Source: a virus (Duplodnaviria > Heunggongvirae > Uroviricota > Caudoviricetes). From it: 55,644 nucleotides of DNA. How positions within the stretch are numbered: position 1 is the first letter of the stretch; the number at the start of each line of letters is the position of its first letter. Under the pieces are notes generated by a model, which was not told the DNA's origin, did no database searches, and was given only the letters and a program-made list of their open reading frames with translations. Shown in pieces: positions 1 through 55,644 of this stretch. Where the stretch lies: the IMG/VR virus record IMGVR_UViG_2537561830_000005. One strand, written 5' to 3'. Made by a program: the position numbers and the translations under genes.

Positions 1-774
1 CTACGATAACCGCGCATTCAACATGGCTATCTGTTCGTCGTTCATGTCATCAATCCACATACCGTAAATTTCATACACCATCTGCGCAGTTTCATGCCCC
101 ATTTGGCTGGCTATAAATGCCGGGTTCGCTCCTGCCGTCAACAGCCAGCAGGCAAAAGTATGCCGCGTATGGTACGGATTACGGCGGCGAATACCAGCAC
201 GTTTTACTGCTGCATTCCACCTTGCCCCCAAACTGCTTACCGAGTAATAAGGTTTTTGTTTTCCGTTACACACCCTGGGCATGAAAACAAAATGCAGTTT
301 TTGCTTTTCGGTTCTGCCGTACTCCCGATGATAAAAGGTGATTTCGCTTTTGCGATGATGCCCGGTCAGTTTGTATTGCTCCTTCAGTGCTTCAAGAGCA
401 GGCTGCAGTAGTGTTACTGTTCGGATCCCGGCATTTGTTTTTGGGGGACCGAACATATCAAGTATCGTCAGGTTTCTTCTGACATTCACTATTCCCTTTT
501 CGAGATCCACATCCTCCCACGCCAGAGCTGCCAGTTCCCCGTGACGAAGTCCTGAGTAAACGGCAAATTTCCACAAGTTCTGGCTCTGTCCTTTTTCACT
601 TTCCATTAATGCATTGAATTCTGTTTTAGATAACGGATCAGGCTTTATTCTGTTTCGCTGTAATTTTTTTACTCCTTCAAATGTAGACTGGCCCCCTGAA
701 TCTCCAGACAACCAATATCACTTAAATAAGTGATAGTCTTAATACTAGTTTTTAGACTAGTCATTGGAGAGCAG

Positions 775-1140
775 ATGATTGATGTCTTAGGACCGGAGAA
801 ACGCAGACGGCGTACTACACAGGAAAAGATCGCTATTGTTCAGCAGAGTTTTGAACCGGGAATGACGGTCTCCCTTGTTGCCCGGCAACACGGTGTGGCA
901 GCCAGCCAGTTATTTCTCTGGCGCAAGCAATACCAGGAGGGAAGTCTTACTGCTGTGGCCGCAGGAGAGCAGATCGTTCCTGCCTCTGAACTTGCTGCTG
1001 CCATGAAGCAGATTAAAGAACTCCAGCGCCTGCTCGGCAAAAAAACGATGGAAAATGAACTCCTTAAAGAAGCCGTTGAATACGGGCGTGCAAAAAAGTG
1101 GATAGCGCACGCGCCCTTATTGCCCGGGGATGGGGAGTAA
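775..1140 (+). CDS. insC: IS2 OrfA (InsC) transposition regulator
   Basis: ATG at 775; 121-aa product recognised as IS2 InsC ([13 protein letters not shown]...); the track ORF starts earlier at a GTG. Confidence 0.9.
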
Positions 1141-2003
1141 GCTTAGTCAGCCGTTGTCTCCGGGTGTCGCGTGCGCAGTTGCACGTAATTCTCAGACGAA
1201 CCGATGACTGGAAAGATGGTCGCCGCAGCCGTCACTCAGATGATACGGATGTGCTTCTCCGTATACACCATGTTATCGGAGAGCTGCCCACGTATGGTTA
1301 TCGTCGGGTATGGGCGCTGCTTCGCAGACAGGCCGAACTTGATGGTATGCCTGCGATCAATGCCAAACGTGTTTACCGGATCATGCGCCAGAATGCGCTG
1401 TTGCTTGAGCGAAAAACCGCTGTACCGCCATCGAAACGGGCACATACTGGCAAAGTGGCCGTGAAAGAAAGCAATCAACGATGGTGCTCTGACGGGTTCG
1501 AGTTCCGCTGTGATAACGGAGAAAAACTGCGAGTCACGTTCGCGCTGGACTGCTGTGACCGTGAGGCACTGCACTGGGCAGTCACTACGGGCGGCTTCGA
1601 CAGTGAAACAGTACAGGACGTAATGCTGGGAGCGGTGGAACGCCGCTTCGGCAACGAGCTTCCGGCGTCTCCAGTAGAGTGGCTGACGGATAATGGTTCA
1701 TGCTACCGGGCTAATGAAACACGGCAGTTTGCCCGGATGTTGGGGCTTGAACCGAAGAACACGGCGGTGCGGAGTCCGGAGAGTAACGGCATAGCAGAGA
1801 GCTTCGTGAAAACGATAAAGCGTGACTACATCAGTATCATGCCTAAACCAGACGGGTTAACGGCAGCAAAGAACCTTGCAGAGGCGTTCGAGCATTATAA
1901 CGAATGGCATCCGCATAGTGCACTGGGTTATCGCTCGCCACGGGAATATCTGCGGCAGCAGGCCAGTAATGGGTTAAGTGATAACAGGTGTCTGGAAATA
2001 TAG
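1098..2003 (+). CDS. insD: IS2 OrfB (InsD) transposase, normally made as an InsCD fusion by -1 frameshift
   Basis: 301-aa ORF overlapping the insC 3' end in the -1 frame; recognised as IS2 InsD. Confidence 0.9.
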
Positions 2004-2573
2004 GGGCAAATCCAAAATGGTTTGGTTGATATAAATCCCGACTGATACGCAAAACGCAACAGCGAACAGAGCAGGGCGATATAGTTATCAACTGTGCGCA
2101 CGGTTCTTCCTTTTTTGTTGGATCTTGGATTATCCAGGTAAAGCGTTTCTCCATGCAGCAGTTCATTCCGGTAGTTTAAGATATCGCTATAACGAATATG
2201 TGATATCGGGGTACTTTCACAAATTATTATTCTGAGTGTTTTTAATTGTGATTTCGTTTTCTTCATTGTGTTTGTTGTTAACTCTGTCTCTTTAATTTTT
2301 GTCCAGATATCACAAAGCTCTCCGAACGTTTTTATGACTCTCGTTGTCACCATTTTTGCCCCAGTGCTGGACTGGGGAAAACGTCTTAAATACTCAAATT
2401 CACCGGAGTTTATTTCATGAACTATCAGCGCTCTTAAATTTCCGGCCTTTTTAATATTACTGTTTGTAATCTCCCAGCCTTTTAATGTTTCCCGACATCG
2501 TTTTCCTCGAAACATGAACCAGATGCGAATGTATCTACCTCTAATCTCGACACCTGTTGGTAATTTAGACATA

Positions 2574-2789
2574 TCATGAGTCTTTGATAAACTGATTTAT
2601 CTTTGGATAGTTGTACCAGATAATCCCTCGTTTGCTGTCTGGCTTACCTAAAGGAGATACTCGTTTGAAGTGGAAGCCCTCCACCCAACAGTTCTGGCGG
2701 TATGCTTCAATTTGTCTGGCCCCCAGACCAGTGCGAAGCATCAGGCCGTATTCAACCATCCACTCTTCATTAAAGATTACTTGTGCCAT
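2574..2789 (-). CDS. xisR: excisionase
   Basis: 71-aa product [15 protein letters not shown]... recalled as Rac YdaQ/XisR; stop sits 1 nt from the integrase ATG. Confidence 0.8.
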
Positions 2790-2867
2790 CGCATCACCTC
2801 TGGCAGGCGCCAATGTTAGACTGAAATTGACGCCCGATGTTGATTATTAATAATCAGCTATGAAGTT

Positions 2868-3089
2868 TTAATTTGAATACAATGCAATTCTCGAGGACTG
2901 AAGTTTCTCGCAATTAAAATTTATCAGTTTTACTTTCTGCTCTCTGGAAACGCCTGCTTCTTTTTTACCTGAGAGCATTTTTTCGCATTCTGATTTCGTT
3001 AGTTTAGATTTTGAATATCTTGTCCAGTTAGTAGGAGTGCCACCTTCCTTTTCAATAGTGGCGGTAATTTTATACATGAACACCTCCAT
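2868..3089 (-). CDS. ydaC: Rac prophage small protein YdaC
   Basis: ORF MEVFMYKITATIEKEGG...; start ambiguous (ATG at 3089 or 3077); overlaps the ralR 3' end. Confidence 0.65.
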   Translation of the reverse strand: MEVFMYKITATIEKEGGTPTNWTRYSKSKLTKSECEKMLSGKKEAGVSREQKVKLINFNCEKLQSSRIALYSN

Positions 3090-3264
3090 TATTATTTCCA
3101 GTGGTTCGTTTATTCCATCTTTCGAGTGCTTCTTTTTCACTTCCACCATAACCGGTTCGGGATTCGCATCCGTTACACTTCGCTCGGTAATATCCTGAAA
3201 TGGCTTTCACCGTTACTGATGGACAACCACAAAATGGACATGGTTTAACATTGTCATATCTCAT
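3070..3264 (-). CDS. ralR: restriction alleviation / type I toxin RalR (Lar)
   Basis: 64-aa Cys-rich product MRYDNVKPCPFCGCPSV... recalled as RalR; the antisense RalA sRNA reported for this locus cannot be placed from sequence alone. Confidence 0.8.
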   Translation of the reverse strand: MRYDNVKPCPFCGCPSVTVKAISGYYRAKCNGCESRTGYGGSEKEALERWNKRTTGNNNGGVHV

Positions 3265-3320
3265 AATTTTTCTCATAAAAAATATTTCAAGTTGGCGGTG
3301 CATTACACCGCCAGGCTGAA

Positions 3321-4130
3321 TTATTCCTCTGAATTATCGATTACACTGTATTCCCCGGTTAATACAGAGGAATCTGCAGGATCGATTGTCAGTGGTTCCT
3401 TTTCATCCATTGATACTGCACGCTGGATCTCAATTGATACGGGCAGATATTTGAACAGGCGACGAATAGCCGTTTTCTTTGCCATTTCTTCCCAGTGAGT
3501 TACCCACGGCCCGTTATTACCAGCTTTACTCAGGCTGCGCACCAGCTCAATCTGTTTGCGCGTCATAACTTCAAACTGAGTACCTCCGTCTTTCAGTCTT
3601 GCGACAGCATAGACGTGGGTAACCGGGGCATCTTCGTTTTCTCCCGGGCGGTGTATTAACTTTTCATCAAGGCCAAATTCGAAGCTAAACTCGTCACCTT
3701 CACGGACAACACGGGCTGACAGGCTGGCGATTTGACCAGAACGGCGAGCCAGATCAATCATGCCGCGATAGCCAATGATTAGCTGAACGTTCTTTTTACC
3801 GCTCTTTTCGTTTTTATTACCAAAAGGCAGTAAATATGCATGACCGAGGGCGCTACCTGGCTCAAGTCCGAGCTGTGAACACTGTACGATCGCACTGACA
3901 AAACTCATAGTGTCACAGTTTCCTAACGCCGGAACTTTACGAATTTCTGTGGTGGCGATACGGATCATACGTTCAGCCGTCATATGGCGTGGAAGAGCTG
4001 CTGCCAGTTGCTCTTTCATTGATGGCTGGTTAATAAAACTAATCACGTCGCTATTTTTAACTGCTGCTGGTGCACGGTTTCCCTGAGTTTTTTGCAGATC
4101 GGCTTTTGCGATTGGTGGTTGCTTAGTCAT
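3321..4130 (-). CDS. recT: RecT single-strand annealing recombinase
   Basis: 269-aa product [14 protein letters not shown]... recalled as K-12 RecT; ATG at 4130 overlaps the recE stop by 8 nt. Confidence 0.95.
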
Positions 4131-6723
4131 TTGCATATTCCTTAGCCCAGCGGGGCAGTGATAATGTCTTAATAGCTGGCCATTCATCGGTATTCAGGCA
4201 GTCAGACAGGGTTCGCAGATTGCGGTGATATTCCTGTTGACCTGCCAGTTTTGCTTCTTCGCCCATCATGAAAATTTCAACCGGATAACGTCCGCATTCA
4301 ATAGTTGTGCTGGCAACCAGAAAAACGAAAGTTGGCTGCACTCCAAACTGTGCTTCATAACCGTCACTGTAGAACGCATCCTGAACGTGATAGCGGTAGT
4401 CGTAATAAGCGGTTTTGAATCGTTGAATATCCGCCGTAGTTTTCACGTCCATGATCCAGTGAAATTCAGGGATAATTTTGTCCGGACGGCACCGACACAA
4501 AATTCCTGTTTCAGGATCTTCCCAGTAAATTGATGATTCAGCGTGTCCGGCGCTTTCAACAAGCCATTGCCCCAGCGGCAAAGCCATAACGCTTTGATAC
4601 ATGAGTTCAATTTTCCGGCCTTCTTCCGCAGTGATAACCGTTTTTCCTGTGCTTGCGCATTCCATCAGAAACGCTTTCTCTTCTTCTTTTCCGGCGTTTG
4701 TACGGCGGTTAAATTCAGGTGCTACGATAAAGCGGTTACTGAATTCTTCCGGTTCAAGTACCCGGCAGTGGAAAGCAGTTCCTAAATCGAGCGTTTTTGT
4801 CTTTGTGGTGTCCACGGGGGCATTTTTACGCCACAAATATAGTGCCGGAGTATCAGCAATGTCATCGAGCTGAGACTTACTGATACCGGGACCCGCGTGG
4901 TAATTCTCATTCGAAATTCCGTAATAAATACCTGGCTCTATGTCTTCTACGATTACGGGATCTGCGACTTCGCCAGTTTCATCACTGCAATCGCGATGCG
5001 GATCGCTGCCAGCATTCTCATTGTGCGGATGTTCAGCGCCTTCCATTTCCTCCGGATCATTTTCCTTAGCTTCAACCTGACTCTCTTCATCGAATGTTTC
5101 CTGGTATGTTGCGTCGCCCATCACCGCACCACAGTCAGGGCAGTTATCCCCGCCAGTCTGGCCGCAGGCATTGCAGGCTATTTCCGGTTCCTGTTGCACT
5201 ACTGGCTCAGGTTGATTCATATCTGGGCTGGTTTTTTCCGTTTCTGGCTGGTTCTGGTACACACAATCGCGAGTCTGGATCCCCTTTACCCATTTCGGAT
5301 CGTTCGGGTCGCTAATTCCGTCAACAAATTCACCACGTGATGCAGCAAGCAATTTATCGGCATCGACAGGATTTTTTGATGGAATGTTTTTCCGGGCTTC
5401 ATGGAGTTCTGCCCGCAGTTCCTGATATTTCGCATCAACAGAATTTACCTGTGACTGAGCATCCAGCGGCTGCGTGTCCTGATGATGTTCAGTTGCGTCC
5501 GGTTCCATTGTTTCAGCCTCTCCCTGTTCAACTGCCGTTGTTCCAGATGGTTGCGGTTTTTCTTCATCATCCTGTTTTCCTTCTTCTGTTACTCGCTGCG
5601 GCATCGGGGCAGAGGAGCGACCGCAGGCAATATCCACGATTTCCGGATCAGGGTTGGCATGATCGGTTTCAGTCAGTACTTTGTTCAGATATTCAGTGAC
5701 GTGCGCGGGGATGACCTCGATCCCAATTGGTGCTTCTTTTACGGACGCAACCACGATGGCGCGGGAATAATCCAGCCCGCCAGGCATGGTGATGAATTTG
5801 TCGCGGAAAACAGAAAAGGGCGGTTTATTTTCAGCGATAATTTCCTCAATGCGTTTAGCGTGTGCCGGATGAAGGTTATAGATGTCCAGATCCATTGAAC
5901 GGGCCAGTACGCCAGTGGCTACGTCGCGCGCCAGTGACGTCAGATCGTGTACGAAACCTTCGCCGCGATCGGTGAGGTTTCCGCCGCCAGCATTAGCACC
6001 GGAAGCCGTGCAAGTGATGTGTGAAACACGATTACCCTTCATCCACTCTTTTGTCAGCAGTCCTCGATCGGTGTAGTCAGCGTTCAGGTATGCTTCGAAA
6101 AAAGCAGTTATCAGTCCCAGGTTTGAATTACCAGGATTAGGGAAAACTTTGTCAGTGTCACGAACCAGTTTGTGGAGTTCGCGAATTTCCAGCGGGTCGA
6201 GCAGGCTGGTTTTGTGGGAAACAGCCAGGGCAGTAACAGCCGGTAGTTCTTCAGCCCGAGCAATGTGTAATGCCTGGAGTCCGTCGCGTGAAACGTGCGT
6301 TACCGGTTTTTCGCTGCCGTGTTGAGCAAGCCAACGAATGGGCAGTTCCTGGCCAGAAATTGGGAGTAGCATATTCTCCTCAATCTCAGTCATGTCTTCG
6401 CCGTTGACGTTGGTATTGCCTTGATAGTGAGCGTTGTCTGGTGCTGCTCCCGGTTTTAGTTCCCATGTCATGGAGTCTTTGCTGAGTTGATAGCGTTCAC
6501 TCCAGGTAAAATCGATCTCACCTTCAGCGGGCAGGTCATTAACGACAGGAAAATTCGTGGCAACAGCTTTAAAATAGCTGCTCAGTTTTTTACCTGACTT
6601 AACGATCAGGTAGTCCAGAGTGGCACAGGTCGATTCAAAATCGTTGCTTGCCCACAGGACGACGTCAGGTTCACCGGATGATTTTTTCGCTTTCCGTAAC
6701 AGGAAGAGTGGTTTTGTGCTCAT
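4123..6723 (-). CDS. recE: RecE exonuclease VIII
   Basis: 866-aa ORF recalled as K-12 RecE; overlaps recT. Confidence 0.95.
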
Positions 6724-6824
6724 TGTTTTTTAACCTCAACTCAGATTAAAATTCGTTTTGTTCAGTGAATGATCTTGCCGGATACACACTGTTCATAGCC
6801 TGCGCCATACGCAGGCTATTTCTT

Positions 6825-7100
6825 TCAGATTTCACCTTTTAATTTCATTGCAATTAGAGTTGCCAGAAATTCGGCTTTTTTTTCTGCGGGCAGATTCTTT
6901 CCGATATGCACCAGGCACATTTTTTTGACACCTTCATCAAGTGTTTTTACGTTGCCTGATGGACCATCGATATCAACCACAGTGAATGGGGTTTCTTTAT
7001 TTTCTGTTTTAATTACGTAGCCAATGCGCTTTCCTTCCAGATTCACCTCGTGAACAATGTCATCGGTAGTTACAACAGTGGCTTCATAATTGGTAATCAT
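6825..7100 (-). CDS. racC: Rac prophage protein RacC
   Basis: 91-aa product MITNYEATVVTTDD... with an AGGAG-like RBS; the track ORF starts upstream. Confidence 0.85.
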   Translation of the reverse strand: MITNYEATVVTTDDIVHEVNLEGKRIGYVIKTENKETPFTVVDIDGPSGNVKTLDEGVKKMCLVHIGKNLPAEKKAEFLATLIAMKLKGEI

Positions 7101-7174
7101 GTTTTTCTCCTTAATTAAGGTTGAGCGAATACCTGCCATTTCTGGCATAAATTCAGTTTCGAATAGTCAATTAA

Positions 7175-7345
7175 TTAAAGTTCATGTGCCATCTGGTCTT
7201 TTTCGGCACAAGCTTCACTGCAATATTTTCTCGGTTCGTCTTTTGATAAAATCCCGTGCATGAAGTGAAGCATTCTTTCAATAGCTTTGCTTTCTTCAAC
7301 GTCTTTTTTGCAAAGGTGGTAAGCACATTTTATTTTCTTAGTCAT
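7175..7345 (-). CDS. ydaE: small Cys-rich protein YdaE
   Basis: Hand-translated 56-aa [17 protein letters not shown]...CSEACAEKDQMAHEL, absent from the ORF track; its ATG overlaps the kilR stop by 1 nt. Confidence 0.7.
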   Translation of the reverse strand: MTKKIKCAYHLCKKDVEESKAIERMLHFMHGILSKDEPRKYCSEACAEKDQMAHEL

Positions 7346-7566
7346 CACCATGACTCCGCCTTTACAGGTAAACCATCACGACCGAGGAAGACTTTAATCA
7401 TGCGGTCAGTAATGAATGTTTTTGTGGTCAGGTTACGAATATATAGTTTTCGCTTTTTAATATTGTTTGCCGAGGCAATATATGTCCGGCCTTCATGAAG
7501 AACATAATCGCCAGGAGTCACACACTGACGTGGTATTTCATCAGTTCCGAAGTGATGTGCAATCAT
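7345..7566 (-). CDS. kilR: FtsZ-inhibiting killing protein KilR
   Basis: 73-aa product [15 protein letters not shown]... recalled as KilR. Confidence 0.85.
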
Positions 7567-8007
7567 AATTATCTCCATTTTTACAAATGAACTTTGTTGA
7601 TGCGGTGTCTGGTGCCTCCAGGTGACTGCAACCAGTTAACAATTACAGTCGGCTTTCCCACCCAAACCAATAAGGACTAACATGACTTTTAACTGTGCCA
7701 CGTGCGCTTAGCCGCATTCACCGCATCACAAAATTCACTTTAAAAAGGGCGGACATCAGCCGAACTTCAAGAAAAAAACTGATGCCGCCAGGACTACACA
7801 CAGCAATGTCGTTATTTACAACCGGAGGCGCACTCCCTCCATTTAAATTTAACAGACAAGACCGACTCTTTATGGATATCGGAAATGCGCCTTCGTGTTG
7901 TGCCCGGTTTTATTTCACCACCTCCGGGCTTCGGTGGTCTCGGCTATACCCCTACAGCGAGAGCTTGTGTTAACATTTCAATACCCTTACAGTTGAGAGT
8001 TATTGAT

Positions 8008-8496
8008 ATGTTGGATGTATTTACTCCATTGTTGAAACTTTTTGCTAACGAGCCACTCGAAAGACTTATGTATACGATTATCATTTTTGGTCTCACTCTC
8101 TGGCTGATACCGAAAGAGTTTACTGTCGCATTCAATGCTTATACTGAAATACCTTGGCTCTTTCAGATTATCGTTTTTGCCTTTTCTTTCGTGGTCGCCA
8201 TTTCCTTCTCAAGATTGCGAGCACATATTCAAAAGCATTATTCATTACTACCAGAGCAACGAGTATTGCTTCGTTTATCTGAGAAAGAAATCGCTGTATT
8301 TAAAGATTTCCTTAAAACAGGAAATCTTATTATCACTTCTCCTTGCCGTAACCCGGTTATGAAAAAATTAGAACGGAAGGGCATCATTCAACATCAGAGT
8401 GATAGCGCAAACTGTTCTTATTATCTCGTCACCGAAAAATACTCCCATTTTATGAAGTTATTCTGGAACAGCAGGAGTAGACGTTTTAATCGTTAG
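8008..8496 (+). CDS. sieB: superinfection exclusion protein B
   Basis: 162-aa membrane protein MLDVFTPLLKLFANEPLERL... recalled as SieB; ATG at 8008. Confidence 0.85.
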   Translation: MLDVFTPLLKLFANEPLERLMYTIIIFGLTLWLIPKEFTVAFNAYTEIPWLFQIIVFAFSFVVAISFSRLRAHIQKHYSLLPEQRVLLRLSEKEIAVFKDFLKTGNLIITSPCRNPVMKKLERKGIIQHQSDSANCSYYLVTEKYSHFMKLFWNSRSRRFNR

Positions 8497-8648
8497 CTTA
8501 CTGTGTGCTTCTCCAACCATCGGCGCGCACCAGTTTCGGTTTTAAATGTTTTGCTTTTGGTATACGTCATGGCAGTGAACGTTCCATCCTGGTTGGGGAA
8601 CACGCCGCACACCAGGGATTCGTTGTTGCCGAGGTCGATTTTTTGCAT
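8493..8648 (-). CDS. ydaF: small protein YdaF
   Basis: Hand-translated 51-aa ORF MQKIDLGNNESLVCGVFPNQ..., below the track length cutoff. Confidence 0.6.
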   Translation of the reverse strand: MQKIDLGNNESLVCGVFPNQDGTFTAMTYTKSKTFKTETGARRWLEKHTVS

Positions 8649-8658
8649 TTTGCGAATC

Positions 8659-8793
8659 TCACATCTTGTTGCTACGTATAGCGACTTCTGCCTGCCAGAG
8701 ATCCCAGTCGTTGCTGCGTAAAGCCTGCACAGCCTGGTTGTAAGTGATACCGCAACAATCCATCAAATACTGAACTACTTCGTAATGCACCAT
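8659..8793 (-). CDS. ydaG: small protein YdaG
   Basis: Hand-translated 44-aa ORF MVHYEVVQYLMDCCGITYNQ..., below the track length cutoff. Confidence 0.6.
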   Translation of the reverse strand: MVHYEVVQYLMDCCGITYNQAVQALRSNDWDLWQAEVAIRSNKM

Positions 8794-8963
8794 CTTATCT
8801 CTCCCCTTAACGCCGGGTGGCGGAACTAACTGCTGCACTGCAAAATTTGAATCCCGCCGTCATGTTCTTACGCCTCGGGCTGGCTACTTAACCCCTGACC
8901 ACTGCCTGGTAACTCGAAGTATTGCCCTGCATTCTGTGGGGCGGGGTGGGTGGCAGGCATATA

Positions 8964-9005
8964 ATGTACTTTGTGTTCATTGTTGTAAAGTACATTTAGT
9001 ACATT
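8964..9005. promoter_or_regulatory. putative OL-like operator cluster downstream of racR
   Basis: Three copies of ATGTACT or its complement (8964-8970, 8987-8995, 8997-9005), including the inverted pair GTACTTT-N14-AAAGTAC, next to a TATAAT-like hexamer. Confidence 0.4.
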
Positions 9006-9079
9006 TTATGTGTAAAAAAATGAGATGGGATAAAGTGAAGCACAAACCCGGAGGAAGGCGCTACCGGATTTATGCTGGT

Positions 9080-9499
9080 TTAAGAGGCTTTTTGTTTTTT
9101 CTTTCGTGCTAACTCTTCGTAAATTGCATTGTACTTCTGTTTTTTCTCTTCAAGAGTTTTTAAAAGTTCATCTGTCTCACTGTCAGGGAGCTCGTCCAGA
9201 AGGTCAATGATGATTTTTTGTCTTGGATTTAACTCCTGATAGAAACGTACCTGTCCACTTTCTTCTGTATCCTCTCCCAAAAGATAGGTTGGTGTTGTTC
9301 CTATTAGTGTTGCTAATTCCCTTAATTTCTCCCGGCGAGGAATTGTTTCGCCATTAAACCATTTGCTAACCGCTTTTGGTGTTAATTTCATTCGACGGGC
9401 AATTTCTGCCTGCCTTCCATGTTGTTCATAACCAGCGTTTTCACAGGCTAGCGCAAGCCTACTGGCGAACTCTTTACGCGCTTTATCTTCATGAACCAT
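9080..9499 (-). CDS. racR: prophage repressor with XRE-type helix-turn-helix, RacR position
   Basis: 139-aa ORF with an HTH (RQAEIARRMKLTPKAVSKWFNG), divergent from ydaS; identity to K-12 RacR not verified. Confidence 0.7.
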   Translation of the reverse strand: MVHEDKARKEFASRLALACENAGYEQHGRQAEIARRMKLTPKAVSKWFNGETIPRREKLRELATLIGTTPTYLLGEDTEESGQVRFYQELNPRQKIIIDLLDELPDSETDELLKTLEEKKQKYNAIYEELARKKKQKAS

Positions 9500-9578
9500 A
9501 AGTTCAATGATATTCGCTCTTGAATGTACTGTCAGTTCTGTTATAGCATGTACTCAAAGTTCACATTGTGAGGGTGAT
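9500..9578. promoter_or_regulatory. divergent racR / ydaS promoter-operator region (OR-like)
   Basis: 79-bp gap between divergent starts with two direct ATGTACT copies (9524-9530, 9548-9554), the same heptamer as in the cluster at 8964-9005. Confidence 0.45.
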
Positions 9579-9833
9579 ATGAACCAGAAAACACTTGAAG
9601 ATGTAATCAAAACTGTTCGCGTTGCTGTTGTGGCCGACGTTTGTGGTGTCAGCCAAAGAGCAATCTATAAATGGATGGATAACGGAAAATTGCCTCGCAC
9701 AGAATATACCGGCGAAACAAATTACGCTGAAAAAATCGCTCTTGCATCAAACGGATTATTTTCTGCCGATGCAATTTTAACTATTGGCAGGAATAAAACT
9801 ACTACGAAAAAGCTGATGGGAGTTGATTCATGA
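9579..9833 (+). CDS. ydaS: Cro-like HTH protein YdaS
   Basis: ATG at 9579 with a GAGGGTG RBS (the track ORF begins at 9507, too close to the racR start); stop overlaps the ydaT ATG. Confidence 0.7.
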   Translation: MNQKTLEDVIKTVRVAVVADVCGVSQRAIYKWMDNGKLPRTEYTGETNYAEKIALASNGLFSADAILTIGRNKTTTKKLMGVDS

Positions 9834-10255
9834 AAATCAAGCATGAACACATCCGCATGGCGATGAATGCCTGGGCGCATCCGGACGGCGAAAAAGTACC
9901 GGCTGCGAAAATTACCAAAGCGTATTTCGAGCTGGGAATGACGTTCCCGGAACTGTATGACGACAGCCATCCGGAAGCCCTGGCTCGCAATACTCAGAAA
10001 ATTTTCCGCTGGGTGGAGAAAGACACCCCTGATGCGGTTAAAAAAATTCAGGCGTTGTTACCAGCTATCGAAAAAGCAATGCCACCTCTGCTGGTGGCCC
10101 GAATGCGCAGTCATAGCTCAGCCTATTTTCGGGAACTAGTGGAGACGCGGGAACGACTGGTGAGAGACGCTGATGATTTTGTCGCAGTGGCGATCGCTGG
10201 TTTCAACCAGATGAATCGTGGTGGCCCTGCAGGAAATATTGTGGCTGTGCATTGA
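9830..10255 (+). CDS. ydaT: YdaT protein, reported toxic partner of YdaS
   Basis: 141-aa ORF coupled to ydaS by an ATGA overlap. Confidence 0.8.
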   Translation: MKIKHEHIRMAMNAWAHPDGEKVPAAKITKAYFELGMTFPELYDDSHPEALARNTQKIFRWVEKDTPDAVKKIQALLPAIEKAMPPLLVARMRSHSSAYFRELVETRERLVRDADDFVAVAIAGFNQMNRGGPAGNIVAVH

Positions 10256-10326
10256 CTCGCAATATTCATACCGGATCGCTTCCGGCAATTTGTGAGTAAA
10301 AAGATTCGGTATCAAAAGAGGTGAGT

Positions 10327-11397
10327 ATGGCTAACGCCTGGCTCAGATTATGGCATGACATGCCAAATGACCCTAAGTGGCGAACAATTGCCAGGGTGTC
10401 AGGGCAGCCAATTGCAACAGTGATGGCAGTGTATATCCACCTCCTGGTGAGCGCGTCACGAAATGTCACGCGAGGTCACATTGAGGTCACGACAGAAGAT
10501 TTGGCAAGTGCGCTCGACGTGACAGAAGAGGTAATTGATTCAATTTTGCAGACGATGCAGGGGCGGGTACTTGATGGTGATTTAATCACTGGATGGGAAA
10601 AACGCCAGGTGCTTAAAGAGGACAACGGCAATATTTCGCAAACCGCAAAATCTCCTGCAGAGCGCAAGAGGGCGCAGCGAGAGAGGGAAAGAAAGCGGGA
10701 ACAAAATGGCGATTGTCACGGCGCGTCACGAAATGTCACGCATATGTCACGACGAGTCACGACAGATAAAGATACAGATAAAGATACAGATCAAGAAGAT
10801 CAAAACACTATGGTCCATGGCGTAAAAAACGCCACGAACCAGGCAGGGGATGTTCAGACCGTCAATCTTGGTCAGCCAGCAGGCACGACACCGGAAGCCG
10901 ATTCAGCGTATGCGCTGAAAGCCGATTCGGGCGCTGTGCAGCAGGTGATGACCGCAAGGCCGGAGCAATCACACCAACTGCAGCAGCCCGAAGCCGATTC
11001 CGCCATTCAGCGGGAAGCCGATCGGGTAGTCCCGGAAAACACCGGGCAGTCTGTGGGACGAGTGGATTATCCGGATGTGTTCGAACAGGTCTGGCGGGAG
11101 TACCCGTTGCGTGCTGGGGCAAACCCGAAGAAATCCGCTTTCAGTGCCTGGAAGGCCAGATTACGCGAGGGGGTGCCACCAGAGGCCATGCTGGATGGCG
11201 TGAGGCGTTACGCAAGATACTTGGCGGCTACCGGGAAAACGGGAACGGAATTTGTTCAGCGAGCGACGACGTTTTTTGGACCGGACCGGAATTTTGAGAA
11301 CCCCTGGTTGCTCCCGGTAAGCGGCACGAACAACCAGCGTTGTGTGAATCATATTTCTGAACCGGATAACGAAATTCCGCCGGGCTTCAGGGGGTAA
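10327..11397 (+). CDS. ydaU: replication initiator-like protein (lambda O-like position)
   Basis: Product MANAWLRLWHDMPNDPKWRTIARVSGQPIA...; AAGAGG RBS 6 nt upstream of the ATG; contains the iteron clusters below. Confidence 0.8.
   Translation: MANAWLRLWHDMPNDPKWRTIARVSGQPIATVMAVYIHLLVSASRNVTRGHIEVTTEDLASALDVTEEVIDSILQTMQGRVLDGDLITGWEKRQVLKEDNGNISQTAKSPAERKRAQRERERKREQNGDCHGASRNVTHMSRRVTTDKDTDKDTDQEDQNTMVHGVKNATNQAGDVQTVNLGQPAGTTPEADSAYALKADSGAVQQVMTARPEQSHQLQQPEADSAIQREADRVVPENTGQSVGRVDYPDVFEQVWREYPLRAGANPKKSAFSAWKARLREGVPPEAMLDGVRRYARYLAATGKTGTEFVQRATTFFGPDRNFENPWLLPVSGTNNQRCVNHISEPDNEIPPGFRG
10455..10490. repeat. iteron-like cluster 1: four GTCAC motifs at 10-11 bp spacing
   Basis: GTCAC at 10455, 10465, 10475 and 10486, inside ydaU. 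Confidence 0.5.
10715..10790. repeat. iteron-like cluster 2: five GTCAC motifs plus a GATAAAGATACA tandem
   Basis: GTCAC at 10715, 10725, 10735, 10746 and 10756, then GATAAAGATACAGATAAAGATACA at 10765-10790. Confidence 0.5.
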
Positions 11398-11437
11398 GTG
11401 TTAATTTCTGGTCATGAGGTAATTTTCAGGAGGGCTT

Positions 11438-11860
11438 GTGGCAAAAGTTTTTACACAAGAAGAGCGGGAAAAAATTAAAGGGCAGGTTCTTGAACTCGTA
11501 CGCCAGAGTGGGCGCGAGACGTTACGACAACTGGAAGCTAAAACTGGGGCAACAAGATATCTGATGAGCGTTCTGGCCAGAGAGCTGGTTGCCAGTGGCG
11601 ATGTATACAATTCTGGCTACGGGTTATTCCCGTCTGAACAGGCTCGTAAAGACTGGCAAAATGCCCGCAAAAAATTATCGAGGGCAAAGCTGAAGAAACC
11701 GGTTGTGGTTGATCCGGACCTTATCTGGTCATTACCTGACGGAGAAATACGTCGCTACGACAGTCGCCTAAACATAATCTGTCGCGAGTGCCGGAAGAGC
11801 GAAGTTATGCAGCGCATATTGTCGTTTTATCAGGGGGATGTTCGGTATTTATTGAAGTGA
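11438..11860 (+). CDS. hypothetical 140-aa protein in the position of the DnaC-like ydaV
   Basis: GTG start with a CAGGAGGG RBS 3 nt upstream; no recognisable Walker motifs. Confidence 0.6.
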   Translation: MAKVFTQEEREKIKGQVLELVRQSGRETLRQLEAKTGATRYLMSVLARELVASGDVYNSGYGLFPSEQARKDWQNARKKLSRAKLKKPVVVDPDLIWSLPDGEIRRYDSRLNIICRECRKSEVMQRILSFYQGDVRYLLK

Positions 11861-11928
11861 CGAGATTAAAGTGCATTAGTTCAGATGCAAATTGACATTT
11901 TGTGGCACAGGGTAGAGCTAGCGTGGTT

Positions 11929-11952
11929 GTCCGCTTTGTGCCAAGAGCAGAC
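11929..11952. repeat. 24-bp imperfect palindrome GTCCGCTTTGTGCCAAGAGCAGAC (copy 1)
   Basis: Near-identical to the copy at 15602-15625. Confidence 0.4.
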
Positions 11953-12194
11953 GCTGGTAATTCGTGCCTAATATACTTCACTTAACTTATATCCCAGCTT
12001 TGATACAGATCATACAAATTAAATGCCCCAGTAATTGGCAGGCTGAGTAACTTAAAACTCCTTAGAATATAGGATGATTTGTATCGGCACTCATTCCACC
12101 ATGCATTCCGATTAACCCCGCATAGCCAGTTGAACTTTGCTACTCTGTGAGAGGTAGTACCTTCTATCCAGTGCGGATTTAATTAATGGAATAA

Positions 12195-14198
12195 ATGATT
12201 ATGAGTGAAAATGATACAACCCCAAAGAAGTCTACAAGCCAGATTAACAAAGCGGTATTCTTTACATCTGCTTTGCTAATTTTCCTTCTTGTCGCCTTTG
12301 CCGCCGTATTCCCGGATGTCGCCGACAAAAATTTTAAACTACTTCAGCAACAAATCTTCACGAATGCCAGCTGGTTCTACATACTTGCTGTGGCCCTGAT
12401 TTTACTGAGCGTCACGTTCCTTGGACTCTCACGTTACGGTGATATAAAGCTGGGCCCAGACCATGCGCAGCCTGATTTCAGCTACCACTCCTGGTTCGCG
12501 ATGCTTTTTTCGGCAGGGATGGGGATCGGCCTGATGTTCTTTGGCGTTGCCGAACCTGTGATGCATTATCTTTCGCCACCTGTCGGCACTCCAGAGACCG
12601 TTGCGGCAGCGAAGGAAGCCATGCGCCTGACGTTCTTCCACTGGGGTCTGCACGCATGGGCAATTTATGCCATCGTGGCGCTGATTCTGGCCTTTTTCAG
12701 TTACCGTCACGGTCTGCCTTTAACGCTGCGTTCTGCGCTCTATCCCATTATCGGCGATCGCATTTACGGGCCTATAGGCCACGCGGTTGATATCTTCGCC
12801 GTGATAGGCACTGTCTTTGGCGTTGCAACATCGCTGGGTTACGGTGTATTGCAGGTGAATGCCGGTTTGAACCATCTTTTCGGCGTGCCCATCAATGAAA
12901 CGGTACAGGTCATTTTGATCGTGGTCATCACGGGGTTAGCGACGATTTCGGTGGTGTCCGGCCTGGACAAGGGAATACGCATCCTGTCTGAGCTTAATCT
13001 GGGCCTGGCGGTGTTGCTCCTGGCGCTGGTCTTGTGCCTGGGTCCCACTGTGCTTCTGCTGAAGTCATTTGTGGAAAATACGGGTGGTTATCTGTCGGAA
13101 CTGGTGAGTAAAACGTTCAACCTTTACGCGTATGAACCCAAGTCGAGCAACTGGCTGGGGGGCTGGACATTATTATACTGGGGATGGTGGCTTTCATGGT
13201 CGCCGTTTGTAGGTATGTTCATTGCACGCGTTTCCCGCGGCAGGACAATTCGTGAGTTCGTGACTGGCGTGTTGTTTGTTCCCGCCGGCTTTACGCTCAT
13301 GTGGATGACGGTGTTTGGAAACAGCGCCATCTATCTCATCATGAACCAGGGCGCCACTGACCTCGCCAATACCGTTCAGCAGGATGTTGCGCTTGCCCTG
13401 TTTAATTTCCTGGAGCATTTCCCGTTCTCTTCCGTGCTGTCATTCATTGCAATGGCGATGGTCATCGTCTTCTTTGTAACGTCTGCTGATTCGGGGGCAA
13501 TGGTTGTGGATACTCTGGCATCAGGTGGGGTGGCAAACACGCCCGTCTGGCAGCGAATTTTCTGGGCATCGCTCATGGGCGTTGTTGCTATTGCCCTGCT
13601 GATCGCAGGGGGGCTGAGTGCGTTGCAAACCGTAACGATAGCGAGTGCATTGCCCTTCTCAGTTATCTTATTAATATCCATATACGGACTGTTAAAAGCC
13701 CTGCGTCGGGATTTGACCAAGCGTGAAAGCCTTAGCATGGCGACTATTGCTCCTACGGCTGCACGTAACCCAATTCCCTGGCAGAGAAGGTTACGCAATA
13801 TCGCGTATTTGCCGAAGCGCTCTCTTGTGAAACGTTTTATGGACGACATTATCCAACCCGCCATGACGCTGGTTCAGGAGGAACTTAACAAGCAGGGAAC
13901 GATAAGCCACATCAGTGACGCCGCCGAGGATCGTATTCGCCTTGAAGTCGATTTGGGCAACGAGCTGAATTATATATATGAAGTGAGGCTTCGCGGGTAT
14001 AACTCACCGACCTTCGCGCTCGCTGCGCTGGATAATGATGAGCAGCAGAGTGAACAACATCGATATTATCGCGCTGAAGTCTATCTCAAAGAGGGCGGCC
14101 AAAATTATGATGTAATGGGCTGGAATCAGGAACAGCTGATTAATGACATACTGGACCAGTACGAAAAACACCTGCACTTCCTGCATCTGGTTCGTTAA
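12195..14198 (+). CDS. BCCT-family transporter, BetT-like with long C-terminal domain
   Basis: 667-aa ORF with the BCCT tryptophan-rich signature (WTLLYWGWWLSWSPFVG) and strong resemblance to E. coli BetT. Confidence 0.9.
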   Translation: MIMSENDTTPKKSTSQINKAVFFTSALLIFLLVAFAAVFPDVADKNFKLLQQQIFTNASWFYILAVALILLSVTFLGLSRYGDIKLGPDHAQPDFSYHSWFAMLFSAGMGIGLMFFGVAEPVMHYLSPPVGTPETVAAAKEAMRLTFFHWGLHAWAIYAIVALILAFFSYRHGLPLTLRSALYPIIGDRIYGPIGHAVDIFAVIGTVFGVATSLGYGVLQVNAGLNHLFGVPINETVQVILIVVITGLATISVVSGLDKGIRILSELNLGLAVLLLALVLCLGPTVLLLKSFVENTGGYLSELVSKTFNLYAYEPKSSNWLGGWTLLYWGWWLSWSPFVGMFIARVSRGRTIREFVTGVLFVPAGFTLMWMTVFGNSAIYLIMNQGATDLANTVQQDVALALFNFLEHFPFSSVLSFIAMAMVIVFFVTSADSGAMVVDTLASGGVANTPVWQRIFWASLMGVVAIALLIAGGLSALQTVTIASALPFSVILLISIYGLLKALRRDLTKRESLSMATIAPTAARNPIPWQRRLRNIAYLPKRSLVKRFMDDIIQPAMTLVQEELNKQGTISHISDAAEDRIRLEVDLGNELNYIYEVRLRGYNSPTFALAALDNDEQQSEQHRYYRAEVYLKEGGQNYDVMGWNQEQLINDILDQYEKHLHFLHLVR

Positions 14199-14206
14199 CA
14201 GCAACA

Positions 14207-14233
14207 TGCCGCCACAGAGGCGGCATTTATTTA
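14207..14233 (+). terminator. rho-independent terminator after the BCCT gene
   Basis: Hairpin TGCCGCC-ACAGA-GGCGGCA followed by a T-rich run. Confidence 0.55.
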
Positions 14234-14246
14234 TCCCGGCTGCAAT

Positions 14247-15539
14247 ATGAGGGAATGCAGAATGATTTCACGCTGGAAATGGATGCTGAAGCAGACATTT
14301 AAAAAACTATGGTTCAGGGCAACGTTATTCGCAATTGTCGCAATAATAACGGCCCTTTTATCAATTCTTTTTAAATCAATGATACCTGAGTCGGTTTCCG
14401 TGAAGGTTGGTGCGGAAGCAGTCGATAACATTCTGAACATACTGGCATCGAGTATGCTGGCAGTGACCACATTTTCGCTGAGCATCATGGTCACAGCCTA
14501 CGGTTCAGCCACTACTAATGTGACTCCCAGAGCTACTCGTTTAGTTGTTGAAGACGTCACCACACAAAATGTACTGGCCACCTTCATCGGTTCTTTTCTC
14601 TTCAGTCTGGTAGGGATTATTGCCCTCAATATGGGAGCTTATGGAGAAAGGGGGAGAGTCATTTTATTCATTGTAACACTGGTTGTCATTGCCTTAATCC
14701 TCATCACATTGCTTCGCTGGATACAGCATTTGACCTCTCTGGGGAGGGTTGGTGAGACAACGGCAAAAGTAGAACAGGCGGCCATCGAAACATTTATTGC
14801 GAGAGCAAGAAATCCCTGTCTCGGCGGATATCCATGGCTTGAGAACAATGAACAGCCGAAAGGAACGGTTGCAGTTTATCCGAAAAAGATTGGCTATATT
14901 GAATATGTTGATATGGTGAAACTCAGCAAGCTGCTGACCAATGATCCCCGTCATGTATACCTCGTGGCGCAGCCGGGCAGTTTCATACATCCGTCCACGC
15001 CAGTTTTGTACCTGAGTCAGGGCCAGGAGTCATCAATCAGCACCGATTTACTTGAGACGATTATTGTCTCGGATGTACGTTCATTTGCTCAGGACCCCCG
15101 ATTTTGTCTTAGCGTCATGGCCGAAATAGCCTGCCGAGCCCTTTCCCCCGCAGTGAACGATCCTGGAACCGCCATTGATGTCATTGGCAGAGGTGTACGT
15201 ATACTTTCCGCTTACGCGCAGAATAAATCTGATGAAATAGAAGTGAAATATCCTTCTGTACATGTTGCACCACTTCAGAATAACGATCTACTTGAAGACT
15301 TTTTCTCACCTGTTGCGCGCGATGGTGCCAGTATGAGGGAAATTCAGATAAGGGTACTTAAAGGACTGTCGATGCTGAGTAAGGGTTGGCCTGGAATTTT
15401 TGCTGAAGCCGCACAAACCCTAGCATTTGAAACATTAGAGCATGCTACTCGTGCTGACCATATAGATTCTGACAGATATCTAATAAAATCAATTTATTAT
15501 AATTTATTTAGTGGCGAAGATTCTAATAAAAAACCATAG
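14247..15539 (+). CDS. membrane protein with N-terminal TM helices and C-terminal soluble domain (possibly DUF2254)
   Basis: 430-aa ORF; hydrophobic segments in the first ~160 aa; alternative ATG at 14262; family name is tentative. Confidence 0.7.
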   Translation: MRECRMISRWKWMLKQTFKKLWFRATLFAIVAIITALLSILFKSMIPESVSVKVGAEAVDNILNILASSMLAVTTFSLSIMVTAYGSATTNVTPRATRLVVEDVTTQNVLATFIGSFLFSLVGIIALNMGAYGERGRVILFIVTLVVIALILITLLRWIQHLTSLGRVGETTAKVEQAAIETFIARARNPCLGGYPWLENNEQPKGTVAVYPKKIGYIEYVDMVKLSKLLTNDPRHVYLVAQPGSFIHPSTPVLYLSQGQESSISTDLLETIIVSDVRSFAQDPRFCLSVMAEIACRALSPAVNDPGTAIDVIGRGVRILSAYAQNKSDEIEVKYPSVHVAPLQNNDLLEDFFSPVARDGASMREIQIRVLKGLSMLSKGWPGIFAEAAQTLAFETLEHATRADHIDSDRYLIKSIYYNLFSGEDSNKKP

Positions 15540-15601
15540 TTGCGGAGCAAGCGATACGGTTGTTGGCAAGTCAAGGGCAAAGCATTCGCGTGAGAGTGGG
15601 C

Positions 15602-15625
15602 GTCTGCTTTGTGCCAGAAGCGGAC
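15602..15625. repeat. 24-bp imperfect palindrome GTCTGCTTTGTGCCAGAAGCGGAC (copy 2)
   Basis: Lies between the convergent ends of the membrane-protein and LysR genes; a looser hairpin GTCCGCT-N10-AGCGGAC sits at 18668-18691. Confidence 0.4.
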
Positions 15626-15669
15626 ATACGTAACTTATGATACGCATCGCCAATCATCCGTTTCAAACA

Positions 15670-16551
15670 TCAACGCGGAAACGTTTTAAGAATGTAATCC
15701 CGAACATAGGCGGTTCGGCTGTTATTAGCCGTCCTTTTGTTCCAGACCAGATAAAGATGATTAGTCGGAGCGAGGTCTGCAGGTGTCACTGAAATCAGGC
15801 GACCACTTTTCAGGTCATTGTCACAGTGATAATCCGGCAGCACTGTCCACCCGTGGCCGTCACAGACCAAGTCGCGGATAATACGTAAATCCGGAATGGT
15901 GAATGTAGCCTGCATCTCAGGGGCTCTCTGAAACATGGAGGCCCAGAGCGCTCTAATCAGTGGCAACTCTTCGTCATAAGCAATCAGCGGTAATGAGGCA
16001 AGCGTTTCAGCACCAGGTTCTGATCCGATGATCTCTGACATGGCGGGAGCATGAACAAGGAGCATGCGTTCAGTCAGTAGATGTGCATAGCCGTACAGAC
16101 GGTCATCAGGCATAGATGCGGTAACAGCGAGATCGGCGCTCCCGTCATGCAAAAGGGAATAAATACGTTGCTTATTGCCGGTATGAAAGCGTAGGCGATA
16201 CCCCTCCTTCATTAGTGGAGCCATTACTGTCCCAAGCCGGGAATGAATAAAATCTGGCGGTCCTGCCAGATTAATTGTTCCCCCACGTACAGAGCCTGAC
16301 CGGAAAGAGGACAGCTTTTCTTCCAGACCATCAATGAAGGGTGAAACTGAGCGGGCAAGCTCATCCGCAGCTTCGGTTGCCGTCACGCCTCTGGCCTGCC
16401 TGATAAACAGACGCTTACCAACCAGAGTCTCAAGAGACTGGATATGCTGTGACGCCGCGGGCTGAGTGATGCCCAGTAGTTCTGCCGCCTTTGAAAAGGA
16501 GCCAGAGCGATAGGCCTCAAGAAACGTTCGCAGATGGCTCAGATGGCTCAT
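15670..16551 (-). CDS. LysR-family transcriptional regulator
   Basis: 293-aa ORF with an N-terminal HTH (FSKAAELLGITQPAASQHIQSLE); its ATG overlaps the upstream gene's stop (ATGA). Confidence 0.9.
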   Translation of the reverse strand: MSHLSHLRTFLEAYRSGSFSKAAELLGITQPAASQHIQSLETLVGKRLFIRQARGVTATEAADELARSVSPFIDGLEEKLSSFRSGSVRGGTINLAGPPDFIHSRLGTVMAPLMKEGYRLRFHTGNKQRIYSLLHDGSADLAVTASMPDDRLYGYAHLLTERMLLVHAPAMSEIIGSEPGAETLASLPLIAYDEELPLIRALWASMFQRAPEMQATFTIPDLRIIRDLVCDGHGWTVLPDYHCDNDLKSGRLISVTPADLAPTNHLYLVWNKRTANNSRTAYVRDYILKTFPR

Positions 16552-17240
16552 AGTGAAGCGCCTCGCTGATGAAGTTTATCGTTACAGGGAGCCTCATGCA
16601 GAGCAAGGGCCAGTTCACTCACGTAATCATCCCGTATTCCCAACGCACCCAGAGTGGCCTGCAGTTTCCATACATAATCTGCATTCGTGCCAATGTCTCC
16701 ACGGGCAGATGCGATGCTCAACGCTACGGTCGCTGTAAGATTGTCCTGTTCATAATGCGGATGCAGTCTGTCTGATACGAAAGCCAGCGCCTGAATTTCC
16801 TTACCGTTTCCTAGCGAAACGTCTGCCCAGACCGGACGGTAAAGACCGGTTATCATCTCGCGCGTCCAGACAATTTCCAGCTCATTAATAAGAGTCGATT
16901 CCGGCAGTCTGAACGCAATACCTTCGGTAATTCCACCTTCGTCGAGCGATAACATCCTGCCGGGGACATCAGGAGTCGCTCGTCCGGATATCAAACGAAT
17001 GCAGAAACTGCGCTGCCATCCTTTCAGACGGGCCCGTTGCATTTCTTCAATCGCCAGCACGGGATTCCACATCAATGACCCGTAGGCAAATATCCAGACA
17101 GGAGCACCCGTCGGGCGCTCCTCCAGAGTAGAGTTCATTGATGCGCGTATTTTTTCAGCGTCCCAGAGCATATTCGCCGGGAGCAGCGCTTCATGCACCC
17201 TGACAAATGTGCCATTAAGCATATTTTCACGGGTAAGCAT
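16548..17240 (-). CDS. ChaC-like gamma-glutamylcyclotransferase
   Basis: 230-aa ORF with the YGSLMWNP motif and overall resemblance to E. coli ChaC. Confidence 0.8.
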   Translation of the reverse strand: MLTRENMLNGTFVRVHEALLPANMLWDAEKIRASMNSTLEERPTGAPVWIFAYGSLMWNPVLAIEEMQRARLKGWQRSFCIRLISGRATPDVPGRMLSLDEGGITEGIAFRLPESTLINELEIVWTREMITGLYRPVWADVSLGNGKEIQALAFVSDRLHPHYEQDNLTATVALSIASARGDIGTNADYVWKLQATLGALGIRDDYVSELALALHEAPCNDKLHQRGASL

Positions 17241-17251
17241 ATAACCTCCCT

Positions 17252-18451
17252 TTACTGGCCTACGATTTTAACCTGTTGAAATTTACGACTGTGGCTGCGA
17301 CGGATTTGTGCAAGCAGCAACAGCAGGCCGAGCAGAGAAACAATCGCACCGCTGATACCGGTATACACGATACCGGCGTGGCTTATAGTAATGCTGCCCA
17401 GTACTGATCCCAGCGCTATACCTGAGTTGAAGCCCGCAATATTCAGGCCGGCAGCAACACCATGCGCATGAGGAGCATGTTGCTCAGCGACACCAATCAG
17501 ACGGGCCTGCAGTGCCGGCACTGCGGCAAATGTCACCATACCCAGTAGCGCAACCAGAATGCCCATGCTCACCGGTGAGGATGACAGCAGCCACATACCA
17601 AGCACGACAACAACAATGCCGCTAATGATGAGTATATTGGCACGATTAACCCCCATGCTGTCGGTAAGTTTCCCACCAAGAATATTACCTACCGCAGCTG
17701 TAATACCGTAAACCAGCATAAACAGACTCACCGTTGCTCCGGTAACCCCTGTCACCTGCGTCAGAATAGGTGCGATAAAGGTGTAATCCGTAAACGAGCC
17801 TGCATACGCCAGCACCGTAACCAGCGCGCCGGCCAGCAACTTACGGTTAAACAGCATGCCGATATTCTGCATTGCTGAGTCACTATGTTCACCGGGCACG
17901 CTGCGTACGGGATCTTTCATACCGAACAACAGTCCAAGGAATCCGAACGCGCCAAAAGCGGCAATAGCGCCGAGAACTGGACGCCATGAGACCACCCCCC
18001 CCAACCATGTACTCAGCGGTACGCCGATTGCCATCGCCAGAGTAAAGCCACCAAATACCACAGCCACCGCTCTGCCTGCTTTACCCGGTCCAGCAAGACG
18101 AGCTGCGGTACTGGATGCCGCAGCCAGAAACAGGCCGTGTCCCAGACCAGCAATGAACCGCGCTAACAGGAGCTGAGGTAATGTGGCTGCAAACGCGGCC
18201 GCCAGACTACCGGCAGTAAACACAACGGCAGTTGTAAGCATTACATTTTTCCGGCTCCAGCTTGCTGTCAGCGCAGACAGTACGGGTGCCGCGAACGTTG
18301 CCCCCAGTGCATAGGTTGTAACCGCTGCCCCGGTCTGCTCCACACCCACACACAACCCCTGAGCCATAACGTCTGTCAGCCCAATGGGGACAAATTCCGC
18401 GAGTCCGAGCGCAAAGGCACTGATAGTAAACACATAAATAACAAATGGCAT
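17252..18451 (-). CDS. MFS transporter, YdhP/AraJ-like
   Basis: 399-aa ORF with ~12 predicted TM segments; first gene of the MFS / ChaC-like / LysR operon. Confidence 0.9.
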   Translation of the reverse strand: MPFVIYVFTISAFALGLAEFVPIGLTDVMAQGLCVGVEQTGAAVTTYALGATFAAPVLSALTASWSRKNVMLTTAVVFTAGSLAAAFAATLPQLLLARFIAGLGHGLFLAAASSTAARLAGPGKAGRAVAVVFGGFTLAMAIGVPLSTWLGGVVSWRPVLGAIAAFGAFGFLGLLFGMKDPVRSVPGEHSDSAMQNIGMLFNRKLLAGALVTVLAYAGSFTDYTFIAPILTQVTGVTGATVSLFMLVYGITAAVGNILGGKLTDSMGVNRANILIISGIVVVVLGMWLLSSSPVSMGILVALLGMVTFAAVPALQARLIGVAEQHAPHAHGVAAGLNIAGFNSGIALGSVLGSITISHAGIVYTGISGAIVSLLGLLLLLAQIRRSHSRKFQQVKIVGQ

Positions 18452-18870
18452 GACTGGCTCCTGATTTAAGTAAGGAGTGCAGTCTGATTTAGAAAAACAG
18501 ATAAATAAAATAATGTAAACTTCAGGCGGGATAAAATTATTTATATCTAAGGCAAAGATTCAATATTCCCACAGCACACAGAAGTTTTCTGTCTTCAGGG
18601 AGAGGAGCTTCGAAAGTTCAGACGAAAAATTCCTGCGGCCCCTTTAAGAGTCAGTTGGCCGGGTTTGGTCCGCTCCTCGCTCAAAGCGGACTAGAAGGTT
18701 AGCTTGCGTCGGACTTGGCGTATTTAAAGAAGTGCTGGTGGTGACTGGTTGTTGTGTTCCATTTCTACAGAACAAAATCACAGAAACTATACCCAATAGT
18801 TATATTGAATCAATGATGAGACAGCCTCATATTTATCAGAACTGGTGTACGTCCAATACAGGAGGTTGTC

Positions 18871-18960
18871 GTGCTGGTTCTCAAATGTGCGCTAGCTATT
18901 GCGGCTGTAATGGCAATTTATTGTCTTGCTGTTGTTCTTATGGAGCGGCTTTCTGATTGA
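18871..18960 (+). CDS. candidate 29-aa hydrophobic small protein
   Basis: AGGAGG at 18860-18865, GTG at 18871; translation MLVLKCALAIAAVMAIYCLAVVLMERLSD; overlaps the Cys/Gly-rich track ORF 18732..18956 in another frame. Confidence 0.25.
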   Translation: MLVLKCALAIAAVMAIYCLAVVLMERLSD

Positions 18961-19174
18961 TTACATACTGGCTAGAAAAAAGGTGTTACCTTGGTTTATC
19001 TTTGTCCGGCAAGGTGCGCTCATTAATCTTAAGTAAATTTATTGCTCAAGTATTCAGATTACTTCTTATGGTTGAAGTCTCCTGTCAATGTAGAACCAAT
19101 ATATTTACAAAAATGAGACCCGTCGGGGATAGCCCTGCCGGGTCTGACTGTTAAAGCATTTTTAATATGATCAT

Positions 19175-19513
19175 CTATTTTTTGGTGCTATAGACTTTTT
19201 CGCCCGAGAAGTCTGGAGCGACCCAAAAGTTAATATTAAACTGAGCATCATCGCTTAGTTCAACACGGTGCCAGTATTGTGGTGGGCTTGTTGCAAAAGC
19301 GCCAGCATTAATGACTACTTTTATCTCCGGTTCAGTAGCATTCTCATCAGTAAAACCATAATATGTTACAGTGCCTTCCATTACGCACAACTGCCCAAAA
19401 ACACCTGCTGCTGTATTATGATGTGTTAATAACGCTGAAGGTACGTTCTCTTTTGTGAAGAACGGAGTTGAGCGTTTGATTACCCAATCTTTAGGAATTC
19501 TCTTGTGTGTCAT
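19175..19513 (-). CDS. YeaR-like DUF1971 protein
   Basis: Product MTHKRIPKDWVIKRSTPFF...; conserved pattern shared with E. coli YeaR (RSTPF..., FNI.F.VAP); GAGGTGG RBS. Confidence 0.8.
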   Translation of the reverse strand: MTHKRIPKDWVIKRSTPFFTKENVPSALLTHHNTAAGVFGQLCVMEGTVTYYGFTDENATEPEIKVVINAGAFATSPPQYWHRVELSDDAQFNINFWVAPDFSGEKVYSTKK

Positions 19514-20326
19514 AACCACCTCATCAAAAACATGCATTATAAATGCGTGTTTTTGATGGTTATGTCAAGCTGTTATGAAACACATAATTGATATGTTGAT
19601 TAGAGGAGAAGATATAATAAATATGGTTGTTTTTCGTATAACTATTTGTTTTACTTTTAGTTTATGCATTCTGTGTGTTAGGAATAAGTTATTAAAGTTT
19701 AATCAAAAAATCTCGATGTAGTCCACATAGATTATTGTTACTGAACCTTATTGTGTGTATTAGTTGTGTTCTGAAATTTCAGCTTAATTATTTATGATGT
19801 ATTTTTTAACGATAAATATTTTCCCAGGATACCTTTACTGTGTATATAAATAAATTATATACACATAAATAATGTAAAGGCGTCCTTTTAGATATATCTT
19901 ATCAAATGTTAATGACTTGAGTGGGAAATATGATTCCAGCAACTTATCATGTGGCTACTTTATAAAAATAATGCCCATATAAAACAACAAGCGAAAAGGA
20001 TTACGGATAAAAAAGGAGCGAGATGTGCGAACTTGTTATTTTCCATGTTTAACCACCTTAAATAATTGATGATGACGGGATGATTGCATCTGTAATGCTT
20101 TTATTGAAATGTTATGATAAAAAAGAACTTTTGCATAACATTAAAATGTAATTTATCTAATCGTTTTTAATAATAAATGTCGTATTTCTATCCTTGTACC
20201 AGCTATTTGATATGTAGTGTTTGTTCATGCTATGTGGGGCTTTACACCATAGCCAGTTTATTTATACTTTATTCGTCAGCCTGAACAACTGGCATCTGCT
20301 GCGCTGCGCCATCGAGAGATTGAGAA

Positions 20327-20926
20327 ATGGCGCATATACAACTGGTCAAACAAACTTCTTCTGGTTTACTTCTCCCGGCGACGCCGGAGAGTTGCGATTT
20401 TCTGCATCAAATCAAAATAGGTGAGTGGATACACGCAGACTTTAAGCGTGTGCGTAACTACGCATTCCACAAGCGTTTTTTCAAACTCCTGCAACTGGGA
20501 TTCGATTACTGGACTCCGGTCGGTGGGGCGATCACGCCTCGCGAACGAGAACTGCTGTCTGGTTTCGTTGATTACCTGTGCGAATCAGTTGGTCGGGAAC
20601 ACACGCCAGCCCTGAGTGATGCCGCAGAGCAATACCTTAACACCGTTGCGACTCGTAGAACCCGGGATACGGCGTTGCTAAAGTCGTTTGAGGCTTTCCG
20701 CGAGTGGGTAACCATTCAGGCCGGATTTTACACCGAGCATATTTATCCGGACGGTAGCCGTGGGCGTCGGGCAAAATCCATCGCTTTTGCGAATATGGAC
20801 GAAGTCGAGTTTCAGCAGGTTTATAAATCTGTACTGAATGTGCTGTGGAACTGGATTCTGTTTCGTAAATTCTCCTCTCAGGAGGAAGTTGAAAATGTGG
20901 CCGCACAACTACTGGAGTTTGCGTAA
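20327..20926 (+). CDS. phage nin-region protein, possibly DUF1367 family
   Basis: 199-aa ORF; stop overlaps the next ATG (TAATG); family assignment from recall, not verified. Confidence 0.6.
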   Translation: MAHIQLVKQTSSGLLLPATPESCDFLHQIKIGEWIHADFKRVRNYAFHKRFFKLLQLGFDYWTPVGGAITPRERELLSGFVDYLCESVGREHTPALSDAAEQYLNTVATRRTRDTALLKSFEAFREWVTIQAGFYTEHIYPDGSRGRRAKSIAFANMDEVEFQQVYKSVLNVLWNWILFRKFSSQEEVENVAAQLLEFA

Positions 20927-21216
20927 TGGTGAATTTACGTAAAGCGGCTAAAGGCCAGATGTGCCAGATCAGAATCCCTGGCTACTGCAATCACAATCCC
21001 GAAACCTCTGTGCTGGCGCATTACAGGCTGGCGGGGACGTGCGGAACAGCGACAAAACCACACGATATGCAGGCGGCGATAGCCTGTAGCTCATGCCACG
21101 ATCTAATCGACGGGCGGGTAAAAACCAGCGATTACACCAAAGAAGAATTGCGCCTGATGCATGCTGAAGGGGTTTTTCGCACACAAGAAATCTGGAGAAA
21201 GAAAGGTCATTTATGA
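20926..21216 (+). CDS. YbcO-like putative nuclease (DUF1364)
   Basis: 96-aa ORF with CQIRIPGYCN and CSSCHD motifs, resembling DLP12 YbcO. Confidence 0.7.
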   Translation: MVNLRKAAKGQMCQIRIPGYCNHNPETSVLAHYRLAGTCGTATKPHDMQAAIACSSCHDLIDGRVKTSDYTKEELRLMHAEGVFRTQEIWRKKGHL

Positions 21217-21755
21217 TTTACCCAACGAATACAGGAAAAAGCGGAGAACACCTTCGCCTCACCACGCTGGAAAGTGTCTGGATTCAGGGAAAACTACGTA
21301 TGTGGGGGCGCTGGTCGTATATTGGCGGTGGCAGGTCAGGGAATATGTTCAATCAGTTGTTGGCATCCAAAAAACTGACGAAAACAGCCATTAATGAAGC
21401 CCTGCGTAGAATGAAAAAAGCGGGAATAGAGAAAGCTGAGCTGGAAGCGTTTTTGCGAGAGATGATCAACGGCAAGCAAAAGAGCTGGCTGGCGCATTGT
21501 ACTGATGCAGAGGCGTTATGTATTGATCGAGTCATAAGTGAGGTGCTGGCAGAGCATCCAGGATTGATTTGCATTCTCCGGCAACGCTATGAAGGGCGGG
21601 GGATGACTAAGCGCAAAATGGCTGAATTGCTAAATGATGGACACCCAGAGTGGTGTTTTAGCACATGCGAAAAACGGATTGCTAATTGGTTAGCTGTTGC
21701 TGAGTATGCCCTATATATTCCCATGCGTGAATCATTTGCTGAGAAAATGGCTTGA
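21213..21755 (+). CDS. putative late-gene antiterminator (Q-like)
   Basis: 180-aa ORF after the nin-like genes and before terminators and the lysis cassette; assignment by position and weak recall. Confidence 0.5.
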   Translation: MIYPTNTGKSGEHLRLTTLESVWIQGKLRMWGRWSYIGGGRSGNMFNQLLASKKLTKTAINEALRRMKKAGIEKAELEAFLREMINGKQKSWLAHCTDAEALCIDRVISEVLAEHPGLICILRQRYEGRGMTKRKMAELLNDGHPEWCFSTCEKRIANWLAVAEYALYIPMRESFAEKMA

Positions 21756-21835
21756 TTTCTTACGTATAAACTGCTTCAATTTTGCTATGCTTCGCACAGC
21801 TGTATCGCGAGGCGGATTGCAGACATGGACATCGT

Positions 21836-21862
21836 AAAAAAACCGCTTAATGCGGTTTTTTT
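21836..21862 (+). terminator. rho-independent terminator downstream of the Q-like gene
   Basis: A-tract, AACCGC-TTAAT-GCGGTT hairpin, then T7 run. Confidence 0.6.
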
Positions 21863-22182
21863 ACGTCAGGAAAGCAGGGGAGAATGCTGCTAGTTGGGCA
21901 ACTGGTCTTTCTGCTCCAAATTATAACAGAGACCAGTTATAGTTTCGGTGCTGTGTTTTTTTTACAATATTGTGATAACACATTGCTGGCGGGAGTTTTG
22001 ATATTTCTTGGCAGGGGCTGATGATGCGTTATCCTGATGTCGTCAACTCATATAAAATGAGATGAGAGATCATTGCAGGGTGGTTTGTAATTCGCTGTTT
22101 AGCGGGACAATATGTTGTCTGATACAAGACACCCGACGCCTCAGATTACTATAATAAAGACGAAGCATCCTTTGTATTGACC

Positions 22183-22208
22183 AACCGCCTGTTTAGGCGG
22201 TTCTTTTT
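22183..22208 (+). terminator. second rho-independent terminator (tR'-like)
   Basis: AACCGCCT-GTTT-AGGCGGTT hairpin then CTTTTT; a TATAAT hexamer lies ~30 nt upstream. Confidence 0.6.
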
Positions 22209-22798
22209 GGACTGGTTTATTGTATGCCAAATGATTATTAAAAAGGTTGTGTTAATAACAAAATCCGAAATAATATGCCTGCATATTTTTATCTTGCTTA
22301 TATTCTGCATATTGTGCATAGCAGGCTCATCCCTGCAATCAAAACTGTATGATGAGTATTTTTTTTTTCCTTTTTTCCAGTCATCTGATGATGACCTGCT
22401 TCTTTTTAATCCGGATCGACATCAGTTTTTTAAGATAATTCCTGCGAGTTATATGCATAAATACCACAAACTCCGCATTTTATGTGGTTGGGAGTTGCCG
22501 GGCGCGCAGTGAGTTTGCTAAGAAAACTCCTGCATGGTGAATCCCCCTGTGCGGTGGGGTGATACCATTAACCTTTTCTGTCGCCGACAGGTATCACGAA
22601 CATTTTGTTCACCGGGAGGCACCCGGCACCATGCACTTCAATAGATTCTCTCCACATTATGGATATTCTTTCAGAATATCCCACGCAGACTTTGTGTAAA
22701 TGTTAACAAATGTGCGTTTTATTTGATCTGATTCGCTGTTTGAGCGTCCAAAACAACGGTATATATAATCCTTTACTATATGACATATGTGAGGAAAA

Positions 22799-23227
22799 AT
22801 GGGTTTTCGTAGCGCATCAATTCTTACGTTGATTATTAGTGGGATTATTATCGGGTGCACTGATGCTGTATCGACAAATTATCATGACCGTACATCATAT
22901 TACTCCGATAAAGCAATAGAGACACAGTATGTGAGTTCATCTGAACGTACTTCTGATGTTAGTGAGGATATCCGTCTGTATGCCCATCAAATCAAGAGCG
23001 CCATCGAAAAACAGTTCGGGGATGCGAGTAAGTATTCAGGAAAAGAGTGTACACTGAGAATGCATATGGCCCCGAATGGCCTTCTACTGGAGGTTAAAAG
23101 AGAAAGTGGAGACCTCGATTTATGTCGTGAAGCGATGAATGCGATAAAGAATGCTGATATACCTGCCCCCCCTTCGCCGGAAGTATATAAAGTATTTCAA
23201 AATGGGGTGCTGGATTTTAAACCCTGA
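22799..23227 (+). CDS. phage lipoprotein, paralog 1
   Basis: Signal peptide with lipobox IIGC; C-terminal domain shared with paralog 2; GAGGAAAA RBS. Confidence 0.7.
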   Translation: MGFRSASILTLIISGIIIGCTDAVSTNYHDRTSYYSDKAIETQYVSSSERTSDVSEDIRLYAHQIKSAIEKQFGDASKYSGKECTLRMHMAPNGLLLEVKRESGDLDLCREAMNAIKNADIPAPPSPEVYKVFQNGVLDFKP

Positions 23228-23377
23228 TATTTATTGTTTTGTAATAAACGGTTTCGGCTTAGGTTTGTTCTGACACAGCTACGGCACTGAGCTAAATTTA
23301 GCGGATAGTCAGCTCTGAGCCAGTGGCGGACGTAACAACTACTATTGCTGAGATTTTAATGGATTGAGGAGCAAGAA

Positions 23378-23773
23378 GTGGGATTAAAGAAAATCGTTAT
23401 GTTGACTTTTTGGGTCGGTTTTGTTGCGGGATGCACACCTTTACACCCTTCAGATTGCCACAAAACTACTGCTACAGGTAGTTGCAGTTCAGGACGCTGG
23501 GATGATCAGGATGAATGGGGGGCGCAAGCGCGGGGAATCAGAGCTGCAATTAATGCCAAACTTGATGAGCCGCATAACTGGAAAGGGAAAAAATGCAGGT
23601 TGCATATGGAATTCTCTCAGGATGGCACGGCGTTAAAAATATCTACCAGTAACGGTGATAAAGCCTATTGCGAAGCGATAAAGTCCGCAGCTCATAAAGC
23701 CAAATTTCCGGCCTTCAACAATCCGGAAGTCTACAGAGATTTTCAGAAATCTGGCTTTGACATGCGAGGTTAG
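23378..23773 (+). CDS. phage lipoprotein, paralog 2
   Basis: GTG start with GAGGAG RBS; lipobox VAGC; C-terminal domain homologous to paralog 1. Confidence 0.7.
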   Translation: MGLKKIVMLTFWVGFVAGCTPLHPSDCHKTTATGSCSSGRWDDQDEWGAQARGIRAAINAKLDEPHNWKGKKCRLHMEFSQDGTALKISTSNGDKAYCEAIKSAAHKAKFPAFNNPEVYRDFQKSGFDMRG

Positions 23774-24024
23774 CTCTTCAATTACTATATCTCATTCATA
23801 GCAAACTGACAGATTTGATGATGTTCTATATACGAAACCTGTGATGTCAAGTCTGAGCTAATACAAATAAACATAATATCAGAGAAATACATTTTATTAG
23901 CTCGCTACGGCGAGCTTTTTATATTGCATCGTCTCCAGCATATATATCAATTAAGGCTCTGATTGATGTGTCTGAAAGCCTACACATAATAACTATGCCA
24001 TCCGTTCCGTGCGGAGGTGAGGCT

Positions 24025-24240
24025 ATGAAATCCATGGACAAAATTTCAACAGGCATTGCCTACGGCACCTCCGCAGGCAGTGCTGGCTACTGGTTTTTAC
24101 AGTTGCTCGATAGAGTAACTCCGTCACAGTGGGCTGCAATCGGTGTGCTGGGTAGTCTGGTATTTGGCCTGCTGACGTACCTGACAAACCTTTATTTCAA
24201 GATTAAAGAAGATAAGCGCAAGGCTGCGAGAGGTGAATAA
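24025..24240 (+). CDS. holin, EssD-like
   Basis: 71-aa product [26 protein letters not shown]... with GGAGGTGAGG RBS; the track ORF starts upstream. Confidence 0.85.
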
Positions 24241-24737
24241 TGCCTCCATCATTACGAAAAGTCGTTGCTGCTGCTATTGGTGGCGGAGCAATTGCTATAG
24301 CATCAGTGTTAATCACTGGCCCAAGTGGTAACGATGGTCTGGAAGGTGTCAGCTACATACCATACAAAGATATTGTTGGTGTATGGACTGTATGTCACGG
24401 GCATACAGGAAAAGACATCATGCTCGGTAAAACGTATACCAAAGCAGAATGCAAAACACTCTTGAATAAAGACCTTGCCACGGTCGCCAGACAAATTAAC
24501 CCGTACATCAAAGTCGATATACCGGAAACAACGCGCGGCGCTCTTTACTCATTCGTTTACAACGTGGGTGCTGGCAATTTCAGAACATCGACGCTTCTTC
24601 GCAAAATAAACCAGGGCGATATCAAAGGCGCATGTGATCAGCTACGTCGCTGGACATATGCTGGCGGTAAGCAATGGAAAGGTCTCATGACTCGTCGTGA
24701 GATTGAGCGTGAAATCTGTTTGTGGGGTCAGCAATGA
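24240..24737 (+). CDS. endolysin (phage lysozyme, RrrD-like, probable signal-anchor-release type)
   Basis: 165-aa ORF with a hydrophobic N-terminus; start overlaps the holin stop. Confidence 0.9.
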
Positions 24738-25198
24738 ACAGAGTAACCGCGATTATCTCCGCTCTGGTTATCTGCATCGTCGTCTGCCTGTCATGGGGTG
24801 TTAATCATTACCGTGATAACGCCATCGCCTACAAAGAACAGCGCGACAAAAATGCCAGAGAACTGAAGCTGGCGAACGCGGCAATTACTGACATGCAGAT
24901 GCGTCAGCGTGATGTTGCTGCGCTCGATGCAAAATACACGAAGGAGTTAGCTGATGCGAAAGCTGAAAATGATGTTCTGCGTGATGATGTTGCCGCTGGT
25001 CGTCGTCGGTTGCACATCAAAGCAGTCTGTCAGTCAGTGCGTGAAGCCACCACCGCCTCCGGCGTGGATAATGCAGCCTCCCCCCGACTGGCAGACACCG
25101 CTGAACGGGATTATTTCACCCTCCGGGAACGACTGGTAATGATGCAGGCCCAACTTGAAGGTGCTCAGCAATACATAACCGAGCAGTGTTTAAAGTAA
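24734..25198 (+). CDS. i-spanin Rz
   Basis: ATG at 24734 overlapping the endolysin stop; N-terminal TM helix; hosts Rz1 in the +1 frame. Confidence 0.85.
24954..25139 (+). CDS. o-spanin Rz1 lipoprotein, embedded in Rz
   Basis: AAGGAG RBS, lipobox VVGC, proline-rich; fully inside Rz in another frame. Confidence 0.8.
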
Positions 25199-25335
25199 AA
25201 TCTTAACTACAATATGATTCATTTTGATGATTGTTTCATAAGAAACAGTGAAGTAAGATCTAAGAGGAGTTAAATTTTATACAGTATAATCATAATATTG
25301 CAGCAAGGTGGTTATAATTGAAAGAATATTTAGAT

Positions 25336-26793
25336 ATGAATACATCTCATGTAAGAGTTGTTACTCATATGTGTGGGTTCCTGGTTTGGCTCTATAGTCT
25401 TTCAATGTTGCCACCAATGGTTGTAGCATTGTTTTATAAAGAAAAAAGCCTGTTCGTTTTCTTTATAACTTTCGTTATATTTTTTTGCATTGGTGGCGGA
25501 GCGTGGTATACAACTAAGAAATCTGGCATTCAATTACGTACCCGTGATGGGTTTATTATAATTGTAATGTTTTGGATTTTGTTTTCTGTTATTAGTGCAT
25601 TCCCTTTATGGATTGACTCAGAACTTAATTTAACGTTCATTGATGCTCTGTTTGAAGGGGTTTCTGGAATAACAACAACAGGAGCAACTGTAATTGATGA
25701 TGTTAGTTCATTACCTCGGGCATATTTGTACTATCGGTCACAGTTAAATTTTATAGGTGGTTTAGGAGTTATTGTTCTGGCGGTTGCTGTATTGCCATTA
25801 TTGGGTATTGGTGGTGCAAAGCTTTATCAGTCAGAAATGCCGGGGCCATTTAAGGATGACAAACTCACTCCCCGCCTGGCCGATACGTCACGGACACTGT
25901 GGATAACTTATTCTTTATTAGGTATTGCTTGTATTGTCTGTTATAGACTTGCAGGAATGCCTTTGTTTGATGCTATTTGTCACGGGATTTCCACAGTTTC
26001 GCTTGGTGGTTTCTCAACTCATAGCGAGAGTATCGGATATTTTAATAACTATTTGGTTGAGCTGGTGGCTGGTTCTTTTTCCCTGCTATCGGCTTTCAAC
26101 TTCACTCTTTGGTATATTGTTATTAGCAGGAAAACGATAAAACCTTTAATCAGAGATATTGAACTTCGTTTCTTTCTGTTAATAGCCTTAGGGGTGATCA
26201 TTGTTACCTCTTTCCAGGTCTGGCATATAGGTATGTATGACTTGCATGGAAGTTTTATTCATTCGTTTTTTCTTGCCAGCTCCATGCTCACTGATAATGG
26301 TTTAGCTACGCAGGATTATGCAAGTTGGCCCACGCACACGATAGTGTTTTTGCTGTTGTCAAGTTTCTTTGGGGGATGTATAGGTTCAACTTGTGGTGGA
26401 ATTAAGTCACTTCGATTTCTTATACTTTTCAAACAAAGCAAACACGAGATAAATCAGCTTTCTCATCCCAGAGCGTTGTTGAGTGTAAATGTAGGAGGGA
26501 AGATAGTTACAGATCGTGTAATGAGGTCTGTATGGAGTTTCTTTTTTCTTTATACTCTCTTCACGGTGTTTTTTATACTGGTGTTAAATGGTATGGGATA
26601 TGATTTTCTTACATCATTTGCAACAGTGGCTGCATGTATTAATAATATGGGATTAGGTTTTGGGGCTACTGCATCGTCATTCGGAGTGCTTAATGACATT
26701 GCAAAATGTTTAATGTGCATAGCTATGATTCTTGGTCGCCTTGAAATTTATCCTGTTATTATATTGTTTTCAGGTTTTTTTTGGCGCTCCTAA
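25336..26793 (+). CDS. trkG: Trk-system potassium uptake protein TrkG
   Basis: Product MNTSHVRVVTHMCGFLVWLYS... recalled as K-12 TrkG (a Rac gene); AT-rich coding sequence. Confidence 0.9.
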   Translation: MNTSHVRVVTHMCGFLVWLYSLSMLPPMVVALFYKEKSLFVFFITFVIFFCIGGGAWYTTKKSGIQLRTRDGFIIIVMFWILFSVISAFPLWIDSELNLTFIDALFEGVSGITTTGATVIDDVSSLPRAYLYYRSQLNFIGGLGVIVLAVAVLPLLGIGGAKLYQSEMPGPFKDDKLTPRLADTSRTLWITYSLLGIACIVCYRLAGMPLFDAICHGISTVSLGGFSTHSESIGYFNNYLVELVAGSFSLLSAFNFTLWYIVISRKTIKPLIRDIELRFFLLIALGVIIVTSFQVWHIGMYDLHGSFIHSFFLASSMLTDNGLATQDYASWPTHTIVFLLLSSFFGGCIGSTCGGIKSLRFLILFKQSKHEINQLSHPRALLSVNVGGKIVTDRVMRSVWSFFFLYTLFTVFFILVLNGMGYDFLTSFATVAACINNMGLGFGATASSFGVLNDIAKCLMCIAMILGRLEIYPVIILFSGFFWRS

Positions 26794-26930
26794 TATATGG
26801 CTGATTTATAATTGTGAGTTTAATATTATGTTGACTCACTCATTGATCCAATACCTAACTTTACCAGCAACCCCTCCGTCCCCAGTAGCACTGGCTGCTG
26901 GGGTGCGTTTTATTCATAAAGCAAGGCTGT

Positions 26931-27725
26931 ATGAGCGAGAAATTAAAGATAGTCTATCGCCCATTACAAGAATTGTCACCGTATGCGCACAACGCCAGGA
27001 CGCACAGCCCTGAGCAGGTGGCACAACTGGTAGAAAGTATTAAGCAATTCGGCTGGACTAATCCGGTGCTGATTGACGAAAAGGGCGAAATTATTGCGGG
27101 TCACGGTCGTGTTATGGCGGCTGAAATGCTCAAAATGGATTCTGTTCCGGTCATTGTTCTGTCTGGCCTGACGGATGAGCAGAAAAAGGCGTACCGCCTG
27201 GCAGATAATCGCCTGCCGATGAATGCTGGCTGGGATGAAGATCTGTTGCGGATGGAGCTGTCGGACCTAATCAATGCTGATTTTGATGTCTCCCTGACAG
27301 GCTTCATCCCGACAGAAATTGATGAACTGTTGACGGATGTTTTGCCCGGTACAGGAAATGAGGAGGAGCCGTATACGACGAAAATTGATACGCCTGTTTA
27401 TGAGCCGTCGGGCGGTAAACCGGATATCAGTGAACTGTACGACGATACGAAAACTCAGGAGCTGATCAGCCGGATACGTTCGGCGTCCCTTGATCCTGAT
27501 ATTGAGAAATTCCTCCTGTGTGCGGCAGAACGTCACACAGTGTTTAATTTCAGCAGAATTGCGGACTATTACGCTCATGCCCCCGCTGAAATTCAGTGCC
27601 TTTTCGAGGAGTCGGCGCTGGTGATCATTGATTATCAGCAGGCTATTGAAAATGGATTTGTCCGAATGACGCAGCGCATGGTGGAGATCATGCATGGCGG
27701 GGAGGAGGAGGAGGAATATGCGTGA
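26931..27725 (+). CDS. ParB-like nuclease domain protein
   Basis: 264-aa ORF with ParB/Srx-type motifs (GHGRVMAA, YRLADN); ends in an acidic EEEEEY tail; stop overlaps the next ATG. Confidence 0.75.
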   Translation: MSEKLKIVYRPLQELSPYAHNARTHSPEQVAQLVESIKQFGWTNPVLIDEKGEIIAGHGRVMAAEMLKMDSVPVIVLSGLTDEQKKAYRLADNRLPMNAGWDEDLLRMELSDLINADFDVSLTGFIPTEIDELLTDVLPGTGNEEEPYTTKIDTPVYEPSGGKPDISELYDDTKTQELISRIRSASLDPDIEKFLLCAAERHTVFNFSRIADYYAHAPAEIQCLFEESALVIIDYQQAIENGFVRMTQRMVEIMHGGEEEEEYA

Positions 27726-28650
27726 TGATTTTTGCGCCTTTATTCTGACTCACGGGCGACCGGACAAAGTTCTGACTTACCGGACGTTGCGTCGTGCTGG
27801 CTATACCGGGAAAATTTTTATCGTTGTTGATGATGAAGATAAGACACGGCATCAGTACATGGCTGAATTTGGTGAACAGGTGCTGGTATTTTCCAAAGCC
27901 GATATTGCCAGTCGTTTTGACGAAGCCGATAATTTTGGTGATCGCCGCTCAATTTTTTACGCCCGTAATGCCTGTTTCGACCTGGCAAAACTGGTCGGGT
28001 GTAAATACTTCATTCAGCTCGATGATGATTATCACGAGTTCCAGTTTCGGGTGGATCGCAACTATGACCAGGCCTATTTCCCGATAAGGAAACTGGATGC
28101 GATCCTTTCTGAAATGCTGGCGTATTACGAATCAATACCCGCGCTTTCCATCGCTATGTCGCAGGGCGGGGATTTTCTTGGTGACAATGGCGGCCATGCT
28201 TCGTGGGTGAAACGCAAGGCAATGAACAGCTTTATCTGTTCGGTTGATCGACCGTTCTCATTCATGGGGCGCATTAACGAGGATGTGAATACGTACACGA
28301 ATCTCGGTCGCTGTGGTGAATTGTTTATGACGATCGGTGCTGTCCAGTTAGGGCAGAAACAGACGCAGAAAAACAGCGGCGGAATGACCGAGCTGTATCT
28401 GGATTCCGGAACCTACGTTAAAAGTTTTTACTCCGTCATGTATTCGCCGTCGTGCGTAAAAATCTCACTGATGGGTGCCAGCCATAAACGCATTCACCAT
28501 CAGGTCACCTGGAACAACGCTGCAGTAAAAATCCTTCACGAAAAATACAGGAAGAAGACACCCTGCATATCAATGGGGGTGACAAATGATTCCGTATTCG
28601 AAAGTCGAGTCTCTGGCAGCGTGCCGGATGACTGCACAACAAATCGCTGA
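27718..28650 (+). CDS. GT-A-fold glycosyltransferase-like protein
   Basis: ATG at 27718 after a GGAGGAGGAGGAGGAA RBS; GT2-like motifs FILTHGRPD, IVVDDED and IQLDDDY; no TM segment. Confidence 0.65.
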   Translation: MRDDFCAFILTHGRPDKVLTYRTLRRAGYTGKIFIVVDDEDKTRHQYMAEFGEQVLVFSKADIASRFDEADNFGDRRSIFYARNACFDLAKLVGCKYFIQLDDDYHEFQFRVDRNYDQAYFPIRKLDAILSEMLAYYESIPALSIAMSQGGDFLGDNGGHASWVKRKAMNSFICSVDRPFSFMGRINEDVNTYTNLGRCGELFMTIGAVQLGQKQTQKNSGGMTELYLDSGTYVKSFYSVMYSPSCVKISLMGASHKRIHHQVTWNNAAVKILHEKYRKKTPCISMGVTNDSVFESRVSGSVPDDCTTNR

Positions 28651-28837
28651 CGTTCTGGATGTTGATCTGAACCGACTGAAAGAAAATCGGGAAGCAATGA
28701 CAGATTTTTATGCGGCCATCCGTAAGGGCAGAGCGAAAGGTGAAGCCGAGTTACGAGCGGCATTGTTTAAGCTTGCCAGAAAAGGGGATGCCTTTGCTCT
28801 GCGCGAACTACTCAGGGTGGATAAAAATCAGGACTAA
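28586..28837 (+). CDS. small putative DNA-binding protein upstream of terminase
   Basis: 83-aa ORF overlapping the glycosyltransferase-like gene's 3' end in another frame. Confidence 0.4.
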   Translation: MIPYSKVESLAACRMTAQQIADVLDVDLNRLKENREAMTDFYAAIRKGRAKGEAELRAALFKLARKGDAFALRELLRVDKNQD

Positions 28838-28840
28838 CTG

Positions 28841-29935
28841 ATGAGCAGACCGGACTGGGGGGCGTTGCAGCAGGAGTATATTGCTGAATACACCCGCTCC
28901 GGTATATCTCCGGTGGCATGGTGTGAAGCAAGGGGACTGAACTACGCAACAGCCCGTCGTTACATCAAAAAAACTCCGAAAAATGCGCAGAAAGAAATGC
29001 GCAAAACTGCGCAAAAAAGTGCGCGAAAAAAAACTGCGCAGACTGCGCAAAGGCAGAACAGAAAATCTCAGAAAAAAAAGGCTGTATCCGATGCACTCCT
29101 GATTGAGGGGGACACGGAAGAAATTTCGTTCTGCCCCGATGAATTCGGTATTTCTGACCAGCAGGCAAAATTCGCCATGTTGGTTGCTCAGGGGAAAAAG
29201 CCGACAGAGGCATACCGACTGGCTGGTTATGAGGGGCAAGGTGCGACAGCTAACAGCAACGCCAGCCGTATGCTTAGAAATGCCAGGGTTTATCGTGCTA
29301 TCAGCTACTTCCGCAATCAGTACCAGAAACGCTATACCGCAGACCTGGATTTACTGGTGAGCCAGTTGATGGCCATTGTCCAGGCCGACCCCAATCAGTT
29401 GGCACAATTTCGCCGTGTTAACTGCCGTTATTGCTGGGGCGAGAATCATCTCTACCAGTGGCGTGATATTGCAGAATTCGATAAGGCTGCGGCACAGGCC
29501 TCCAGAGATGGTAAACCCGAGCCGGAATATGGAGGCCTCGGCTTTGTTGATAACGCCATACCCAATCCTGATTGCCCGAAGTGCTGCGGTGAGGGAACAG
29601 GACAGCTTTATATGGCTGATACCACACTGCTTGATGGGGATGCGCGGCAATTATATGCAGGGTCAAAGCTCGGAAAATACGGTGTTGAGATCCTGCTGGA
29701 GGATAAGGCTGCCGCCCGGCGTGAATTGTTGCGTTTGCTTTCTGCTGGCGGGGCATTATGTGCAGATAAGCGGCTACAGGAACTGGAAATTGAACGGCGC
29801 AGAATAGAGAACCAGAAGCTGCGCAAAGAGATCGAAACGGTGGAGGATAATGAACATCCCCAGCCTGTGGCGATCAATATTAATGTGGTTGATGCCAGAT
29901 TAAGGAGTGATGAAGATGATCTCTCCGACGCTTAA
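28841..29935 (+). CDS. putative terminase small subunit (HTH N-terminus, Cys-rich C-terminus)
   Basis: 364-aa ORF immediately upstream of and overlapping the large terminase; motifs CRYCWG and CPKCCGEG. Confidence 0.55.
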   Translation: MSRPDWGALQQEYIAEYTRSGISPVAWCEARGLNYATARRYIKKTPKNAQKEMRKTAQKSARKKTAQTAQRQNRKSQKKKAVSDALLIEGDTEEISFCPDEFGISDQQAKFAMLVAQGKKPTEAYRLAGYEGQGATANSNASRMLRNARVYRAISYFRNQYQKRYTADLDLLVSQLMAIVQADPNQLAQFRRVNCRYCWGENHLYQWRDIAEFDKAAAQASRDGKPEPEYGGLGFVDNAIPNPDCPKCCGEGTGQLYMADTTLLDGDARQLYAGSKLGKYGVEILLEDKAAARRELLRLLSAGGALCADKRLQELEIERRRIENQKLRKEIETVEDNEHPQPVAININVVDARLRSDEDDLSDA

Positions 29936-31217
29936 TGTGCCTCAGGCGCGATTTCTTTCAATGCCCCATAAATTTAAAGCCTATATTGCTGGTTTTGGCT
30001 CGGGCAAAACATGGGTTGGGTGTGGCGGCATATGCAAGGGGATTTGGGAGCATCCAGGTATAAATCAGGGATATTTTGCGCCAACGTATCCCCAAATTCG
30101 CGATATTTTTTACCCTACAGTGGAAGAAGTTGCTGCTGACTGGGGATTGAACGTAAAAATTAATGAGGGAAATAAAGAGGTTCACTTTTATTACGGACGC
30201 CAGTATCGGGGAACCACTATCTGCAGATCGATGGAGAAGCCACAAACGATCGTCGGTTTCAAAATTGGTAATGCGCTGGTGGATGAACTGGACATTTTGC
30301 CGAAGGAAAAAGCCAGAACGGCGTGGCGCAAGATAATTGCGCGTATGCGTTATAAGATTGATGGACTTCGCAACGGTATTGACGTTACAACCACGCCGGA
30401 AGGATTCAAATTTGTCTACGAGCAGTTTGTTAAAGCCGTGCGTGAAAAAACAGATCTGGCCTCACTGTATGGTCTGGTGCAGGCATCTACTTTCGATAAT
30501 GAAAAGAACCTGCCAGCAGATTACATTCCTTCACTTCTTGAATCATACCCTCCAGAGCTGATTAAAGCCTATCTTCTAGGACGGTTTACTAACCTGACAA
30601 GTGGTACTGTTTACCATCAGTTTGACCGGAAACTGAATAATTGCGAAGAAGTGGAGCAGCCAGGGGAGCCGATTTATATTGGGATGGATTTTAACGTTGG
30701 AAAGATGGCGGGAATCGTCCATGTGCTGCGTTTGGGGCTTCCATGTGCGGTAACTGAAATCATCAATGCCTACGATACGCCGGATATGATCCGCCTCATT
30801 AAAGAACGCTTCTGGCTGTATGACGGGCATGATTACCGGAAAGTGAGGGAGATTTATATTTATCCAGATGCTTCCGGAGATTCCAGAAAATCAAGTAACG
30901 CAAGTACGACGGATATAGCCCAGCTTAAGCAGGCAGGTTTTAACGTTGTGGTGAACAGCTCGAACCCGCCAGTAAAAGATCGCGTTAACTCAATGAATGC
31001 AATGTTCTGCAATGCCAATGGTGAGCGTCGCTATAAAGTTAATGTGAAGCGTTGTCCGGTATATGCCGAATCTCTGGAGCAACAGGTCTGGGATGATAAG
31101 GGGGAGCCTGATAAAAAATCTGGCAATGATCACCCGAATGATGCCGGAGGTTATTTCATCGTTAAGCAATTCCCTATTGTCAAACCGACCGGAAGAGTCA
31201 CATCACTTCGGATTTAA
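29916..31217 (+). CDS. terminase large subunit
   Basis: Walker A GFGSGKT near the N-terminus; start taken at ATG 29916, 9 nt after TAAGGAG. Confidence 0.85.
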   Translation: MISPTLNVPQARFLSMPHKFKAYIAGFGSGKTWVGCGGICKGIWEHPGINQGYFAPTYPQIRDIFYPTVEEVAADWGLNVKINEGNKEVHFYYGRQYRGTTICRSMEKPQTIVGFKIGNALVDELDILPKEKARTAWRKIIARMRYKIDGLRNGIDVTTTPEGFKFVYEQFVKAVREKTDLASLYGLVQASTFDNEKNLPADYIPSLLESYPPELIKAYLLGRFTNLTSGTVYHQFDRKLNNCEEVEQPGEPIYIGMDFNVGKMAGIVHVLRLGLPCAVTEIINAYDTPDMIRLIKERFWLYDGHDYRKVREIYIYPDASGDSRKSSNASTTDIAQLKQAGFNVVVNSSNPPVKDRVNSMNAMFCNANGERRYKVNVKRCPVYAESLEQQVWDDKGEPDKKSGNDHPNDAGGYFIVKQFPIVKPTGRVTSLRI

Positions 31218-31219
31218 TT

Positions 31220-32626
31220 ATGGCTGATATATCAACACCCAACCTCGACTATAACGATATGCTGGAGGCGTGGGATATTAACGACGCATTGATGGGCGGT
31301 ACGCTTGAAATGCGCAGGCAGGGGGAAAATTATCTCCCCAAATGGCCTAATGAAGATGAAGACGCTTATAAAAAACGCCTGTCTGTGGCTACGTTACTTC
31401 CTGTGTATGAAGAAAGCATCAAACAAAATATTGGGCGCATATTTGCAGAGCCGACAGTATTGAGTGAGGAAACGCCGGAAAAAATCAGGGAATATGCAGA
31501 AAATATCGACATGGAGGGGAGCCGACTGGATGTGTGGGCGCAGCAATTTTTCAGTCTCGCATTTCAGTATGGTGTGGCACATGCGCTGGTGGACTATCCA
31601 CGAACGGATATGAACGAGATTCGGACAAAAGCCGATGAAAACGCGGCCGGTGGTCGCCCGTACGTTACGATGCTGAATCCACGCCAGGTTATTGGATGGA
31701 AATCGAAAGTTGAAAAAGGGAAAGTTGTTCTCACTGATTTGCGTATAAAAGAGGTCATCATTATTGATGGTGATGATTTCGGGCAGAAGAAGGTGGAGCA
31801 GATCCGCCATATTATGCCCCGTCGAGTAGAAATTTATCGACGCAGCGAAGGTACTAATGGCGAATCTGTCTGGATGCTTCATGAGTCATGGAATACCAGC
31901 CGTGATGATATTCCTCTGGTAACACTGTATACGAAGAAAACAGGGTTTATGCGTGGTACACCGCCATTGCTTAATCTTGGCTTGCTGAATATCAAGCACT
32001 GGCAAAGCCAGAGCGAGCAGGACAATATTCTTCATGTTGCCCGCGTTCCATTGCTGGTGGCCTACGGGCTGGACAGGAATGAAGAACTGACGGTTGGTGC
32101 ATCCACGGCTACGATTTTTGAGGACAGAACAAAAAATGGCCTCGAATATGTTGAACATAGTGGCGCAGCGATAGAATCTGGCGAAACATCACTTGAGAAG
32201 CTGGAAAATCAGATGCGTCATGCCGGCGCTAAACTTCTGCGGGCTGAAAATACATCCACCAAATCTGTTGATCAGACTAATGAAGAGCGGATGCAGGAAC
32301 ACTCGCCGCTTTATACAATGGCGAACTCCCTCGAAGATGCCCTCGATAATATTCTCCAGATAATGGCGGAATGGAGCGGAGAGAGTTGCGGTGGCAATGT
32401 GGATGTGCGCACTGAACTGGATGTATCTGCCCAGGTGTTTGACTCATCCTCCGCGCTGGCTGTTCAGTCATTGCGTCAGGGCGGTGATATACGTCAGATT
32501 GATGCGGTTCGGGTGTTGCAGGCGTTGAAATTTATCGATCAGGATTCCCGTCCAGAGGATGTGATCGATGAATTAAAAAATCAGAGTGTAATGTTGATGG
32601 AAATCAATGATGCAAACCGTGAATGA
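31220..32626 (+). CDS. portal protein
   Basis: 468-aa ORF directly after the large terminase; assigned by size and order. Confidence 0.75.
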   Translation: MADISTPNLDYNDMLEAWDINDALMGGTLEMRRQGENYLPKWPNEDEDAYKKRLSVATLLPVYEESIKQNIGRIFAEPTVLSEETPEKIREYAENIDMEGSRLDVWAQQFFSLAFQYGVAHALVDYPRTDMNEIRTKADENAAGGRPYVTMLNPRQVIGWKSKVEKGKVVLTDLRIKEVIIIDGDDFGQKKVEQIRHIMPRRVEIYRRSEGTNGESVWMLHESWNTSRDDIPLVTLYTKKTGFMRGTPPLLNLGLLNIKHWQSQSEQDNILHVARVPLLVAYGLDRNEELTVGASTATIFEDRTKNGLEYVEHSGAAIESGETSLEKLENQMRHAGAKLLRAENTSTKSVDQTNEERMQEHSPLYTMANSLEDALDNILQIMAEWSGESCGGNVDVRTELDVSAQVFDSSSALAVQSLRQGGDIRQIDAVRVLQALKFIDQDSRPEDVIDELKNQSVMLMEINDANRE

Positions 32627-33722
32627 ACGGCTGCGTGATGAATCAATTGCTCATGCAGTCTGGATATCCCGCTATAGCACTGGTGTGGCTGCCAGAATGG
32701 TGAAAATACTGAATGACAGCGATGCGGAGCTTACAGCTCGCCTGCTGGTAGCACTGGACAGCCTCGATCCTGGTAGTTTTACCGTTACGCGCCTGGAGTC
32801 ACTTCTGGCGAGTGTCAGAGAGGTTAACCGCGCTGCTATTAACAGCATGTTTACCAGTCTCTCCGGAGAGCTGAACGAGCTGGCAATTTATGAGGCTGGT
32901 TATCAGTTAAGTCTGTTTGATTCTCTGCTACCTGATTTTGTTGCTGATGTTCACCCTCTGGTTGGTATATCTTCTGATGCACTTTACGCCGCTGCAATGG
33001 CGCGACCATTCCAGGGACGACTGCTCAGTGAGTGGGCCTTGGATCTTGAGGCGGATCGGCTCAGACGCATAACAAATACGGTGCGTCAGGGTTTTTTGCT
33101 GGGGGATACCAATGAGCAGATCGCAAGAAAAATTCGGGGACATGTCAGCAAGGGATTTCAGGATGGTGCATTGCAGATGAGCCGGGCTAATGCGGCCAGC
33201 ATTGCAAAAACAGCGGTTGGACATCTTGCTGCTACTGCCCGTGAGAGTTTTGCCAGCGCGAATAATGATTTGATTAAGGGTAAGCAATGGTTATCAACGC
33301 TTGATAATCGTACTACGCCACAATGTCGAATCAGGGATCGCCTCAAATATACGCTGGATAATAAACCTGTAGGTCACAGTGTGCCTTATTTGCATGGGCC
33401 GGGAAAAATTCATTTCTGCTGCCGCTCAACGGAAACGTTCATTCTGAAATCAGCGAAGGAACTGGGTATTGATGTTCGTGATATTTCCCCGGCTGAGCGG
33501 GCCAGCATGGATGGCGTGGTGGCCGGAGATACAACCTACAGGGAATGGTTTTTGCGTCAGCCTTACACCAGACAAAAACAGATTGTGGGGGAAACCCGGG
33601 CAAAGCTGATTCGGGATGGCGGTATGTCGCCAGATGAATTTTACACCGATAAAGGCGAATGGCTGACGCTGAAGCAACTCCGTGAGCGTGATGCACAGGT
33701 ATTCAGAAAAGCAGGGATTTAA
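32607..33722 (+). CDS. head morphogenesis / minor capsid protein (SPP1 gp7-like)
   Basis: 371-aa ORF after portal, overlapping it by 20 nt. Confidence 0.7.
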   Translation: MMQTVNERLRDESIAHAVWISRYSTGVAARMVKILNDSDAELTARLLVALDSLDPGSFTVTRLESLLASVREVNRAAINSMFTSLSGELNELAIYEAGYQLSLFDSLLPDFVADVHPLVGISSDALYAAAMARPFQGRLLSEWALDLEADRLRRITNTVRQGFLLGDTNEQIARKIRGHVSKGFQDGALQMSRANAASIAKTAVGHLAATARESFASANNDLIKGKQWLSTLDNRTTPQCRIRDRLKYTLDNKPVGHSVPYLHGPGKIHFCCRSTETFILKSAKELGIDVRDISPAERASMDGVVAGDTTYREWFLRQPYTRQKQIVGETRAKLIRDGGMSPDEFYTDKGEWLTLKQLRERDAQVFRKAGI

Positions 33723-33742
33723 ATAAATCATTTATTACAACA

Positions 33743-33770
33743 GGCTACCTTCGGGTGGCCTTTTTTATTG
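33743..33770 (+). terminator. hairpin terminator after the head morphogenesis gene
   Basis: GGCTACC-TTCG-GGTGGCC followed by TTTTTTATT. Confidence 0.5.
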
Positions 33771-33826
33771 CTGCGATCCGGATGGTGAGCAGCGTAACTG
33801 TCGGAAGACTTAAACCAGGTACTAAT

Positions 33827-34591
33827 ATGAAACTGAAAACGGTCGAGATTAACGGAAAACAATACGCAGAAATTGATACTGCTGGCCTGCCAGTTTATGT
33901 GCACGACGATGGTAAAGAAATCGGCTTCGATGCACCGCTGGCGATAAAAAAAATTACAGAGCTTAATGGCGAGGCAAAAAATCATCGCCTGGCTAAAGAA
34001 GCTGCAGAGGAAAAACTGGCTAAGTTTGCCGCTATCGAAGACCCGAAGAAGGCGATCGAGGCACTGGAAATGCTGTTAAAAATCGACCAGAAAAAGCTGA
34101 TCGATGCGGGACAGGTTGACCAGGTTAAGGCAGAAATTACGAAAAATTTTCAGCAGCAATTAGATGAAGAAAAGCAACGCTCTCAGATGCTGGAGACGCA
34201 GCTTTACGATTCTATGATTGGCGGTAGTTTTGCGGGTTCAAAATATATTGCCGATAAAATTGCGATCCCGGCAGATTTATTACAAGCCCGCTTCGGGCAG
34301 GCATTCAAAGTGGAAGAAGGGAAGATCGTTGCTTATGACGCTTCCGGCAACAAAATTTATTCCCGCGCGAAGCCTGGCGAACTGGCGCAGTTTGATGAGG
34401 CGCTGGAGTTCCTTGTCGAAAATTACCCTCAGAAAGACTACATCCTGAAAGCCAGTGGCAACAATGGCGGCGGCTCCCGTCCGACACAGCATGATATTGG
34501 TCAGAAAACGATGAAACGCTCTGCTTTTGATGCACTGGATGTTGCAGGTAAGCAAAACGCATTGAAAGACGGTATCACAATCGTTGATTAA
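33827..34591 (+). CDS. putative scaffolding protein
   Basis: Charged, coiled-coil-rich product just upstream of the major capsid gene; alternative ATG at 33782. Confidence 0.55.
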   Translation: MKLKTVEINGKQYAEIDTAGLPVYVHDDGKEIGFDAPLAIKKITELNGEAKNHRLAKEAAEEKLAKFAAIEDPKKAIEALEMLLKIDQKKLIDAGQVDQVKAEITKNFQQQLDEEKQRSQMLETQLYDSMIGGSFAGSKYIADKIAIPADLLQARFGQAFKVEEGKIVAYDASGNKIYSRAKPGELAQFDEALEFLVENYPQKDYILKASGNNGGGSRPTQHDIGQKTMKRSAFDALDVAGKQNALKDGITIVD

Positions 34592-34689
34592 CACATTTGT
34601 CAGCTTCCGGATGGGAGCTGGTGTCAGGGCTGGATAGCTCATTACTCCATCTATTCACAATTACGCAAATTTTTAAGGAATATTTAATT

Positions 34690-35829
34690 ATGGCTGGAAA
34701 TACCCTGACCGGGTTGATCCCGACTATTTATACCGCCCTGGATGTTGTATCCCGTGAGCAGGTAGGTTTTATCCCTGCGGTAGCAAAAAACGTAAAAGCT
34801 GACGCCGCAGCAAAAGATCAGACGGTAACCGCGCCAGTTGCGCCTGAGGCGAAAACCGAAGATATCGTACCGGGGCCGTCAGCTCCGAATACCGGTGATC
34901 AAAATATTGGCACTGTTGATGTAAAAATTACTAAATCCAAAATGGCACCGGTTAAATGGAATGGTGAAGAACAACTGGCTCTTGGCCCTTCAGGGACTTA
35001 CAACACCATTCTGGCTGATCAGTTCAAGCAGGCTTTTCGCGCCCTTGCAAACGAGGTTGAGGCTGATCTTGGTGCGTTGTATTTCGGTGCTTCCCGCGCC
35101 GTGGGAACCGCAGGGACAACGCCGTTTGGTGTTAAAGATGATCTTTCTGATGCTGCTCTGGCTCGTCAGGTTCTGGAGGATAACGGCGCACCGACAACCG
35201 ATCTGCAGATGGTGCTTGGCTCCACTGCCATTGCTAATTTGCGCGGAAAACAGTCTGTATTGTTTAAAGTGAATGAATCCGGCACTGAACAGCTACTGCG
35301 TGAGGGCGTGTTGGGGCGTCTGGAGGGATTCAATATTCACAGTTCGGCAGGTGTGAAACGAGCGCCAAAGGTTGCTGCAACTGGTTATCTCGTGAATGGA
35401 GAGAAAAAAGAAGGCGATGTTCTTATTTCCATTGATACTGGTTCGGGGAGTATTTCTGCAGGTCAGATTGTTACGTTCGCTGGTGATCCGAATCAGTATG
35501 TTGTGGCAGCAGCGACCAGCAATCTGATTACTCTTGCAGCGCCCGGACTGCGTCAGGATCTGGCCGATGATACTGCCATCACAGTTGTTGGGGCCTTTAC
35601 GGCAAATATGGCGTTTGATCGCAACGCGTTTCTGCTGGCATCCCGTACTCCGGCAATGCCGGAAGGTGGCGATAATGCTGATGATGTAATGAATGTTACG
35701 GACCCGATTTCAGGGATTACGTTCCAGATTGCACTGTATCGTCAGTATCGCCAGGTGCGCTATGAAGTTGGACTGGCATGGGGTGTTTCATCAGTGAAGC
35801 CGGCACATGGTTGTCTGATTCTTGGTTAA
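34690..35829 (+). CDS. major capsid protein
   Basis: 379-aa product from ATG 34690 with AAGGAA RBS; position after scaffold. Confidence 0.7.
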   Translation: MAGNTLTGLIPTIYTALDVVSREQVGFIPAVAKNVKADAAAKDQTVTAPVAPEAKTEDIVPGPSAPNTGDQNIGTVDVKITKSKMAPVKWNGEEQLALGPSGTYNTILADQFKQAFRALANEVEADLGALYFGASRAVGTAGTTPFGVKDDLSDAALARQVLEDNGAPTTDLQMVLGSTAIANLRGKQSVLFKVNESGTEQLLREGVLGRLEGFNIHSSAGVKRAPKVAATGYLVNGEKKEGDVLISIDTGSGSISAGQIVTFAGDPNQYVVAAATSNLITLAAPGLRQDLADDTAITVVGAFTANMAFDRNAFLLASRTPAMPEGGDNADDVMNVTDPISGITFQIALYRQYRQVRYEVGLAWGVSSVKPAHGCLILG

Positions 35830-35837
35830 ACATTCAA

Positions 35838-35860
35838 ACGGGGCTTCGGCCCCATTTTTA
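35838..35860 (+). terminator. hairpin terminator after the capsid gene
   Basis: GGGGC-TTCG-GCCCC followed by ATTTTTA. Confidence 0.5.
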
Positions 35861-35871
35861 ATGGGGGGCAT

Positions 35872-36048
35872 ATGGCCGGATTAACTAAAGAGCAAAGAGC
35901 ACAGCGTGAAGCCGCACAAAAAACGCAAATTGAGTTAGTGGTTATGGTGACCGATTATCAGATGTTTCCCGGCGCACCAACTATCGCTAATGTTCATCCT
36001 GATGAAGTTGACAACTGGAAGGCTATGGGCTGGAAAACTCAGGAGTAA
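35872..36048 (+). CDS. small head-region protein, 58 aa
   Basis: Hand-translated ORF MAGLTKEQRAQREAAQKTQ..., not in the track. Confidence 0.4.
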   Translation: MAGLTKEQRAQREAAQKTQIELVVMVTDYQMFPGAPTIANVHPDEVDNWKAMGWKTQE

Positions 36049-36051
36049 CAC

Positions 36052-36447
36052 ATGATCACTTACGTGACCTGTGATGACGTTGATAATGCGTTTGGGAACG
36101 CCTGGACGAGTGAGAACGCTAAAAATAAAGCTGTTTTAATGGCTAATGCCTGGCTTAATGGCTTCAACCTGAAAATTAACCCATCCCGTATTCCGGAAGA
36201 GGTAAAACTTGCGGGAGCATATGCAGCCAGAATTGCCTCATTCGGTAAGTTGTTTCAGCAGAAAAATGATTCTGGCGTTGTTATCAGTAAAGCCGTGTCG
36301 GCTGACGGGGTCAGTGTATCGAAATCATTTTCTGAGTTGCCAGCAAACAGCACTGCATTGCTTGAACCCGATTTACAGCTTGCGATAGCACTGCTGAAAC
36401 CGTACGGACTTAGTCGCTCACAAGTCAGGGTTGTGAGGGGGGGATAA
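36052..36447 (+). CDS. head-tail connector / head completion protein
   Basis: First of four tightly packed ~130-aa ORFs with overlapping stop/start codons between capsid and tail tube. Confidence 0.55.
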   Translation: MITYVTCDDVDNAFGNAWTSENAKNKAVLMANAWLNGFNLKINPSRIPEEVKLAGAYAARIASFGKLFQQKNDSGVVISKAVSADGVSVSKSFSELPANSTALLEPDLQLAIALLKPYGLSRSQVRVVRGG

Positions 36448-36830
36448 TGGGGCTTCGTGAAGAGATTCAGTCAGAGGTTGCCGCTGCTTTTGATGAGGAT
36501 TTAGCGGACGCCGTGAGTGATTTTTCTGGTTCTTACGTTACGCACCGGCACTGGGATCCTGTGACGGAAACTGGCGGCGAATCCACCGCAATCTATACCG
36601 GGCGAGGCGTGTTGACACGTTATAAGCTGGGCAGAATTGATGGGATTAATATTTTGCATGGTGACCTTAAATTAACCGCTCTGGTATGCGAGGTTACGGA
36701 TAAACCAGCTGTCGACCATATTATTGAGATTTATGATCCTGTATCAAGGCAGTTACAACGATACGAGGTAATTACAGCAAGTGTAGATCCTTCCGCATCA
36801 GTTTACTCTATCCAGTTAAGGAGAGCGTAA
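36447..36830 (+). CDS. head-tail adaptor protein
   Basis: 127-aa ORF in the head-tail joining block. Confidence 0.55.
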   Translation: MGLREEIQSEVAAAFDEDLADAVSDFSGSYVTHRHWDPVTETGGESTAIYTGRGVLTRYKLGRIDGINILHGDLKLTALVCEVTDKPAVDHIIEIYDPVSRQLQRYEVITASVDPSASVYSIQLRRA

Positions 36831-37211
36831 ATGGCAAAGGCATGGGATATAGAACCGTCAATATTTGCCGGGATGATTGAGGAAGATGTAGGGCTGAAGA
36901 TTCGCTACATCGCTATTCAGATTCTTACTGCTATTGATATTGCTGCTCCGGTTGATACCGGACGTTTCAGAAATAACAACCTGGTGTCGTTACAGCATCC
37001 CGATTTTGGTATATCTGATAACGTGGATCCGAACGGTACGATTGCTGTTCAGCGTGGGATCGGGGTTATTTCGAAAGCTGCAAATTACGGAGTTATTTAT
37101 ATCCAGAATAACCTTCCTTATGCAGAGGCTCTTGAAAACGGTCATTCACAACAAGCGCCAACTGGCGTGTATGCCAACGCTTTTCATGGTGTTTTACAGG
37201 CTTACAAATGA
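36831..37211 (+). CDS. neck / tail completion protein
   Basis: 126-aa ORF with GGAGAG RBS in the head-tail joining block. Confidence 0.55.
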   Translation: MAKAWDIEPSIFAGMIEEDVGLKIRYIAIQILTAIDIAAPVDTGRFRNNNLVSLQHPDFGISDNVDPNGTIAVQRGIGVISKAANYGVIYIQNNLPYAEALENGHSQQAPTGVYANAFHGVLQAYK

Positions 37212-37600
37212 CGTTTACTGAAATCAGAAATACGGTTATTTCCAGAATGACGGCACAGACGATTATTGATGGAAAAGACGTATTGTATCCGAACGCGCCA
37301 ACGTTCGATCCTTCCGGTAAGTTAATCTGGGCGCGGTTAAGTAATATTCCCGGGCAGGCTGGAGTTAATGAAATTGGCGCGGGGCCGATTGTTTATCGCA
37401 CGGGGATAATCATTATTCAGTTATTTGTCCCCGCAGGTTCTGGTTCAAAACTCATTACTGAGACAGCCGATAAATTGCGGGAACTGTTTGAGTTTCAGGA
37501 TGACGATCGTCTCAGTTACCAGGCTGTTTCCTCAATAGCCGTTGGCGAAAAGAATGGCTGGTTCCAGCTTAATCTTCAAATTCCATATCGCGCGCTCTAG
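37208..37600 (+). CDS. tail terminator-like protein
   Basis: 130-aa ORF with ATGA overlap to the previous gene. Confidence 0.55.
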   Translation: MTFTEIRNTVISRMTAQTIIDGKDVLYPNAPTFDPSGKLIWARLSNIPGQAGVNEIGAGPIVYRTGIIIIQLFVPAGSGSKLITETADKLRELFEFQDDDRLSYQAVSSIAVGEKNGWFQLNLQIPYRAL

Positions 37601-37626
37601 CGCAATTAATGACATAGGAGGCTCCT

Positions 37627-38589
37627 GTGAGTTCAGGTGCAAAGGTTATCTCGGCATTTATCCGGGAGACGGTTGCAGGCACTACGCCAGCAAGTGGTGA
37701 CTGGAGTTTATTAAAACGCACAAGCTGGGGAGTAAAACCCACCCAGAATAAAGGCGAAAATAATGAGATTGGTGGCTCCCGGATGGCTCAGGGGGCGACG
37801 CCTGGCACTGTGGATGTCGGCGGTGATGTTGGTACCAAATTTCGCTGGGGTCAACATGATGATTTTCTTGCATCCTGTTTCGGCGCGGAATGGTCAGGCG
37901 ATTCTCTGACAATGGGGAATGAGCGAATAACATTTTCTCTGGCGACCTATGCGTCCGATGTCGGAATTGCCTCTGTCGTCAGAGGAGCGCAGGTTGGCTC
38001 ATGGAAAATGCAGATCCCTAACGACGGCGATATTACAGCGACCGTAACCTTTGCCGGACTGGACTGGGAATCAAAGGCCGATGATACGAATTTTATCAAA
38101 GGCGAACCTGTGGATAGTGCAGGAAAGCTACGTTATTCGTTTAAGGAGGTTTCAGCAGTAAGCCTGAATGGTGTTGCCGGAGGTAACGGTTTTTGTATCG
38201 ACAGTTTTGATATTCAGTTCGATAACAAACTCCAGACACAGCGTTGTATCGGGACTGGCTCGCCTTATGCAGGAGCAAATATTCCGACTACTTTTACACC
38301 GTCCGGTACGGTGACGCTTTCATGGTCTAAAGCCGCGTGGGAAATCTGGAGTAAAACACTGACTGGAGAAACAGTTCCGTTCAGCTTCACGCTTTCGAAT
38401 GGAGAGGGGGCATACACTTTCAGTTTCCCGAAGGTTCAGGTGTCAGGTGAATGGCCTGATGGGGGTAATAGCGACATTATCCAGGTTCAATTGAGCATTA
38501 CCGCAGCAGATGAAGCACCTACGATAACCAGAAAAAAAAATTCCCCGGCTGCCGTGATCGCAAAAGCCAGTGCTGAGGCGATTAGTTGA
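37627..38589 (+). CDS. major tail (tube) protein
   Basis: 320-aa ORF, GTG start 7 nt after TAGGAGG; directly before the chaperone pair. Confidence 0.65.
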   Translation: MSSGAKVISAFIRETVAGTTPASGDWSLLKRTSWGVKPTQNKGENNEIGGSRMAQGATPGTVDVGGDVGTKFRWGQHDDFLASCFGAEWSGDSLTMGNERITFSLATYASDVGIASVVRGAQVGSWKMQIPNDGDITATVTFAGLDWESKADDTNFIKGEPVDSAGKLRYSFKEVSAVSLNGVAGGNGFCIDSFDIQFDNKLQTQRCIGTGSPYAGANIPTTFTPSGTVTLSWSKAAWEIWSKTLTGETVPFSFTLSNGEGAYTFSFPKVQVSGEWPDGGNSDIIQVQLSITAADEAPTITRKKNSPAAVIAKASAEAIS

Positions 38590-38637
38590 TTTTCCGTTAT
38601 TCCTCCTGTGGTACTGCCCTACAGGGGGACGCATTGA

Positions 38638-39099
38638 ATGAGGTTATGGATGTTTATTCTTAATCAGAAAATTATCATTGGTGTAGAACGCTGGTTTACG
38701 CCAATGAAGGACTTAAAACCTGTAGACGGGTTAAAACTGTTGGTGGCAAGCAGCGATAACGATCAGTATCGCTCCCGTAATGCATTAATCCGTCGCCACA
38801 TTGAGAAAATGGATGCCAGTTTGCACGTCGGAACGAAGGAGTTTGATATTTCAAAGGTTTCCGAGGTGGATTCTGTTGATGATTTACTCATTGATAATGC
38901 CGCTCGTTATCTGCTGAAAGACTGGAAAGGGGTTGGTGAACTGGTTAATGGTGTTGAGGTTGCACTGGAATATACGGCAGAACGAGGGATCGCGCTGCTT
39001 AAGCAGAATCCAGAGTTGTACTGGCAGATCCTTGCAGAAGCAGCCAGCATCGCCCAGGGTAAAGAGCAGCAGAAGCAGGATACGATAAAAAAGCCATAG
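38638..39099 (+). CDS. tail assembly chaperone (gpG-like)
   Basis: 153-aa ORF ending just after the slippery heptamer A AAA AAG at 39087-39093. Confidence 0.7.
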   Translation: MRLWMFILNQKIIIGVERWFTPMKDLKPVDGLKLLVASSDNDQYRSRNALIRRHIEKMDASLHVGTKEFDISKVSEVDSVDDLLIDNAARYLLKDWKGVGELVNGVEVALEYTAERGIALLKQNPELYWQILAEAASIAQGKEQQKQDTIKKP

Positions 39100-39407
39100 C
39101 TGCCCAGCGGTGGTTATCGGAGTTCGGGGGAGAAAGGGGGGAAAAGGCAAGATGGAAGCGAGAAAAACTCAGGTTGCCACCGATACCGGAACCAGAAATA
39201 GACCCGGTGCTTAAGGAGTTGTTGTACGCCTATTCGGTAATATCCCGTGCCCGACGTTATGCTGGAATGGCTGGGGTGCCTTTGCCTTTATCTCTGACAG
39301 AGATAAATGAATATTTAACCACTCATCCGGTATTGATTGAGCGCGATGAATTTGAAGCAGTGATCTTTGCACTGGATGACCAGTATTTTCAGGAGCAGTG
39401 TGTGTAG
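38638..39407 (+). CDS. tail assembly chaperone fusion (gpGT-like) via -1 ribosomal frameshift
   Basis: The -1 frame after the slippery site is open and in frame with track ORF 39174..39407. Confidence 0.55.
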
Positions 39408-39528
39408 TTGTTAATTACGTACACTCTGTTACAGAGATGTGATGGTGTCTTTAATTAAATCGATGATGCTCCTGGAGAAAAGCATTGCGTGGCCTCGTAA
39501 TCGCTATATCTACTATTATGTCGCCTGA

Positions 39529-39556
39529 AACCCACTTCGCGGTGGGTTTTTTGTTG
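39529..39556 (+). terminator. hairpin terminator between chaperone and tape-measure genes
   Basis: ACCCAC-TTCGCG-GTGGGT followed by TTTTTTGTTG. Confidence 0.45.
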
Positions 39557-39572
39557 TCAGGAGTTTTAATAA

Positions 39573-42500
39573 ATGGCAGAGCAAACCTCGCGTCTCGCAA
39601 TAATTATTGATAGCACTGGAGCGAAAAATAATGCTGACAATCTGACCTCCTCATTAGTCAAAATGACGCAGGCTGGGGAAACTGCTGCAAATAGCGCAGG
39701 GAAAGTGACTAAGGCAACAGAAGATGAGAAGAACGCGCTCGCAAAATTAAAAGCAGCTATTGATCCAGTTGGTGCCGCAATTGATACTGTCGGTCGACGC
39801 TATTCTGAATTAAAGAAATTTTTCGATAAAGGGCTTATTGATAAAGAAGAATATGAATTTCTTGTCCGTAAACTTAATGAAACCACAGAGGAATTGAGCG
39901 GGGTTGCGCAAGCGCAGAGAGAAGCCGAGAAGGCCGGAAAACTTGCTGCCGCCCAGCAGGAAGCGCAGGCTCAGGCCTTTCAAAGAATGCTGGACAAGAT
40001 CGACCCTCTGGCTGCGGCGCTAAGAAATCTTGAACAACAGCATGATGAACTTAATGCTGCGTTTGCATCCGGGAAAATAAATGGTTCTCAGTTTGAGAAT
40101 TATAGCCGAAAAATACAGGAAACACGGCGAGAGCTTACCGGAGAGGCTCAGGCAGAGCGAGAAGCAGCAAAAGCGCATGATGAACAGGTTGTTGCTTTGC
40201 AACGTCTGATTGCTCAACTTGATCCTGTCGGAACTGCTTTTAATCGTCTGGTAGAACAACAGAAACAGCTCAATGAAGCAAAAGCTAAGGGGATGCTTTC
40301 TCCTGAAATGTATGAGGAGCTTTCTGGAAAACTTCGTGCTATGCGGAGTGAGCTTGAGGTTACTCAATCACAATTAAGCAAAACCGGAATGTCGGCAAAA
40401 CAAACGGCTTTTGCTATGCGCATGTTGCCTGCACAAATGACGGATATTGTTGTTGGGTTGTCCACTGGTCAGTCGCCATTTATGGTGTTAATGCAGCAGG
40501 GCGGCCAGCTAAAAGATATGTTCGGTGGGATTGGCCCGGCGATCAAAGGGGTAGGTTCTTATGTGCTGGGATTAATTAATCCTTTTACCCTGGCCGCAGC
40601 AGCCGTTGGGGTCTTAGGACTGGCTTACTATAAAGGCTCTCAGGAGCAGGACGAATTTAATAAATCTCTTATTCTTACCGGAAATCAGTTGGGGACAACC
40701 AGCGGGCAATTGGGCGATTTAGCTCAACGTGCCGGGAATGCGGCTGATTCGACAACTGGTGCTGCGGCGGCAGTATTAAATCAGCTTGTGCGTTCGGGAA
40801 AGGTAGCGAGCAGTTCGCTGGAGCAAGTGACGACAGCGATAGTAAAAACGAGCGAAGTAACAGGAATATCAACCGAACAACTGGTTAATGACTTCAATGA
40901 AATTGCAAAGGATCCTGTCAGTGCCATATCAAAACTTAATGATCAGTACCATTTTCTGACACTTGCGACTTATAACCAGATTAAGGCGCTACAGGATGAA
41001 GGGAACCAGCAGGAGGCCGCCCGCATTGCGACAGAAGAATACTCATCCTCAATGATCCAGCGCACCAACCAGATTAAAGAAAATCTTGGTTATCTTGAGA
41101 CTGCATGGAAAGCTGTCGCAGACTCCGCAAAATGGGCATGGGATTCCATGCTGGATATTGGCCGTGAGGCCTCCCTTGATCAAAAAATCTCAGATGTTCT
41201 CCGTCAAATTGATGAAATAGAAAAAAATACCCGATCCGGAGTTTTCGGGTTAGGTGGCATTGGAGATGGCGGAGCTCAAAATAAAAGGCTGGCACGATTA
41301 AAGCAGCAATTGGGCGTACTTCAAGCAGAAAAAATTGCTCAGGACGTACTAAATTCATCAATAAACGATTACAACAAGCGACAACAGGAAGGAATTGAAC
41401 TCAGACAGAGAGCAGATGCCTTTTCAAAACAATATCAGACCCGGGAGCAGCAGAGAGCTAGTGAACTTGCAAAACTGGAAAAGCTAAAGAATCAGTATTC
41501 AAAGGAAGAATATAATAATCTTATCGCTCAAATAAATGAGCGTTATAAAGATCCAAAGCAACCAAAGGCGAAAGATTATTCTGATGATGCAGCCCAACGA
41601 ATGATTGATCATCTGAATCAACAGAATGCGTTACTAAGTTCACAAGCTGAGTTGACCGTTAAATTAAGTTCCTCTGAACAGGAACTGGTTAAGTGGCGTC
41701 AGCGGATTGCCGACCTAGAGTCACGACCATCATCGAAATTAACCCAGGATCAGAAATCGCTTCTCTTACACCGGGAAGAAATAACCACGTTGATGGAGAA
41801 AAATGTTGCGATTGAAAAAAATAACAGGCTAATCAAGGAATCCGCCGAAATAACAGCATGGCGTGATTCATTGCAGGCTTCGATTGATAATCGTCAGCAG
41901 GGGTATGATATTCAGATTGCTGGTTATGGGGTTGGCGATAAAAATCAGCAACGCCAGCAGGAATTACTGCGGATTGAACATGGATATAACAATCAGCGTC
42001 TGCAACTTGAACGTGACTATGCAGATAAATCCCGTGGAATGTCAGATCATGTTTTTCAAGAGAAAATGCAGGCTCTGAATGATGCTCTGGAACGGGAAAA
42101 AGAAATTGTCAGACAGAAAAACGAGCAGCTCGATATTCAGGCAGGAGACTGGGTTAGTGGTGCCTCCCAGGGATTCAATAACTGGCTGGATGACACTAAG
42201 GATATCAGTGAGCAGATAAAATCAACCACGACTCAGATGTTTGATGGGATGACCGATGCGCTGGGTGATTTTGTCACGACAGGCAAGGCAAATTTTCGTT
42301 CTTTCGCTACTTCCGTGATTTCGGATCTTAGTCGAATAGCATTAAAGGCTTCAATTACTGGGATTTTCGACAGCATTAGTAACAGTTCTTCTGGGGGGAT
42401 TTTAGGAACTATCGGGAGTGCTATTAGTAAATTTATTCCGAATGCAAAGGGCGGTGTTTATGAGTCTCCGTCATTGAGCACGTATTCGAACGGTATTTAT

Positions 42501-42806
42501 GATTCCCCGCAATTTTTTGCTTTTGCAAAAGGGGCTGGTGTTTTTGGTGAGGCTGGACCGGAAGCCATTATGCCATTAACACGAACTTCCGATGGTTCTC
42601 TTGGTGTCAGAGCTATTAATAGTAAAAGTGGTAATGGAGGCGGAGATATTACCTATGCCCCTGTATACCAAATCACTATTCAAAATGACGGCCAGAATGG
42701 AGAGATTGGCCCTCAGGCAATAAAAGCACTTATGGGGATGGTTGATCAGCGGGTGCAGGGCAATCTGTTAAATATGCGACGTGATGGGGGAATGTTAAGT
42801 GGCTAA
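39573..42806 (+). CDS. tail tape-measure protein
   Basis: 1077-aa coiled-coil-rich ORF with a Gly-rich central region, at the canonical position after the chaperone pair. Confidence 0.9.
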
Positions 42807-42840
42807 TACGGAAGAATTTCACTGGTTACCAGAGGATGGA

Positions 42841-43137
42841 ATGAAAACAGAAAATAAACCATCGATAAAAACTGTAAGATTTGGCGATGGTTATGAGCAA
42901 CGAAGTCCAAATGGACTTAATCATTCTCTGCGCGTTTTCACCTGTGATTTCAAAGTTGAGGCGAATGAACGTGATTCATTTGAAAAATTTTTAGCCCGGC
43001 ATGAAGGCTATAAATCTTTTTTTTGGCGCCCGCCGGGTATTAACAGAAAAATCAGAGTGGTGTGTCGAACGTGGTCAGCGACAGAACATATCACCTATAC
43101 CGATTTTTCGTGTCAGTTTGACGAAGTGGTGATCTGA
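42841..43137 (+). CDS. minor tail protein M (lambda gpM-like)
   Basis: Product MKTENKPSIKTVRFGDGYEQ... resembles lambda M; an upstream GTG at 42799 is an alternative start. Confidence 0.75.
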   Translation: MKTENKPSIKTVRFGDGYEQRSPNGLNHSLRVFTCDFKVEANERDSFEKFLARHEGYKSFFWRPPGINRKIRVVCRTWSATEHITYTDFSCQFDEVVI

Positions 43138-43835
43138 TGCAGGACATACAACAGGAAACGCTGAATGAATGCATTCGTGCGGAGCAGTCGGCCAGCGTGG
43201 TGCTCTGGGAAATCGACCTGACCGAGGTAGGCGGGGATCGCTACTTTTTCTGTAATGAGCAGAACGAAAAAGGTGAGTCTGTCACCTGGCAGAGTCGGCA
43301 GTATCAGGCCTATCCCATTCAGGGGAGTGGATTTGAGATGAACGGCAAGGGCAGTGCTGCCCGTCCGACACTGACGGTCTCTAACCTGCACGGCATGATC
43401 ACCGGGATGGCGGAAGATCTGCAGAGTCTGGTCGGCGGAACGGTGGTCCGGCGTAAGGTTTACGCCCGCTTTCTGGATGCGGTGAACTTCGTCAACGGAA
43501 ACAGCGAAGCCGATCCGGAGCAGGAGGTGATCAGCCGCTGGCGCATCGAGCAGTGCAGCGAACTGAGCGCGGTCAGTGCCTCTTTTGTACTGTCCACGCC
43601 GACTGAAACGGATGGCGCTGTTTTTCCGGGACGTATCATGCTGGCCAACACCTGCACCTGGACCTATCGCGGCGATGAGTGCGGTTATAGCGGTCCGGCG
43701 GTCGCGGATGAATATGACCAGCCGACGTCCGATATCACGAAGGATAAATGCAGCAAATGCCTGAGTGGCTGTAAGTTTCGCAATAATGTCGGCAACTTTG
43801 GCAGCTTCCTTTCCATTAACAAACTTTCGCAGTAA
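43137..43835 (+). CDS. minor tail protein L (lambda gpL-like)
   Basis: 232-aa product MQDIQQETLNECIRAEQSASVVLWEIDL..., closely matching recalled lambda L. Confidence 0.9.
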   Translation: MQDIQQETLNECIRAEQSASVVLWEIDLTEVGGDRYFFCNEQNEKGESVTWQSRQYQAYPIQGSGFEMNGKGSAARPTLTVSNLHGMITGMAEDLQSLVGGTVVRRKVYARFLDAVNFVNGNSEADPEQEVISRWRIEQCSELSAVSASFVLSTPTETDGAVFPGRIMLANTCTWTYRGDECGYSGPAVADEYDQPTSDITKDKCSKCLSGCKFRNNVGNFGSFLSINKLSQ

Positions 43836-43840
43836 ATCCC

Positions 43841-44585
43841 ATGACAGAGACAGAATCAGCGATTCTGGCGCACGCCCGGCGATGTGCGCCAGCGGAGTCG
43901 TGCGGCTTCGTGGTGAGAACGCCGGAGGAGGAAAGATATTTTCCCTGCGTGAATATCTCCGGTGAGCCGGAGGCGTATTTCCGGATGTCGCCGGAGGACT
44001 GGCTGCAGTGCAGAAATGCAGGGAGAGATTGTGGCGCTGGTCCACAGCCACCCCGGTGGTCTGCCCTGGCTGAGTGAGGCCGACCGGCGGCTGCAGGTGC
44101 AGAGTGATTTGCCGTGGTGGCTGGTCTGCCGGGGGACGATTCATAAGTTCCGCTGTGTGCCGCATCTCACCGGGCGGCGCTTTGAGCACGGTGTGACGGA
44201 CTGTTACACACTGTTCCGGGATGCTTATCATCTGGCGGGGATTGAGATGCCGGACTTTTATCGTGAGGATGACTGGTGGCGTAACGGCCAGAATCTCTAT
44301 CTGGATAATCTGGAGGCGACGGGGCTGTATCAGGTGCCGTTGTCAGCGGCACAGCCGGGCGATGTGCTGCTGTGCTGTTTTGGTTCATCAGTGCCGAATC
44401 ACGCCGCAATTTACTGCGGCGACGGCGAGCTGCTGCACCATATTCCTGAACAACTGAGCAAACGAGAGAGGTACACCGACAAATGGCAGCGACGCACACA
44501 CTCCCTCTGGCGTCACCGGGCATGGCGCGCATCTGCCTTTACGGGGATTTACAACGATTTGGTCGCCGCATCGACCTTCGTGTGA
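43841..44585 (+). pseudogene. tail tip assembly protein K (lambda gpK-like), frameshifted at ~44009
   Basis: Two overlapping track ORFs (43841..44077, 43962..44585) in different frames; the frames meet at CTGCAG-T-GCAGAAATG (44003-44018). Confidence 0.7.
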
Positions 44586-45154
44586 AAACGGGGGCTGAAG
44601 CCATCCGGGCACTGGCCACACAGCTCCCGGCGTTTCGTCAGAAACTGAGCGACGGCTGGTATCAGGTACGGATTGCCGGGCGGGACGTCAGCACGTCCGG
44701 GTTAACGGCGCAGTTACATGAGACTCTGCCTGATGGCGCTGTGATTCATATTGTTCCCAGAGTCGCCGGGGCCAAGTCAGGTGGCGTATTCCAGATTGTC
44801 CTGGGGGCTGCCGCCATTGCCGGATCATTCTTTACCGCCGGAGCCACCCTTGCAGCATGGGGGGCAGCCATTGGGACCGGTGGTATGACCGGCATCCTGT
44901 TTTCTCTCGGTGCCAGTATGGTGCTCGGTGGTGTGGCGCAGATGCTGGCACCGAAAGCCAGAACTCCCCGTACACAGACAACGGATAACGGTAAGCAGAA
45001 CACCTATTTCTCCTCACTGGATAACATGGTTGCCCAGGGCAATGTTCTGCCTGTTCTGTACGGGGAAATGCGCGTGGGGTCTCGCGTGGTTTCTCAGGAG
45101 ATCAGCACGGCAGACGAAGGGGACGGTGGTCAGGTTGTGGTGATTGGTCGCTGA
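44483..45154 (+). CDS. tail assembly protein I (lambda gpI-like)
   Basis: 223-aa product MAATHTLPLASPGMARICLYGDLQRFG..., closely matching recalled lambda I; overlaps the K 3' end. Confidence 0.85.
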   Translation: MAATHTLPLASPGMARICLYGDLQRFGRRIDLRVKTGAEAIRALATQLPAFRQKLSDGWYQVRIAGRDVSTSGLTAQLHETLPDGAVIHIVPRVAGAKSGGVFQIVLGAAAIAGSFFTAGATLAAWGAAIGTGGMTGILFSLGASMVLGGVAQMLAPKARTPRTQTTDNGKQNTYFSSLDNMVAQGNVLPVLYGEMRVGSRVVSQEISTADEGDGGQVVVIGR

Positions 45155-45214
45155 TGCAAAATGTTTTATGTGAAACCGCCTGCGGGCGGTTTTATCGTTT
45201 ATGGAGCGTGAGGA

Positions 45215-48200
45215 ATGGGTAAAGGCAGCAGTAAGGGGCATACCCCGCGCGAAGCGAAGGACAACCTGAAGTCCACGCAGCTGCTGAGTGTGATCGATGC
45301 CATCAGCGAAGGGCCGGTTGAAGGTCCGGTGGATGGATTAAAAAGCGTGCTGCTGAACAGTACGCCGGTGCTGGACACTGAGGGGAATACCAACATCTCC
45401 GGTGTCACGGTGGTGTTCCGTGCCGGTGAGCAGGAGCAGACACCGCCGGAGGGGTTTGAATCCTCCGGCTCCGAGACGGTGCTGGGTACGGAAGTGAAAT
45501 ATGACACGCCGATCACCCGCACCATTACGTCTGCAAACATCGACCGTCTGCGCTTTACCTTCGGTGTGCAGGCACTGGTGGAAACCACCTCAAAGGGGGA
45601 CCGGAATCCGTCGGAAGTCCGCCTGCTGGTTCAGATACAGCGTAACGGTGGCTGGGTGACGGAAAAAGACATCACCATTAAGGGCAAAACCACCTCGCAG
45701 TATCTGGCATCGGTGGTGGTGGGTAACCTGCCGCCGCGCCCGTTCAATATCCGGATGCGCAGGATGACGCCGGACAGCACCACAGACCAGCTGCAGAACA
45801 AAACGCTCTGGTCGTCATACACCGAAATCATCGATGTGAAACAGTGCTACCCGAACACGGCACTGGTCGGCGTACAGGTGGATTCGGAGCAGTTCGGCAG
45901 CCAGCAGGTGAGCCGTAATTATCATCTGCGCGGGCGTATTCTGCAGGTGCCGTCGAACTATAACCCGCAGACTCGGCAATACAGCGGTATCTGGGACGGA
46001 ACGTTTAAGCCAGCATACAGCAATAACATGGCCTGGTGTCTGTGGGATATGCTGACCCATCCACGCTACGGCATGGGGAAACGTCTTGGTGCGGCGGATG
46101 TGGACAAATGGGCGCTGTATGTCATCGGCCAGTACTGCGACCAGTCAGTGCCGGACGGCTTTGGCGGCACGGAGCCGCGCATCACCTGTAATGCGTACCT
46201 GACCACACAGCGCAAGGCGTGGGATGTGCTCAGTGATTTCTGCTCGGCGATGCGCTGTATGCCGGTATGGAACGGGCAGACGCTGACGTTCGTGCAGGAC
46301 CGACCGTCGGATAAGGTGTGGACCTATAACCGCAGTAATGTGGTGATGCCGGATGATGGCGCGCCGTTCCGCTACAGCTTCAGCGCCCTGAAGGACCGCC
46401 ATAATGCCGTTGAGGTGAACTGGATTGACCCGAATAACGGCTGGGAGACGGCGACAGAGCTTGTGGAGGACACGCAGGCCATTGCCCGTTACGGTCGTAA
46501 CGTCACGAAGATGGATGCTTTTGGCTGTACCAGCCGGGGGCAGGCACACCGCGCCGGGCTGTGGCTGATTAAAACGGAACTGCTGGAGACGCAGACCGTG
46601 GACTTCAGCGTGGGTGCGGAAGGGCTTCGCCATGTACCGGGGGATGTCATTGAAATCTGCGATGATGACTATGCCGGTATCAGCACCGGTGGTCGCGTGC
46701 TGGCGGTGAACAGCCAGACCCGGACGCTGACGCTCGACCGTGAAATCACGCTGCCATCCTCCGGTACCACGCTGATAAGCCTGGTTGACGGAAGTGGTAA
46801 TCCGGTCAGCGTGGAGGTTCAGTCCGTCACCGACGGACTTAAGGTGAAAGTGAACCGGGTTCCTGACGGCGTTGCAGAATACAGTGTGTGGGGGCTGAAG
46901 CTGCCGACGCTGCGCCAGCGCCTGTTCCGCTGTGTGAGTATCCGTGAGAACGATGACGGCACGTATGCCATCACTGCCGTGCAGCATGTACCGGAAAAAG
47001 AAGCCATCGTGGATAACGGGGCGCACTTTGACGGCGACCAGAGCGGCACGGTGAATGGTGTCACGCCGCCAGCGGTGCAGCACCTGACCGCCGAAGTCAC
47101 CGCAGACAGCGGGGAATATCAGGTGCTGGCGCGCTGGGACACGCCGAAGGTGGTGAAGGGCGTGAGCTTCCTGCTTCGCCTGACCGTGGCAGCGGATGAC
47201 GGCAGTGAGCGGCTGGTCAGCACGGCCCGGACGACGGAAACCACATACCGCTTCACGCAGCTGGCGCCAGGGAACTACAGGCTGACAGTCCGGGCGGTAA
47301 ATGCGTGGGGGCAGCAGGGCGATCCGGCATCGGTATCGTTCCGGATTGCCGCACCTGCAGTGCCGTCGCGGCTTGAGCTGACGCCGGGCTATTTTCAGAT
47401 AACCGCCACGCCGCATCTTGCCGTTTATGACCCGACGGTACAGTTTGAGTTCTGGTTCTCGGAAAAGCGGATTGCGGATATCAGGCAGGTTGAAACCACA
47501 GCCCGCTATCTTGGTACGGCGCTGTACTGGATAGCCGCCAGTATCAATATCAGGCCGGGCCATAATTATTATTTTTACGTTCGCAGTGTGAACACCGTTG
47601 GCAAATCGGCATTCGTGGAGGCTGTTGGTCAGCCGAGTGATGACGCATCCGGCTATCTGGATTTTTTCAAAGGCGAGATAGGGAAAACCCATCTGGCTCA
47701 GGAGCTGTGGACGCAGATTGATAACGGTCAGCTTGCGCCTGACCTGGCTGAAATCAGGACGTCCATTACGGATGTCAGCAATGAAATCACACAGACCGTC
47801 AATAAGAAACTGGAAGACCAGAGTGCAGCGATCCAGCAGATACAGAAGGTTCAGGTTGATACAAATAATAATCTGAACAGCATGTGGGCTGTGAAGCTGC
47901 AGCAGATGCAGGACGGACGCCTTTATATTGCGGGTATCGGTGCCGGTATTGAGAACACCCCCGACGGCATGCAGAGTCAGGTGCTGCTGGCGGCACACAG
48001 GATTGCGATGATTAATCCTGCAAATGGCAACACAAAACCGATGTTTGTTGGTCAGGGTGATCAGATATTCATGAATGAAGTGTTCCTGAAATATCTGACG
48101 GCTCCCACCATTACCAGCGGCGGTAATCCTCCTGCATTTTCCATGACACCGGACGGAAAGCTGACCGCTAAAAATGCAGATATCAGTGGCAGTGTGAATG

Positions 48201-48694
48201 CGAACGCCGGGACGCTCAACAACGTTACGATAAATGAGAACTGTCAGATTAAAGGGAAACTGTCAGCCAACCAGATTGAAGGCGATATTGTCAAAACAGT
48301 GGGTAAGGCTTTCCCGCGGGACTCCCGGGCACCGGAGCGGTGGCCATCAGGGACCATTACCGTCAGGATTTATGACGATCAGCCGTTTGACCGGCAGATT
48401 GTTATTCCGGCGGTGGCATTCAGCGGTGCTAAACATGAGAGAGAGCATACTGATATTTACTCCTCATGCCGCCTGATAGTGAAGAAAAATGGTGCTGAAA
48501 TTTATAACCGTACCGCGCTGGATAATACGCTGATTTACAGTGGTGTTATTGATATGCCAGCTGGTCACGGCCACATGACGCTGGAGTTTTCGGTGTCAGC
48601 ATGGCTGGTAAATGACTGGTATCCCACAGCAAGTATCAGCGATTTGCTGGTTGTGGTGATGAAGAAAGCCACCGCAGGCATCAGTATCAGCTGA
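45215..48694 (+). CDS. host specificity / central tail fibre protein J
   Basis: 1159-aa ORF, lambda J-like throughout. Confidence 0.95.
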
Positions 48695-48712
48695 ATTTTA
48701 TAACCCATATAC

Positions 48713-48738
48713 GGGCGCCAGAAATGGCGCCTTTTTTA
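48713..48738 (+). terminator. hairpin terminator after J
   Basis: GGGCGCC-AGAAAT-GGCGCC then TTTTTTATT; analogous hairpins at 52655-52695 and 54045-54085. Confidence 0.55.
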
Positions 48739-48761
48739 TTGCAGAAAAGCGAGAGGTAATT

Positions 48762-49361
48762 ATGCGTAAAGTTTGTGCAGCCATTTTGTCCGCAGCCATT
48801 TGTCTGGCCGTATCCGGTGCGCCTGTATGGGCGTCTGAACATCAGTCCACGCTGAGCGCGGGGTATCTTCATGCCCGGACGAACGTTCCCGGCAGTGATG
48901 ATCTGAACGGGATTAACGTGAAATACCGTTATGAGTTTACGGACACACTGGGGATGGTGACGTCGTTCAGCTATGCAGGAGACAAGAATCGCCAGCTTAC
49001 CCGTTACAGCGATACCCGCTGGCATGAAGATTCCGTGCGTAACCGCTGGTTCAGCGTGATGGCGGGGCCGTCTGTACGCGTGAATGAATGGTTCAGCGCG
49101 TATGCGATGGCAGGCGTGGCTTACAGCCGTGTGTCGACTTTTTCCGGGGATTATCTCCGCGTAACTGACAACAAGGGAAAAACGCACGACGTGCTGACCG
49201 GAAGTGATGACGCTCGCCACAGTAACACCTCTCTGGCGTGGGGAGCTGGCGTGCAGTTTAACCCGACCGAATCCGTGGCCGTTGACGTCGCTTATGAAGG
49301 CTCCGGCAGCGGTGACTGGCGTACCAACAGTTTCATCGTTGGTGTCGGTTATAAATTCTGA
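48762..49361 (+). CDS. lomR: Lom-like outer membrane protein (Ail/Lom family), copy 1
   Basis: 199-aa product with signal peptide [24 protein letters not shown] and a C-terminal beta-barrel ending GYKF. Confidence 0.9.
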
Positions 49362-49387
49362 TTAGCCAGGTAACACAGTGTTATGAC

Positions 49388-49415
49388 AGCCCGCCGGTTC
49401 AGGCGGGCTTTTTTG
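49388..49415 (+). terminator. hairpin terminator after lom
   Basis: AGCCCGCC-GGTTCA-GGCGGGCT then TTTTTT; identical hairpins follow lom copies 2 and 3. Confidence 0.55.
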
Positions 49416-49425
49416 TGGGGGGAAT

Positions 49426-51597
49426 ATGGCAGTACGGATTTCAGGTGTACTGAAAGATGGCGCAGGTAAGCCGATACAAAACTGCACCATTCAGCTAAAG
49501 GCCAGGCGCAACAGCACCACGGTGGTGGTGAACACAGTGGCCTCAGAAAACCCGGATGAAGCCGGGCGTTACACAATGGACGTCGAGTATGGTCAGTACA
49601 GCGTCAGTCTGTTGGTGGAGGGATTCCCGCCGTCACACGCCGGGATTATCACCGTATATGAGGACTCAAAGCCGGGCACACTGAATGATTTCCTCGGTGC
49701 AATGACGGAGGATGATGTCCGGCCAGAGGCACTGCGCCGTTTTGAACTGATGGTGGAAGAGGTGGCGCGTAACGCGTCCGCAGTGGCACAGAACACGGCA
49801 GCCGCGAAGAAGTCAGCCGGCGATGCCGGCACATCTGCCCGTGAGGCGGCAACCCATGCGACTGATGCTGCAGGCTCAGCACGCGCAGCCAGCACGTCAG
49901 CCGGACAGGCCGCTTCGTCGGCTCAGTCAGCGTCTTCCAGCGCAGGAACGGCATCAGCAAAGGCCACTGAAGCATCAAAAAGTGCTGCCGCTGCAGAGTC
50001 CTCAAAAAGCGCGGCGGCCACCAGTGCCGCTGCGGCAAAAACGTCAGAAACGAATGCGGCAGCGTCACAACAATCAGCAGCCACTTCAGCATCCACCGCG
50101 ACCACGAAAGCGTCAGAAGCTGCCACCTCAGCCCGGGATGCGGCGGCCTCAAAAGAGGCAGCGAAATCATCAGAAACGAACGCATCATCAAGCGCCAGTA
50201 GTGCCGCTTCCTCGGCAACGGCGGCAGGCAATTCCGCGAAGGCGGCAAAGACGTCTGAGACAAACGCCAGGTCTTCTGAAACGGCAGCGGGACAGAGTGC
50301 CTCAGCTGCGGCAGGCTCAAAAACAGCGGCTGCGTCGTCTGCCAGTGCCGCGTCAACAAGTGCCGGGCAGGCCTCAGCCAGTGCCACCGCCGCCGGAAAA
50401 TCGGCAGAAAGCGCCGCATCGTCTGCTTCAACAGCCACAACGAAGGCTGGCGAAGCCACTGAACAGGCCAGCGCAGCAGCAAGGTCTGCTTCCGCAGCGA
50501 AGACATCCGAGACGAACGCGAAAGCGTCGGAAACCAGCGCAGAATCCTCAAAAACGGCTGCCGCATCGTCCGCCAGTTCGGCGGCGTCATCGGCATCATC
50601 GGCGTCTGCTTCAAAAGATGAGGCGACCAGACAAGCGTCCGCAGCGAAGGGCAGCGCCACGACGGCATCCACGAAGGCGACAGAGGCAGCTGGCAGTGCG
50701 ACGGCGGCAGCACAGAGCAAAAGTACGGCGGAATCCGCGGCAACGCGCGCCGAGACAGCGGCAAAACGGGCAGAGGATATTGCATCCGCCGTGGCGCTTG
50801 AGGATGCGAGCACGACGAAAAAGGGGATAGTACAGCTCAGCAGTGCGACCAATAGCACTTCCGAGTCACTGGCGGCAACGCCAAAAGCCGTTAAGGCCGC
50901 GTATGACCTGGCTAACGGGAAATACACCGCACAGGATGCAACGACAGCACAGAAAGGGATAATCCAGCTAAGCAGCGCGACCAACAGCACGTCTGAAACG
51001 CTGGCGGCAACGCCAAAGGCAGTAAAATCAGCCTATGACAATGCAGAGAAACGTCTGCAGAAAGACCAGAACGGCGCTGATATACCCGATAAGGGACGCT
51101 TCCTGAACAACATTAACGCGGTCAGTAAAACAGACTTTGCTGATAAGCGTGGTATGCGTTATGTGCGGGTTAACGCTCCTGCAGGTGCAACATCTGGAAA
51201 ATATTACCCTGTTGTTGTTATGCGTTCTGCTGGCTCAGTAAGCGAACTGGCATCAAGGGTCATTATCACCACGGCAACGCGAACCGCAGGCGATCCGATG
51301 AATAACTGCGAGTTTAACGGATTTGTTATGCCTGGTGGCTGGACTGACAGGGGGCGTTATGCTTATGGAATGTTCTGGCAATATCAAAACAATGAACGAG
51401 CCATCCACTCAATAATGATGAGTAATAAGGGCGATGATTTGCGCTCTGTGTTCTATGTTGATGGCGCTGCTTTCCTGGCGTTTATCGAAGATGGCCTGTC
51501 AATATCCGCACCTGGTGCTGATCTCGTTGTTAATGATACGACCTATAAGTTTGGGGCAACAAATCCAGCGACTGAATGTATCGCGGCGGACATTTGA
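49426..51597 (+). CDS. stfR: side tail fibre protein Stf, copy 1 (723-aa reading frame)
   Basis: N-terminus MAVRISGVLKDGAGKPIQNCTIQLKA..., long Ala/Ser-rich repeats, then a globular C-terminal part. Confidence 0.75.
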   Translation: MAVRISGVLKDGAGKPIQNCTIQLKARRNSTTVVVNTVASENPDEAGRYTMDVEYGQYSVSLLVEGFPPSHAGIITVYEDSKPGTLNDFLGAMTEDDVRPEALRRFELMVEEVARNASAVAQNTAAAKKSAGDAGTSAREAATHATDAAGSARAASTSAGQAASSAQSASSSAGTASAKATEASKSAAAAESSKSAAATSAAAAKTSETNAAASQQSAATSASTATTKASEAATSARDAAASKEAAKSSETNASSSASSAASSATAAGNSAKAAKTSETNARSSETAAGQSASAAAGSKTAAASSASAASTSAGQASASATAAGKSAESAASSASTATTKAGEATEQASAAARSASAAKTSETNAKASETSAESSKTAAASSASSAASSASSASASKDEATRQASAAKGSATTASTKATEAAGSATAAAQSKSTAESAATRAETAAKRAEDIASAVALEDASTTKKGIVQLSSATNSTSESLAATPKAVKAAYDLANGKYTAQDATTAQKGIIQLSSATNSTSETLAATPKAVKSAYDNAEKRLQKDQNGADIPDKGRFLNNINAVSKTDFADKRGMRYVRVNAPAGATSGKYYPVVVMRSAGSVSELASRVIITTATRTAGDPMNNCEFNGFVMPGGWTDRGRYAYGMFWQYQNNERAIHSIMMSNKGDDLRSVFYVDGAAFLAFIEDGLSISAPGADLVVNDTTYKFGATNPATECIAADI

Positions 51598-52480
51598 TAA
51601 GAGTGGGCGGGTTTTTATGAGTCTCATTCGTTAATCGTTAACGATAACTTGTCGTGCAAACTTTTTGCCACAGACGAAATTGTAGCGCGTGGTGGTAATC
51701 AGATTCGAATGATAGGTGGGGAGTATGGGGCATTATGGCGTAATGATGGCGCTAAAACTTACCTGCTGCTTACCAATCAAGGTGATGTTTATGGTGGATG
51801 GAATACATTAAGACCGTTTGCTATTGATAACGCAACCGGCGAACTGGTTATTGGAACCAAGCTGTCTGCAAGTCTGAACGGTAACGCATTGACAGCAACA
51901 AAGCTGCAAACGCCAAGACGGTTTCTGGGTTGAGTTTGATGGTTCAAAGATATTAACCGCATGCTGCGCCAGAACAACGGATACATATGCCGATGCGGAG
52001 GAAGTTGATGATGAAGGCGCATTACAGAAATGGTGGTCTGTTCTACCGTTCTTCAAGAGACGGTTATGGTTTTGAGGAAGACTGGGCAGAAGTTTATACC
52101 TCGAAAAATCTTCCACCAGAAAGCTACCCAGTCGGCGCACCATATGCCCTGATGCAGGGGCAGACGACAAATCTGCTTACCCGAAACTTGCAGCCGCTTA
52201 TCCGTCAGGCGTGATCCCTGATATGCGTGGCTGGACGATTAAGGGCAAGCCCGCCAGTGGTCGTGCCGTATTGTCTCAGGAACAGGACGGCATTAAATCG
52301 CACACCCACAGCGCCAGCGTATCCAGTACGGATTTGGGTACGAAAACCACATCATCGTTTGATTACGGCACTAAATCCACGAATAACACTGGTGCGCATA
52401 CTCATAGTTTAAGTGGCAGCACGAATGCAGCTGGTAATCACAGCCATAGAGATGGCCGTCGATTTAACCCCAGTGTTTAA
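51598..52480 (+). pseudogene. tail-fibre C-terminal remnants in shifted frames
   Basis: Track ORFs 51649..51933, 51987..52214 and 52211..52480 sit in three frames and carry fibre-like segments (YALMQGQT..., [35 protein letters not shown]...). Confidence 0.5.
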
Positions 52481-52503
52481 AGATATAATCATAGCCATCA
52501 CTG

Positions 52504-52641
52504 TGGCACAGCAGGAGTGGCAGGGGAAGCGTCACTCTGGAGTTTAAGATTTTCCAGAATGGCAATCAGGGGGCAGGCAATATCACCGACTGTACGGTGA
52601 TTGCGACCAAAAAAGCCGCTTCCGGCATCAGTATTCGTTGA
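52504..52641 (+). other. fragment of an alternative J C-terminal cassette (copy a)
   Basis: Encodes ...GRGSVTLEFKIFQNGNQGAGNITDCTVIATKKAASGISIR-stop, homologous to but distinct from the J end ...[14 protein letters not shown]...[10 protein letters not shown]. Confidence 0.5.
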
Positions 52642-52711
52642 AATATTTATAACCCCAATAAAGGGCGTCAGGAATGACGCCTTTTTTATTGCAGAAAAGC
52701 GAGAGGTAATT

Positions 52712-53305
52712 ATGCGTAAAGTTTGTGCAGCAATTTTGTCCGCAGCCATTTGTCTGGCCGTATCCGGTGCGCCTGCATGGGCGTCTGAACATCAGTCCAC
52801 GCTGAGCGCGGGGTATCTTCATGCCTCGACGAACGTCCCCGGCAGCGATGATCTGAACGGGATTAACGTGAAATACCGTTATGAGTTTACGGACACACTG
52901 GGGCTGGTGACGTCATTCAGCTATGCAGGAGACAAGAATCGCCAGCTGACCCGTTACAGCCGCTGGCATGAAGATTCCGCTCGTAACCGCTGGTTCAGCG
53001 TAATGGCGGGGCCGTCTGTGCGCGTGAATGAATGGTTCAGCGCGTATGCGATGGCGGGTGTAGCTTACAGCCGTGTGTCGACTTTCTCCGGGGATTATCT
53101 TCGCGTAACTGACAACAAGGGGAAAAAGCACGATGTGCTGACCGGAAGTGATGACGGTCGCCACAGCAACACGTCTCTGGCGTGGGGGGCTGGCGTGCAG
53201 TTTAACCCGACCGAATCCGTGGCCATTGATATTGCTTATGAAGGCTCCGGCAGTGGTGACTGGCGCACTGACGGTTTCATCGTGGGTGTCGGTTATAAAT
53301 TCTGA
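52712..53305 (+). CDS. Lom-like outer membrane protein, copy 2
   Basis: 197 aa from ATG 52712; differs from copy 1 by a 2-codon deletion and a few substitutions. Confidence 0.85.
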   Translation: MRKVCAAILSAAICLAVSGAPAWASEHQSTLSAGYLHASTNVPGSDDLNGINVKYRYEFTDTLGLVTSFSYAGDKNRQLTRYSRWHEDSARNRWFSVMAGPSVRVNEWFSAYAMAGVAYSRVSTFSGDYLRVTDNKGKKHDVLTGSDDGRHSNTSLAWGAGVQFNPTESVAIDIAYEGSGSGDWRTDGFIVGVGYKF

Positions 53306-53371
53306 TTAGCCAGGTAACACAGTGTTATGACAGCCCGCCGGTTCAGGCGGGCTTTTTTTGTGGGGTTGAAT

Positions 53372-53757
53372 ATGGCAGTGAAGATTTCAGGTGTACTGAA
53401 AGACGGCACAGGAAAACCGGTACAGAACTGCACAATCCAGCTGAAAGCAAAACGTAGTCGTCGGCTCAGTCAGCATCTTCCAGCGCAGGAACGGCATCAA
53501 CAAAGGCCAGTGAAGCATCGAAAAGTGCTGCTGCTGCAGAGTCCTCAAAAAGCGCGGCAGCTACCAGTGCCGGTGCGGCGAAAACGTCAGAAACGAATGC
53601 GGCAGCGTCACAACAATCAGCAGCCACTTCTGCATCCGCCGCGACCACGAAGGCGTCAGAAGCAGCCACCTCAGCCCGGGATGCGGCGGCCTCAAAAGAG
53701 GCAGCGAAATCATCAGAAACGAACGCATCATCAAGCGCCAGTAGTGCCGCTTCCTCG
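53372..53757 (+). pseudogene. stf 5' fragment with a 403-bp internal deletion
   Basis: Matches stf copy 3 up to ~53456, then resumes at sequence corresponding to ~55255 of copy 3 (frameshifting); breaks off at 53757. Confidence 0.6.
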
Positions 53758-54032
53758 CGTATGACGATCCGGGGAGCGGAAATAACCCAGGAGGCACGCG
53801 ATACACGGGTTATGGTTTTGAAGTTCGCAAAAACGGCGTATTAATCGCATCCAGAGAAACTAAAGGGGCCATTCCCGGTAGTTACAGTGCAGTTATTGAT
53901 ATGCCGAGTGGCAGGGGAAGCGTCACTCTGGAGTTTAAGATTTTCCAGAAAGGCAATCAGGGGGCAGGCAATATCACCGACTGTACGGTGATTGTGACCA
54001 AAAAAGCCGCTTCCGGCATCAGTATTCGTTGA
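53758..54032 (+). other. fragment of an alternative J C-terminal cassette (copy b)
   Basis: Encodes ...RYTGYGFEVRKNGVLIASRETKGAIPGSYSAVIDMPSGRGSVTLEFKIFQKGNQGAGNITDCTVIVTKKAASGISIR-stop. Confidence 0.55.
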
Positions 54033-54102
54033 AATATTTATAACCCCAATAAAGGGCGTCAGGAATGACGCCTTTTTTATTGCAGAAAAGCGAGAGGTAA
54101 TT

Positions 54103-54702
54103 ATGCGTAAAGTTTGTGCAGCAATTTTGTCCGCAGCCATTTGTCTGGCCGTATCCGGTGCGCCTGCATGGGCGTCTGAACATCAGTCCACGCTGAGCGC
54201 GGGGTATCTTCATGCCTCGACGAACGTCCCCGGCAGCGATGATCTGAACGGGATTAACGTGAAATACCGTTATGAGTTTACGGACACACTGGGGCTGGTG
54301 ACGTCATTCAGCTATGCAGGAGACAAGAATCGCCAGCTGACCCGTTACAGCGATACCCGCTGGCATGAAGATTCCGTTCGTAACCGCTGGTTCAGCGTAA
54401 TGGCGGGGCCGTCTGTGCGCGTGAATGAATGGTTCAGCGCGTATGCGATGGCGGGTGTAGCTTACAGCCGTGTGTCGACTTTCTCCGGGGATTATCTTCG
54501 CGTAACTGACAACAAGGGGAAAAAGCACGATGTGCTGACCGGAAGTGATGACGGTCGCCACAGCAACACGTCTCTGGCGTGGGGGGCTGGCGTGCAGTTT
54601 AACCCGACCGAATCCGTGGCCATTGATATTGCTTATGAAGGCTCCGGCAGTGGTGACTGGCGCACTGACGGTTTCATCGTGGGTGTCGGTTATAAATTCT
54701 GA
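54103..54702 (+). CDS. Lom-like outer membrane protein, copy 3
   Basis: 199-aa ORF nearly identical to copy 2. Confidence 0.85.
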   Translation: MRKVCAAILSAAICLAVSGAPAWASEHQSTLSAGYLHASTNVPGSDDLNGINVKYRYEFTDTLGLVTSFSYAGDKNRQLTRYSDTRWHEDSVRNRWFSVMAGPSVRVNEWFSAYAMAGVAYSRVSTFSGDYLRVTDNKGKKHDVLTGSDDGRHSNTSLAWGAGVQFNPTESVAIDIAYEGSGSGDWRTDGFIVGVGYKF

Positions 54703-54766
54703 TTAGCCAGGTAACACAGTGTTATGACAGCCCGCCGGTTCAGGCGGGCTTTTTTGTGGGGTGAAT

Positions 54767-55644
54767 ATGGCAGTAAAGATTTCAGGTGTACTGAAAGACG
54801 GCACAGGAAAACCGGTACAGAACTGCACAATCCAGCTGAAAGCAAAACGTAACAGCACCACGGTGGTGGTGAACACGCTGGCCTCAGAAAATCCGGATGA
54901 AGCCGGGCGTTACAGCATGGACGTTGAGTACGGGCAGTACAGCGTTATTCTGTTGGTGGAGGGATTCCCGCCGTCACATGCCGGGACCATCACCGTGTAT
55001 GAAGATTCCCGACCCGGTACGCTGAATGATTTTCTCGGTGCCATGACGGAGGATGATGCCCGTCCTGAGGCACTGCGCCGTTTTGAACTGATGGTGGAAG
55101 AGGTGGCGCGTAACGCGTCCGCGGTGGCACAGAACACGGCAGCCGCGAAGAAGTCAGCCAGCGATGCCAGCACATCAGCCCGTGAGGCGGCAACCCATGC
55201 GACTGATGCTGCAGGCTCAGCACGCGCAGCCAGCACGTCAGCCGGACAGGCCGCGTCGTCGGCTCAGTCAGCATCTTCCAGCGCAGGAACGGCATCAACA
55301 AAGGCCAGTGAAGCATCGAAAAGTGCTGCTGCTGCAGAGTCCTCAAAAAGCGCGGCAGCTACCAGTGCCGGTGCGGCGAAAACGTCAGAAACGAATGCGG
55401 CAGCGTCACAACAATCAGCAGCCACTTCTGCATCCGCCGCGACCACGAAGGCGTCAGAAGCAGCCACCTCAGCCCGGGATGCGGCGGCCTCAAAAGAGGC
55501 AGCGAAATCATCAGAAACGAACGCATCATCAAGCGCCAGTAGTGCCGCTTCCTCGGCAACGGCGGCAGGCAATTCCGCGAAGGCGGCAAAGACGTCTGAG
55601 ACAAACGCCAGGTCTTCTGAAACGGCAGCGGGACAGAGCGCCTC
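54767..55644 (+). CDS. side tail fibre protein Stf, copy 3 (5' part; continues past the window end)
   Basis: ATG at 54767; N-terminus MAVKISGVLKDGTGKPVQNCTIQLKAKRNSTTVVVN... parallels stf copy 1. Confidence 0.8.
   Translation, partial: MAVKISGVLKDGTGKPVQNCTIQLKAKRNSTTVVVNTLASENPDEAGRYSMDVEYGQYSVILLVEGFPPSHAGTITVYEDSRPGTLNDFLGAMTEDDARPEALRRFELMVEEVARNASAVAQNTAAAKKSASDASTSAREAATHATDAAGSARAASTSAGQAASSAQSASSSAGTASTKASEASKSAAAAESSKSAAATSAGAAKTSETNAAASQQSAATSASAATTKASEAATSARDAAASKEAAKSSETNASSSASSAASSATAAGNSAKAAKTSETNARSSETAAGQSA

Follow-up and report, generated by a model that had tools for sequence, protein, structure and literature searches.

Heptamer clusters on both sides of a Rac-like prophage repressor gene as probable OL and OR operators of an HK022/933W-type immunity switch

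Two clusters of the heptamer ATGTACT (or its complement AGTACAT) flank the repressor gene of a Rac-like prophage in the 55.6-kb stretch of viral DNA analyzed here in full (the window). As judged from sequence, the clusters are very probably the OL and OR operator sets of a lambdoid immunity module (~8954-9823) in the racR/ydaS slot of the prophage. This OL/OR assignment, made in the original prediction, is supported by a shared consensus, overlap with promoters, co-inheritance in 81 loci and homology to HK75, HK022 and 933W. Since palindromic sites flank the repressor gene as in HK022 and 933W, the module is a further example of an HK022/933W-type switch; on/off switches of this kind are known and ordinary among phages.

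The exact heptamer occurs eight times in the window, with five copies between 8964 and 9554 (Table 1); the two clusters on either side of the repressor gene are real. Shuffling of the window gave an expectation of 4.6 copies, and 8 or more were reached in 13 of 100 shuffles. Thus, the total alone is unremarkable. In contrast, the clustering is unusual. The Poisson probability of five copies within 591 bp is 2e-9 to 4e-7, depending on the background used (whole window or local AT-rich non-coding DNA), and it is still ≤8e-5 when corrected for ~190 overlapping positions of a 591-bp interval. If the heptamers were AT-rich words of non-coding DNA brought together by chance, or promoter hexamers without a dedicated protein, this would agree with the window total, with the AT-rich nature of the region and with the overlap of the sites with promoter-like hexamers. 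However, it does not account for clustering that persists even against the local AT-rich background, nor for the conservation described below.

The heptamer is not the unit, as had been proposed, but part of a longer palindrome, ATGWAC-N5-GTWCAT; the functional unit, (A)TGWAC-N5-GTWCA(T), is an inverted repeat of 15-17 bp. The consensus used for scanning, TGWAC-N5-GTWCA, was taken from the HK75 annotation (HK022-derived) and is independent of the window. Only three perfect matches were found in the 55.6 kb, at 8965, 9492 and 9549, and two further named sites, at 8989 and 9525, have one mismatch. With up to one mismatch allowed, the window contains 16 matches (5.2 expected), a number reached in 0 of 100 shuffles. 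We assign the five named sites to two predicted left operators (OL1 and OL2) and three predicted right operators (OR1, OR2 and OR3). Only two right-hand sites had been predicted originally; OR3 contains no exact heptamer and had been overlooked. The spacings are 24 bp for OL1-OL2, 24 bp for OR1-OR2 and 33 bp for OR2-OR3, and OL and OR are 560 bp apart. A third OL site, sought by eye and by pattern scans at +22-24 bp and +53 bp from OL2, was not recognizable, and pattern scans downstream of cro for a far-right operator (OFR) like that of HK022 gave no site between 9564 and 20212. Note that the one-mismatch site at 20212-20228 was rejected as compatible with chance (~0.4 such matches expected by our own estimate).

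Table 1. Positions of heptamers, predicted operators and promoters, and neighboring genes in the window
Feature	Position	Strand	Sequence	Basis and remarks
ATGTACT/AGTACAT copies, clusters	8964 (+), 8989 (-), 8998 (-), 9524 (+), 9548 (+)			
Remaining ATGTACT/AGTACAT copies in window	14569, 18007, 27854			Only three outside clusters
Leftward operon start: ydaG-like gene (8659-8793), ydaF (8493-8648)	8493-8793	-		RefSeq annotation of identical locus; Pfam DUF1391
PL, predicted leftward early promoter	8961-8989	-	TTTACA (8989-8984), 17-bp spacer, CATTAT (8966-8961)	Promoter scan, 9/12
OL1 operator (predicted)	8965-8979		TGTACTTTGTGTTCA; 17-mer ATGTACTTTGTGTTCAT at 8964-8980	Perfect consensus match; aligns with HK75 oL1; includes heptamer 8964-8970
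OL2 operator (predicted)	8989-9003		AGTACATTTAGTACA; 17-mer at 8988-9004	One consensus mismatch; aligns with HK75 oL2; includes heptamers 8989-8995 and 8998-9004
Stem-loop right behind repressor stop codon, possible repressor-transcript terminator	9039-9076	-		MFE -21.3 kcal/mol
Immunity repressor gene, 139 aa, XRE/HTH_3 DNA-binding domain of HK022/933W cI type	9080-9499	-		Pfam HTH_3, BLASTP
OR3 operator (predicted)	9492-9506		TGAACCATAAGTTCA; repressor-sense strand TGAACTTATGGTTCA	Perfect consensus match
PRM, predicted maintenance promoter	9507-9535	-	CTGACA (9535-9530), 17-bp spacer, TATCAT (9512-9507)	Promoter scan, 10/12
PR, predicted rightward early promoter	9520-9549	+	TTGAAT (9520-9525), 18-bp spacer, TAGCAT (9544-9549)	Homology
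OR2 operator (predicted)	9525-9539		TGTACTGTCAGTTCT	One consensus mismatch; aligns with HK75 oR2 GGAACTGATAGTACA; includes heptamer 9524-9530
OR1 operator (predicted)	9549-9563		TGTACTCAAAGTTCA	Perfect consensus match; aligns with HK75 oR1, 933W oR1; includes heptamer 9548-9554
cro-type gene, 84 aa, in ydaS slot	9579-9833	+		BLASTP; weak Pfam HTH_17
YdaT box, around ydaT-family start codon	9823-9840		TTGATTCATGAAAATCAA	Sole perfect match in window

The sites coincide with promoters predicted from consensus or homology. A promoter scan independently placed PL and PRM exactly over operator sites; PR, with 8/12 consensus matches, was below the threshold of the scan and was not called. Predicted PL is the positional homolog of the annotated HK75 pL (TTTACA-17-CATCAT), with a start near 8954 that would read into ydaG, ydaF, kilR and recET (further left of ydaF lie kilR, racC, recE and recT). 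OL1 overlaps the -10 side of PL, and OL2 abuts and overlaps the -35. This pair straddles the predicted TTTACA-17-CATTAT promoter, in line with the proposal that the left cluster is placed to control the leftward operon. Predicted PR is the positional homolog of the annotated HK75 pR (TTGACT-18-TAATAT). OR1 is located at its -10/+1 region, and OR2 lies between its -35 and -10 and over the -35 of PRM. OR3, identical in sequence to both oR1 and oR3 of HK75, abuts the -10 of PRM and covers the repressor ATG (9499-9497), corresponding to the sites over the cI start codon in HK75 and 933W. The position of PRM matches that of the putative pM annotated in 933W, and from its predicted start near 9500 we infer a leaderless repressor mRNA.

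The inverted pair noted originally in the left cluster, GTACTTT-N14-AAAGTAC, is present and has 10-nt arms, AATGTACTTT (8963-8972) and AAAGTACATT (8987-8996). With arms that are 100% complementary, 14 nt between them and a location past the 3' end of the repressor gene, the expected place of a terminator, the pair could be a DNA or RNA hairpin (a repressor-transcript terminator or a recombination site) instead of a part of operators. However, the arms are AT-rich, are not followed by a U-tract and were not called by a terminator scan. The complementarity is broken in 72 of 81 relatives by T instead of A at position 8994, with no compensating change at 8965; the heptamer copy at 8989-8995 is thus not a conserved one. 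Furthermore, the heptamers of the right cluster are direct, not inverted, yet they fit the same 17-bp palindrome, and a much stronger hairpin lies nearer the stop codon, at 9039-9076. Taken together, these findings make a hairpin function highly unlikely and favor the operator assignment. The 9039-9076 stem-loop may itself end the repressor transcript. It has a poor U-tract, with common SNPs (9055, 9056 and 9058) within its loop, and a terminator scan of 8800-9700 called neither this nor any other structure. An Rfam scan of 6500-11000 detected no family at gathering score.

To follow the sites through relatives, we used 81 loci carrying the same repressor. Homology breakpoints never part the left cluster from the repressor in these loci, the nearest being at 8938, and homology ends at 8938-8953 on the left side of the module and at about 9824-9853 on its right side. 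Thus, operators, repressor and cro are inherited and exchanged together as one immunity module. In the interval 8954-9012, the SNPs leave a footprint, with just 1 of 16 common variable positions falling within the 24 positions that make up the half-sites (Fisher p = 7e-4). The half-sites of OL1 are kept, common SNPs being found in its 5-bp spacer; those of OL2 are invariable, with variation at spacer positions 8994, 8997 and 8998; and OR2 is invariant throughout. Where the repressor type differs (K-12 Rac, phages 689R5 and 640R1), the clusters are replaced en bloc by another motif, and in the immunity types of 689R5 and 640R1, too, the left gap holds copies of the type's own intergenic motif.

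Phylogenetic depth was assessed by a search for homologous proteins, followed by analysis of the contigs encoding them. In relatives whose repressors are 62-65% identical, the OL pair persists, even where HigBA or an AAA ATPase is inserted as cargo between it and the repressor gene. In alignments of OR and OL with HK75, 933W and the Salmonella and Raoultella relatives, the half-sites are invariant and the spacers variable, and a PL core of AAAATGTACT-N4-GTACTTTACA-N4-TGAAC-N5-GTACAT is kept. In Raoultella L087, an additional OL site occupies the +53 bp position relative to OL2, and in our own reading the HK75 sequence contains a putative OL3 half-site at +53 bp; the OL2-OL3 distance in HK022 is 53 bp (PMC8053113). 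A scan of genome contigs with the repressor returned one locus only, in Shigella (100% identical). Of 5,426 complete E. coli genomes, about 1,050 carry the module at ≥80% coverage; it is also present in phage Tritos (complete genome). In sum, palindrome and spacing recur in relatives with diverged flanking and spacer bases, SNPs avoid the half-sites, and a different repressor type goes with a different motif in the same places. These observations render a chance cluster extremely unlikely.

We next consider the encoded proteins. Compared with HK75 cI, the repressor has 47% identity over ~97 aa (E 1e-30); with 933W cI, the figure is 51% over residues 1-73 (E 1e-24). Its recognition helix, TPKAVSKWFNGE, is invariant among repressor homologs and near-identical to the HK75 counterpart TPKAISKWFNGE, and the recognition-helix residues K42 and K46 are conserved. 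The cro product shares 56% identity with HK75 cro and 47% with 933W cro (BLASTP). For HK022 and 933W, published work documents binding of each repressor to the operators of its own phage (PMC8053113, PMC3317979). 933W has five natural 15-bp operators, and its repressor requires K42 and K46 for specific binding (PMC3317979). By analogy, we infer that the 139-aa repressor specifically binds the five sites. Note that its DNA-binding domain is ~50% identical to those of the characterized repressors, and the exact specificity could therefore differ. A PDB sequence search with the repressor gave only a weak match, to the N-terminal domain of P22 c2, and Foldseek with its AF2 model gave generic XRE-HTH matches only, none at E ≤1e-3, with no useful match for the C-terminal helices.

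In lambdoid cI repressors, dimerization and cooperativity are mediated by an S24-type C-terminal domain. No Pfam match to Peptidase_S24 was obtained with the 139-aa repressor, the C-terminus of which consists of two helices in a ~60-aa tail (AF2 model). Since the LexA-like S24 domain, which serves RecA-stimulated autocleavage, is present in sister repressors that share this DNA-binding domain, the protein is a variant in the induction and oligomerization module, with the operator system unaltered.

The sites might be bound by YdaT (the CII analogue) or by Cro alone rather than by the 139-aa repressor. In K-12 Rac, YdaT also binds the racR-ydaS gap (PMC11879457). Lambdoid Cro shares operators with the repressor, and Cro binding is therefore expected in any case. 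However, YdaT has a site of its own, published as TTGATT-N6-AATCAA (PMC9986795, PMC11879457), and the perfect copy in the window, the YdaT box, is nowhere near the clusters. It is the site of a separate regulator, outside the heptamer system, and marks the right edge of the swappable module; the ydaT-family product matches Pfam YdaT_toxin (E 1e-9). Moreover, the heptamer sites change together with the type of repressor and cro, whereas the ydaT family is common to different immunity types, and the recognition helix of the repressor is nearly identical to that of HK022-type cI, whose operators have TGWAC-N5-GTWCA. We consequently regard binding by YdaT or Cro alone as very unlikely and favor the 139-aa repressor as the protein that would occupy the sites.

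The module shares its chromosomal slot and flanks (ydaF, ydaG, kilR and recET on the left, the ydaT family on the right) with K-12 Rac. Both have a ydaT-family gene with a YdaT box, operator copies in the intergenic region and in the ydaG-racR gap, and a repressor without an S24 domain. A K-12-type RacR/YdaS switch would fit this arrangement. However, the 99.7% identity to K-12 Rac extends as far as 8953, then ends and resumes only at 9824, in a 30-bp island (9824-9853) that holds the YdaT box. The names racR and ydaS, used for the two genes in the original prediction, do not denote orthologs: BLASTP aligned the repressor with RacR over 33 aa, in the HTH only (36% identity, E 1e-3), and gave no significant similarity to YdaS (E 1.4). 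The operator differs as well, being TAGGC-N3-GCCTA in K-12, and the RacR operator (T/A)TAGGC-N3-GCCTA(T/A) has no match with up to one mismatch in 8900-9600, the sole match in the window being at 24050. In K-12, this slot contains two RacR-type sites of its own, TAGGTAATGCCTA and TAGGCTATGCCTA, 25 bp apart, and sites in the K-12 racR/ydaS intergenic region have been footprinted (PMC9638921). Since K-12 homology ends at 8953 and K-12 has its own operators in the slot, the genes are not racR/ydaS orthologs. The functional analogy stands, while a K-12-type switch has next to no probability.

The closest likeness is to HK022 and HK75. The consensus and the spacings (24, 33 and 24 bp) equal the annotated HK75 values, OR3 lies over the cI ATG, PL and PR are homologous, and the cI DNA-binding domain and cro are 47% and 56% identical, respectively. 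OL and OR are likewise separated by a few hundred bp, 560 bp in the window and about 700 bp in HK022 (PMC8053113). In contrast to HK022/HK75, the repressor ends in a 60-aa helical tail without the S24 autocleavage/oligomerization domain, and neither a third OL site nor an OFR downstream of cro was found. The flanks are Rac-type ydaG/kilR/recET and ydaT (the CII analogue), not nun/putL and cII as in HK022. With 933W, the module shares 15-bp operators with the half-site (C/T)G(A/T)AC, three OR and only two OL sites, an oR3 over the cI start codon, a putative leaderless pM, a 51% identical DNA-binding domain and conserved K42 and K46. The OR spacings are 24 and 32 bp in 933W and 24 and 33 bp in the window. 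Differences to 933W are the outer base of the preferred half-site (C in 933W, T in the window), residue 41 of the repressor (S in 933W, P in the window) and the cI C-terminal domain, which is of S24 type in 933W.

The resemblance to lambda lies in the textbook logic of its OL/OR switch: the repressor gene stands between two operator clusters that overlap divergent early promoters, OR3 serves in autoregulation, the 17-bp pseudo-palindromes are ~24 bp apart, and the cI mRNA is leaderless. However, the operator sequences are unrelated to those of lambda, the spacing to OR3 is 33 bp, and no rexAB is present between cI and OL. In addition, PR and PRM of the window overlap, with starts ~54 bp apart, whereas those of lambda are back to back. 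The lambda switch logic is summarized in PMC8630535, where leaderless mRNAs of cI (lambda) and paaR2 (CP-933P) are documented. The same source describes PaaR2/YdaS/YdaT of CP-933P, with PL933P and OL1-3, as the experimentally tested switch of a Rac-like cryptic prophage (PMC8630535). As predicted for the window, a cI analogue without S24 and a Cro analogue control PR, PRM and a distal PL via repeated operators in CP-933P. Both in CP-933P and in the Salmonella relatives L084-L086, the repressor is separated from OL by cargo toxin-antitoxin genes. The operator consensus of CP-933P is different, being GTTTAGTAA within 18-bp palindromes.

Homology suggests that the 139-aa repressor would bind each operator as a dimer, via its HK022/933W-type helix-turn-helix. 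Occupancy of OL1 and OL2 would occlude PL and silence the leftward ydaG-ydaF-kilR-recET operon, while occupancy of OR1 and OR2 would occlude PR and silence cro, ydaT and the replication genes. Occupancy of OR3, over the repressor ATG and the PRM -10, would result in negative autoregulation of the leaderless repressor mRNA. HK022-type Cro would be expected at the same sites with the opposite order of preference. HK022 CI binds cooperatively to adjacent operators and forms an OL-OR loop (PMC8053113), whereas the 933W repressor is reported to be non-cooperative at adjacent sites (PMC3317979). With OL and OR 560 bp apart, the two might be joined in a loop, as with HK022 CI; the S24-type C-terminal domain is absent, and HK022 cooperativity and looping therefore cannot be carried over.

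The module leaves the understanding of lambdoid switches unchanged. It provides a precise switch map of five operators, three promoters and module borders for an immunity module that is common in E. coli yet uncharacterized, and it shows that the 'racR/ydaS' slot label hides several non-orthologous immunity types. The map may be used in annotating prophages, in predicting homo-immune prophages and in naming the promoter that controls the kilR/recET arm. The combination of an HK022-type DNA-binding domain, HK022-identical operators and a short non-cleavable C-terminus tentatively raises the idea, which we consider rather doubtful, that the repressor is SOS-blind, is switched off otherwise (for instance by an antirepressor or the YdaT/Cro circuit) and confers host cross-immunity to HK022/HK75-type phages. 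If so, a resident Rac-like prophage would protect its host against superinfecting HK022/HK75-type phages, whose operators the repressor should recognize.

The heptamer ATGTACT or its complement occurs eight times in the whole 55,644-bp window, compared to 4.6 copies expected from shuffles. This total is unremarkable, but the clustering is remarkable: five of the copies fall within 591 bp (see the table), a cluster whose probability lies between 2e-9 and 4e-7 under the different background models and is at most 8e-5 once all window positions are corrected for, even with the local AT-rich background. This confirms the heptamer clusters flanking the repressor gene that the original prediction had interpreted as OL/OR operators. 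The inverted pair described on the left was also found (AATGTACTTT at 8963-8972 and AAAGTACATT at 8987-8996, arms 14 nt apart). Read in context, the heptamers belong to a 17-bp pseudo-palindrome, ATGWAC-N5-GTWCAT. The heptamers are real, but the unit is a palindrome of 15-17 bp rather than a 7-mer, and the right cluster contains, besides its two heptamer sites, a third site that the heptamer search overlooked.

Features of the immunity region. Operators are named by homology.
Feature	Position	Strand	Description
Clustered heptamers	8964, 8989, 8998, 9524, 9548	+, -, -, +, +	ATGTACT or complement
OL1	8965-8979		17-bp site 8964-8980, ATGTACTTTGTGTTCAT
OL2	8989-9003		17-bp site 8988-9004, AAGTACATTTAGTACAT
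OR3	9492-9506		17-bp site 9491-9507, ATGAACCATAAGTTCAA; fifth site
OR2	9525-9539		17-bp site 9524-9540, ATGTACTGTCAGTTCTG
OR1	9549-9563		17-bp site 9548-9564, ATGTACTCAAAGTTCAC
Predicted PL	8989 to 8961	-	TTTACA-17-CATTAT, consensus scan
Predicted PRM	9535 to 9507	-	CTGACA-17-TATCAT, consensus scan
Predicted PR	9520-9549		TTGAAT-18-TAGCAT, homolog of HK75 pR
Repressor gene	9080-9499	-	139-aa HTH_3 protein without S24 peptidase domain
cro gene	9579-9833	divergent from repressor	84-aa HTH protein
YdaT-family gene	9830-10255		follows cro gene

Because the 17-bp consensus was derived from the window's own sites, an independent test was needed. We used the consensus TGWAC-N5-GTWCA, taken from the operators of the HK022-type phage HK75 that are annotated as similar to HK022 oR1-3 and oL1-3 (TGAACTTATGGTTCA, GGAACTGATAGTACA, TGTACTACTGGTACT and TGAACTTTAGGTACA). 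Perfect matches occur only at 8965, 9492 and 9549 in the whole window, and those with one mismatch include 8989 and 9525. Allowing up to one mismatch, the window contains 16 matches versus 5.2 expected, a number reached in none of 100 shuffles. The centre-to-centre spacings of OL1-OL2, OR1-OR2 and OR2-OR3 (24, 24 and 33 bp) equal those of HK75, while the OR spacings of the Shiga-toxin phage 933W are 24 and 32 bp. OR3 has the same sequence as HK75 oR1 and oR3, and covers the repressor start codon in the window, HK75 and 933W alike. Note that ATGTAGTGTTTGTTCAT at 20212-20228, located upstream of gene 20327-20926 in AT-rich intergenic DNA, differs from the operator consensus at one position; this match is probably fortuitous, with ~0.4 such chance matches estimated for the window. 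Three copies of a 15-mer, TGAATGAATGGTTCA, are present in the final 7 kb (49081-49095, 53025-53039 and 54422-54436), suggesting a repeated segment that may belong to tail-fibre or other repeat genes and is unrelated to the immunity region.

The labels racR and ydaS given earlier to the two divergent genes did not hold, as the genes are not orthologs: the match of the repressor to K-12 RacR is limited to 33 aa at 36% identity, and cro and K-12 YdaS show no significant similarity. The N-terminal domain of the repressor is 47% identical to HK75 cI and 51% to 933W cI; cro is 56% and 47% identical to the respective Cro proteins. All retrieved homologs share the same recognition helix (T40-PKAVSKWFNG-E51), from which that of HK75 departs at one conservative position (V against I). 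In 933W, which has 15-bp operators and five natural sites, recognition-helix residues K42 and K46 are essential (PMC3317979); both are conserved in the window's repressor. An AF2 model of the latter comprises an HTH domain (2-74), a disordered linker (77-88) and helices 92-103 and 106-138. To the left of the repressor gene lie ydaG-like and ydaF genes, followed in an identical RefSeq locus by sieB, kilR, ydaE, racC, recE, recT and ralR, indicating that the setting is a Rac-like lambdoid prophage.

A consensus promoter scan of 8800-9700 returned exactly two sites, each of which lies on the minus strand and overlaps operators: the predicted leftward promoter PL and repressor maintenance promoter PRM. 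The annotated HK75 pL (TTTACA-17-CATCAT) is the positional homolog of this PL, and HK75 pR (TTGACT-18-TAATAT) corresponds to the predicted rightward PR, which with 8/12 consensus matches is under the scan threshold. The -10 element of the predicted PRM ends 7 nt before the repressor ATG, so that the mRNA would be leaderless, as also for lambda cI and CP-933P paaR2 (PMC8630535). The ~115-nt leader from the predicted PL to the ydaG start (8839-8953) is common, with some differences, to four immunity types: K-12 Rac (99.7% identical), phages 689R5 and 640R1, and the window. An Rfam scan of 6500-11000 found no family.

Co-inheritance was analyzed in 81 loci that share the window's repressor (99-100% identical in amino acids). 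On the left arm, homology ended at 8938, 8843, 8802, 8791 or around 8515, and on the right arm mostly at 9853, with no breakpoint between repressor and left cluster in any of the 81. The complete genome of phage Tritos (OV696610, 2786-3961) carries an identical module beside a dicB/dicF left arm; its annotation names the ydaT-family gene 'Rha family transcriptional regulator' and starts cro upstream (327 rather than 255 bp). Polymorphism is high in the OL region (> 35 haplotypes), with the common variants in the 5-bp spacers (8973, 8974, 8994, 8997, 8998) and flanks; only 1 of the 16 positions that commonly vary is among the 24 positions of the half-sites (Fisher p = 7e-4). In 72 of the 81 relatives, 8994 is T. 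Thus, heptamer 8989-8995 and the perfect inverted repeat of 10 nt, although present in the window, are peculiar to its allele. That the left inverted repeat acts as a hairpin or terminator is not supported: it is AT-rich and without a U-tract, most relatives carry a disrupted copy with no compensating change, and a stronger hairpin exists at 9039-9076. This minus-strand stem-loop (-21 kcal/mol), directly 3' of the repressor stop, has a poor U-tract and common SNPs in its loop, and possibly serves as a terminator between the repressor transcript and PL.

The borders of the module show in the comparison with K-12 Rac. Window positions 7001-8953 are 99.7% identical to K-12 Rac; homology breaks at 8953, 11 bp ahead of the first heptamer, and returns only at 9824-9853. 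Directly past the break, the ydaG-racR gap of K-12 MG1655 Rac (L002, 2631-2668) contains two RacR-type sites, TAGGTAATGCCTA and TAGGCTATGCCTA, 25 bp apart and flanking a minus-strand TTGACA-17-TATAGT. The same motif was footprinted in the K-12 racR-ydaS gap (PMC9638921), the only gap treated in the passages on RacR consulted. By sequence, the left region is a candidate OL/PL of K-12 Rac. Phages 689R5 and 640R1, with the same left border, likewise repeat their own intergenic motifs in the left gap (AATCTAAA...TTTAGATT and ATCAAAACAT, respectively). Left and right motifs therefore co-vary with repressor type across four immunity types. Together with the clustering statistics and the conservation pattern of the sites, this co-variation excludes chance or a pure promoter signal as the origin of the heptamers. 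A K-12-type RacR operator is rejected as the explanation, being absent from the window's immunity region. YdaT is an unlikely binder of the five sites, as its own box, TTGATTCATGAAAATCAA, sits elsewhere, its sole perfect copy in the window lying at 9823-9840. The spacer of this box contains the ydaT ATG (9830), and the box coincides with the 30-bp K-12 homology island at the right border of the module.

More distant relatives retain the arrangement. Salmonella repressors (62-65% identical) and Raoultella and metagenomic S24-bearing repressors (DNA-binding domain 62-72% identical) have a three-site OR with 24+33-bp spacing and, wherever sequence was available, an OL pair around TTTACA. The pair is kept even with HigB/HigA (Salmonella L084, 3053-3720, and L085, 3088-3755; HigB-toxin and HTH antitoxin-like genes) or a 480-aa AAA_15/AAA_21 ATPase (Raoultella L087, 3308-4750) between repressor gene and OL, the same 'moron' position as that of lambda rexAB and CP-933P paaA2-parE2. 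The HK022-type DNA-binding domain carries a 60-aa two-helix tail in the window and Salmonella, and an S24 peptidase domain in Raoultella and metagenomic relatives (L087, 2501-3223; L088, 2501-3208), with an invariant recognition helix. This domain swap should change prophage induction.

Our comparisons thus show five conserved palindromic, putative operator sites that overlap promoter-like hexamers, are co-inherited and co-vary with the repressor, and are homologous to HK022 and 933W operators. By homology to systems with published biochemistry, repressor dimers would bind each site, occupancy of OL1/OL2 and OR1/OR2 would shut PL and PR, OR3 occupancy would shut PRM, and Cro would use the same sites. 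In HK022, CI occupies neighbouring sites cooperatively and forms a loop between OL and OR (PMC8053113); the OL-OR distance in the window is 560 bp. However, the C-terminal part of the window's repressor (linker and two helices in the AF2 model) differs from that of HK022 CI, so that neither property can be assumed for it, and RecA-dependent cleavage is not expected without an S24 domain.

In conclusion, the five palindromes over predicted promoters, the HK75/933W homology and the co-inheritance with the repressor support the predicted OL/OR reading. All HK022/933W-type features testable by sequence were found, except the S24 C-terminal domain. No publication on this type of immunity region was found, although its module is common, being present at >= 80% coverage in about 1,050 of the 5,426 complete genomes of E. 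coli. OL/OR logic itself is not new, having been demonstrated experimentally in Rac-like prophages for CP-933P (PL933P with OL1-3; PMC8630535). The arrangement is exactly as a specialist would expect, and the evidence supports an HK022/933W-type OL/OR system that has been moved into a Rac-like prophage, where it occupies the racR/ydaS slot.

Follow-up and report, generated by a model that had tools for sequence, protein, structure and literature searches.

Phage morons of the Hendrix type are single units that carry their own promoter and terminator and have no common boundary sequence. In Acinetobacter, pdif modules consist of resistance modules flanked by XerC/XerD sites. The sopE cassette (Mirold et al. 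2001) is reportedly common to Salmonella phages of the P2-like and lambdoid groups. Prophages of both groups are well documented as carriers of anti-phage gene hotspots, including the defence hotspots of P2 and P4 (Rousset et al. 2022, PMC9122126). The text of that paper does not mention palindromes, hairpins, inverted repeats or recombination sites, and no explanation for the clean swapping of hotspot contents between unrelated phages was found in the literature that we examined.

A block of six non-phage genes was analyzed in a 55,644-nucleotide stretch of phage DNA (IMG/VR record IMGVR_UViG_2537561830_000005), which is called the window throughout. Taken alone, this cargo block is an ordinary, though clean, set of prophage accessory genes, and the point of interest is the 24-bp sites at its boundaries. 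The locus resembles the phage morons trkG in Rac and fun(Z), tin and old in P2, since non-phage genes lie between phage modules and the cargo is missing from related phages. P2 fun(Z) is flanked by the same sites, at positions 15335 and 17432. Morons differ from the units found here, each of which is framed by the conserved site and which also occur in arrays. The P2 defence hotspot, between gpG and gpFI, is one context of the sites, and the cargo is largely anti-phage. The sites frame the variable cargo at this position in P2, with the same layout in 17 sampled P2-like contigs. In contrast to the hotspot as described, the 24-bp site also ties P2-like hotspots to lambdoid prophages and chromosomal islands. 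The sopE cassette was rejected as a member of the system because no copy of the site surrounds the sopE gene of SopEPhi (AY319521).

Cargo of a single Rac-type prophage

The six genes, which encode BCCT, DUF2254, LysR, ChaC, MFS and DUF1971 proteins, lie between DUF977 and the Q-type module (Table 1). The preliminary description of this DNA had reported them as non-phage transport and stress genes carried as prophage cargo, and all six ORFs were recovered at the reported positions by ORF calling and Pfam searches. The block is 100% identical in the genomes GPEC617 and NCTC11129, where the gene order is that of a single element, ttcA-intR-recET-...-DUF977-[block]-Q-lysis-trkG-terminase-head-tail-pinR-uspF. 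Among 5,426 complete E. coli genomes, 296 (~5%) contained the block at 80% or more of its length, and the match took in the phage flanks as well in 282 of these 296. Related phages carry other cassettes at the same position between the phage modules, and K-12 Rac is without the region. By these comparisons, the block is accessory cargo of one Rac-type lambdoid prophage, not core chromosome. The opposite case, core chromosome lying between two separate elements, had been raised in the preliminary description and was checked. Nothing in its favour was found and its probability is negligible, since the sequences on either side are parts of the same complete Rac prophage, which has one integrase, ~95% of E. 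coli genomes are without the block, and the K-12 locus is devoid of these genes.

The block had also been placed where K-12 Rac has ydaV-ydaW. This placement was not supported, as the K-12 Rac replication module is non-homologous. The gene ydaW was rejected as the counterpart of the DUF977 gene, as YdaW and the DUF977 protein have no similarity. K-12 has a ydaW-rzpR fusion with the whole region removed, and no 24-bp sites were found in K-12 Rac.

A second transporter cargo gene, trkG, is present in the same Rac-type prophage. In the window, intR is split by an IS3-family element and, therefore, the cargo is effectively fixed in the chromosome. None of the isolated phages in the collection searched carried the block; matches were limited to the H1 region (mEp460_ev081, Tritos, Evi and 204576).

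The 24-bp sites and the cassettes between them

The block had been described as one module bounded by ORF-poor spacers. We found two cassettes and an independent DUF1971 moron instead, and the true borders are three copies of a 24-bp site, H1, H2 and H3. The AT-rich spacer on the right was borne out as such, with no ORF of at least 60 aa except 20221-20424; only the role of the spacers as block boundaries was dropped. The comparative breakpoints (11952, ~15621 and 18668) each fall on a copy of the site. A pattern search found four site matches in the window, versus 0.3-0.4 expected by chance. The site consensus is GTCYGCT-NN-[GTGCCA or GAGCGA]-NN-AGCRGAC, that is, 7-bp inverted arms (GTCYGCT/AGCRGAC) around a 6-bp centre, from which each arm is separated by two variable bases. 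In the hotspot, the centre is GTGCCA in the left site and GAGCGA, inverted, in the right site. Full-text searches of the literature, sequence strings included, returned no description of this motif.

Table 1. Coordinates of the cargo genes, sites, cassettes and flanking backbone in the window
Feature	Position	Strand	Remarks
DUF977, final gene of replication module, left backbone	11438-11860	+	PF06163, 2e-28
Site H1, left cargo boundary	11929-11952	+	GTCCGCTTT.GTGCCA.AGAGCAGAC
Cassette 1 (BCCT 12201-14198 + DUF2254 14262-15539)	11944-15616	+	between two direct GTGCCA sites
BCCT	12195/12201-14198	+	PF02028, 7e-199, 661.7 bits
DUF2254 membrane protein	14247/14262-15539	+	
Site H2, cassette 1/cassette 2 junction	15602-15625	+	GTCTGCTTT.GTGCCA.GAAGCGGAC
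Cassette 2 (MFS-ChaC-LysR)	15617-18682	-	ends at inverted GAGCGA site H3
LysR regulator	15670-16551	-	Pfam match
ChaC-like gamma-glutamylcyclotransferase	16548-17240	-	Pfam match
MFS	17252-18451	-	Pfam match
Site H3, right cargo boundary	18668-18691	-	GTCCGCTCC.TCGCTC.AAAGCGGAC; GAGCGA type, inverted
Conserved backbone segment, ~300 bp, right of hotspot	18692-18975		precedes hokD in Qin-like prophages
DUF1971 (YeaR/TehB-N-like)	19175-19513/19537	-	PF09313, 3e-26
AT-rich non-coding spacer 5' of DUF1367 gene	19540-20326		GC 0.34 over 19001-20000
DUF1367, DUF1364, DUF1133/Q-like, late-regulation module, right backbone	20327-21755	+	Pfam and RefSeq annotation

At H1, backbone homology with other prophages stops at 11952; where the backbone is that of DUF977, the outer arm and hexamer do not vary, and where the cassette is that of BCCT, the inner arm does not vary. 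The H2 and H1 regions form a 33-nt direct repeat (79% identity), and at 15614-15627 the match to the island copy and plasmid copy described below, and to other Rac variants, comes to an end. The H3 and H1 regions form a 37-nt inverted repeat (76%). In comparisons with E. coli genomes, conserved backbone begins at 18668. The segment to the right of H3 is present without annotation in >2,000 E. coli genomes, its context was seen in loci L008 and L009, and it has no Rfam or Pfam match.

Ten sampled loci carried cassette 1 as a unit, next to five different right-hand neighbours. Copies were also found on an IS-rich chromosomal island (94% identity), where the copy adjoins an IS3-family element, and on a plasmid (89%). 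Homology with both copies stops at a decayed site, and a search of them for further sites returned one decayed site, in the island only. This suggests that the island and plasmid BCCT-DUF2254 copies, which ~2,000 complete E. coli genomes carry, had a cassette context in common with the phage copy. The three genes of cassette 2 are co-oriented, with a 4-bp overlap of ChaC and LysR. All E. coli occurrences of cassette 2 lie on the right-hand side of cassette 1, and in PEC1009 cassette 2 is replaced by two other one-gene cassettes, each bounded by sites. No allele with the LysR cassette directly after H1 was found in the 5,426 E. coli genomes; therefore, no excision polymorphism was seen for cassette 1. 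DUF1971, located beyond the site-bounded cassettes, is a moron of its own, and related prophages have either DUF1971 or hokD there.

At least 120 phage contigs bear the site. In the sampled phage contigs, 108 inter-site intervals were grouped into 70 cassette types, 52 of which are bounded GTGCCA...TCGCTC, and many of the cassettes carry anti-phage defence genes. Tandem arrays exist, in which the joints have the form site-18 nt-site. The sites occur after DUF977 in lambdoid prophages (in 38 sampled phage contigs, the first site follows DUF977 immediately), in the P2 Z/fun hotspot and in genomic islands, and the same cassettes are present in both lambdoid and P2-like backbones. The site is a simple sequence tag for cassette boundaries and, hence, for new defence and conversion genes in the prophages and islands of Enterobacterales.

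Exchange within the site and a candidate recombinase

When loci with the same outer flank and different cassettes were compared (536 pairs), site positions 1-15 were identical at 91-100%, and identity fell to 41%, 37% and 57% at positions 16, 17 and 21. The variable outer-arm positions 4 and 8 go with the backbone, and positions 16, 17 and 21 go with the cassette; because only 14 pairs had the same cassette in different backbones, the behaviour of the inner arm is less securely established. Since the outer arm and hexamer follow the backbone while the inner arm follows the cassette, exchange takes place inside the site, as at the core of tyrosine-recombinase sites. Base-pair covariation between the arms was not found beyond shuffled expectation at positions 4-21, 8-17 and 9-16, which argues for a double-stranded protein-binding site over a selected hairpin. 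A selected RNA or ssDNA hairpin was rejected on this result and for want of an Rfam match. An apparent compensatory T-A pair between the half-sites of cassette 1 was discarded as too weak, with TA pairs in 6 of 102 sites.

A candidate enzyme for these sites is int202, a tyrosine recombinase of ~200 aa with a PF00589 match, whose gene is bounded precisely by a TCGCTC site on one side and a GTGCCA site on the other. We found this module in 932 (17%) of the 5,426 E. coli genomes, and homology stops at both sites. The int202 stop codon is followed by a hairpin and half-site in Escherichia, Phytobacter, Proteus, Idiomarina, marine ICE-like islands and Alphaproteobacteria, and the hexamer changes together with the recombinase subfamily (GTGCCA, CGGCCA or GGGCCA). 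No int202-family recombinase is encoded in the window, and int202 was found in only 3 of ~120 viral site-bearing loci. Several homologues in ICE-like islands have no full sites within 6 kb and only the downstream half-site. By sequence, int202 has no relative in the PDB. In Alphaproteobacteria, ordinary-looking genes make up the units between the site doublets, and these doublets could be REP-like dispersed repeats.

By these comparisons, the Rac prophage cargo sits in a site-delimited cassette hotspot immediately 3' of DUF977, and it is probable that its contents turn over by site-specific exchange. Phages and islands would acquire, lose and swap cassettes through conservative site-specific recombination, with the crossover at the central hexamer or next to it. 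As the two site centres differ, exchange would work like recombinase-mediated cassette exchange. Less certainly, the enzyme may be of the int202 family, supplied in trans from a gene outside the window. The shared site with its internal exchange points, together with a mini-recombinase and its cognate half-site, offers a definite mechanism that is open to bench experiments.

Exchange could also proceed without a dedicated recombinase, in which case the sites would be conserved linkers and co-resident phages would swap cassettes by homologous recombination through RecA or phage RecET/Red. Rac encodes RecE and RecT, the backbone is strongly conserved on both sides of the hotspot, and int202 is absent from the window and from most sampled site-bearing loci, all of which fit this explanation. 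We nevertheless regard it as unlikely. Homology crossovers should scatter across the whole identical stretch and its flanks, whereas the exchange point is confined to the site centre, with the split between positions 4 and 8 and positions 16, 17 and 21. In addition, lambdoid and P2-like backbones have cassettes in common while sharing the site alone, and the tandem joints are hard to build by homology alone. It is more doubtful again that the motif is a structural hairpin, such as a terminator, an insulator or a REP/REPIN-like element, that marks the boundaries and does not cause them. Its palindromic sequence with a 6-nt loop, the strictly intergenic location of the sites and the REP-like doublets between ordinary genes in Alphaproteobacteria are consistent with a hairpin. 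The lack of arm covariation and of an Rfam match speaks against one, as does the absence of a T-run after the site. A hairpin also leaves unexplained why the hexamer falls into two conserved classes, each with its fixed side (left or right), and why the half-sites segregate with backbone and cassette. Furthermore, the associated enzyme is a PF00589 recombinase and not a RAYT-type HUH transposase.

Site-specific cassette exchange invites comparison with integrons. In both, a tyrosine recombinase gene lies next to a primary site, replicons have cassettes in common, and one- to three-gene cassettes that are promoter-less or self-expressed form arrays; the presence of a recombinase, its adjacent site and arrays separated by related sites makes the array integron-like by functional analogy. 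Integrons differ in their integrase, as int202, at ~200 aa, is below all integron and Xer NCBIfam cut-offs; it was rejected as an IntI-type integrase at 54.5 bits against the XerA/integron-integrase model (cut-off 220). The attC sites of integrons (R''/L''...L'/R' with GTTRRRY cores) were likewise rejected, since the sites here have the form GTCYGCT-NN-hexamer-NN-AGCRGAC. These are 24-bp palindromes of double-stranded type, with two centre types per cassette and cassettes in both orientations. The pdif modules of Acinetobacter are also discrete units that move between replicons, and the short sites around them alternate in orientation and have a 6-bp centre. Unlike pdif, the site described here has symmetric arms and differing centres, and its candidate enzyme is neither XerC nor XerD. 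By inspection, its sequence appears unrelated to dif and bears no resemblance to the 28-bp XerCD/dif consensus with its XerC and XerD arms. REP/REPIN elements share the palindromic intergenic repeats, inverted doublets and an enzyme gene between two repeats; a REP/RAYT system was rejected because the enzyme here is not of the HUH/Y1 type and no hairpin is under selection. Tentatively, and at somewhat less than even chances, the block may be a snapshot of an uncharacterised integron-like cassette system of Proteobacteria. Mini tyrosine recombinases with an attI-like site and 24-bp two-centre sites would carry out natural cassette exchange, shuttle defence and metabolic cassettes among lambdoid and P2-like phages, ICE-like islands and chromosomes, and generate the defence hotspots of prophages.

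Predicted functions of the cargo genes

The BCCT protein matches the NCBIfam BetT subfamily NF007399 over its full length and above the curated cut-off (752 bits, cut-off 695), and shares 42% identity with K-12 BetT across 672 aligned positions. Its score against the glycine-betaine BCCT equivalog (593.5 bits) is below the cut-off of 650. From its family, it would be predicted to import choline or betaine-type osmolytes. MFS-ChaC-LysR would be a LysR-controlled unit for the transport and breakdown of gamma-glutamyl or glutathione compounds, and DUF1971 would be a small stress-type protein, both by family membership. The nearest ChaC relatives, 89% identical, are from Enterobacter sp. The cargo genes would be expressed from the lysogen to the benefit of the host, and their putative physiological role may include lysogenic conversion with an osmotic or thiol phenotype.

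Since the hotspot mostly carries defence systems, the cargo genes might be anti-phage genes in disguise. Cassettes with the same sites do match PD-T7-1, PD-T7-5, PDC-S06, reverse transcriptases, S_4TM, TIR, SIR2, DarT, AbiG and HEPN. This idea is very improbable, however, given that BCCT is a full-length BetT-subfamily transporter and that the hotspot also holds metabolic cassettes (SDR, LysE, Ham1, GNAT, HAD and glyoxalase).

The betU gene of uropathogenic E. coli is flanked by insertion sequences, and the island BCCT copy described above adjoins an IS element. BetU and the BCCT of the window are both accessory BCCT transporters of E. coli; no source names the latter BetU, and NCBIfam differs in placing it in the BetT (choline) subfamily. 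BetU is a BCCT betaine transporter (Ly et al. 2004, as cited by PMC13300293). Promoter-like sites numbered 14, versus 13.8 expected from shuffles, and a terminator-like hairpin is located at 14206-14226.

A cargo block in one Rac prophage

The preliminary description had placed six non-phage genes between the replication and late-regulation modules, and both the ORF list and a Pfam scan bore this out. The coordinates are collected in the table below. The MFS, ChaC-like and LysR genes share one orientation, and the last two overlap by 4 bp. On the left, the DUF977 gene is accompanied by one for a 358-aa protein, called "phage replisome organizer" in some RefSeq records. Within the block, GC content is similar to that of E. 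coli (0.46-0.53), and it falls to 0.34 in the spacer at 19001-20000.

Features of the cargo block, its flanks and the site copies at its breakpoints
Feature	Position	Strand	Basis or place
DUF977 gene	11438-11860		left flank of block
Site 1	11929-11952		breakpoint
BCCT transporter, 665/667 aa	12195/12201-14198	+	ORF list and Pfam
DUF2254 membrane protein, 425/430 aa	14247/14262-15539	+	ORF list and Pfam
Site 2	15602-15625		breakpoint
LysR regulator	15670-16551	-	ORF list and Pfam
ChaC-like gamma-glutamylcyclotransferase	16548-17240	-	ORF list and Pfam
MFS transporter	17252-18451	-	ORF list and Pfam
Site 3	18668-18691		breakpoint
DUF1971 protein	19175-19537	-	ORF list and Pfam
DUF1367, DUF1364, DUF1133/Q-like genes	from 20327		right flank of block
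trkG (TrkH-family K+ transporter, PF02386)	25318-26793		between lysis genes and ynaK

A 9-kb stretch is 100% identical in two genomes, GPEC617 and NCTC11129. In both, the order to the left is ttcA-intR-xisR-recT-recE-kilR-sieB-repressor-ydaT-rep-DUF977, followed by the block and then by DUF1367-Q-TolA-like-lysis-trkG-terminase-head-tail-stf-tfaR-pinR-ynaM-uspF. This element is a Rac prophage of full length, integrated where K-12 has its own Rac. An alternative was that the block is core chromosome lying between two separate elements. This was ruled out because the block, at 80% or more of its length, occurs in only 296 of 5,426 complete E. coli genomes, with the phage flanks included in 282 of the 296. 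The suggestion that the block takes the place of K-12 ydaV-ydaW was not sustained: the K-12 Rac replication module is a different one (ydaU/V/W) and is no guide to this position. No similarity was found between YdaW and the DUF977 protein, and K-12 Rac has a ydaW-rzpR fusion with everything up to the lysis genes deleted. No isolated phage in the phage collection has the cargo.

The window starts inside intR (1-683 and 2015-2567). An IS3-family element of 1,331 bp (684-2014) interrupts the gene and has duplicated 5 bp of its target. Its ORFs of 136 and 301 aa have HTH_Tnp_1 and rve domains, and the element looks like IS2. This prophage copy can probably neither move nor excise. At the right end of the window (50001-55644), lom and side-tail-fibre segments are duplicated, and two stretches align with one and the same part of the tail-fibre region in GPEC617.

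A recurrent site at the breakpoints

Breakpoints were located by megablast against E. coli genomes, and three were recurrent. Homology of the DUF977-side backbone stops at 11952, the BCCT and DUF2254 genes are also found alone with homology stopping at 15614-15627, and a conserved segment that lacks annotation, about 300 bp long, starts at 18668. All three coincide with copies of GTCYGC-N12-GCRGAC, which has four matches in the window compared to 0.3-0.4 expected by chance. Sites 1 and 2 form a 33-nt direct repeat, and sites 1 and 3 form a 37-nt inverted repeat enclosing the cargo. The preliminary reading of the block as cargo of one Rac prophage stands, but its boundaries and the single-block view do not: it is a mosaic of site-bounded cassettes with joints on one motif at 11952, about 15621 and 18668. 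We have high confidence that the cargo lies in such cassettes. Cassette 1 holds the BCCT and DUF2254 genes, cassette 2 holds LysR-ChaC-MFS, and DUF1971 is a separate moron outside the sites.

Copies of cassette 1 outside phages were found in an IS-rich island adjoining acuR, lpxM and virK (94% identity) and on a plasmid beside the sil operon (89% identity). A decayed site lies at the exact end of homology in the island copy, and the plasmid copy retains a more degenerate remnant. These sequences suggest that both copies were once in the same cassette context as the phage copy. In the Rac prophage of PEC1009, BCCT and DUF2254 are followed by two single-gene units instead of LysR-ChaC-MFS, with a site at each joint.

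A fourth site-like copy with a hybrid hexamer, GTCAGCTCT.GAGCCA.GTGGCGGAC, is present at 23308-23331. It sits in the Q-to-lysis interval between tandem TolA C-terminal-domain genes (22799-23227 and 23378-23773) and may be a second cassette position. The backbone segment to the right of the hotspot (18692-18975) occurs in more than 2,000 E. coli genomes, where it is unannotated, and in Qin-like prophages it lies upstream of hokD. Within it, a Cys-rich ORF of 74 aa (18732-18956) has no match in Pfam.

Cassettes in other phages and a candidate recombinase

An exact-pattern scan found the site in at least 120 viral contig stretches. The sites in the sampled contigs are of two types by their central hexamer, GTGCCA and GAGCGA (TCGCTC when inverted). 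The 108 inter-site intervals represent 70 distinct cassette types, 52 of which have a GTGCCA site on the left and an inverted GAGCGA site on the right. Tandem arrays were seen, with adjacent cassettes joined by site-18 nt-site. The site follows DUF977 in lambdoid prophages (38 sampled loci, with hokD on the right) and lies between gpG and gpFI, the Z/fun hotspot, in P2-like phages (17 sampled loci); it also adjoins umuDC-like genes and follows J-like tail genes. In phage P2 itself (L328, AF063097), fun(Z) is located between GTCCACTCT.GTGCCA.AAAGCGGAC (15335-15358) and a decayed TCGCTC site (17432-17455); no such site turned up near tin or old. PADLOC and Pfam identified many defence families in other cassettes: PD-T7-1, PD-T7-5, PDC-S06, reverse transcriptases, S_4TM, TIR, SIR2, DarT, AbiG and HEPN. 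Metabolic genes were also present (SDR, adenosine deaminase, LysE, Ham1, GNAT, HAD and glyoxalase). The hotspot is best known for defence genes, and the window's transporters therefore fall in its non-defence minority.

Comparison of sites places the exchange point within the site. In 536 site pairs that share the outer flank but not the cassette, positions 1-15 are identical at 91-100%, and positions 16, 17 and 21 at only 41%, 37% and 57%. In the reciprocal set, a small one of 14 pairs with the same cassette on different backbones, the outer arm and hexamer track the backbone and the inner arm tracks the cassette. One 984-bp cassette is common to a lambdoid and a P2-like phage, and a 1,582-bp cassette occurs both in a P2-like phage and behind BCCT and DUF2254 in a lambdoid array. 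The idea that the site is a selected hairpin was rejected because pairing between its arms (positions 4-21, 8-17 and 9-16) was no more frequent than in shuffled controls. Inverted arms around a 6-bp centre holding the exchange point would fit the layout of a tyrosine-recombinase core site. By analogy with Cre/lox, FRT and dif-type systems, two unlike, inverted centres would permit cassette replacement and prevent excision or inversion. Cassette 1 is atypical, being flanked by two direct GTGCCA sites; next to its right-hand site, five different cassettes occur in otherwise identical contexts. The centre GTGCCA(A) can be compared with GTGCCAA, the 7-bp crossover core of the sfx sites on which the tyrosine recombinase Rci acts in the R64 shufflon. 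This likeness may reflect coincidence or distant relatedness.

A candidate enzyme, int202, is a 202-aa Phage_integrase protein (PF00589, 2e-17) encoded exactly between TCGCTC and GTGCCA sites in three sampled viral loci, where other arrays have the 18-nt linker; WP_001305361 is one example of the protein. Its module was found in 932 of the 5,426 E. coli genomes, with homology stopping at the two sites. In Nissle 1917 and ATCC 25922 it also lies in non-phage islands, with more sites close by. The family is large (at least 8,000 matches). Among the matches listed, those at 77-95% identity come from Escherichia, Sodalis, Pectobacterium, Proteus, Providencia, Pantoea, Idiomarina, Pseudoalteromonas and Cycloclasticus. 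The protein passes none of the curated Xer, integron and invertase models, and a sequence search of the PDB found no relative. All the close relatives examined have a hairpin after the stop codon and, beyond it, a half-site, CAGGGCTGCAACAGCAGCCCT.GTGCCA.NNAGCGGAC. The hexamer is CGGCCA in relatives at 60% identity and GGGCCA at 55%; the enzyme subfamily covaries with it. We hold site-specific recombination by int202 with moderate confidence. The window encodes no int202-type protein, so any recombination here would need it in trans.

Hairpin and GTGCCA half-site were seen 3' of int202 across genera (L009:3770-4477, L130, L131, L179, L253, L257 and L258). A TCGCTC half-site whose arm is special (ATAAGGGAC) lies 5' of the gene, and the half-sites on the two sides of int202 resemble an attI-like pair.

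When one genome per species was scanned, many Enterobacterales had the site and so, unexpectedly, did many Xanthobacteraceae and Hyphomicrobiales MAGs. In these MAGs, doublets of a GTGCCA site, 21 nt and a GGGTCA site separate successive one- or two-gene units, at densities of up to six per 8 kb (L249, L205, L159, L250 and L168). Some sites have an int202 homologue between them, with 52-55% identity, and the doublets are separated by seemingly ordinary accessory genes (sulfatase, Na/H exchanger, porin, GGDEF-EAL). These doublets may form cassette arrays, or they may be dispersed repeats of the REP type.

Prophage morons, trkG in Rac and the P2/P4 hotspots are already known, and the cassette architecture is a more interesting result than the cargo itself. 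The P2/P4 hotspot paper mentions no boundary repeats (Rousset et al. 2022, PMC9122126). We found no description of the 24-bp site in the full-text literature searched. The title of an older P2 paper hints at site-specific recombination at P2 variable regions, so the novelty of the boundaries in P2-like phages is uncertain. Within the literature checked, the site's link to lambdoid prophages and islands, its two-centre architecture, the location of the exchange point within it and a mini-recombinase that has its own half-site appear to be new.

Proposed roles of the cargo

Specific physiological roles are proposed with low to moderate confidence. The BCCT protein scored 752 against the NCBIfam BetT subfamily (cut-off 695) and below the glycine-betaine equivalog cut-off. 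It is 42% identical to K-12 BetT over the full length, including the C-terminal domain. It probably resembles BetU, an accessory betaine transporter of uropathogenic E. coli. Ly and colleagues are said to have described BetU in 2004 as flanked by insertion sequences, and to have studied trkG of Rac in the same paper, which PMC13300293 cites. A functional link between BCCT and DUF2254 is likely since DUF2254 travels with BCCT in all three contexts (island, plasmid and PEC1009 Rac). A strong terminator-like hairpin, an 8-bp stem followed by TTATTTAT, lies between the two genes at 14206-14226, and the pair it splits may not be a simple operon.

The nearest relatives of the ChaC-like enzyme are from Enterobacter sp. 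(89% identity), followed at about 50% by Paraburkholderia, Pantoea and Pseudomonas. Its combination with a DHA1-type MFS transporter and a LysR regulator suggests a regulated unit that transports and breaks down gamma-glutamyl or glutathione compounds. The DUF1971 protein is YeaR/TehB-N-like, and its gene occupies a second variable position, where related prophages have hokD. A 17-nt near-perfect inverted repeat (CATCAAAAACATGCATT / AATGCGTGTTTTTGATG) spans the DUF1971 start codon region at 19522-19558 and may be an operator. As in K-12 Rac, trkG is a second transporter cargo gene of the same prophage.

Follow-up and report, generated by a model that had tools for sequence, protein, structure and literature searches.

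Two prophage lipoproteins with a stand-alone TolA domain III, possible decoys for Tol-dependent colicins and filamentous phages

Two small lipoprotein genes located between a Q-like antiterminator gene and the lysis genes of a Rac-like prophage, here called gene A and gene B, were found to encode the C-terminal domain III of TolA (TolAIII). TolAIII forms the globular end of TolA, an inner-membrane protein; the physiological partner of the domain is TolB, and both group A colicins (A, N, and K) and the g3p proteins of filamentous phages (Ff, IF1, and IKe) must grab it in order to enter the cell. Mimicry of TolA, a periplasmic import hub, would make group A colicins and filamentous phages the targets of the two proteins. 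We therefore propose, with a confidence that stops a little short of even, that A and B are outer-membrane-tethered TolA decoys intercepting Tol-dependent colicins and filamentous phages.

The window analyzed is a stretch of 55,644 nucleotides, and all features described below are on its plus strand. Gene A (22799–23227, encoding a 142-aa lipoprotein precursor) starts with ATG and has GAGGA at 22791–22795, and gene B (23378–23773, encoding a 131-aa lipoprotein precursor) starts with GTG and has GAGGAG at 23366–23371; both ORFs are intact. An earlier sequence-only reading had placed two lipoprotein genes between an antiterminator and a lysis cassette, and both ORFs and their flanks were located exactly where it had put them. 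Upstream is a DUF1133/Q-like antiterminator gene (21213–21755; Pfam DUF1133 E 7e-107, with a borderline Phage_antitermQ match of 26.4 bits vs a cutoff of 26). Downstream is a P21-type lysis cassette with a P21-type holin gene (24025–24240; Pfam Phage_holin_2_1 E 2e-35) as well as lysozyme and Rz/Rz1 genes. An STnc100-like sRNA/repeat element (22502–22688; Rfam RF02076, 86.6 bits vs a gathering cutoff of 47) is located 111 nt 5′ of gene A.

A sigma-70 promoter-like site (TTGAGC-18-TATAAT, 22740–22769; 10/12 consensus matches) lies 30 nt 5′ of the gene A start codon; it is a pattern match only, of a kind found 11 times in the region vs 6.5 ± 2.1 expected. Between gene B and the holin gene is an intrinsic-terminator-like hairpin followed by a T tract (AGCTCGC-TACG-GCGAGCT, 23899–23922, hairpin 23899–23916; 7-bp stem with 5 GC pairs, TTTTAT tail). 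The spacing of the TolA-TolA-holin trio was identical across 8 different contexts, with the holin gene always adjoining the A-B cassette, and the A-B block was found behind different Q genes and Q types and before different endolysin modules, which indicates that it moves as a unit. Of the moron position that had been proposed for the pair, the cargo slot between Q and holin is supported, and the genes may form a moron: they travel as a block and have, as pattern matches, a promoter-like site (10/12) on the 5′ side and a terminator-like hairpin on the 3′ side. The cassette is absent from the Rac prophage of K-12, where there is a large deletion. No tRNA genes were found within the window, whereas related prophages carry tRNAs before the cassette, and promoter scans 5′ of homologues from a plasmid, Enterobacter, and a Stx-like prophage were uninformative.

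Proteins A and B matched each other by BLASTP at E 2e-18 with 29% identity. The region common to both (residues 55–142 of A and 44–131 of B) spans approximately 88 residues at 28% identity, with two invariant cysteines and the motif PEVY..FQ, and the N-terminal linkers are unrelated. The shared C-terminal domain had been recognized earlier with the same two cysteines, motif, and differing N-terminal regions; only its length required revision, from approximately 75 to approximately 88 residues. In Pfam, both proteins matched the TolA C-terminal family PF06519 (gathering cutoff 25 bits), A at 82.6 bits (E 2.4e-23, model positions 4–96 of 96) and B at 54.6 bits (E 1.3e-14, model positions 10–92 of 96). 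The only other Pfam families at E ≤ 1 were the related TonB_2 C-terminal fold for A and a chance But2 match at 0.15 for B. When the PDB was searched by sequence with A and B, TolAIII entries were the only matches.

Structure prediction gave the same fold. The AF2 model of A (pLDDT ~90 for residues 51–142) was matched by Foldseek in the PDB to 2x9a_B (rmsd 0.7 Å, TMt 0.95), and that of B (domain pLDDT > 90) to 3qdp (rmsd 1.1 Å, TMt 0.92). Both models superposed on TolAIII within its IF1-g3p, colicin A, and M13-g3p complexes at 0.7–2.0 Å, and the two conserved cysteines correspond to the C363–C388 disulfide pair of TolA. The A domain is 59% identical to residues 334–421 of E. coli TolA and ends at the same last residue; the B domain is 31% identical to that region. 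By Pfam, PDB sequence search, and fold, the shared domain of A and B is TolA domain III. The structure prediction and domain search that the sequence-only reading had suggested have therefore named a family it did not recognize, and the domain did not match a virion structural protein, the outcome that it had named as refuting its exclusion or receptor-blocking proposal. The PHROG of the lipoproteins is 5772 (“unknown function”), and neither protein had a match in PADLOC-DB v2 at E ≤ 1.

The proteins resemble TolA domain III (PF06519; PDB 1TOL, 2X9A, 3QDR, and 1S62) in fold, disulfide pair, C-terminal end, and beta3 edge strand, but they are not authentic TolA. E. coli TolA has 421 aa, with an inner-membrane anchor (domain I) that couples to TolQR and an Ala/Lys/Glu-rich helical domain II; A and B have neither and start instead with a lipoprotein signal peptide followed by a disordered linker of 24–34 residues. 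Without domains I and II and with a lipid anchor, the domain is predicted to hang from the outer membrane, where it could not be energized. Against the TolA equivalog model NF007065 (cutoff 213 bits), A scored 107.8 and B 53.7 bits, covering model positions 293–386 and 304–382 of 387. With TIGR02794 (cutoff 59.45), A scored 75.6, yet over only the last 98 of 362 positions, and B fell under the cutoff at 47.2. The gene of TolA is located in the tolQRA-tolB-pal operon, whereas A and B are outside it, on a mobile element, between the Q-like gene and the holin gene of the prophage. A tandem or local duplication of A and B was considered and rejected: with 59% identity to E. coli TolA and 28% to B, the A domain lies much nearer the former, and B falls into a clade of its own made up of short lipoproteins. 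The pair had been viewed as duplicated and diverging, and it comes from separate lineages.

Lipoprotein signals were assessed with the lipobox pattern [LVI][ASTVI][GAS]C after a charged n-region and a hydrophobic h-region, which both proteins match. Protein A has R4, a hydrophobic core, and the lipobox IIIG-C20, and protein B has K4K5, a hydrophobic core, and FVAG-C19, so the lipobox signal peptides assigned earlier were borne out. In gene A, the signal peptide and lipobox occupy codons 1–20 (Cys20 at 22856–22858), the disordered linker codons 21–54, and the TolAIII domain codons 55–142 (22961–23224). In gene B, these parts are codons 1–19, a Cys-containing linker at 20–43, and the domain at 44–131 (23507–23770). 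The lipobox is retained in divergent homologues despite differing signal peptides. Under the E. coli sorting rule, lipoproteins without Asp at position +2 go to the outer membrane. The +2 residue is Thr in both A and B, and Asp at +2 was found in 0 of 61 family members; all 61 are thus predicted outer-membrane lipoproteins.

The ligand-binding surfaces were compared using TolA site residues taken from PMC3365938 and PMC4339652, according to which the beta3 edge strand of TolAIII is the contact for phage g3p, colicin N, and TolB. In protein A, this strand (L417-D418-F419-K420 in TolA numbering) is identical to that of TolA, 11 of 16 alpha2 residues are identical with Y340 included, and the colicin A strand reads LLEVKR vs LLDIKP in TolA with K379 and K396 retained. 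Judged by these residues, protein A retains most of the colicin A site and would mimic the TolA of E. coli at each of its two binding faces. Protein B has a proline-free beta3 (FDMR), does not have Y340 or the three cation-pi lysines of the colicin A site, and is remodeled relative to host TolA on its colicin A face and alpha2 surface. It may be incapable of binding the known E. coli ligands, and the A/B pair probably covers different ligand sets. Over 61 short TolAIII lipoproteins, the beta3 consensus was LDFK, with no Pro at 417, 419, or 420; Y340 was retained in 48 and the Cys pair in 58–59. The C-terminal end fell exactly at the last residue of TolA in 51 of 62 aligned sequences, the TolA reference row being counted.

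As decoys, A and B would each consist of a Sec/SPase II signal peptide, a flexible linker of approximately 25–35 residues, and a stand-alone TolAIII. With regard to localization, binding, and phenotype, we infer that they would be placed on the inner face of the outer membrane, where the translocation domain of a colicin or g3p-N1 emerges, and would bind the invader by beta-strand augmentation as TolA does. Uncoupled from the TolQR motor, they would draw a captured invader no further in, with the outcome that a lysogen or plasmid host would tolerate Tol-dependent colicins and resist filamentous phages. Expression would come from a putative promoter of their own in the lysogen, supplemented by late-promoter read-through after induction. 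In wild-type cells, periplasmic TolAIII reportedly gave tolerance to colicins E1, E2, E3, and A, and not D, in the 1993 work of Levengood-Freyermuth et al. in J Bacteriol 175:222. Such engineered periplasmic TolAIII (Levengood-Freyermuth et al. 1993; Wan and Baneyx 1998) resembles A and B in being free TolAIII in a cell that retains TolA, but it is a soluble, overproduced laboratory construct, whereas A and B occur naturally, carry a lipid anchor, have diverged from host TolA, and are under selection. TolAIII affinity for ColN is ~1 μM vs ~40 μM for TolB (PMC4339652), and a decoy could thus catch invaders without titrating TolB. The converse case is known, in which periplasmic g3p-N1 sequesters TolA, making cells resistant to colicin A and lowering phage uptake by 4 logs (PMC10424213). 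There the g3p-N1/pIII of Ff, likewise a product of a mobile element, shields the cell already infected against colicins and against additional filamentous phage by occupying the TolA-g3p interaction; pIII masks the host receptor TolA, and A and B would, as its mirror image, mask the invader by imitating TolA.

Several considerations weigh against decoys, among them the altered ligand sites of B. Overproduced periplasmic TolAIII makes cells leaky, so natural A and B could carry a cost or have another purpose, and because a small number of colicin molecules suffices to kill, a decoy must trap nearly all of them. Given that colicins E2–E9 contact TolB rather than TolA directly, and that colicin E1 is reported to use TolA domain II, protection would be partial at best. 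Filamentous phages are relevant only to piliated hosts, and conservation of beta3 and alpha2 is equally consistent with endogenous TolB binding.

In order to determine how widely the genes are carried, 5426 complete E. coli genomes were searched. Gene A was found in 893 of them (16%), at ≥ 80% coverage, and gene B was found in 1263 (23%). B-like genes were also located on IncK/Z (IncK2/Z) conjugative plasmids, directly after the relaxase gene, on pO157-like plasmids, and as solitary genes in variable chromosomal regions of Enterobacter, Citrobacter, and Serratia, and one family copy adjoins GmrSD/HEPN defence genes. No conserved partner gene was found across the Enterobacter, Citrobacter, Serratia, and GmrSD-adjacent neighborhoods. 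Short lipobox-bearing TolAIII proteins formed at least 59 clusters at 50% identity among the top matches, and they span genera with their own bacteriocins. Carriage is patchy, involving the moron slot in several lambdoid backbones, the stx position in one more, plasmids, and solitary chromosomal genes; this mobile-element distribution fits a conflict gene and speaks for decoys.

Other explanations were weighed against these data. RefSeq/PGAP annotates A on identical DNA as a tolA pseudogene (“incomplete; missing N-terminus”), and A could accordingly be a decayed 3′ fragment of tolA without function, which we regard as having next to no chance of being correct. Gene A has an uninterrupted reading frame, a ribosome-binding site, and a signal peptide of the canonical lipoprotein type, it recurs at the coverage given above in 893 genomes, its lipobox persists in variants with different signal peptides, and at 59% nucleotide identity to the 3′ end of E. 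coli tolA it is no recent fragment. Both genes are under purifying selection: dN/dS was 0.35 for gene A vs an 80%-identical variant (domain 0.29) and 0.08–0.12 for gene B vs its plasmid and Enterobacter homologues (domain 0.06–0.09). On dN/dS, pseudogene status was rejected for A. Highly unlikely, in our judgment, is superinfection exclusion of the Cor or Llp type, in which the lipoproteins would block a tailed-phage receptor such as FhuA, LamB, or OmpC. Cor (phi80/N15/mEp167), Llp (T5), and Bor (lambda) are likewise small outer-membrane lipoproteins encoded by siphophage accessory genes near the late/lysis region, expressed to protect or benefit the host cell, and A and B sit in the lambdoid moron slot as Cor and Bor do, with a Bor gene near the A-B cassette in one related context. 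The three are, however, unrelated to A and B in sequence and fold, since the Pfam and Foldseek searches gave credible likeness only to TolA/TonB C-terminal domains. Cor and Llp act as plugs on the periplasmic side of FhuA, whereas the partners of TolAIII are periplasmic beta-strands rather than barrel plugs, and carriage on the plasmids and chromosomes of several genera tracks no single phage receptor. Of the receptor-blocking role proposed from the sequence, a protective or exclusion function remains plausible, but the Cor/Llp likeness has fallen away and the domain points to another mechanism and other targets than the plugging of FhuA, LamB, or OmpC against tailed phages.

It is quite unlikely, though less so than receptor blocking, that the TolAIII fold serves here as a general beta-strand-capturing module for another ligand, which would be protective but not directed at the classical colicin and Ff ligands. 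Examples would be a periplasmic stage in the action of contact-dependent or type VI effectors or of klebicin- or cloacin-like bacteriocins from other genera, or one in tailed-phage DNA entry. On their alpha2 and colicin A surfaces, protein B and its clade differ strongly from host TolA and yet have the low domain dN/dS just given, and the diversity of the family, its spread over genera with their own bacteriocins, and the copy beside GmrSD/HEPN genes point the same way; every solved TolAIII complex, however, is with g3p, colicins, or TolB, and the neighborhoods compared have no conserved neighboring gene. Somewhat better placed, though still unlikely, is modulation of Tol-Pal, in which the tethered TolAIII would bind the N-terminal TolA box of TolB, compete with TolA, and tune or weaken Pal mobilization. 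Vesicle output or outer-membrane leakiness could rise as a result, or, with expression from the late transcript, the outer membrane could be disrupted and the phage released more easily. The site conserved across the family is the beta3/alpha2 groove that TolB uses, and the TolA substitutions D418P and K420P, which block TolB binding, produce a complete tol phenotype (PMC4339652). Biotechnology exploits overproduced periplasmic TolAIII to have E. coli leak its periplasmic proteins, a Tol-Pal review suggests that vesiculation could be regulated through TolB-TolA or TolB-Pal interactions, and the cassette, directly 5′ of the holin gene, would be co-transcribed with the lysis genes after induction. 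However, B-like genes occur on chromosomes and plasmids with no lysis genes nearby, so help in lysis cannot be the general function of the family, and the phage already has a complete holin-endolysin-spanin set. A weaker host envelope would also be costly to a carried prophage or plasmid, and TolB-TolAIII binding is weak at ~40 μM (PMC4339652).

If the decoy reading is extended to the family, short outer-membrane-tethered TolAIII lipoproteins would form a widespread class of mobile-element decoys across Enterobacterales, carried by prophages, I-complex and pO157-type plasmids, and chromosomal islands, and disarming Tol-dependent bacteriocins and pilus-specific filamentous phages; this broader proposal is possible, but we lean towards doubting it. 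The pili of I-complex plasmids are the receptors of filamentous phage IF1, and the post-relaxase gene would, if the proposal is true, protect the host from a phage that the plasmid itself attracts. The high tolerance that wild E. coli naturally shows towards group A colicins could then also be due in part to this family. TolAIII is among the best-studied entry points of E. coli, with solved complexes with M13 g3p, IF1 g3p, and colicin A, and in approximately a quarter of complete E. coli genomes it is also present as additional lipid-anchored copies on prophages or plasmids, of which no mention was found in the literature searched. As decoys, these would confer bacteriocin tolerance and anti-phage defence in a new, passive way, by receptor mimicry within the periplasm, with a bearing on colicin ecology, colicin- and phage-based therapeutics, phage display hosts, and the handling of male-specific phages by plasmids. 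Should their role instead be to tune Tol-Pal, no natural regulators of this machine would be known before them.

The lipoprotein nature of the family is concealed by annotation, given that in RefSeq A goes under the name “tolA”, frequently with pseudogene status, and the start of gene B is set 21 nt (7 codons) too far downstream. A full-text literature search found no published study of short TolAIII lipoproteins. Three papers were examined as possible reports and set aside: the tolA of an O157 soil/water microarray paper and that of an ST131 serum resistome paper are the chromosomal gene, and the “TolA” that an EHEC ciprofloxacin paper ties to the tail-fibre gene EDL933_2012 is, from its supplement, a different family.

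The slot between Q and holin is shared with Stx and other cargo of lambdoid phages; the stx cargo is a toxin, whereas that of A and B is an envelope protein of the bacterium’s own Tol system. In a Stx-like prophage, an A-type gene was located after Q, a methyltransferase gene, and tRNA-Ile/Arg and before a nanS-like esterase gene, the position of stx genes. STnc100-like repeats flank the Q-to-holin cargo slot; the element also precedes the A-B cassette in other prophages and is present five times in one Stx-like prophage.

Two genes were predicted on the + strand at 22799-23227 (A, 142 aa) and 23378-23773 (B, 131 aa, GTG start), each preceded by a Shine-Dalgarno sequence and opening with a signal peptide of charged n-region, hydrophobic core and lipobox (IIIG-C20 in A, FVAG-C19 in B). 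The sequence-only reading had placed two lipoprotein genes between the antiterminator and lysis genes, and its coordinates were exact. The common C-terminal domain that it described, with two cysteines and a PEVY..FQ motif, was recovered by aligning A with B (E 2e-18, covering ~88 C-terminal residues; both cysteines invariant). That reading did not recognise the family; the domain is domain III of TolA (TolAIII). Pfam PF06519 was matched at 82.6 bits by A and 54.6 bits by B (cutoff 25), NCBIfam TolA models were aligned solely via their last ~80-100 positions, and PDB sequence searches with A and B returned TolAIII entries only (1S62, 3QDP/3QDR, 2X9A, 1TOL and recent TolQRA structures). Structure prediction and search, which had been proposed as a check, also gave the TolAIII fold: AF2 pLDDT was ~90 or above across A 51-142 and across B 44-131, both N-termini being disordered, and the models were superposed on crystal TolAIII at 0.7 Å (A on 2x9a_B, TMt 0.95) and 1.1 Å (B on 3qdp, TMt 0.92). 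Ungapped identity to E. coli TolA 334-421 was 59% for A 55-142 and 31% for B 44-131. Both C-termini coincide or align with the last residue of TolA, and the two conserved cysteines are TolA C363 and C388.

Neither protein is TolA itself, as both are without the membrane anchor and helical domain II and are encoded outside the tol operon. The cutoff of the full-length equivalog model NF007065 was likewise missed, and by sequence criteria A and B are assigned to the known TolAIII domain family, not to the TolA equivalog family.

Both are real genes. On identical DNA (NZ_CP033250.1), RefSeq/PGAP lists A as a pseudogene ("tolA, incomplete, missing N-terminus") and starts B at an internal ATG, 23399 (124 aa), by which the Lys-Lys n-region is lost; for a B-like plasmid gene, the annotated start lies 12 codons further upstream. 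These annotations mask the lipoprotein precursor nature of all three. Apart from the RefSeq call, the evidence contradicts a decayed A, to which we give practically no credence: the lipobox is kept among variants despite diverged signal peptides and linkers, and dN/dS against an 80%-identical variant was 0.35 (0.29 in the domain). For B, dN/dS was 0.08-0.12 (0.06-0.09 in the domain) against plasmid and Enterobacter homologues. The A domain has only 59% nucleotide identity to the 3' end of E. coli tolA and is therefore no recent tolA fragment. The proposed local duplication did not hold up either, given 28% identity between A and B and an A domain for which E. coli TolAIII is about as near a relative as any match; B falls in a separate clade of short lipoproteins (Erwinia, Klebsiella, Enterobacter).

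Searched exhaustively with a profile, 1.84 billion representatives gave 590 matches at E ≤ 1e-3. Among the best 149, 96 were ≤ 170 aa, and 64 of these 96 had a lipobox. An alignment was built from A, B, 59 representatives (110-170 aa) and a TolA reference row. Of these 62 sequences, TolA included, 51 end exactly at the last TolA residue, and the cysteine pair is present in 58-59 of the 61 short proteins; linkers span 8-59 residues (median 25). Asp at +2 was found in 0 of 61, and all are therefore predicted outer-membrane lipoproteins. Named members are from Erwinia, Klebsiella, Enterobacter, Kosakonia and Pseudescherichia, and their names are automatic only. Some longer relatives, P0173 (323 aa) and P0178 (235 aa, lipobox), were matched by the profile in two stretches. 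Secretory signal peptides, not a TolA-type anchor, were seen in P0173, P0178, P0205, P0245, P0277 and P0280, which suggests additional secreted or lipid-anchored architectures on a TolAIII base. The mature linker of B (residues 19-43, window 23432-23506) carries a CxPLHPSxCHKTTAxGSC motif, conserved clade-wide, that adds two cysteines (C27, C36) to the lipidated one; these possibly form a small disulfide loop, in a linker for which AF2 confidence is low.

The interface positions compared here follow a structural study of colicin A bound to TolAIII (PMC3365938) and a competition study of ColN, g3p and TolB (PMC4339652). The β3 edge strand is the site of β-strand addition by g3p-N1, ColN and TolB, and D418P or K420P in TolA abolishes binding (PMC4339652). 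In A, this strand is LDFK, identical to TolA and the consensus over the 61 aligned proteins, in which proline is absent at 417, 419 and 420; in B, it is FDMR, a conservative change without proline. Helix α2 is identical to TolA at 11 of 16 positions in A, with Y340 kept (as in 48 of 61 proteins), and at 4 of 16 in B, with Y340Q. The colicin A strand, LLDIKP in TolA, corresponds to LLEVKR in A, which retains K379 and K396; B has ALKIST there and lacks all three cation-π lysines. Judged by these residues, A seems to imitate E. coli TolA faithfully on both faces, and B appears remodelled at two surfaces, probably with a different ligand range.

A lambdoid prophage of the Rac family makes up the window, with trkG directly 3' of Rz/Rz1 as in K-12 Rac; the assignment is confirmed by the RalA sRNA (2893-3071, + strand; Rfam RF02694, 225 bits), which serves the Rac ralR/ralA pair as its type I antitoxin. 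On the 5' side of A and B is a DUF1133/Q-like gene (21213-21755), on the 3' side the gene for a P21-type holin (24025-24240). A sigma-70-like site 5' of A (22740-22769, 10/12) and a hairpin rated good 3' of B (23899-23916), both pattern matches only, would give the classic moron layout. The ~1 kb separating the Q-like gene from A (21756-22798) holds no convincing ORF, and a 111-aa TTG ORF (22177-22512) had no Pfam match. It does contain a promoter-like site (22126-22155) and, 3' of it, a strong terminator-like hairpin (22183-22202), possibly a late promoter with its terminator. In related prophages this interval is occupied by tRNA genes and a DUF3927 mini-ORF; no tRNA genes were found in the window. 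Comparison of window 20327-25198 with K-12 Rac (NC_000913.3, 1422752-1423782), where ydaW runs straight into the rzpR pseudogene, rzoR and trkG, indicates that the DUF1367/YbcO/Q-like/TolAIII cassette/holin/endolysin segment was deleted in K-12, and MG1655 is therefore a natural null host.

Among 5426 complete E. coli genomes, A was found in 893, nearly always chromosomal, and B in 1263 (826 chromosomal and 536 plasmid places); within the assembly collection, > 36,000 indexed blocks contain the exact B protein. Spacing within the A-B-holin trio is identical behind two antiterminator types and before two endolysin modules, in contexts including phage mEp460 and a lambda-like backbone that also has Nu1/GpA and Bor. 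The 80%-identical A variant stands alone, between Q, methyltransferase and tRNA-Ile/Arg genes (5') and a nanS-like esterase gene (3'), a slot that holds stx genes in Stx phages. Genes 87-88% nucleotide-identical to B were located on IncK2/Z (MPF_I) conjugative plasmids, 68 nt 3' of the relaxase (nikB-like) gene (locus L001, 3444-3875; L029, L030 and L031, 2495-2926), and on pO157-like IncF virulence plasmids, with toxB on one side and the psiB/psiA/hok region on the other (L002, 5995-6426; L032, 2495-2926), in one case flanked by IS1203 copies. The solved structure closest to A is TolAIII bound to g3p of IF1, a filamentous phage that uses I pili, and a link between IF1 and the post-relaxase gene on I-complex plasmids is our conjecture. 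Solitary B-like genes lie in unrelated neighbourhoods of Enterobacter, Citrobacter and Serratia chromosomes; one, 3' of nrdDG-like genes, adjoins GmrSD_N-domain and HEPN-domain genes in a likely defence island (L010/L011, 6001-8736). No conserved partner gene was found across these B-like loci, and the protein therefore appears to function alone. This scattered distribution, on mobile DNA and in several lineages, is more in keeping with a conflict gene than with a housekeeping gene.

TolAIII is a hub for TolB (~40 μM), ColN (~1 μM), ColA and g3p-N1 (PMC3365938, PMC4339652), and g3p-N1 filling the periplasm sequesters TolA and protects cells from colicin A and phage (PMC10424213). Overproduction of TolAIII in the periplasm makes cells leaky. 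Levengood-Freyermuth et al. reportedly found in 1993 that it also confers tolerance to colicins E1, E2, E3 and A, not D. Because of these precedents, we tentatively favour, at somewhat less than an even chance, A and B as natural TolAIII-type decoys tethered to the outer membrane. Positioned beneath it, they would capture incoming colicins or filamentous-phage g3p by their TolA-binding epitopes, with no coupling to the TolQR motor, and the ~40-fold weaker TolB affinity would leave room for this without crippling Tol-Pal.

The same conserved β3 strand, to which TolB adds, and the placement before the holin are also consistent with competition for the TolB N-terminus, leading to vesiculation, leakiness or help in lysis; such Tol-Pal modulation is rather unlikely, weakened by the burden it would place on the host and by the many solitary copies that have no lysis genes nearby. 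A β-strand ligand outside the classical ones is slightly less probable again. The Cor/Llp-type receptor plug of the sequence-only reading is improbable, having neither sequence nor fold support. A and B are members of none of the Cor, Llp or PADLOC defence families. Prophage exclusion lipoproteins as a concept and the laboratory effect of free TolAIII are already known; no description of a natural lipid-anchored TolAIII on mobile elements was found in the literature searched. The decoy hypothesis is sharp and cheaply testable in K-12, whose Rac is without the cassette.

A ~200-nt STnc100-like element (22502-22688, + strand; Rfam STnc100, 86.6 bits) lies just 5' of the A-B cassette, as in all prophage contexts checked. 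Others, at up to 172 bits, were located in further compared loci (L014, 4483-4695 and 6454-7433; L015, L018 and L022, 4121-4311; L004, 4799-4989). A Stx-like prophage has five copies, one immediately 3' of the A-type gene and four in tandem (~260-nt spacing) 5' of the esterase gene, and such repeats seem to bracket a cargo slot in lambdoid late regions.

Follow-up and report, generated by a model that had tools for sequence, protein, structure and literature searches.

The window, a stretch of 55,644 nucleotides, is a Rac-family prophage of Escherichia coli, and of the 5,426 complete genomes of this species, 785 (about 1 in 7) contain the stretch. Between trkG, a clear moron that adjoins the pair upstream, and the terminase genes lie two coupled genes, here called ORF1 and ORF2, which encode a ParB/Srx-fold protein and a soluble GT-A glycosyltransferase (Table 1). 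The placement of the pair upstream of the terminase genes, proposed in the first-pass annotation, is correct: TerS and TerL follow downstream, with a single 83-aa ORF in between. This small ORF resembles a segment of small terminase subunits (phrog_309, 8.3e-23) and overlaps the transferase tail. Because a terminator-like hairpin stands 28 nt upstream of ORF1 and no good sigma-70-like promoter was found between the two, ORF1 and ORF2 are probably read with the late (Q-antiterminated) transcript, without independent expression in the lysogen. The K-12 gene ydaY, considered as a remnant of the transferase, was rejected, as PGAP places it among the tail genes.

Table 1. Features of the ORF1-ORF2 locus and its surroundings (positions in the window)
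Feature	Position	Strand	Annotation or basis
Terminator-like hairpin and T-run	26880..26903	+	3' of trkG, 28 nt 5' of ORF1
ORF1, 264 aa, ParB/Srx fold	26931..27725	+	PGAP ynaK, 'ParB/Srx family N-terminal domain-containing protein'
ParB nucleotide-binding domain and short helical extension, ORF1 residues 1-134	26931..27332	+	phrog_498, PADLOC, alignment, AF2
Linear motif YTTKIDTPVYEP, ORF1 residues 148-159	27372..27407	+	Inside AF2-disordered linker (137-169)
Helical C-terminal domain, ORF1 residues 170-255	27438..27695	+	Without Pfam family
Coupling junction, GGAGG-rich run and overlap	27700..27725	+	Encodes EEEEE tail
ORF2, 310 aa, soluble GT-A glycosyltransferase, TAGT family	27718..28650	+	PGAP 'GREB1-related protein'
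R14 of ORF2	27757-27759	+	Part of R...DDD...ED signature
D38-D41 of ORF2	27829-27840	+	Part of R...DDD...ED signature
DDDY, DxD metal/nucleotide-sugar motif, ORF2 residues 102-105	28021..28032	+	Alignments
N187-E188-D189 of ORF2	28276-28284	+	Part of R...DDD...ED signature
Small ORF, 83 aa (PGAP: 69 aa)	28586..28837	+	Between transferase and TerS
TerS, small terminase subunit	28841..29935	+	Terminase_2
TerL, large terminase subunit	29907..31217	+	Terminase_6N/6C

The two genes are joined at the junction ATGCGTGA, in which the TGA of ORF1 (27723-27725) and the ATG of ORF2 (27718) give an overlap of 8 nt, in agreement with the overlap of stop and start described previously. The mechanical ORF list puts the ORF2 start at 27694; homologues of ORF2 from many genera all begin MRDDFCAFILTHGRP, therefore the true start is 27718 and the product has 310 aa. 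ORF1 does end in the acidic tail that had been pointed out (GGEEEEEYA), and this tail is encoded by the purine run GGGAGGAGGAGGAGGAA (27700-27716). Since the run resembles a Shine-Dalgarno sequence of ORF2 read in frame, the tail may in part be a by-product of translational coupling.

ORF2 is a glycosyltransferase of the TAGT family

Profile searches place ORF2 in the Pfam family TAGT (PF20691), and not in Glycos_transf_2, with 121.6 bits (cut-off 27.5, E 5.5e-35) over profile positions 4-205 of 205, and it matches phrog_842 at 1.4e-103; PADLOC gave no match for ORF2 and NCBIfam added nothing. The glycosyltransferase identity proposed earlier depended on such a fold being predicted, and the AF2 model (pLDDT 88, pTM 0.85) is a GT-A fold whose best PDB matches in Foldseek are TarP, GnT-I and SpsA. 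Compared with viral TAGT models in BFVD, one T-even-type enzyme among them, the model gave TM values of 0.6-0.87.

Both motifs named in the first-pass annotation are present: IVVDDED spans residues 35-41, and IQLDDDY spans residues 99-105. Within a 17-sequence alignment (A1), D38, D41, D102-D104 and Y105 are invariant, and in a broader alignment of 48 sequences (A6) full invariance is left, among these motif residues, for D41 and D102 only. R14 and D189 are likewise invariant in A6, with D103, D104 and Y105 nearly so; E188 is invariant only among the closer relatives that make up A1, and it is nearly so in A5, a paired alignment of 32 partner-transferase pairs. These residues make up the R...DDD...ED signature, which has been described for the GT-A DNA glycosyltransferases of phages and for JGT of trypanosomes (bioRxiv 10.1101/2023.12.21.572611).

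The conserved core of ORF2 (residues 1-283) is basic, with a pI of 8.6, and the last ~25 residues are non-conserved and disordered and overlap the next ORF. No membrane segment was found (maximum Kyte-Doolittle 19-residue mean 1.08), as had been claimed, and PGAP shows no GtrA/GtrC-like neighbour, the neighbours being trkG and the terminase genes. Together with membership of the TAGT family, this upholds the earlier view that ORF2 is not a serotype-conversion enzyme.

ORF1 combines a ParB domain with a helical C-terminal domain

ORF1 is acidic (pI 4.5) and has no membrane segment (maximum Kyte-Doolittle 19-residue mean 1.25). Its match to Pfam ParB_N (PF02195) is marginal, at 28.9 bits against a cut-off of 26.3 over residues 23-90, while phrog_620 ('ParB-like') matches across the entire length at 1.5e-90, so that the earlier description as a ParB/Srx-fold protein of 264 aa stands. 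AF2 divides the protein into segments 1-100 and 103-134, a disordered stretch at 137-169 and a helical part at 172-255, with pLDDT 73-93 for the N-terminal region. The ParB domain matches phrog_498 at 1.2e-50 and residues 10-144 match the PADLOC model MTase_II at 2.5e-38. On profile similarity, it shares its subfamily with the ParB domains found in fusion with DNA methyltransferases of phages, so this domain recurs as a partner of DNA-modifying enzymes.

With canonical ParB of ParABS systems, ORF1 has in common a ParB/Srx fold at the N terminus, the arginine of box II and the asparagine of box III. It differs in reading GHGR (residues 57-60) for the canonical GERR in box II, and alignment to Noc/ParB structures sets its box III DN (residues 92-93) opposite EN. 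N21, S36, G57, G59, R60, D92 and N93 are invariant in the ORF1 family. In contrast to canonical ParB, Pfam found neither an HTH nor a ParB C-terminal domain in ORF1, and its score against TIGR00180 (38.5) is below the cut-off of 58.45; PGAP annotates no ParA in the prophage, and the surroundings of the pair showed no parS-like repeats or palindromes beyond short chance matches. The word 'nuclease' in the names of ParB-like database entries is historical. We found no HNH or other nuclease domain in ORF1 with Pfam, and ParB_N is the fold of a clamp module that binds NTP; the label of nuclease given to ORF1 in the first-pass annotation is not supported.

The disordered linker carries the motif YTTKIDTPVYEP, whose family pattern is Y-[ST]-x-K-[IV]-x-x-P-x-Y-x-P. 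Y148, P155 and Y157 are invariant in an alignment of 32 diverse partner proteins; the Ser/Thr positions of the motif are not conserved, and conservation is confined to the two tyrosines, the K and P. The C-terminal domain that follows has no significant match in Pfam, where hits up to E 10 were chance hits only, and it was modelled with low AF2 confidence when taken alone. From its constant association with the transferase (see below), this domain is predicted to be a transferase-binding adaptor.

The two genes form a widespread module

The pair is a fixed, conserved module. We searched 79 GTDB species loci, drawn from many phyla, with a profile of the ORF1 C-terminal domain, and in 76 a gene encoding this domain adjoins the transferase gene, with E values of 1e-22 to 1e-45 and a few truncated or split matches down to 1e-16, and the stop of the partner overlaps the transferase start by 1-20 nt in 70 of these 76 loci. 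What had been described as a coupled operon beside the packaging genes is hence a conserved unit, and it is the C-terminal domain, rather than the whole partner protein, that is the constant companion of the transferase. The transferases are 45-60% identical across phyla. The diversity came from the GTDB scan and a representative search, since two initial scans of viral contigs yielded little besides near-identical E. coli prophages; in E. coli itself, one 90% cluster of ORF2 copies holds 2,693 sequences, and thousands are intact.

The module is common among temperate phages of E. coli, Salmonella, Lactobacillus, Bacteroides, Clostridia and haloarchaea, and was additionally found in one MAG labelled as an uncultured archaeon; further occurrences of the pair were in metagenomic phages, fused variants, an archaeal virus and Lactobacillus phages. 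In the virulent phage c5 (31.8 kb) no other gene lies between cos and the pair. Both c5 and the Rac-type prophage are complete small genomes that carry the single-transferase module alone. About 40 of 108 downstream proteins are terminases, from at least five families, and upstream neighbours include SSB, VRR-NUC, PolA and N6/N4 DNA methylases. These neighbours are DNA-transaction genes and were counted for DNA as the target. Fusions of a ParB domain to the transferase were sought as Rosetta-stone evidence; none was present among the long transferase homologues, which were instead fusions to a class-I methyltransferase or a sulfotransferase, or tandem transferases.

A second arrangement is found in PolA-encoding phages, on contigs of ~66-71 kb where these are long enough to tell. 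Here the module is located in the replication cluster, between PolA and other replisome genes, and the partner lacks the ParB domain, being a short adaptor of 129-147 aa (~132 aa) encoded between two TAGT genes that are followed by a gene for a DnaN-like beta clamp. Short adaptors begin with a peptide of ~16 aa that contains an xLF motif: [LMI]F occurs at about residues 3-5 in 93 of 96 non-redundant sequences (shuffle mean 19.8, maximum 32). In most sequences the peptide is without the glutamine that is conserved in the canonical clamp motif QL[SD]LF, and the strict form QxxLF is present in only 8 of the 96. It resembles the hydrophobic end of a beta-clamp-binding motif, which makes clamp binding putative. 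With a clamp-binding peptide in place of the ParB clamp domain, we argue, the job of the N-terminal module would therefore be attachment to DNA.

Comparison with known systems

ORF2 shares with TAGT DNA glycosyltransferases, such as the T2/T6 beta-glucosyl-HMC-alpha-GT and the TET/5mYOX-associated GT-A enzymes, a full-length Pfam match, the GT-A fold and the R...DDD...ED signature. Like these phage enzymes, ORF2 is phage-encoded and stands beside DNA-transaction genes; trypanosome JGT is a distant relative. ORF2 belongs to a distinct subfamily, unusually conserved and nearly always coupled to a dedicated partner. Its group, the 'solitary TAGT homologues', is listed without an assigned function in PMC13216743. 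Iyer et al. 2013 (NAR) defined TAGT and, as related in PMC8256090, made a ParB suggestion.

The closest counterpart of ORF1 in layout is ParB176 of the ParB176/5mYOX176 system (PMC13229309, 2026), which likewise consists of a nucleotide-binding domain, a helical segment, a disordered linker (~50 aa in ParB176-type proteins; PMC13229309) and a C-terminal domain, with no HTH. ORF1 keeps the NTP-pocket positions of this type (N-x-R, S, GxxR, N), and at 264 aa it is longer than the dioxygenase-linked ParBs (194-226 aa). ParB176-type proteins pair with a cognate post-replicative DNA-modifying enzyme, often near glycosyltransferase or terminase genes (PMC13229309). The partner enzyme of ORF1 is a glycosyltransferase and not a dioxygenase, and an activating role for ORF1 is suggested by analogy.

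ParB-fused methyltransferases (ParB_N + N6_N4_Mtase), which are enriched in prophages (PMC12704722), have an N-terminal module close to ORF1 residues 3-144. In those proteins the enzyme is fused to the ParB domain, whereas here the ParB domain is part of a separate, coupled protein, and the enzyme is presumably held by the extra adaptor domain. A physical tie between a DNA glycosyltransferase and a sliding clamp is known from T4, where the alpha-GT co-purifies with the clamp gp45 (PMC13216743), and the variant loci line up an adaptor, transferases and a DnaN-like clamp. The T4 enzyme differs from ORF2 in its GT-B fold, in its direct contact with the clamp and in its substrate, 5hmC that was incorporated before replication.

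A possible clamp-tethered glycosyltransferase

We propose, as the best explanation and one about as likely as not, that ORF1 and ORF2 constitute a clamp-tethered glycosyltransferase whose target is phage DNA late in the lytic cycle. ORF2 would be the catalyst, a metal-dependent GT-A enzyme using a nucleotide-sugar, and ORF1 would be an adaptor, neither a nuclease nor a partition protein. The transferase would be held by the ORF1 C-terminal domain together with the YxxK..P.Y.P motif of the linker, and the ParB NTP-binding domain would load or retain the complex on duplex DNA, as a clamp or activator. Both proteins would act during DNA replication and packaging, and the outcome would be sugar-decorated phage DNA, protected in the next host against restriction or other immunity directed at DNA. 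We infer that ORF1 and ORF2 are in contact, that there is a clamp function and that the substrate is DNA. The basic core of the transferase and the acidic character of ORF1 would fit a complex in which the enzyme, not ORF1, touches the DNA.

An experimental precedent comes from phage ParB-like proteins that are required activators of their cognate thymine dioxygenases on dsDNA (PMC13229309). Mutation of NTP-binding residues in the ParB of that system did not abolish activation (PMC13229309), so the clamp mechanism is unproven even there.

Among the options offered in the first-pass annotation, DNA glycosylation fits best, in that the family of ORF2 does glycosylate phage DNA; the weak point is the acceptor, whose usual form, a 5-hydroxymethyl-pyrimidine or a sugar borne by one, has no visible source in the prophage. 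Virion glycosylation found no specific support. Unlike known TAGT systems, the Rac-type prophage lacks a source of hydroxymethyl-pyrimidines, be it TET/JBP with a C5-methyltransferase or a dCMP/dUMP hydroxymethylase: in the complete prophage, PGAP and Pfam revealed no TET/JBP, no C5-methyltransferase, no thymidylate-synthase-like hydroxymethylase and no first-sugar alpha- or beta-GT. Nor was such a source found in phage c5 or in ~10 fully Pfam-annotated contexts. TET_JBP is also absent from the families listed for 220 neighbour proteins, which therefore means at most one matching protein per neighbour set.

Canonical DNA bases carry no hydroxyl group. To our knowledge, all characterised relatives of ORF2 transfer a sugar to a hydroxyl (5hmC, 5hmU or a sugar on DNA; Ser/Thr for GREB1), and phage DNA glycosylation is known on 5-hydroxymethyl-pyrimidines only; we know of no glycosylated base reported for lambdoid phages. 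One solution, in our view somewhat unlikely, is that the ParB-tethered transferase glycosylates unmodified DNA directly, for example at an exocyclic amine or ring nitrogen, without a hydroxymethyl handle. If true, this would be a class of DNA base modification not seen before, made by a self-sufficient two-gene cassette, with processivity along the duplex supplied by the ParB domain or, in the variant, by the beta-clamp-binding adaptor.

A protein acceptor would account for the missing source of hydroxymethylated bases. ORF2 might O-glycosylate ORF1 at Y148/Y157 in the manner of glycogenin, or another DNA-bound or packaging protein, with ORF1 as substrate or scaffold. Within the partner, conservation does peak in a short peptide with Tyr, Ser and Thr that lies in the disordered linker, and eukaryotic GREB1, after which PGAP names ORF2 'GREB1-related', has a TAGT-type domain and O-GlcNAcylates a protein (PMC7968844). 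The fusions of the transferase to a class-I methyltransferase, a sulfotransferase or a second transferase are equally typical of protein glycan synthesis. We nevertheless regard a protein acceptor as unlikely. The Ser/Thr positions within that peptide vary, and this reading leaves unexplained both the constant DNA-clamp module of the partner (ParB, or xLF with adjacent DnaN) and a ParB subtype shared with DNA methyltransferases. The adjoining terminases come from at least five unrelated families, which argues against a specific packaging protein as the target.

It is more improbable still that ORF2 is a second-step TAGT, extending a hydroxymethyl-pyrimidine or first sugar made elsewhere, by a helper phage or the host; in the prophage, it would therefore be idle or conditional. 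The T2/T6 TAGT does add a second glucose, two TAGT genes are present in the same locus in the PolA-phage variant, and the commonest neighbours of phage 5mYOX genes are glycosyltransferases (31%), ParBs (27%) and terminases (19%; PMC13229309). Against this stand the single-transferase module in the Rac-type prophage and phage c5 and the lack of TET_JBP among the listed neighbour families. The identity of 45-60% across phyla and the thousands of intact copies in E. coli, we argue, indicate a function under selection where the module stands.

A role for the lysogen or element itself, whether in defence or superinfection exclusion, in ParB-like partition or packaging-site recognition, or as an envelope-glycosylation (serotype-conversion-like) moron, is highly unlikely: the pair does adjoin trkG, the best PDB match of the transferase is TarP, a prophage wall-teichoic-acid GlcNAc transferase, and ParB folds occur in GmrSD-type defence enzymes, but PADLOC matches only the ParB domain of a methyltransferase model in ORF1 and nothing in ORF2, no membrane segment, GtrA/GtrC-like neighbour, ParA, HTH domain or parS-like repeats were found, and the module is shared by viruses of Gram-negative bacteria, Gram-positive bacteria and archaea, whose envelopes are unrelated. 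The defence pair suggested previously also sits poorly with genes of a late operon that lie behind a terminator-like hairpin without a good promoter of their own and that come first after cos in the virulent phage c5.

Implications

The module is a widespread, uncharacterised two-gene unit. One recent study flagged solitary TAGT/GT-A genes as unexplained in 288 of the 753 phage genomes that encode a GT, and in a second, which took GT-A and GT-B together, ~65% of mined GT-encoding contigs were solitary. The locus described here offers a tractable example, with two genes in an inducible-type E. coli prophage. Should the target prove to be a protein, this pair would provide the first example from a bacterial virus of protein glycosylation of the GREB1 type. 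Should it be DNA, the pair would imply either that the acceptor chemistry is new or that the acceptor has a hidden source, and would add a second enzyme class under ParB-like control, after the thymine dioxygenases. Modification of DNA would also bear on evasion of restriction and CRISPR, on targeting by type IV restriction, on sequencing artefacts in prophage DNA and on tools for DNA labelling, and it would point to a general rule in which DNA-modifying enzymes are tethered to clamps, be it ParB or the beta clamp.

Gene Pair and Prophage Context

The window is a Rac-family lambdoid prophage of Escherichia coli, integrated beside ttcA and ordered intR, xisR, recET, kilR, sieB ... lysis, trkG, ynaK, GT, terminase, head and tail. 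Its segment 25000-30000 is present at 80% or more in 785 of 5,426 complete E. coli genomes. In identical copies PGAP names ORF1 (ynaK) a "ParB/Srx family N-terminal domain-containing protein" and ORF2, the glycosyltransferase (GT), a "GREB1-related protein". The two genes lie head to tail, with a lysis cassette and a TrkH-type transporter upstream (see table). The ORF1 stop codon (TGA, 27723-27725) falls 8 nt inside ORF2, the junction reading ATGCGTGA. A mechanical ORF list starts ORF2 at 27694, whereas homologues of many genera share the beginning MRDDFCAFILTHGRP, and we therefore place the true start at 27718, giving a product of 310 residues. The run GGGAGGAGGAGGAGGAA encodes the acidic tail EEEEE of ORF1 and looks like the ORF2 ribosome-binding site read in frame. 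Neither protein contains a hydrophobic segment. The first-pass annotation, which had described overlapping ORFs, a GT without a membrane segment and a terminase downstream, was correct in all these particulars. As a strong terminator-like hairpin follows trkG and no good promoter was found ahead of ORF1, we infer that the pair is transcribed along with the late genes.

Several neighbouring features were also observed. An 83-residue ORF between the GT and TerS, which overlaps the non-conserved GT tail, matches the middle segment of small terminase subunits (phrog_309) and may represent part of a split TerS or an accessory to it; the TerS that follows is unusually long (364 residues). A cargo block, unusual ballast in a lambdoid phage, separates the replication genes from the Q region and carries a BCCT transporter, a DUF2254 membrane protein, a LysR regulator, a ChaC-like gamma-glutamylcyclotransferase, an MFS transporter and a truncated TehB-like fragment. 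Immediately before the lysis cassette lie two phage-borne TolA-like genes, named TolA and TolA C-terminal-domain proteins by PGAP in an identical locus.

Features of the prophage and of related loci (L, loci; P, proteins)
Feature	Location	Strand	Remark
Cargo block	12195-19537
TehB-like fragment	19175-19537	-	truncated
TolA-like ORFs	22799-23227; 23378-23773	+
trkG	25318-26793	+	TrkH-family potassium transporter; moron between lysis cassette and ORF1
Terminator-like hairpin	26880-26903		after trkG
ORF1	26931..27725	+	264 aa
GGGAGGAGGAGGAGGAA	27700-27716		encodes EEEEE
ORF2	ATG at 27718	+
83-aa ORF	28586-28837	+
TerS	28841..29935	+	downstream of pair
TerL	29907..31217	+	downstream of pair
GT with C-terminal class-I SAM methyltransferase or sulfotransferase, or tandem GT	P0248; P0251 (L165 8001-9755); P0287 (L164 3418-5190); P0268; P0267
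Partner with methyltransferase-like region	L193 189-1739
Radical-SAM insertions, Clostridia	L221 8860-9816; L223 2695-3627; L222; L238; L245
Nucleotide-sugar gene neighbours	L228 3340-4527; ENA contig of P0268
Short-adaptor clusters	L250 9156-12345; L251 9147-12343; L191; L195; L230; L236
dATP/dGTP diphosphohydrolase N-terminal domain protein	L251 15623-16159

ORF2 Is a TAGT-Family GT-A Glycosyltransferase

ORF2 matches the Pfam family "TET-Associated Glycosyltransferase" (TAGT, PF20691; 5.5e-35) over the whole profile, as well as phrog_842 (1.4e-103). The AF2 model, built with 48 homologues, is confident (pLDDT 88, pTM 0.85), with disorder limited to the last ~25, non-conserved residues. Lack of a glycosyltransferase fold was one result that would have refuted the first-pass annotation, and the model does not refute it. 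Foldseek returned GT-A enzymes only from the PDB, with TarP first, followed by GnT-I, SpsA and K4CP, and from viral models TAGT proteins (TM 0.6-0.87) that include a T-even-type beta-glucosyl-HMC-alpha-GT. A 48-sequence alignment shows no variation at R14, D102 and D189 and very little at D103, D104 and Y105; invariance of E188 is restricted to closer relatives. These residues reproduce the R...DDD...ED signature of phage GT-A DNA glycosylases and trypanosome JGT (bioRxiv 10.1101/2023.12.21.572611). TET-associated TAGT members glycosylate 5hmC (bioRxiv 10.1101/2023.12.21.572611; PMC8256090), and the T2/T6 enzyme puts a second glucose onto glucosyl-5hmC (PMC13216743). Two recent papers draw attention to many "solitary" homologues without known function, in 288 of 753 GT-encoding phage genomes and in ~65% of mined GT contigs (PMC13216743; bioRxiv 10.1101/2023.12.21.572611).

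ORF1 Combines a ParB-Like Domain with a Linker Motif and a C-Terminal Domain

ORF1 matches Pfam ParB_N marginally (28.9 bits, cut-off 26.3) and phrog_620 over its full length (1.5e-90). Residues 3-144 most closely resemble the ParB module at the N-terminus of phage DNA methyltransferases (phrog_498, 1.2e-50; PADLOC MTase_II, 2.5e-38). Among solved structures this region aligns with Noc/ParB, GHGR replacing GERR and DN replacing EN, and its nucleotide-pocket residues are invariant across the family. ORF1 has no HTH domain, and we found neither a ParA in the prophage nor a parS-like repeat near the pair. In the AF2 model a nucleotide-binding domain and a short helical segment are followed by ~33 residues of disordered linker and then by the C-terminal domain. 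The linker holds the most conserved piece of the partner, the linear motif Y-[ST]-x-K-[IV]-x-x-P-x-Y-x-P (residues 148-159), and the helical domain C-terminal to it matches no Pfam family. ORF1 is acidic, whereas the GT core is basic.

The same layout is found in phage ParB-like proteins that cognate thymine dioxygenases require for activation on dsDNA (2026 PNAS; PMC13229309), and the commonest neighbours of those dioxygenases are GTs, ParBs and terminases (PMC13229309). In a 2025 survey of the ParB-CTPase fold, methyltransferases are reported as fusion partners in phages and glycosyltransferases go unmentioned (PMC12704722). PMC8256090 credits Aravind and co-workers with the older idea that ParB directs DNA-modification apparatuses during packaging.

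The Module Is Widespread and Often Lies Next to Terminases

The transferase subfamily comprises 1,330 representative clusters (E below 1e-3). A GTDB scan with one genome per species gave 80 loci from Bacteroidota, Bacillota (Clostridia, Veillonella), Kiritimatiellae, Acidobacteriota, Alphaproteobacteria and Saccharibacteria, plus one from a MAG labelled uncultured archaeon, with GT identity still at 45-60%. After ORF calling and searches with profiles of the N- and C-terminal halves of ORF1, a partner carrying the ORF1 C-terminal domain was detected in 76 of 79 GT-containing loci. In 70 loci the partner gene runs 1-20 nt into the GT gene (8 nt in 25 and 11 nt in 34). The N-terminal half of full-length partners is always ParB/Srx-like, the G[NH]xR motif being visible even in divergent ones that the profile misses. 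Large terminases of at least five families lie within two genes downstream of the GT (Terminase_6N 18, Terminase_3 10, T7-type 6, GpA 3, TerL_ATPase 3), where a radical-SAM/SPASM enzyme (five loci), a DnaN-like protein (four) or a UDP-galactopyranose mutase (one) is occasionally encoded. Upstream neighbours vary (SSB, VRR-NUC, PolA, N6/N4 methylases, nucleotide-sugar synthesis genes), and TET_JBP, C5-methylase and thymidylate synthase are absent among their listed families.

Among cultured viruses, the pair is found in Lactobacillus phages c5, phi jlb1, phiLdb, LL-Ku and Ld17, in Nocardia phage NTR1, in Vibrio phages (~191 kb) and in Haloarcula virus HHTV-2. It forms the first two genes after cos in c5 (31.8 kb), whose annotation lists no hydroxymethylase-like gene. 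Two unrelated metagenomic phages with HK97-type terminases carry it directly before terS, each with a ParB-like gene of ~260 residues overlapping the TAGT gene. In HHTV-2 (NC_021340), a haloarchaeal tailed virus, the pair is genes 21-22, and the ~43% identity of its GT to that of E. coli is striking cross-domain conservation for a phage accessory gene.

Fusion of the GT with a sulfotransferase or class-I methyltransferase leaves the pairing intact. Such fusions, together with tandem duplications, imply that in some phages the transferred sugar would undergo further tailoring. A radical-SAM (SPASM-type) gene separates the GT from the small terminase in several prophages of Clostridia; its product could tailor the sugar or prepare the acceptor. 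A UDP-galactopyranose mutase, or an NAD-dependent epimerase/dehydratase with a CMP-sugar-type cytidylyltransferase, adjoins some modules and hints at unusual donor sugars, e.g., galactofuranose or nonulosonic-acid-like. One partner (L193) has an extra N-terminal class-I methyltransferase-like region (VDVGCG motif) before the ParB domain, linker motif and C-domain.

A Short Partner Without the ParB Domain in Replication Modules

Among loci with a complete partner ORF, seven species loci encode a partner of only ~130-150 residues, consisting of the linker motif and C-domain without the ParB domain. They are part of replication modules, in which DnaB, primase and PolA are usually followed by TAGT-1, the short adaptor, TAGT-2 (ORF2 subfamily) and a DnaN-like beta clamp; at L185 and L208 no clamp gene adjoins the GT. 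In the tabulated short-adaptor clusters, which belong to phages with family-A DNA polymerase (~66-71 kb contigs where long enough), the adaptor has 132 residues and an N-terminal xLF peptide, and L230 has a small adaptor-like ORF ahead of each GT. A few kb from the L251 cluster is a protein with a dATP/dGTP diphosphohydrolase N-terminal domain, a family that we take to be associated with non-canonical purine genomes.

A profile search with the short adaptor found 118 further short proteins among the best 120 matches. In 93 of 96 non-redundant short adaptors, a ~16-residue N-terminal peptide (e.g., MKQSELF, MIQKTLF, MSQLF, MRLF) carries [LMI]F at about residues 3-5, against a mean of 19.8 and a maximum of 32 after shuffling and 13 of 576 windows elsewhere in these proteins. 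The peptide is similar to the hydrophobic end of the motif by which bacterial proteins bind the beta clamp (consensus QL[SD]LF); Hda has a motif of this kind at its N-terminus. Only eight of the 96 show the full QxxLF pattern. In our reading of these sequences, the partner has an exchangeable N-terminal module, either a ParB clamp domain or a peptide that would bind the beta clamp encoded by the neighbouring gene; such an exchange would be understandable if the module serves to hold the transferase on DNA. An independent precedent is the T4 alpha-GT, which co-purifies with the gp45 clamp (PMC13216743).

Discussion

We give about an even chance to a late-expressed ORF1-ORF2 complex that glycosylates phage DNA before packaging. 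The C-domain and linker motif of ORF1 would hold the GT, and the ParB domain would load or retain the complex on duplex DNA as a clamp. Sugar would then pass from a nucleotide-sugar to the phage DNA as an anti-restriction coat; in relatives it could be supplied by phage-encoded nucleotide-sugar enzymes, or after transfer be methylated, sulfated or extended. The analysis shows family membership, fold, gene coupling, conservation and genomic contexts; contact between the two proteins, the clamp role and DNA as the substrate are inferred.

The acceptor is a hydroxyl in all characterised relatives, and annotation and scans of the complete prophage found no TET/JBP dioxygenase, C5-cytosine methyltransferase or thymidylate-synthase-like hydroxymethylase, leaving no route to 5hmC or 5hmU. 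We therefore consider three options. The acceptor may lie on canonical DNA. An unlikely alternative is that it is a protein, most plausibly the invariant tyrosines of the GT's own partner; GREB1, a eukaryotic TAGT-family member, O-GlcNAcylates a protein (PMC7968844). That the GT depends on something encoded elsewhere appears improbable. A lysogen-side role in defence, partition or envelope glycosylation is poorly supported and very unlikely.

Already known are the TAGT family and the ParB fold, the fact that the two co-occur loosely in DNA-hypermodification clusters, and "solitary" TAGTs. In the literature searched, we found no description of an obligate, translationally coupled GT partner with its own adaptor domain and motif, of a module independent of any hydroxymethyl-pyrimidine source, or of xLF peptides, paired with a beta clamp, alternating with ParB domains. 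Glycosylation of phage DNA by the ORF1-ORF2 complex at an acceptor on canonical DNA would, if true, be new chemistry, and since the system is an E. coli cassette of only two genes, the question of a DNA target is tractable.

Follow-up and report, generated by a model that had tools for sequence, protein, structure and literature searches.

The K gene of bacteriophage lambda corresponds to TAPK of Iyer et al. 2006, and its JAB domain is predicted to process the ubiquitin-like domain of gpI (PMC1779556), making gpI a predicted substrate or partner of gpK. The protein is required for lambda tail assembly (PMC12617516); an earlier note on this DNA had relied on a need for K in assembly of the tail tip. 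By mass spectrometry gpK was undetected in lambda virions (PMC10721106). The lambda record J02459, in which the K region spans 14133–14875 (NC_001416 covers the same 743 bases), is without a G (GGAGGC-TATTTCC; about 1635 in locus L002, about 14267 in lambda and 43975 in the window, by which we mean the whole 55,644-base stretch of DNA analysed here). Because of this one-base gap, lambda K is annotated as 199 aa from 14276. The missing G is present in lambda imm434, in elppa6, in the window and in every tabulated non-lambda copy of K, and in other lambda records a 744-base, 247-aa ORF starts at about 14133 and takes in the catalytic Glu of the JAB domain.

The window comprises the last 55,644 bases of contig AQEP01000006.1 (GCA_000356545.1), from the draft assembly of E. 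coli P0302293.2, and holds a full-length Rac-type prophage adjoining ttcA. The Rac-type prophages at ttcA/intR in Z1323HEC0010 and LD22-1 are collinear with it over the whole window and carry the same cargo genes. Between 2377 and 43973 the window and Z1323HEC0010 show about 17 differences in 41.6 kb (~99.96% identity), and the two single-base indels other than that in K are changes in the length of T runs. The first 20 kb are 100.0% identical to EC0885, which carries only a truncated Rac remnant without K. The window assembly looks accurate in general. Unlike the window, both Z1323HEC0010 and LD22-1 have an intact 744-base K in their Rac-type prophages and are of Rac type throughout K-I-J. 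According to the annotation of the collinear relative, the prophage encodes RecE/RecT.

Several features of the window lie apart from the tail genes. Non-phage cargo occupies 12195–18451 (a BCCT transporter, DUF2254, a LysR regulator, a gamma-glutamylcyclotransferase and an MFS transporter, names from the relative's annotation); the LysR ORF measures 293 aa here versus 251 aa in Z1323HEC0010, with T4 here versus T3 at 15807. At 22359 the window has T10 versus T9 in Z1323HEC0010, where the relative annotates tolA-like remnants. The tail-fibre end (49426–55644) is irregular: the stf-like ORF is 723 aa versus 1176 aa in the relative, there are many small indels relative to it at 51475–51948, and the segments 52609–53447 and 53994–55644 both resemble one stretch of the relative at 91–93%, the window stopping at the contig end.

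The features of the K region and the integrase lesion, in window coordinates, are as follows.

684–2017, plus strand: IS3-family element that splits the prophage integrase.
43137–43835, plus strand: gene L, 232 aa, Phage_tail_L; intact, Rac-type.
43841–44077, plus strand: N-terminal fragment of K, an ATG ORF of 78 aa with 55 native codons (Met1–Leu55), including the JAB catalytic Glu19 in ESCG, followed by 23 out-of-frame codons; matches Prok-JAB profile positions 4–58.
44006, plus strand: extra base, a C between CTG (Leu55) and AGT (Ser56); T 44009 if lambda is the reference.
44007–44585, plus strand: C-terminal part of K in the +1 frame, Ser56–Val247 plus stop, with H68-x-H70-x7-S78-x2-D81 and the whole NlpC/P60 domain (Cys121 in DCY).
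44016–44585, plus strand: possible restart ORF from ATG (Met59), 189 aa; GenBank-annotated product EMX16348.1.
44025–44098, no strand: left crossover interval, with Rac-type markers to 44024 and second-prophage markers from 44099.
44099–45682, plus strand: second-prophage-type patch of roughly 1.5 kb, spanning the last two-thirds of K, the whole of I and a few hundred bases at the 5' end of J.
44483–45154, plus strand: gene I, 223 aa, Lambda_tail_I; intact, donor-type, its start overlapping the end of K.
45215–48694, plus strand: gene J, 1159 aa, intact but chimeric.

In the window K measures 745 bases, against 744 bases (247 codons) in intact relatives. The proposal of the earlier note, that a single-nucleotide frameshift breaks K at 43841–44585, is confirmed by both the ORF layout and the 744-base relatives; the alignment to K genes of related prophages that it had suggested, when run, gave relatives of 744 bases in one frame and a window gene of 745. 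The N-terminal frame, which it had read as ...EDWLQ with a stop at 44077, was confirmed among the ORFs. This frame reads ...SPEDWLQ near the break, continues for 22 out-of-frame residues and ends in a TGA stop at 44075–44077, and a continuous frame of ~247 codons is absent, the first frame stopping at 44077. In the +1 frame no stop occurs from 43962 until 44583–44585, and the sequence reads ...SAEMQGEIVALVHSHPGG....

The extra base falls after Leu55, inside the JAB domain, and parts Glu19 from the His-x-His/Ser/Asp motif, while the NlpC/P60 domain is left whole. The JAB profile is matched half by one fragment and half by the other. Removal of one base restores a protein of 247 aa in which Prok-JAB (PF14464) covers residues 4–104 (E=3.2e-14) and NLPC_P60 (PF00877) covers residues 111–224 over the full profile length (E=1.1e-12). 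The JAB motif residues of the repaired protein are E19, H68, H70, S78 and D81; in the deposited sequence this motif is split over two frames. By its L-K-I-J synteny and its JAB plus NlpC/P60 domains, the gene is a lambda-type K. Met59 (ATG at 44016) is the sole plausible restart within it, and expression of the ORF from this codon is doubtful, the nearest Shine-Dalgarno-like GGAGG lying ~19 bases upstream.

The earlier note had also described the tail cluster as otherwise intact, which holds for the tail genes; the prophage itself is damaged elsewhere. Apart from K, the head and tail genes all have open frames (tape measure, 1077 aa; M, L, I and J, the last of 1159 aa). By contrast, the IS3-family element divides the integrase on the minus strand into a catalytic domain (1–711) and an arm-binding N-terminus (1928–2572), and the prophage was thus already defective. 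Z1323HEC0010 has the same IS in the same integrase gene, 367 bases from the site used in the window, an offset that indicates independent insertions or a move. With its frameshift in a prophage whose integrase is split by an IS, K here has the marks of a pseudogene in a decaying prophage.

Three versions of the sequence can be distinguished at the site of the lesion: CTGCAGTGCAG, which has the extra C; CTGAGTGCAG, an in-frame version; and CTGCAGGCAG. The lambda-type in-frame allele at codon 56 reads CTG CAG GCA and the Rac-type allele CTG AGT GCA. This codon is polymorphic across 150 independent loci (L001–L130), with CAG (Gln) at 96, AGT (Ser) at 35, CGG (Arg) at 18 and AAG (Lys) at 1. CAG and AGT differ at all three codon positions, and in the MAFFT alignment these alleles form an offset pair of indels. 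The earlier note had assigned the extra base to T 44009, in CTGCAG-T-GCAG. Relative to lambda this describes the same event, but relative to the nearest alleles the extra base is C 44006: four Rac-type IMG/VR alleles (L031, L046, L028 and L044) equal the window over 43841..44098 save for that C, and because they differ from it in nothing else over this span we prefer C 44006 to T 44009. CTG-C-AGT is thus the parsimonious description of the insertion. The inserted C does not lie within a homopolymer. Quasi-palindrome and quasi-repeat correction were considered, as the site holds a perfect 5-base inverted repeat (CTGCA-G-TGCAG) and a tandem repeat (TGCAG-TGCAG); the arms are very short.

The K gene of the window is also a recombinant. 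As markers we took sites at which the Rac-type copies differ consistently from the lambda-like second-prophage type, represented by 600468 and by the second prophage of LD22-1. By these markers the window is of recipient (Rac) type at 43145–43996 and 44007–44024, of donor type from 44099 to at least 45532, and of recipient type again from 46040. Counting from the extra C, the left crossover is therefore 19–92 bases to the right. The patch that it opens is 99.8% identical to 600468 and to the second prophage of LD22-1, and its right end falls between 45532 and 45709. LD22-1 carries both prophage types, showing that such donors do co-reside with Rac-type prophages. The exact product of the chimeric J is on record only for the source contig, and the repaired recombinant K protein was not found in a collection of 15 billion proteins. 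Crossover and frameshift are both private to one assembly.

Two other descriptions of the exchange were tried and rejected. With the LD22-1 prophages as parents, the markers at 43974–44024 seemed to alternate, which pointed to a mixture of reads or to patchy repair; by comparison with L031, L046, L028 and L044 the window is of pure Rac type through 44098 save for the C, and an A at 43974 and another at 44022 are peculiar to the Rac copies of Z1323HEC0010 and LD22-1. As a donor, elppa6 has the closest K overall (99.5%), but over I and the 5' part of J it has 25 mismatches, versus 2–3 for 600468 and the LD22-1 second prophage. Separately, a second, short cluster of differences, in J at 46433–46519, matches neither parent stand-in.

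To ascertain how widespread the frameshift allele is, we used a 52-base query in which any 28-base seed was forced to span the junction. The allele was not found with this query in 5,426 complete E. coli genomes, nor was it found in GenBank phages. Exact pattern scans returned no copy of it in the GTDB representative genomes, in IMG/VR or in the metagenome collection. As a positive control, the same query without the C matched 827 places in 767 complete genomes, and with 827 in-frame copies of the same 51-mer the one-base difference is deterministic and chance is irrelevant to it. The in-frame 66-base version is present in 27 IMG/VR contigs. An intact 744-base K occurs in 4,285 of the 5,426 complete genomes, where it is annotated as a single 'C40 family peptidase', and in 247 of 249 phage records. 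A scan that allowed spacers of 2–4 bases at codon 56 returned only 3-base spacers in the 150 independent loci, and nothing suggests from these sequences that the site is an indel hotspot.

The allele is thus on record only in the source contig, in one draft assembly, and independent sequences give no second instance of the lesion. Sibling isolates were sought through exact products carrying lineage-specific SNPs, and none were on record. A database indication of '3 samples with this contig' was not counted as independent confirmation, the exact J having one accession and one contig.

The earlier note had left the choice between an inactivating mutation and a sequencing error, and both are still live explanations. 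We put at about even chances the reading that the lineage of P0302293.2 acquired a real, inactivating one-base insertion in K, a reading that includes the case in which recombination itself produced the insertion. Under this reading a recent, lineage-private insertion of C at 44006, after codon 55, would cause translation from the K start to end after 78 residues. Restart at Met59 would give 189 residues with an intact NlpC/P60 domain but only that half of the JAB domain which is without the catalytic Glu19. Completion of tail tips would then require K supplied in trans by a co-resident lambda-like prophage. The insertion would have arisen in a prophage already immobilised by the IS in its integrase, probably with or soon after the gene conversion in which a second lambda-like prophage donated roughly 1.5 kb. 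The frameshift, the division of the domain, the uniqueness of the allele, the crossover and the IS in the integrase are seen directly in the sequence comparisons; the presence of the base in the isolate's DNA, the loss of K function and the link of the frameshift to recombination are inferred.

High coverage in the studies of sibling isolates (PMC4462620), a non-homopolymer context and an otherwise clean window speak for a real mutation. In addition, the markers flanking the C (43984 G, 43996 G, 44009 T and 44024 A) are all of recipient type, so that a majority consensus should have dropped a C of minority donor type. Weighing against it, a single draft is the sole source of the allele, of the repaired recombinant K and of the chimeric J, and the C, which is the donor allele's base, lies within one 100-base read length of the edge of a shared segment, where an overlap-consensus assembler can misplace reads.

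Decay is normal for this tail module, a further point in favour of a real mutation. Among other complete genomes a frameshift is flagged in the TMP gene of elppa6 and in J of 118UI and PCP06238, and in GF8 gene I is interrupted by an IS3-family element (the complete genomes with a lesioned module are L001, L019, L021 and L050). An IS3-family element also interrupts a lambda-type K in two drafts (L010, positions 1–146, BFJV01000040.1; L011, positions 1–39, SRR13998104), where the IS end ...GACCACTACA abuts GCAGGCAGAAATG about 2 bases from the position of the window's extra base. This insertion was not found in any complete genome, and its other junction is unseen. An indel hotspot or IS footprint at the site was considered on account of this element ~2 bases off in two drafts and rejected, as 150 of 150 loci yet keep the 3-base codon.

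A serious competitor, which we rate somewhat short of even, is that K is intact in the isolate and that the C was added when the Celera Assembler merged 100-base reads of two co-resident prophages at the edge of their shared segment. The gapped alleles are CTG-AGTGCAG and CTGCAG-GCAG, and a consensus that kept both insertion columns would read exactly CTGCAGTGCAG. The inserted base is the first base of the donor-type codon (CAG), as expected from the offset indel pair that MAFFT gave. The C lies 19–92 bases, less than one read length, from the boundary of the patch (roughly 1.5 kb, 99.8% identity to the second prophage type), the two prophage types co-occur in genomes such as LD22-1, and the allele is in a single assembly only. 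Studies of this isolate series used 100-base Illumina HiSeq reads at coverage > 200x and the Celera Assembler, and for the sibling isolates the authors note that repeats confounded assembly (PMC5469772, PMC4462620). The isolate is tied to those studies by its naming series and by the sibling P0302293_3 (AQAB00000000, SRR446963), which suggests that P0302293.2 was sequenced and assembled by the same method.

Set against these points, the method for isolate.2 is deduced from the naming series and is undocumented. Every substitution marker beside the C is of recipient type, which would put donor reads in the minority at this place, so that majority calling should have eliminated a column present in them alone. 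Moreover, the C lies outside the interval (44025 onward) in which a unique unitig would be joined to a repeat unitig, and the window has no other sign of consensus error. Separately, in short-read assemblies of unrelated E. coli many contigs (L012–L018) start at the counterpart of the ATG at 44016 or a few bases ahead of it; co-resident prophages may often have common sequence to the right of this point and different sequence to its left, or an IS may lie there. A real mutation and an assembly artefact are inseparable without the reads, and the finding is ordinary either way.

As a special case of the real mutation, the C may have been copied in vivo from the donor CAG during gene conversion, with frameshift and crossover forming one event. 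Separate repair of two one-base heteroduplex loops, or error-prone repair synthesis near the exchange point, could have produced it. Crossover and insertion are both private and less than 100 bases apart, the added C is the base that the donor allele has, and RecE/RecT is encoded by the prophage. However, this route needs a one-base donor island between recipient markers (43996 G on one side; 44009 T and 44024 A on the other), and long-patch mismatch repair normally yields no one-base island. In addition, by our estimate from ~33 variable sites, ~3% of random K insertions would also look as if both alleles had been kept. We consider this route unlikely. If true, it would mean that recombination between prophages, usually seen as repair or reshuffling, can itself make frameshifts at offset-pairing CAG/AGT codons.

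It is very improbable that K still functions, either through low-level +1 slippage at GGG-AGA (44021–44026; AGA is a rare Arg codon) or as a split protein. The slippage product would be full-length with five residues substituted (QCRNA for SAEMQ), which the codon context permits on paper, and, as gpK was undetected in lambda virions (PMC10721106), small amounts might suffice. However, the +1 arrangement occurs in 0 of 150 other K loci and in 0 of 5,426 genomes. A stimulatory element at a suitable distance is also absent, the GGAGG at 43992–43996 being ~24 bases upstream of the GGG codon. GGG-AGA is a weak candidate for a slippery codon, and the GAG before the stop at 44075 cannot re-pair in the +1 frame. 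Programmed +1 frameshifting was rejected, since a 4-base spacer is conserved in 0 of 150 loci and 0 of 5,426 genomes and the arrangement is thus not a programmed feature.

If the insertion is real, this Rac-type prophage would be able neither to build its own tail tips nor to excise normally, and a helper prophage would be needed for K. EMX16348.1, annotated as a 189-aa 'NlpC/P60 family protein', is a K fragment, and its entry should be flagged as a frameshifted pseudogene or rechecked. More generally, single-base lesions that lie less than one read length from the boundaries of paralogous prophages in short-read drafts should not be taken as biology until the reads are inspected. Beyond this genome the significance is small.

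Compared with K of bacteriophage lambda, the window gene has ~98.7% DNA identity, the same position between L and I/J, an identical domain architecture (JAB plus NlpC/P60) and the E...HxHx7SxxD motif in common. It differs in that its frame is interrupted after codon 55, in codon 56, which is AGT (Ser) as in Rac-type copies where lambda has CAG (Gln), and in its mosaic make-up, the 5' third being Rac-type and the 3' two-thirds lambda-like. The stf frameshift of laboratory lambda likewise breaks one tail gene of a lambda-type cluster that is complete in other respects (cited in PMC10721106). That lesion, however, is experimentally established and costs only dispensable side fibres, whereas the lesion in the window is unconfirmed and lies in the required K.

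Iyer et al. suggested that the NlpC/P60-only forms of K found in integrated prophages are degenerate forms typical of prophages (PMC1779556), and the Met59 restart product of the window would in effect be one of these. Unlike such forms, the JAB coding sequence of the window is all present and merely shifted by one base, so that its degeneration, if real, would be very recent. Frameshifts in the tail genes of prophages, mosaic exchange among lambdoid prophages that share a host and consensus errors where repeats end are each well known, and what the window holds is a lambda K in a Rac-type prophage with an ordinary one-base lesion, not a new kind of system.
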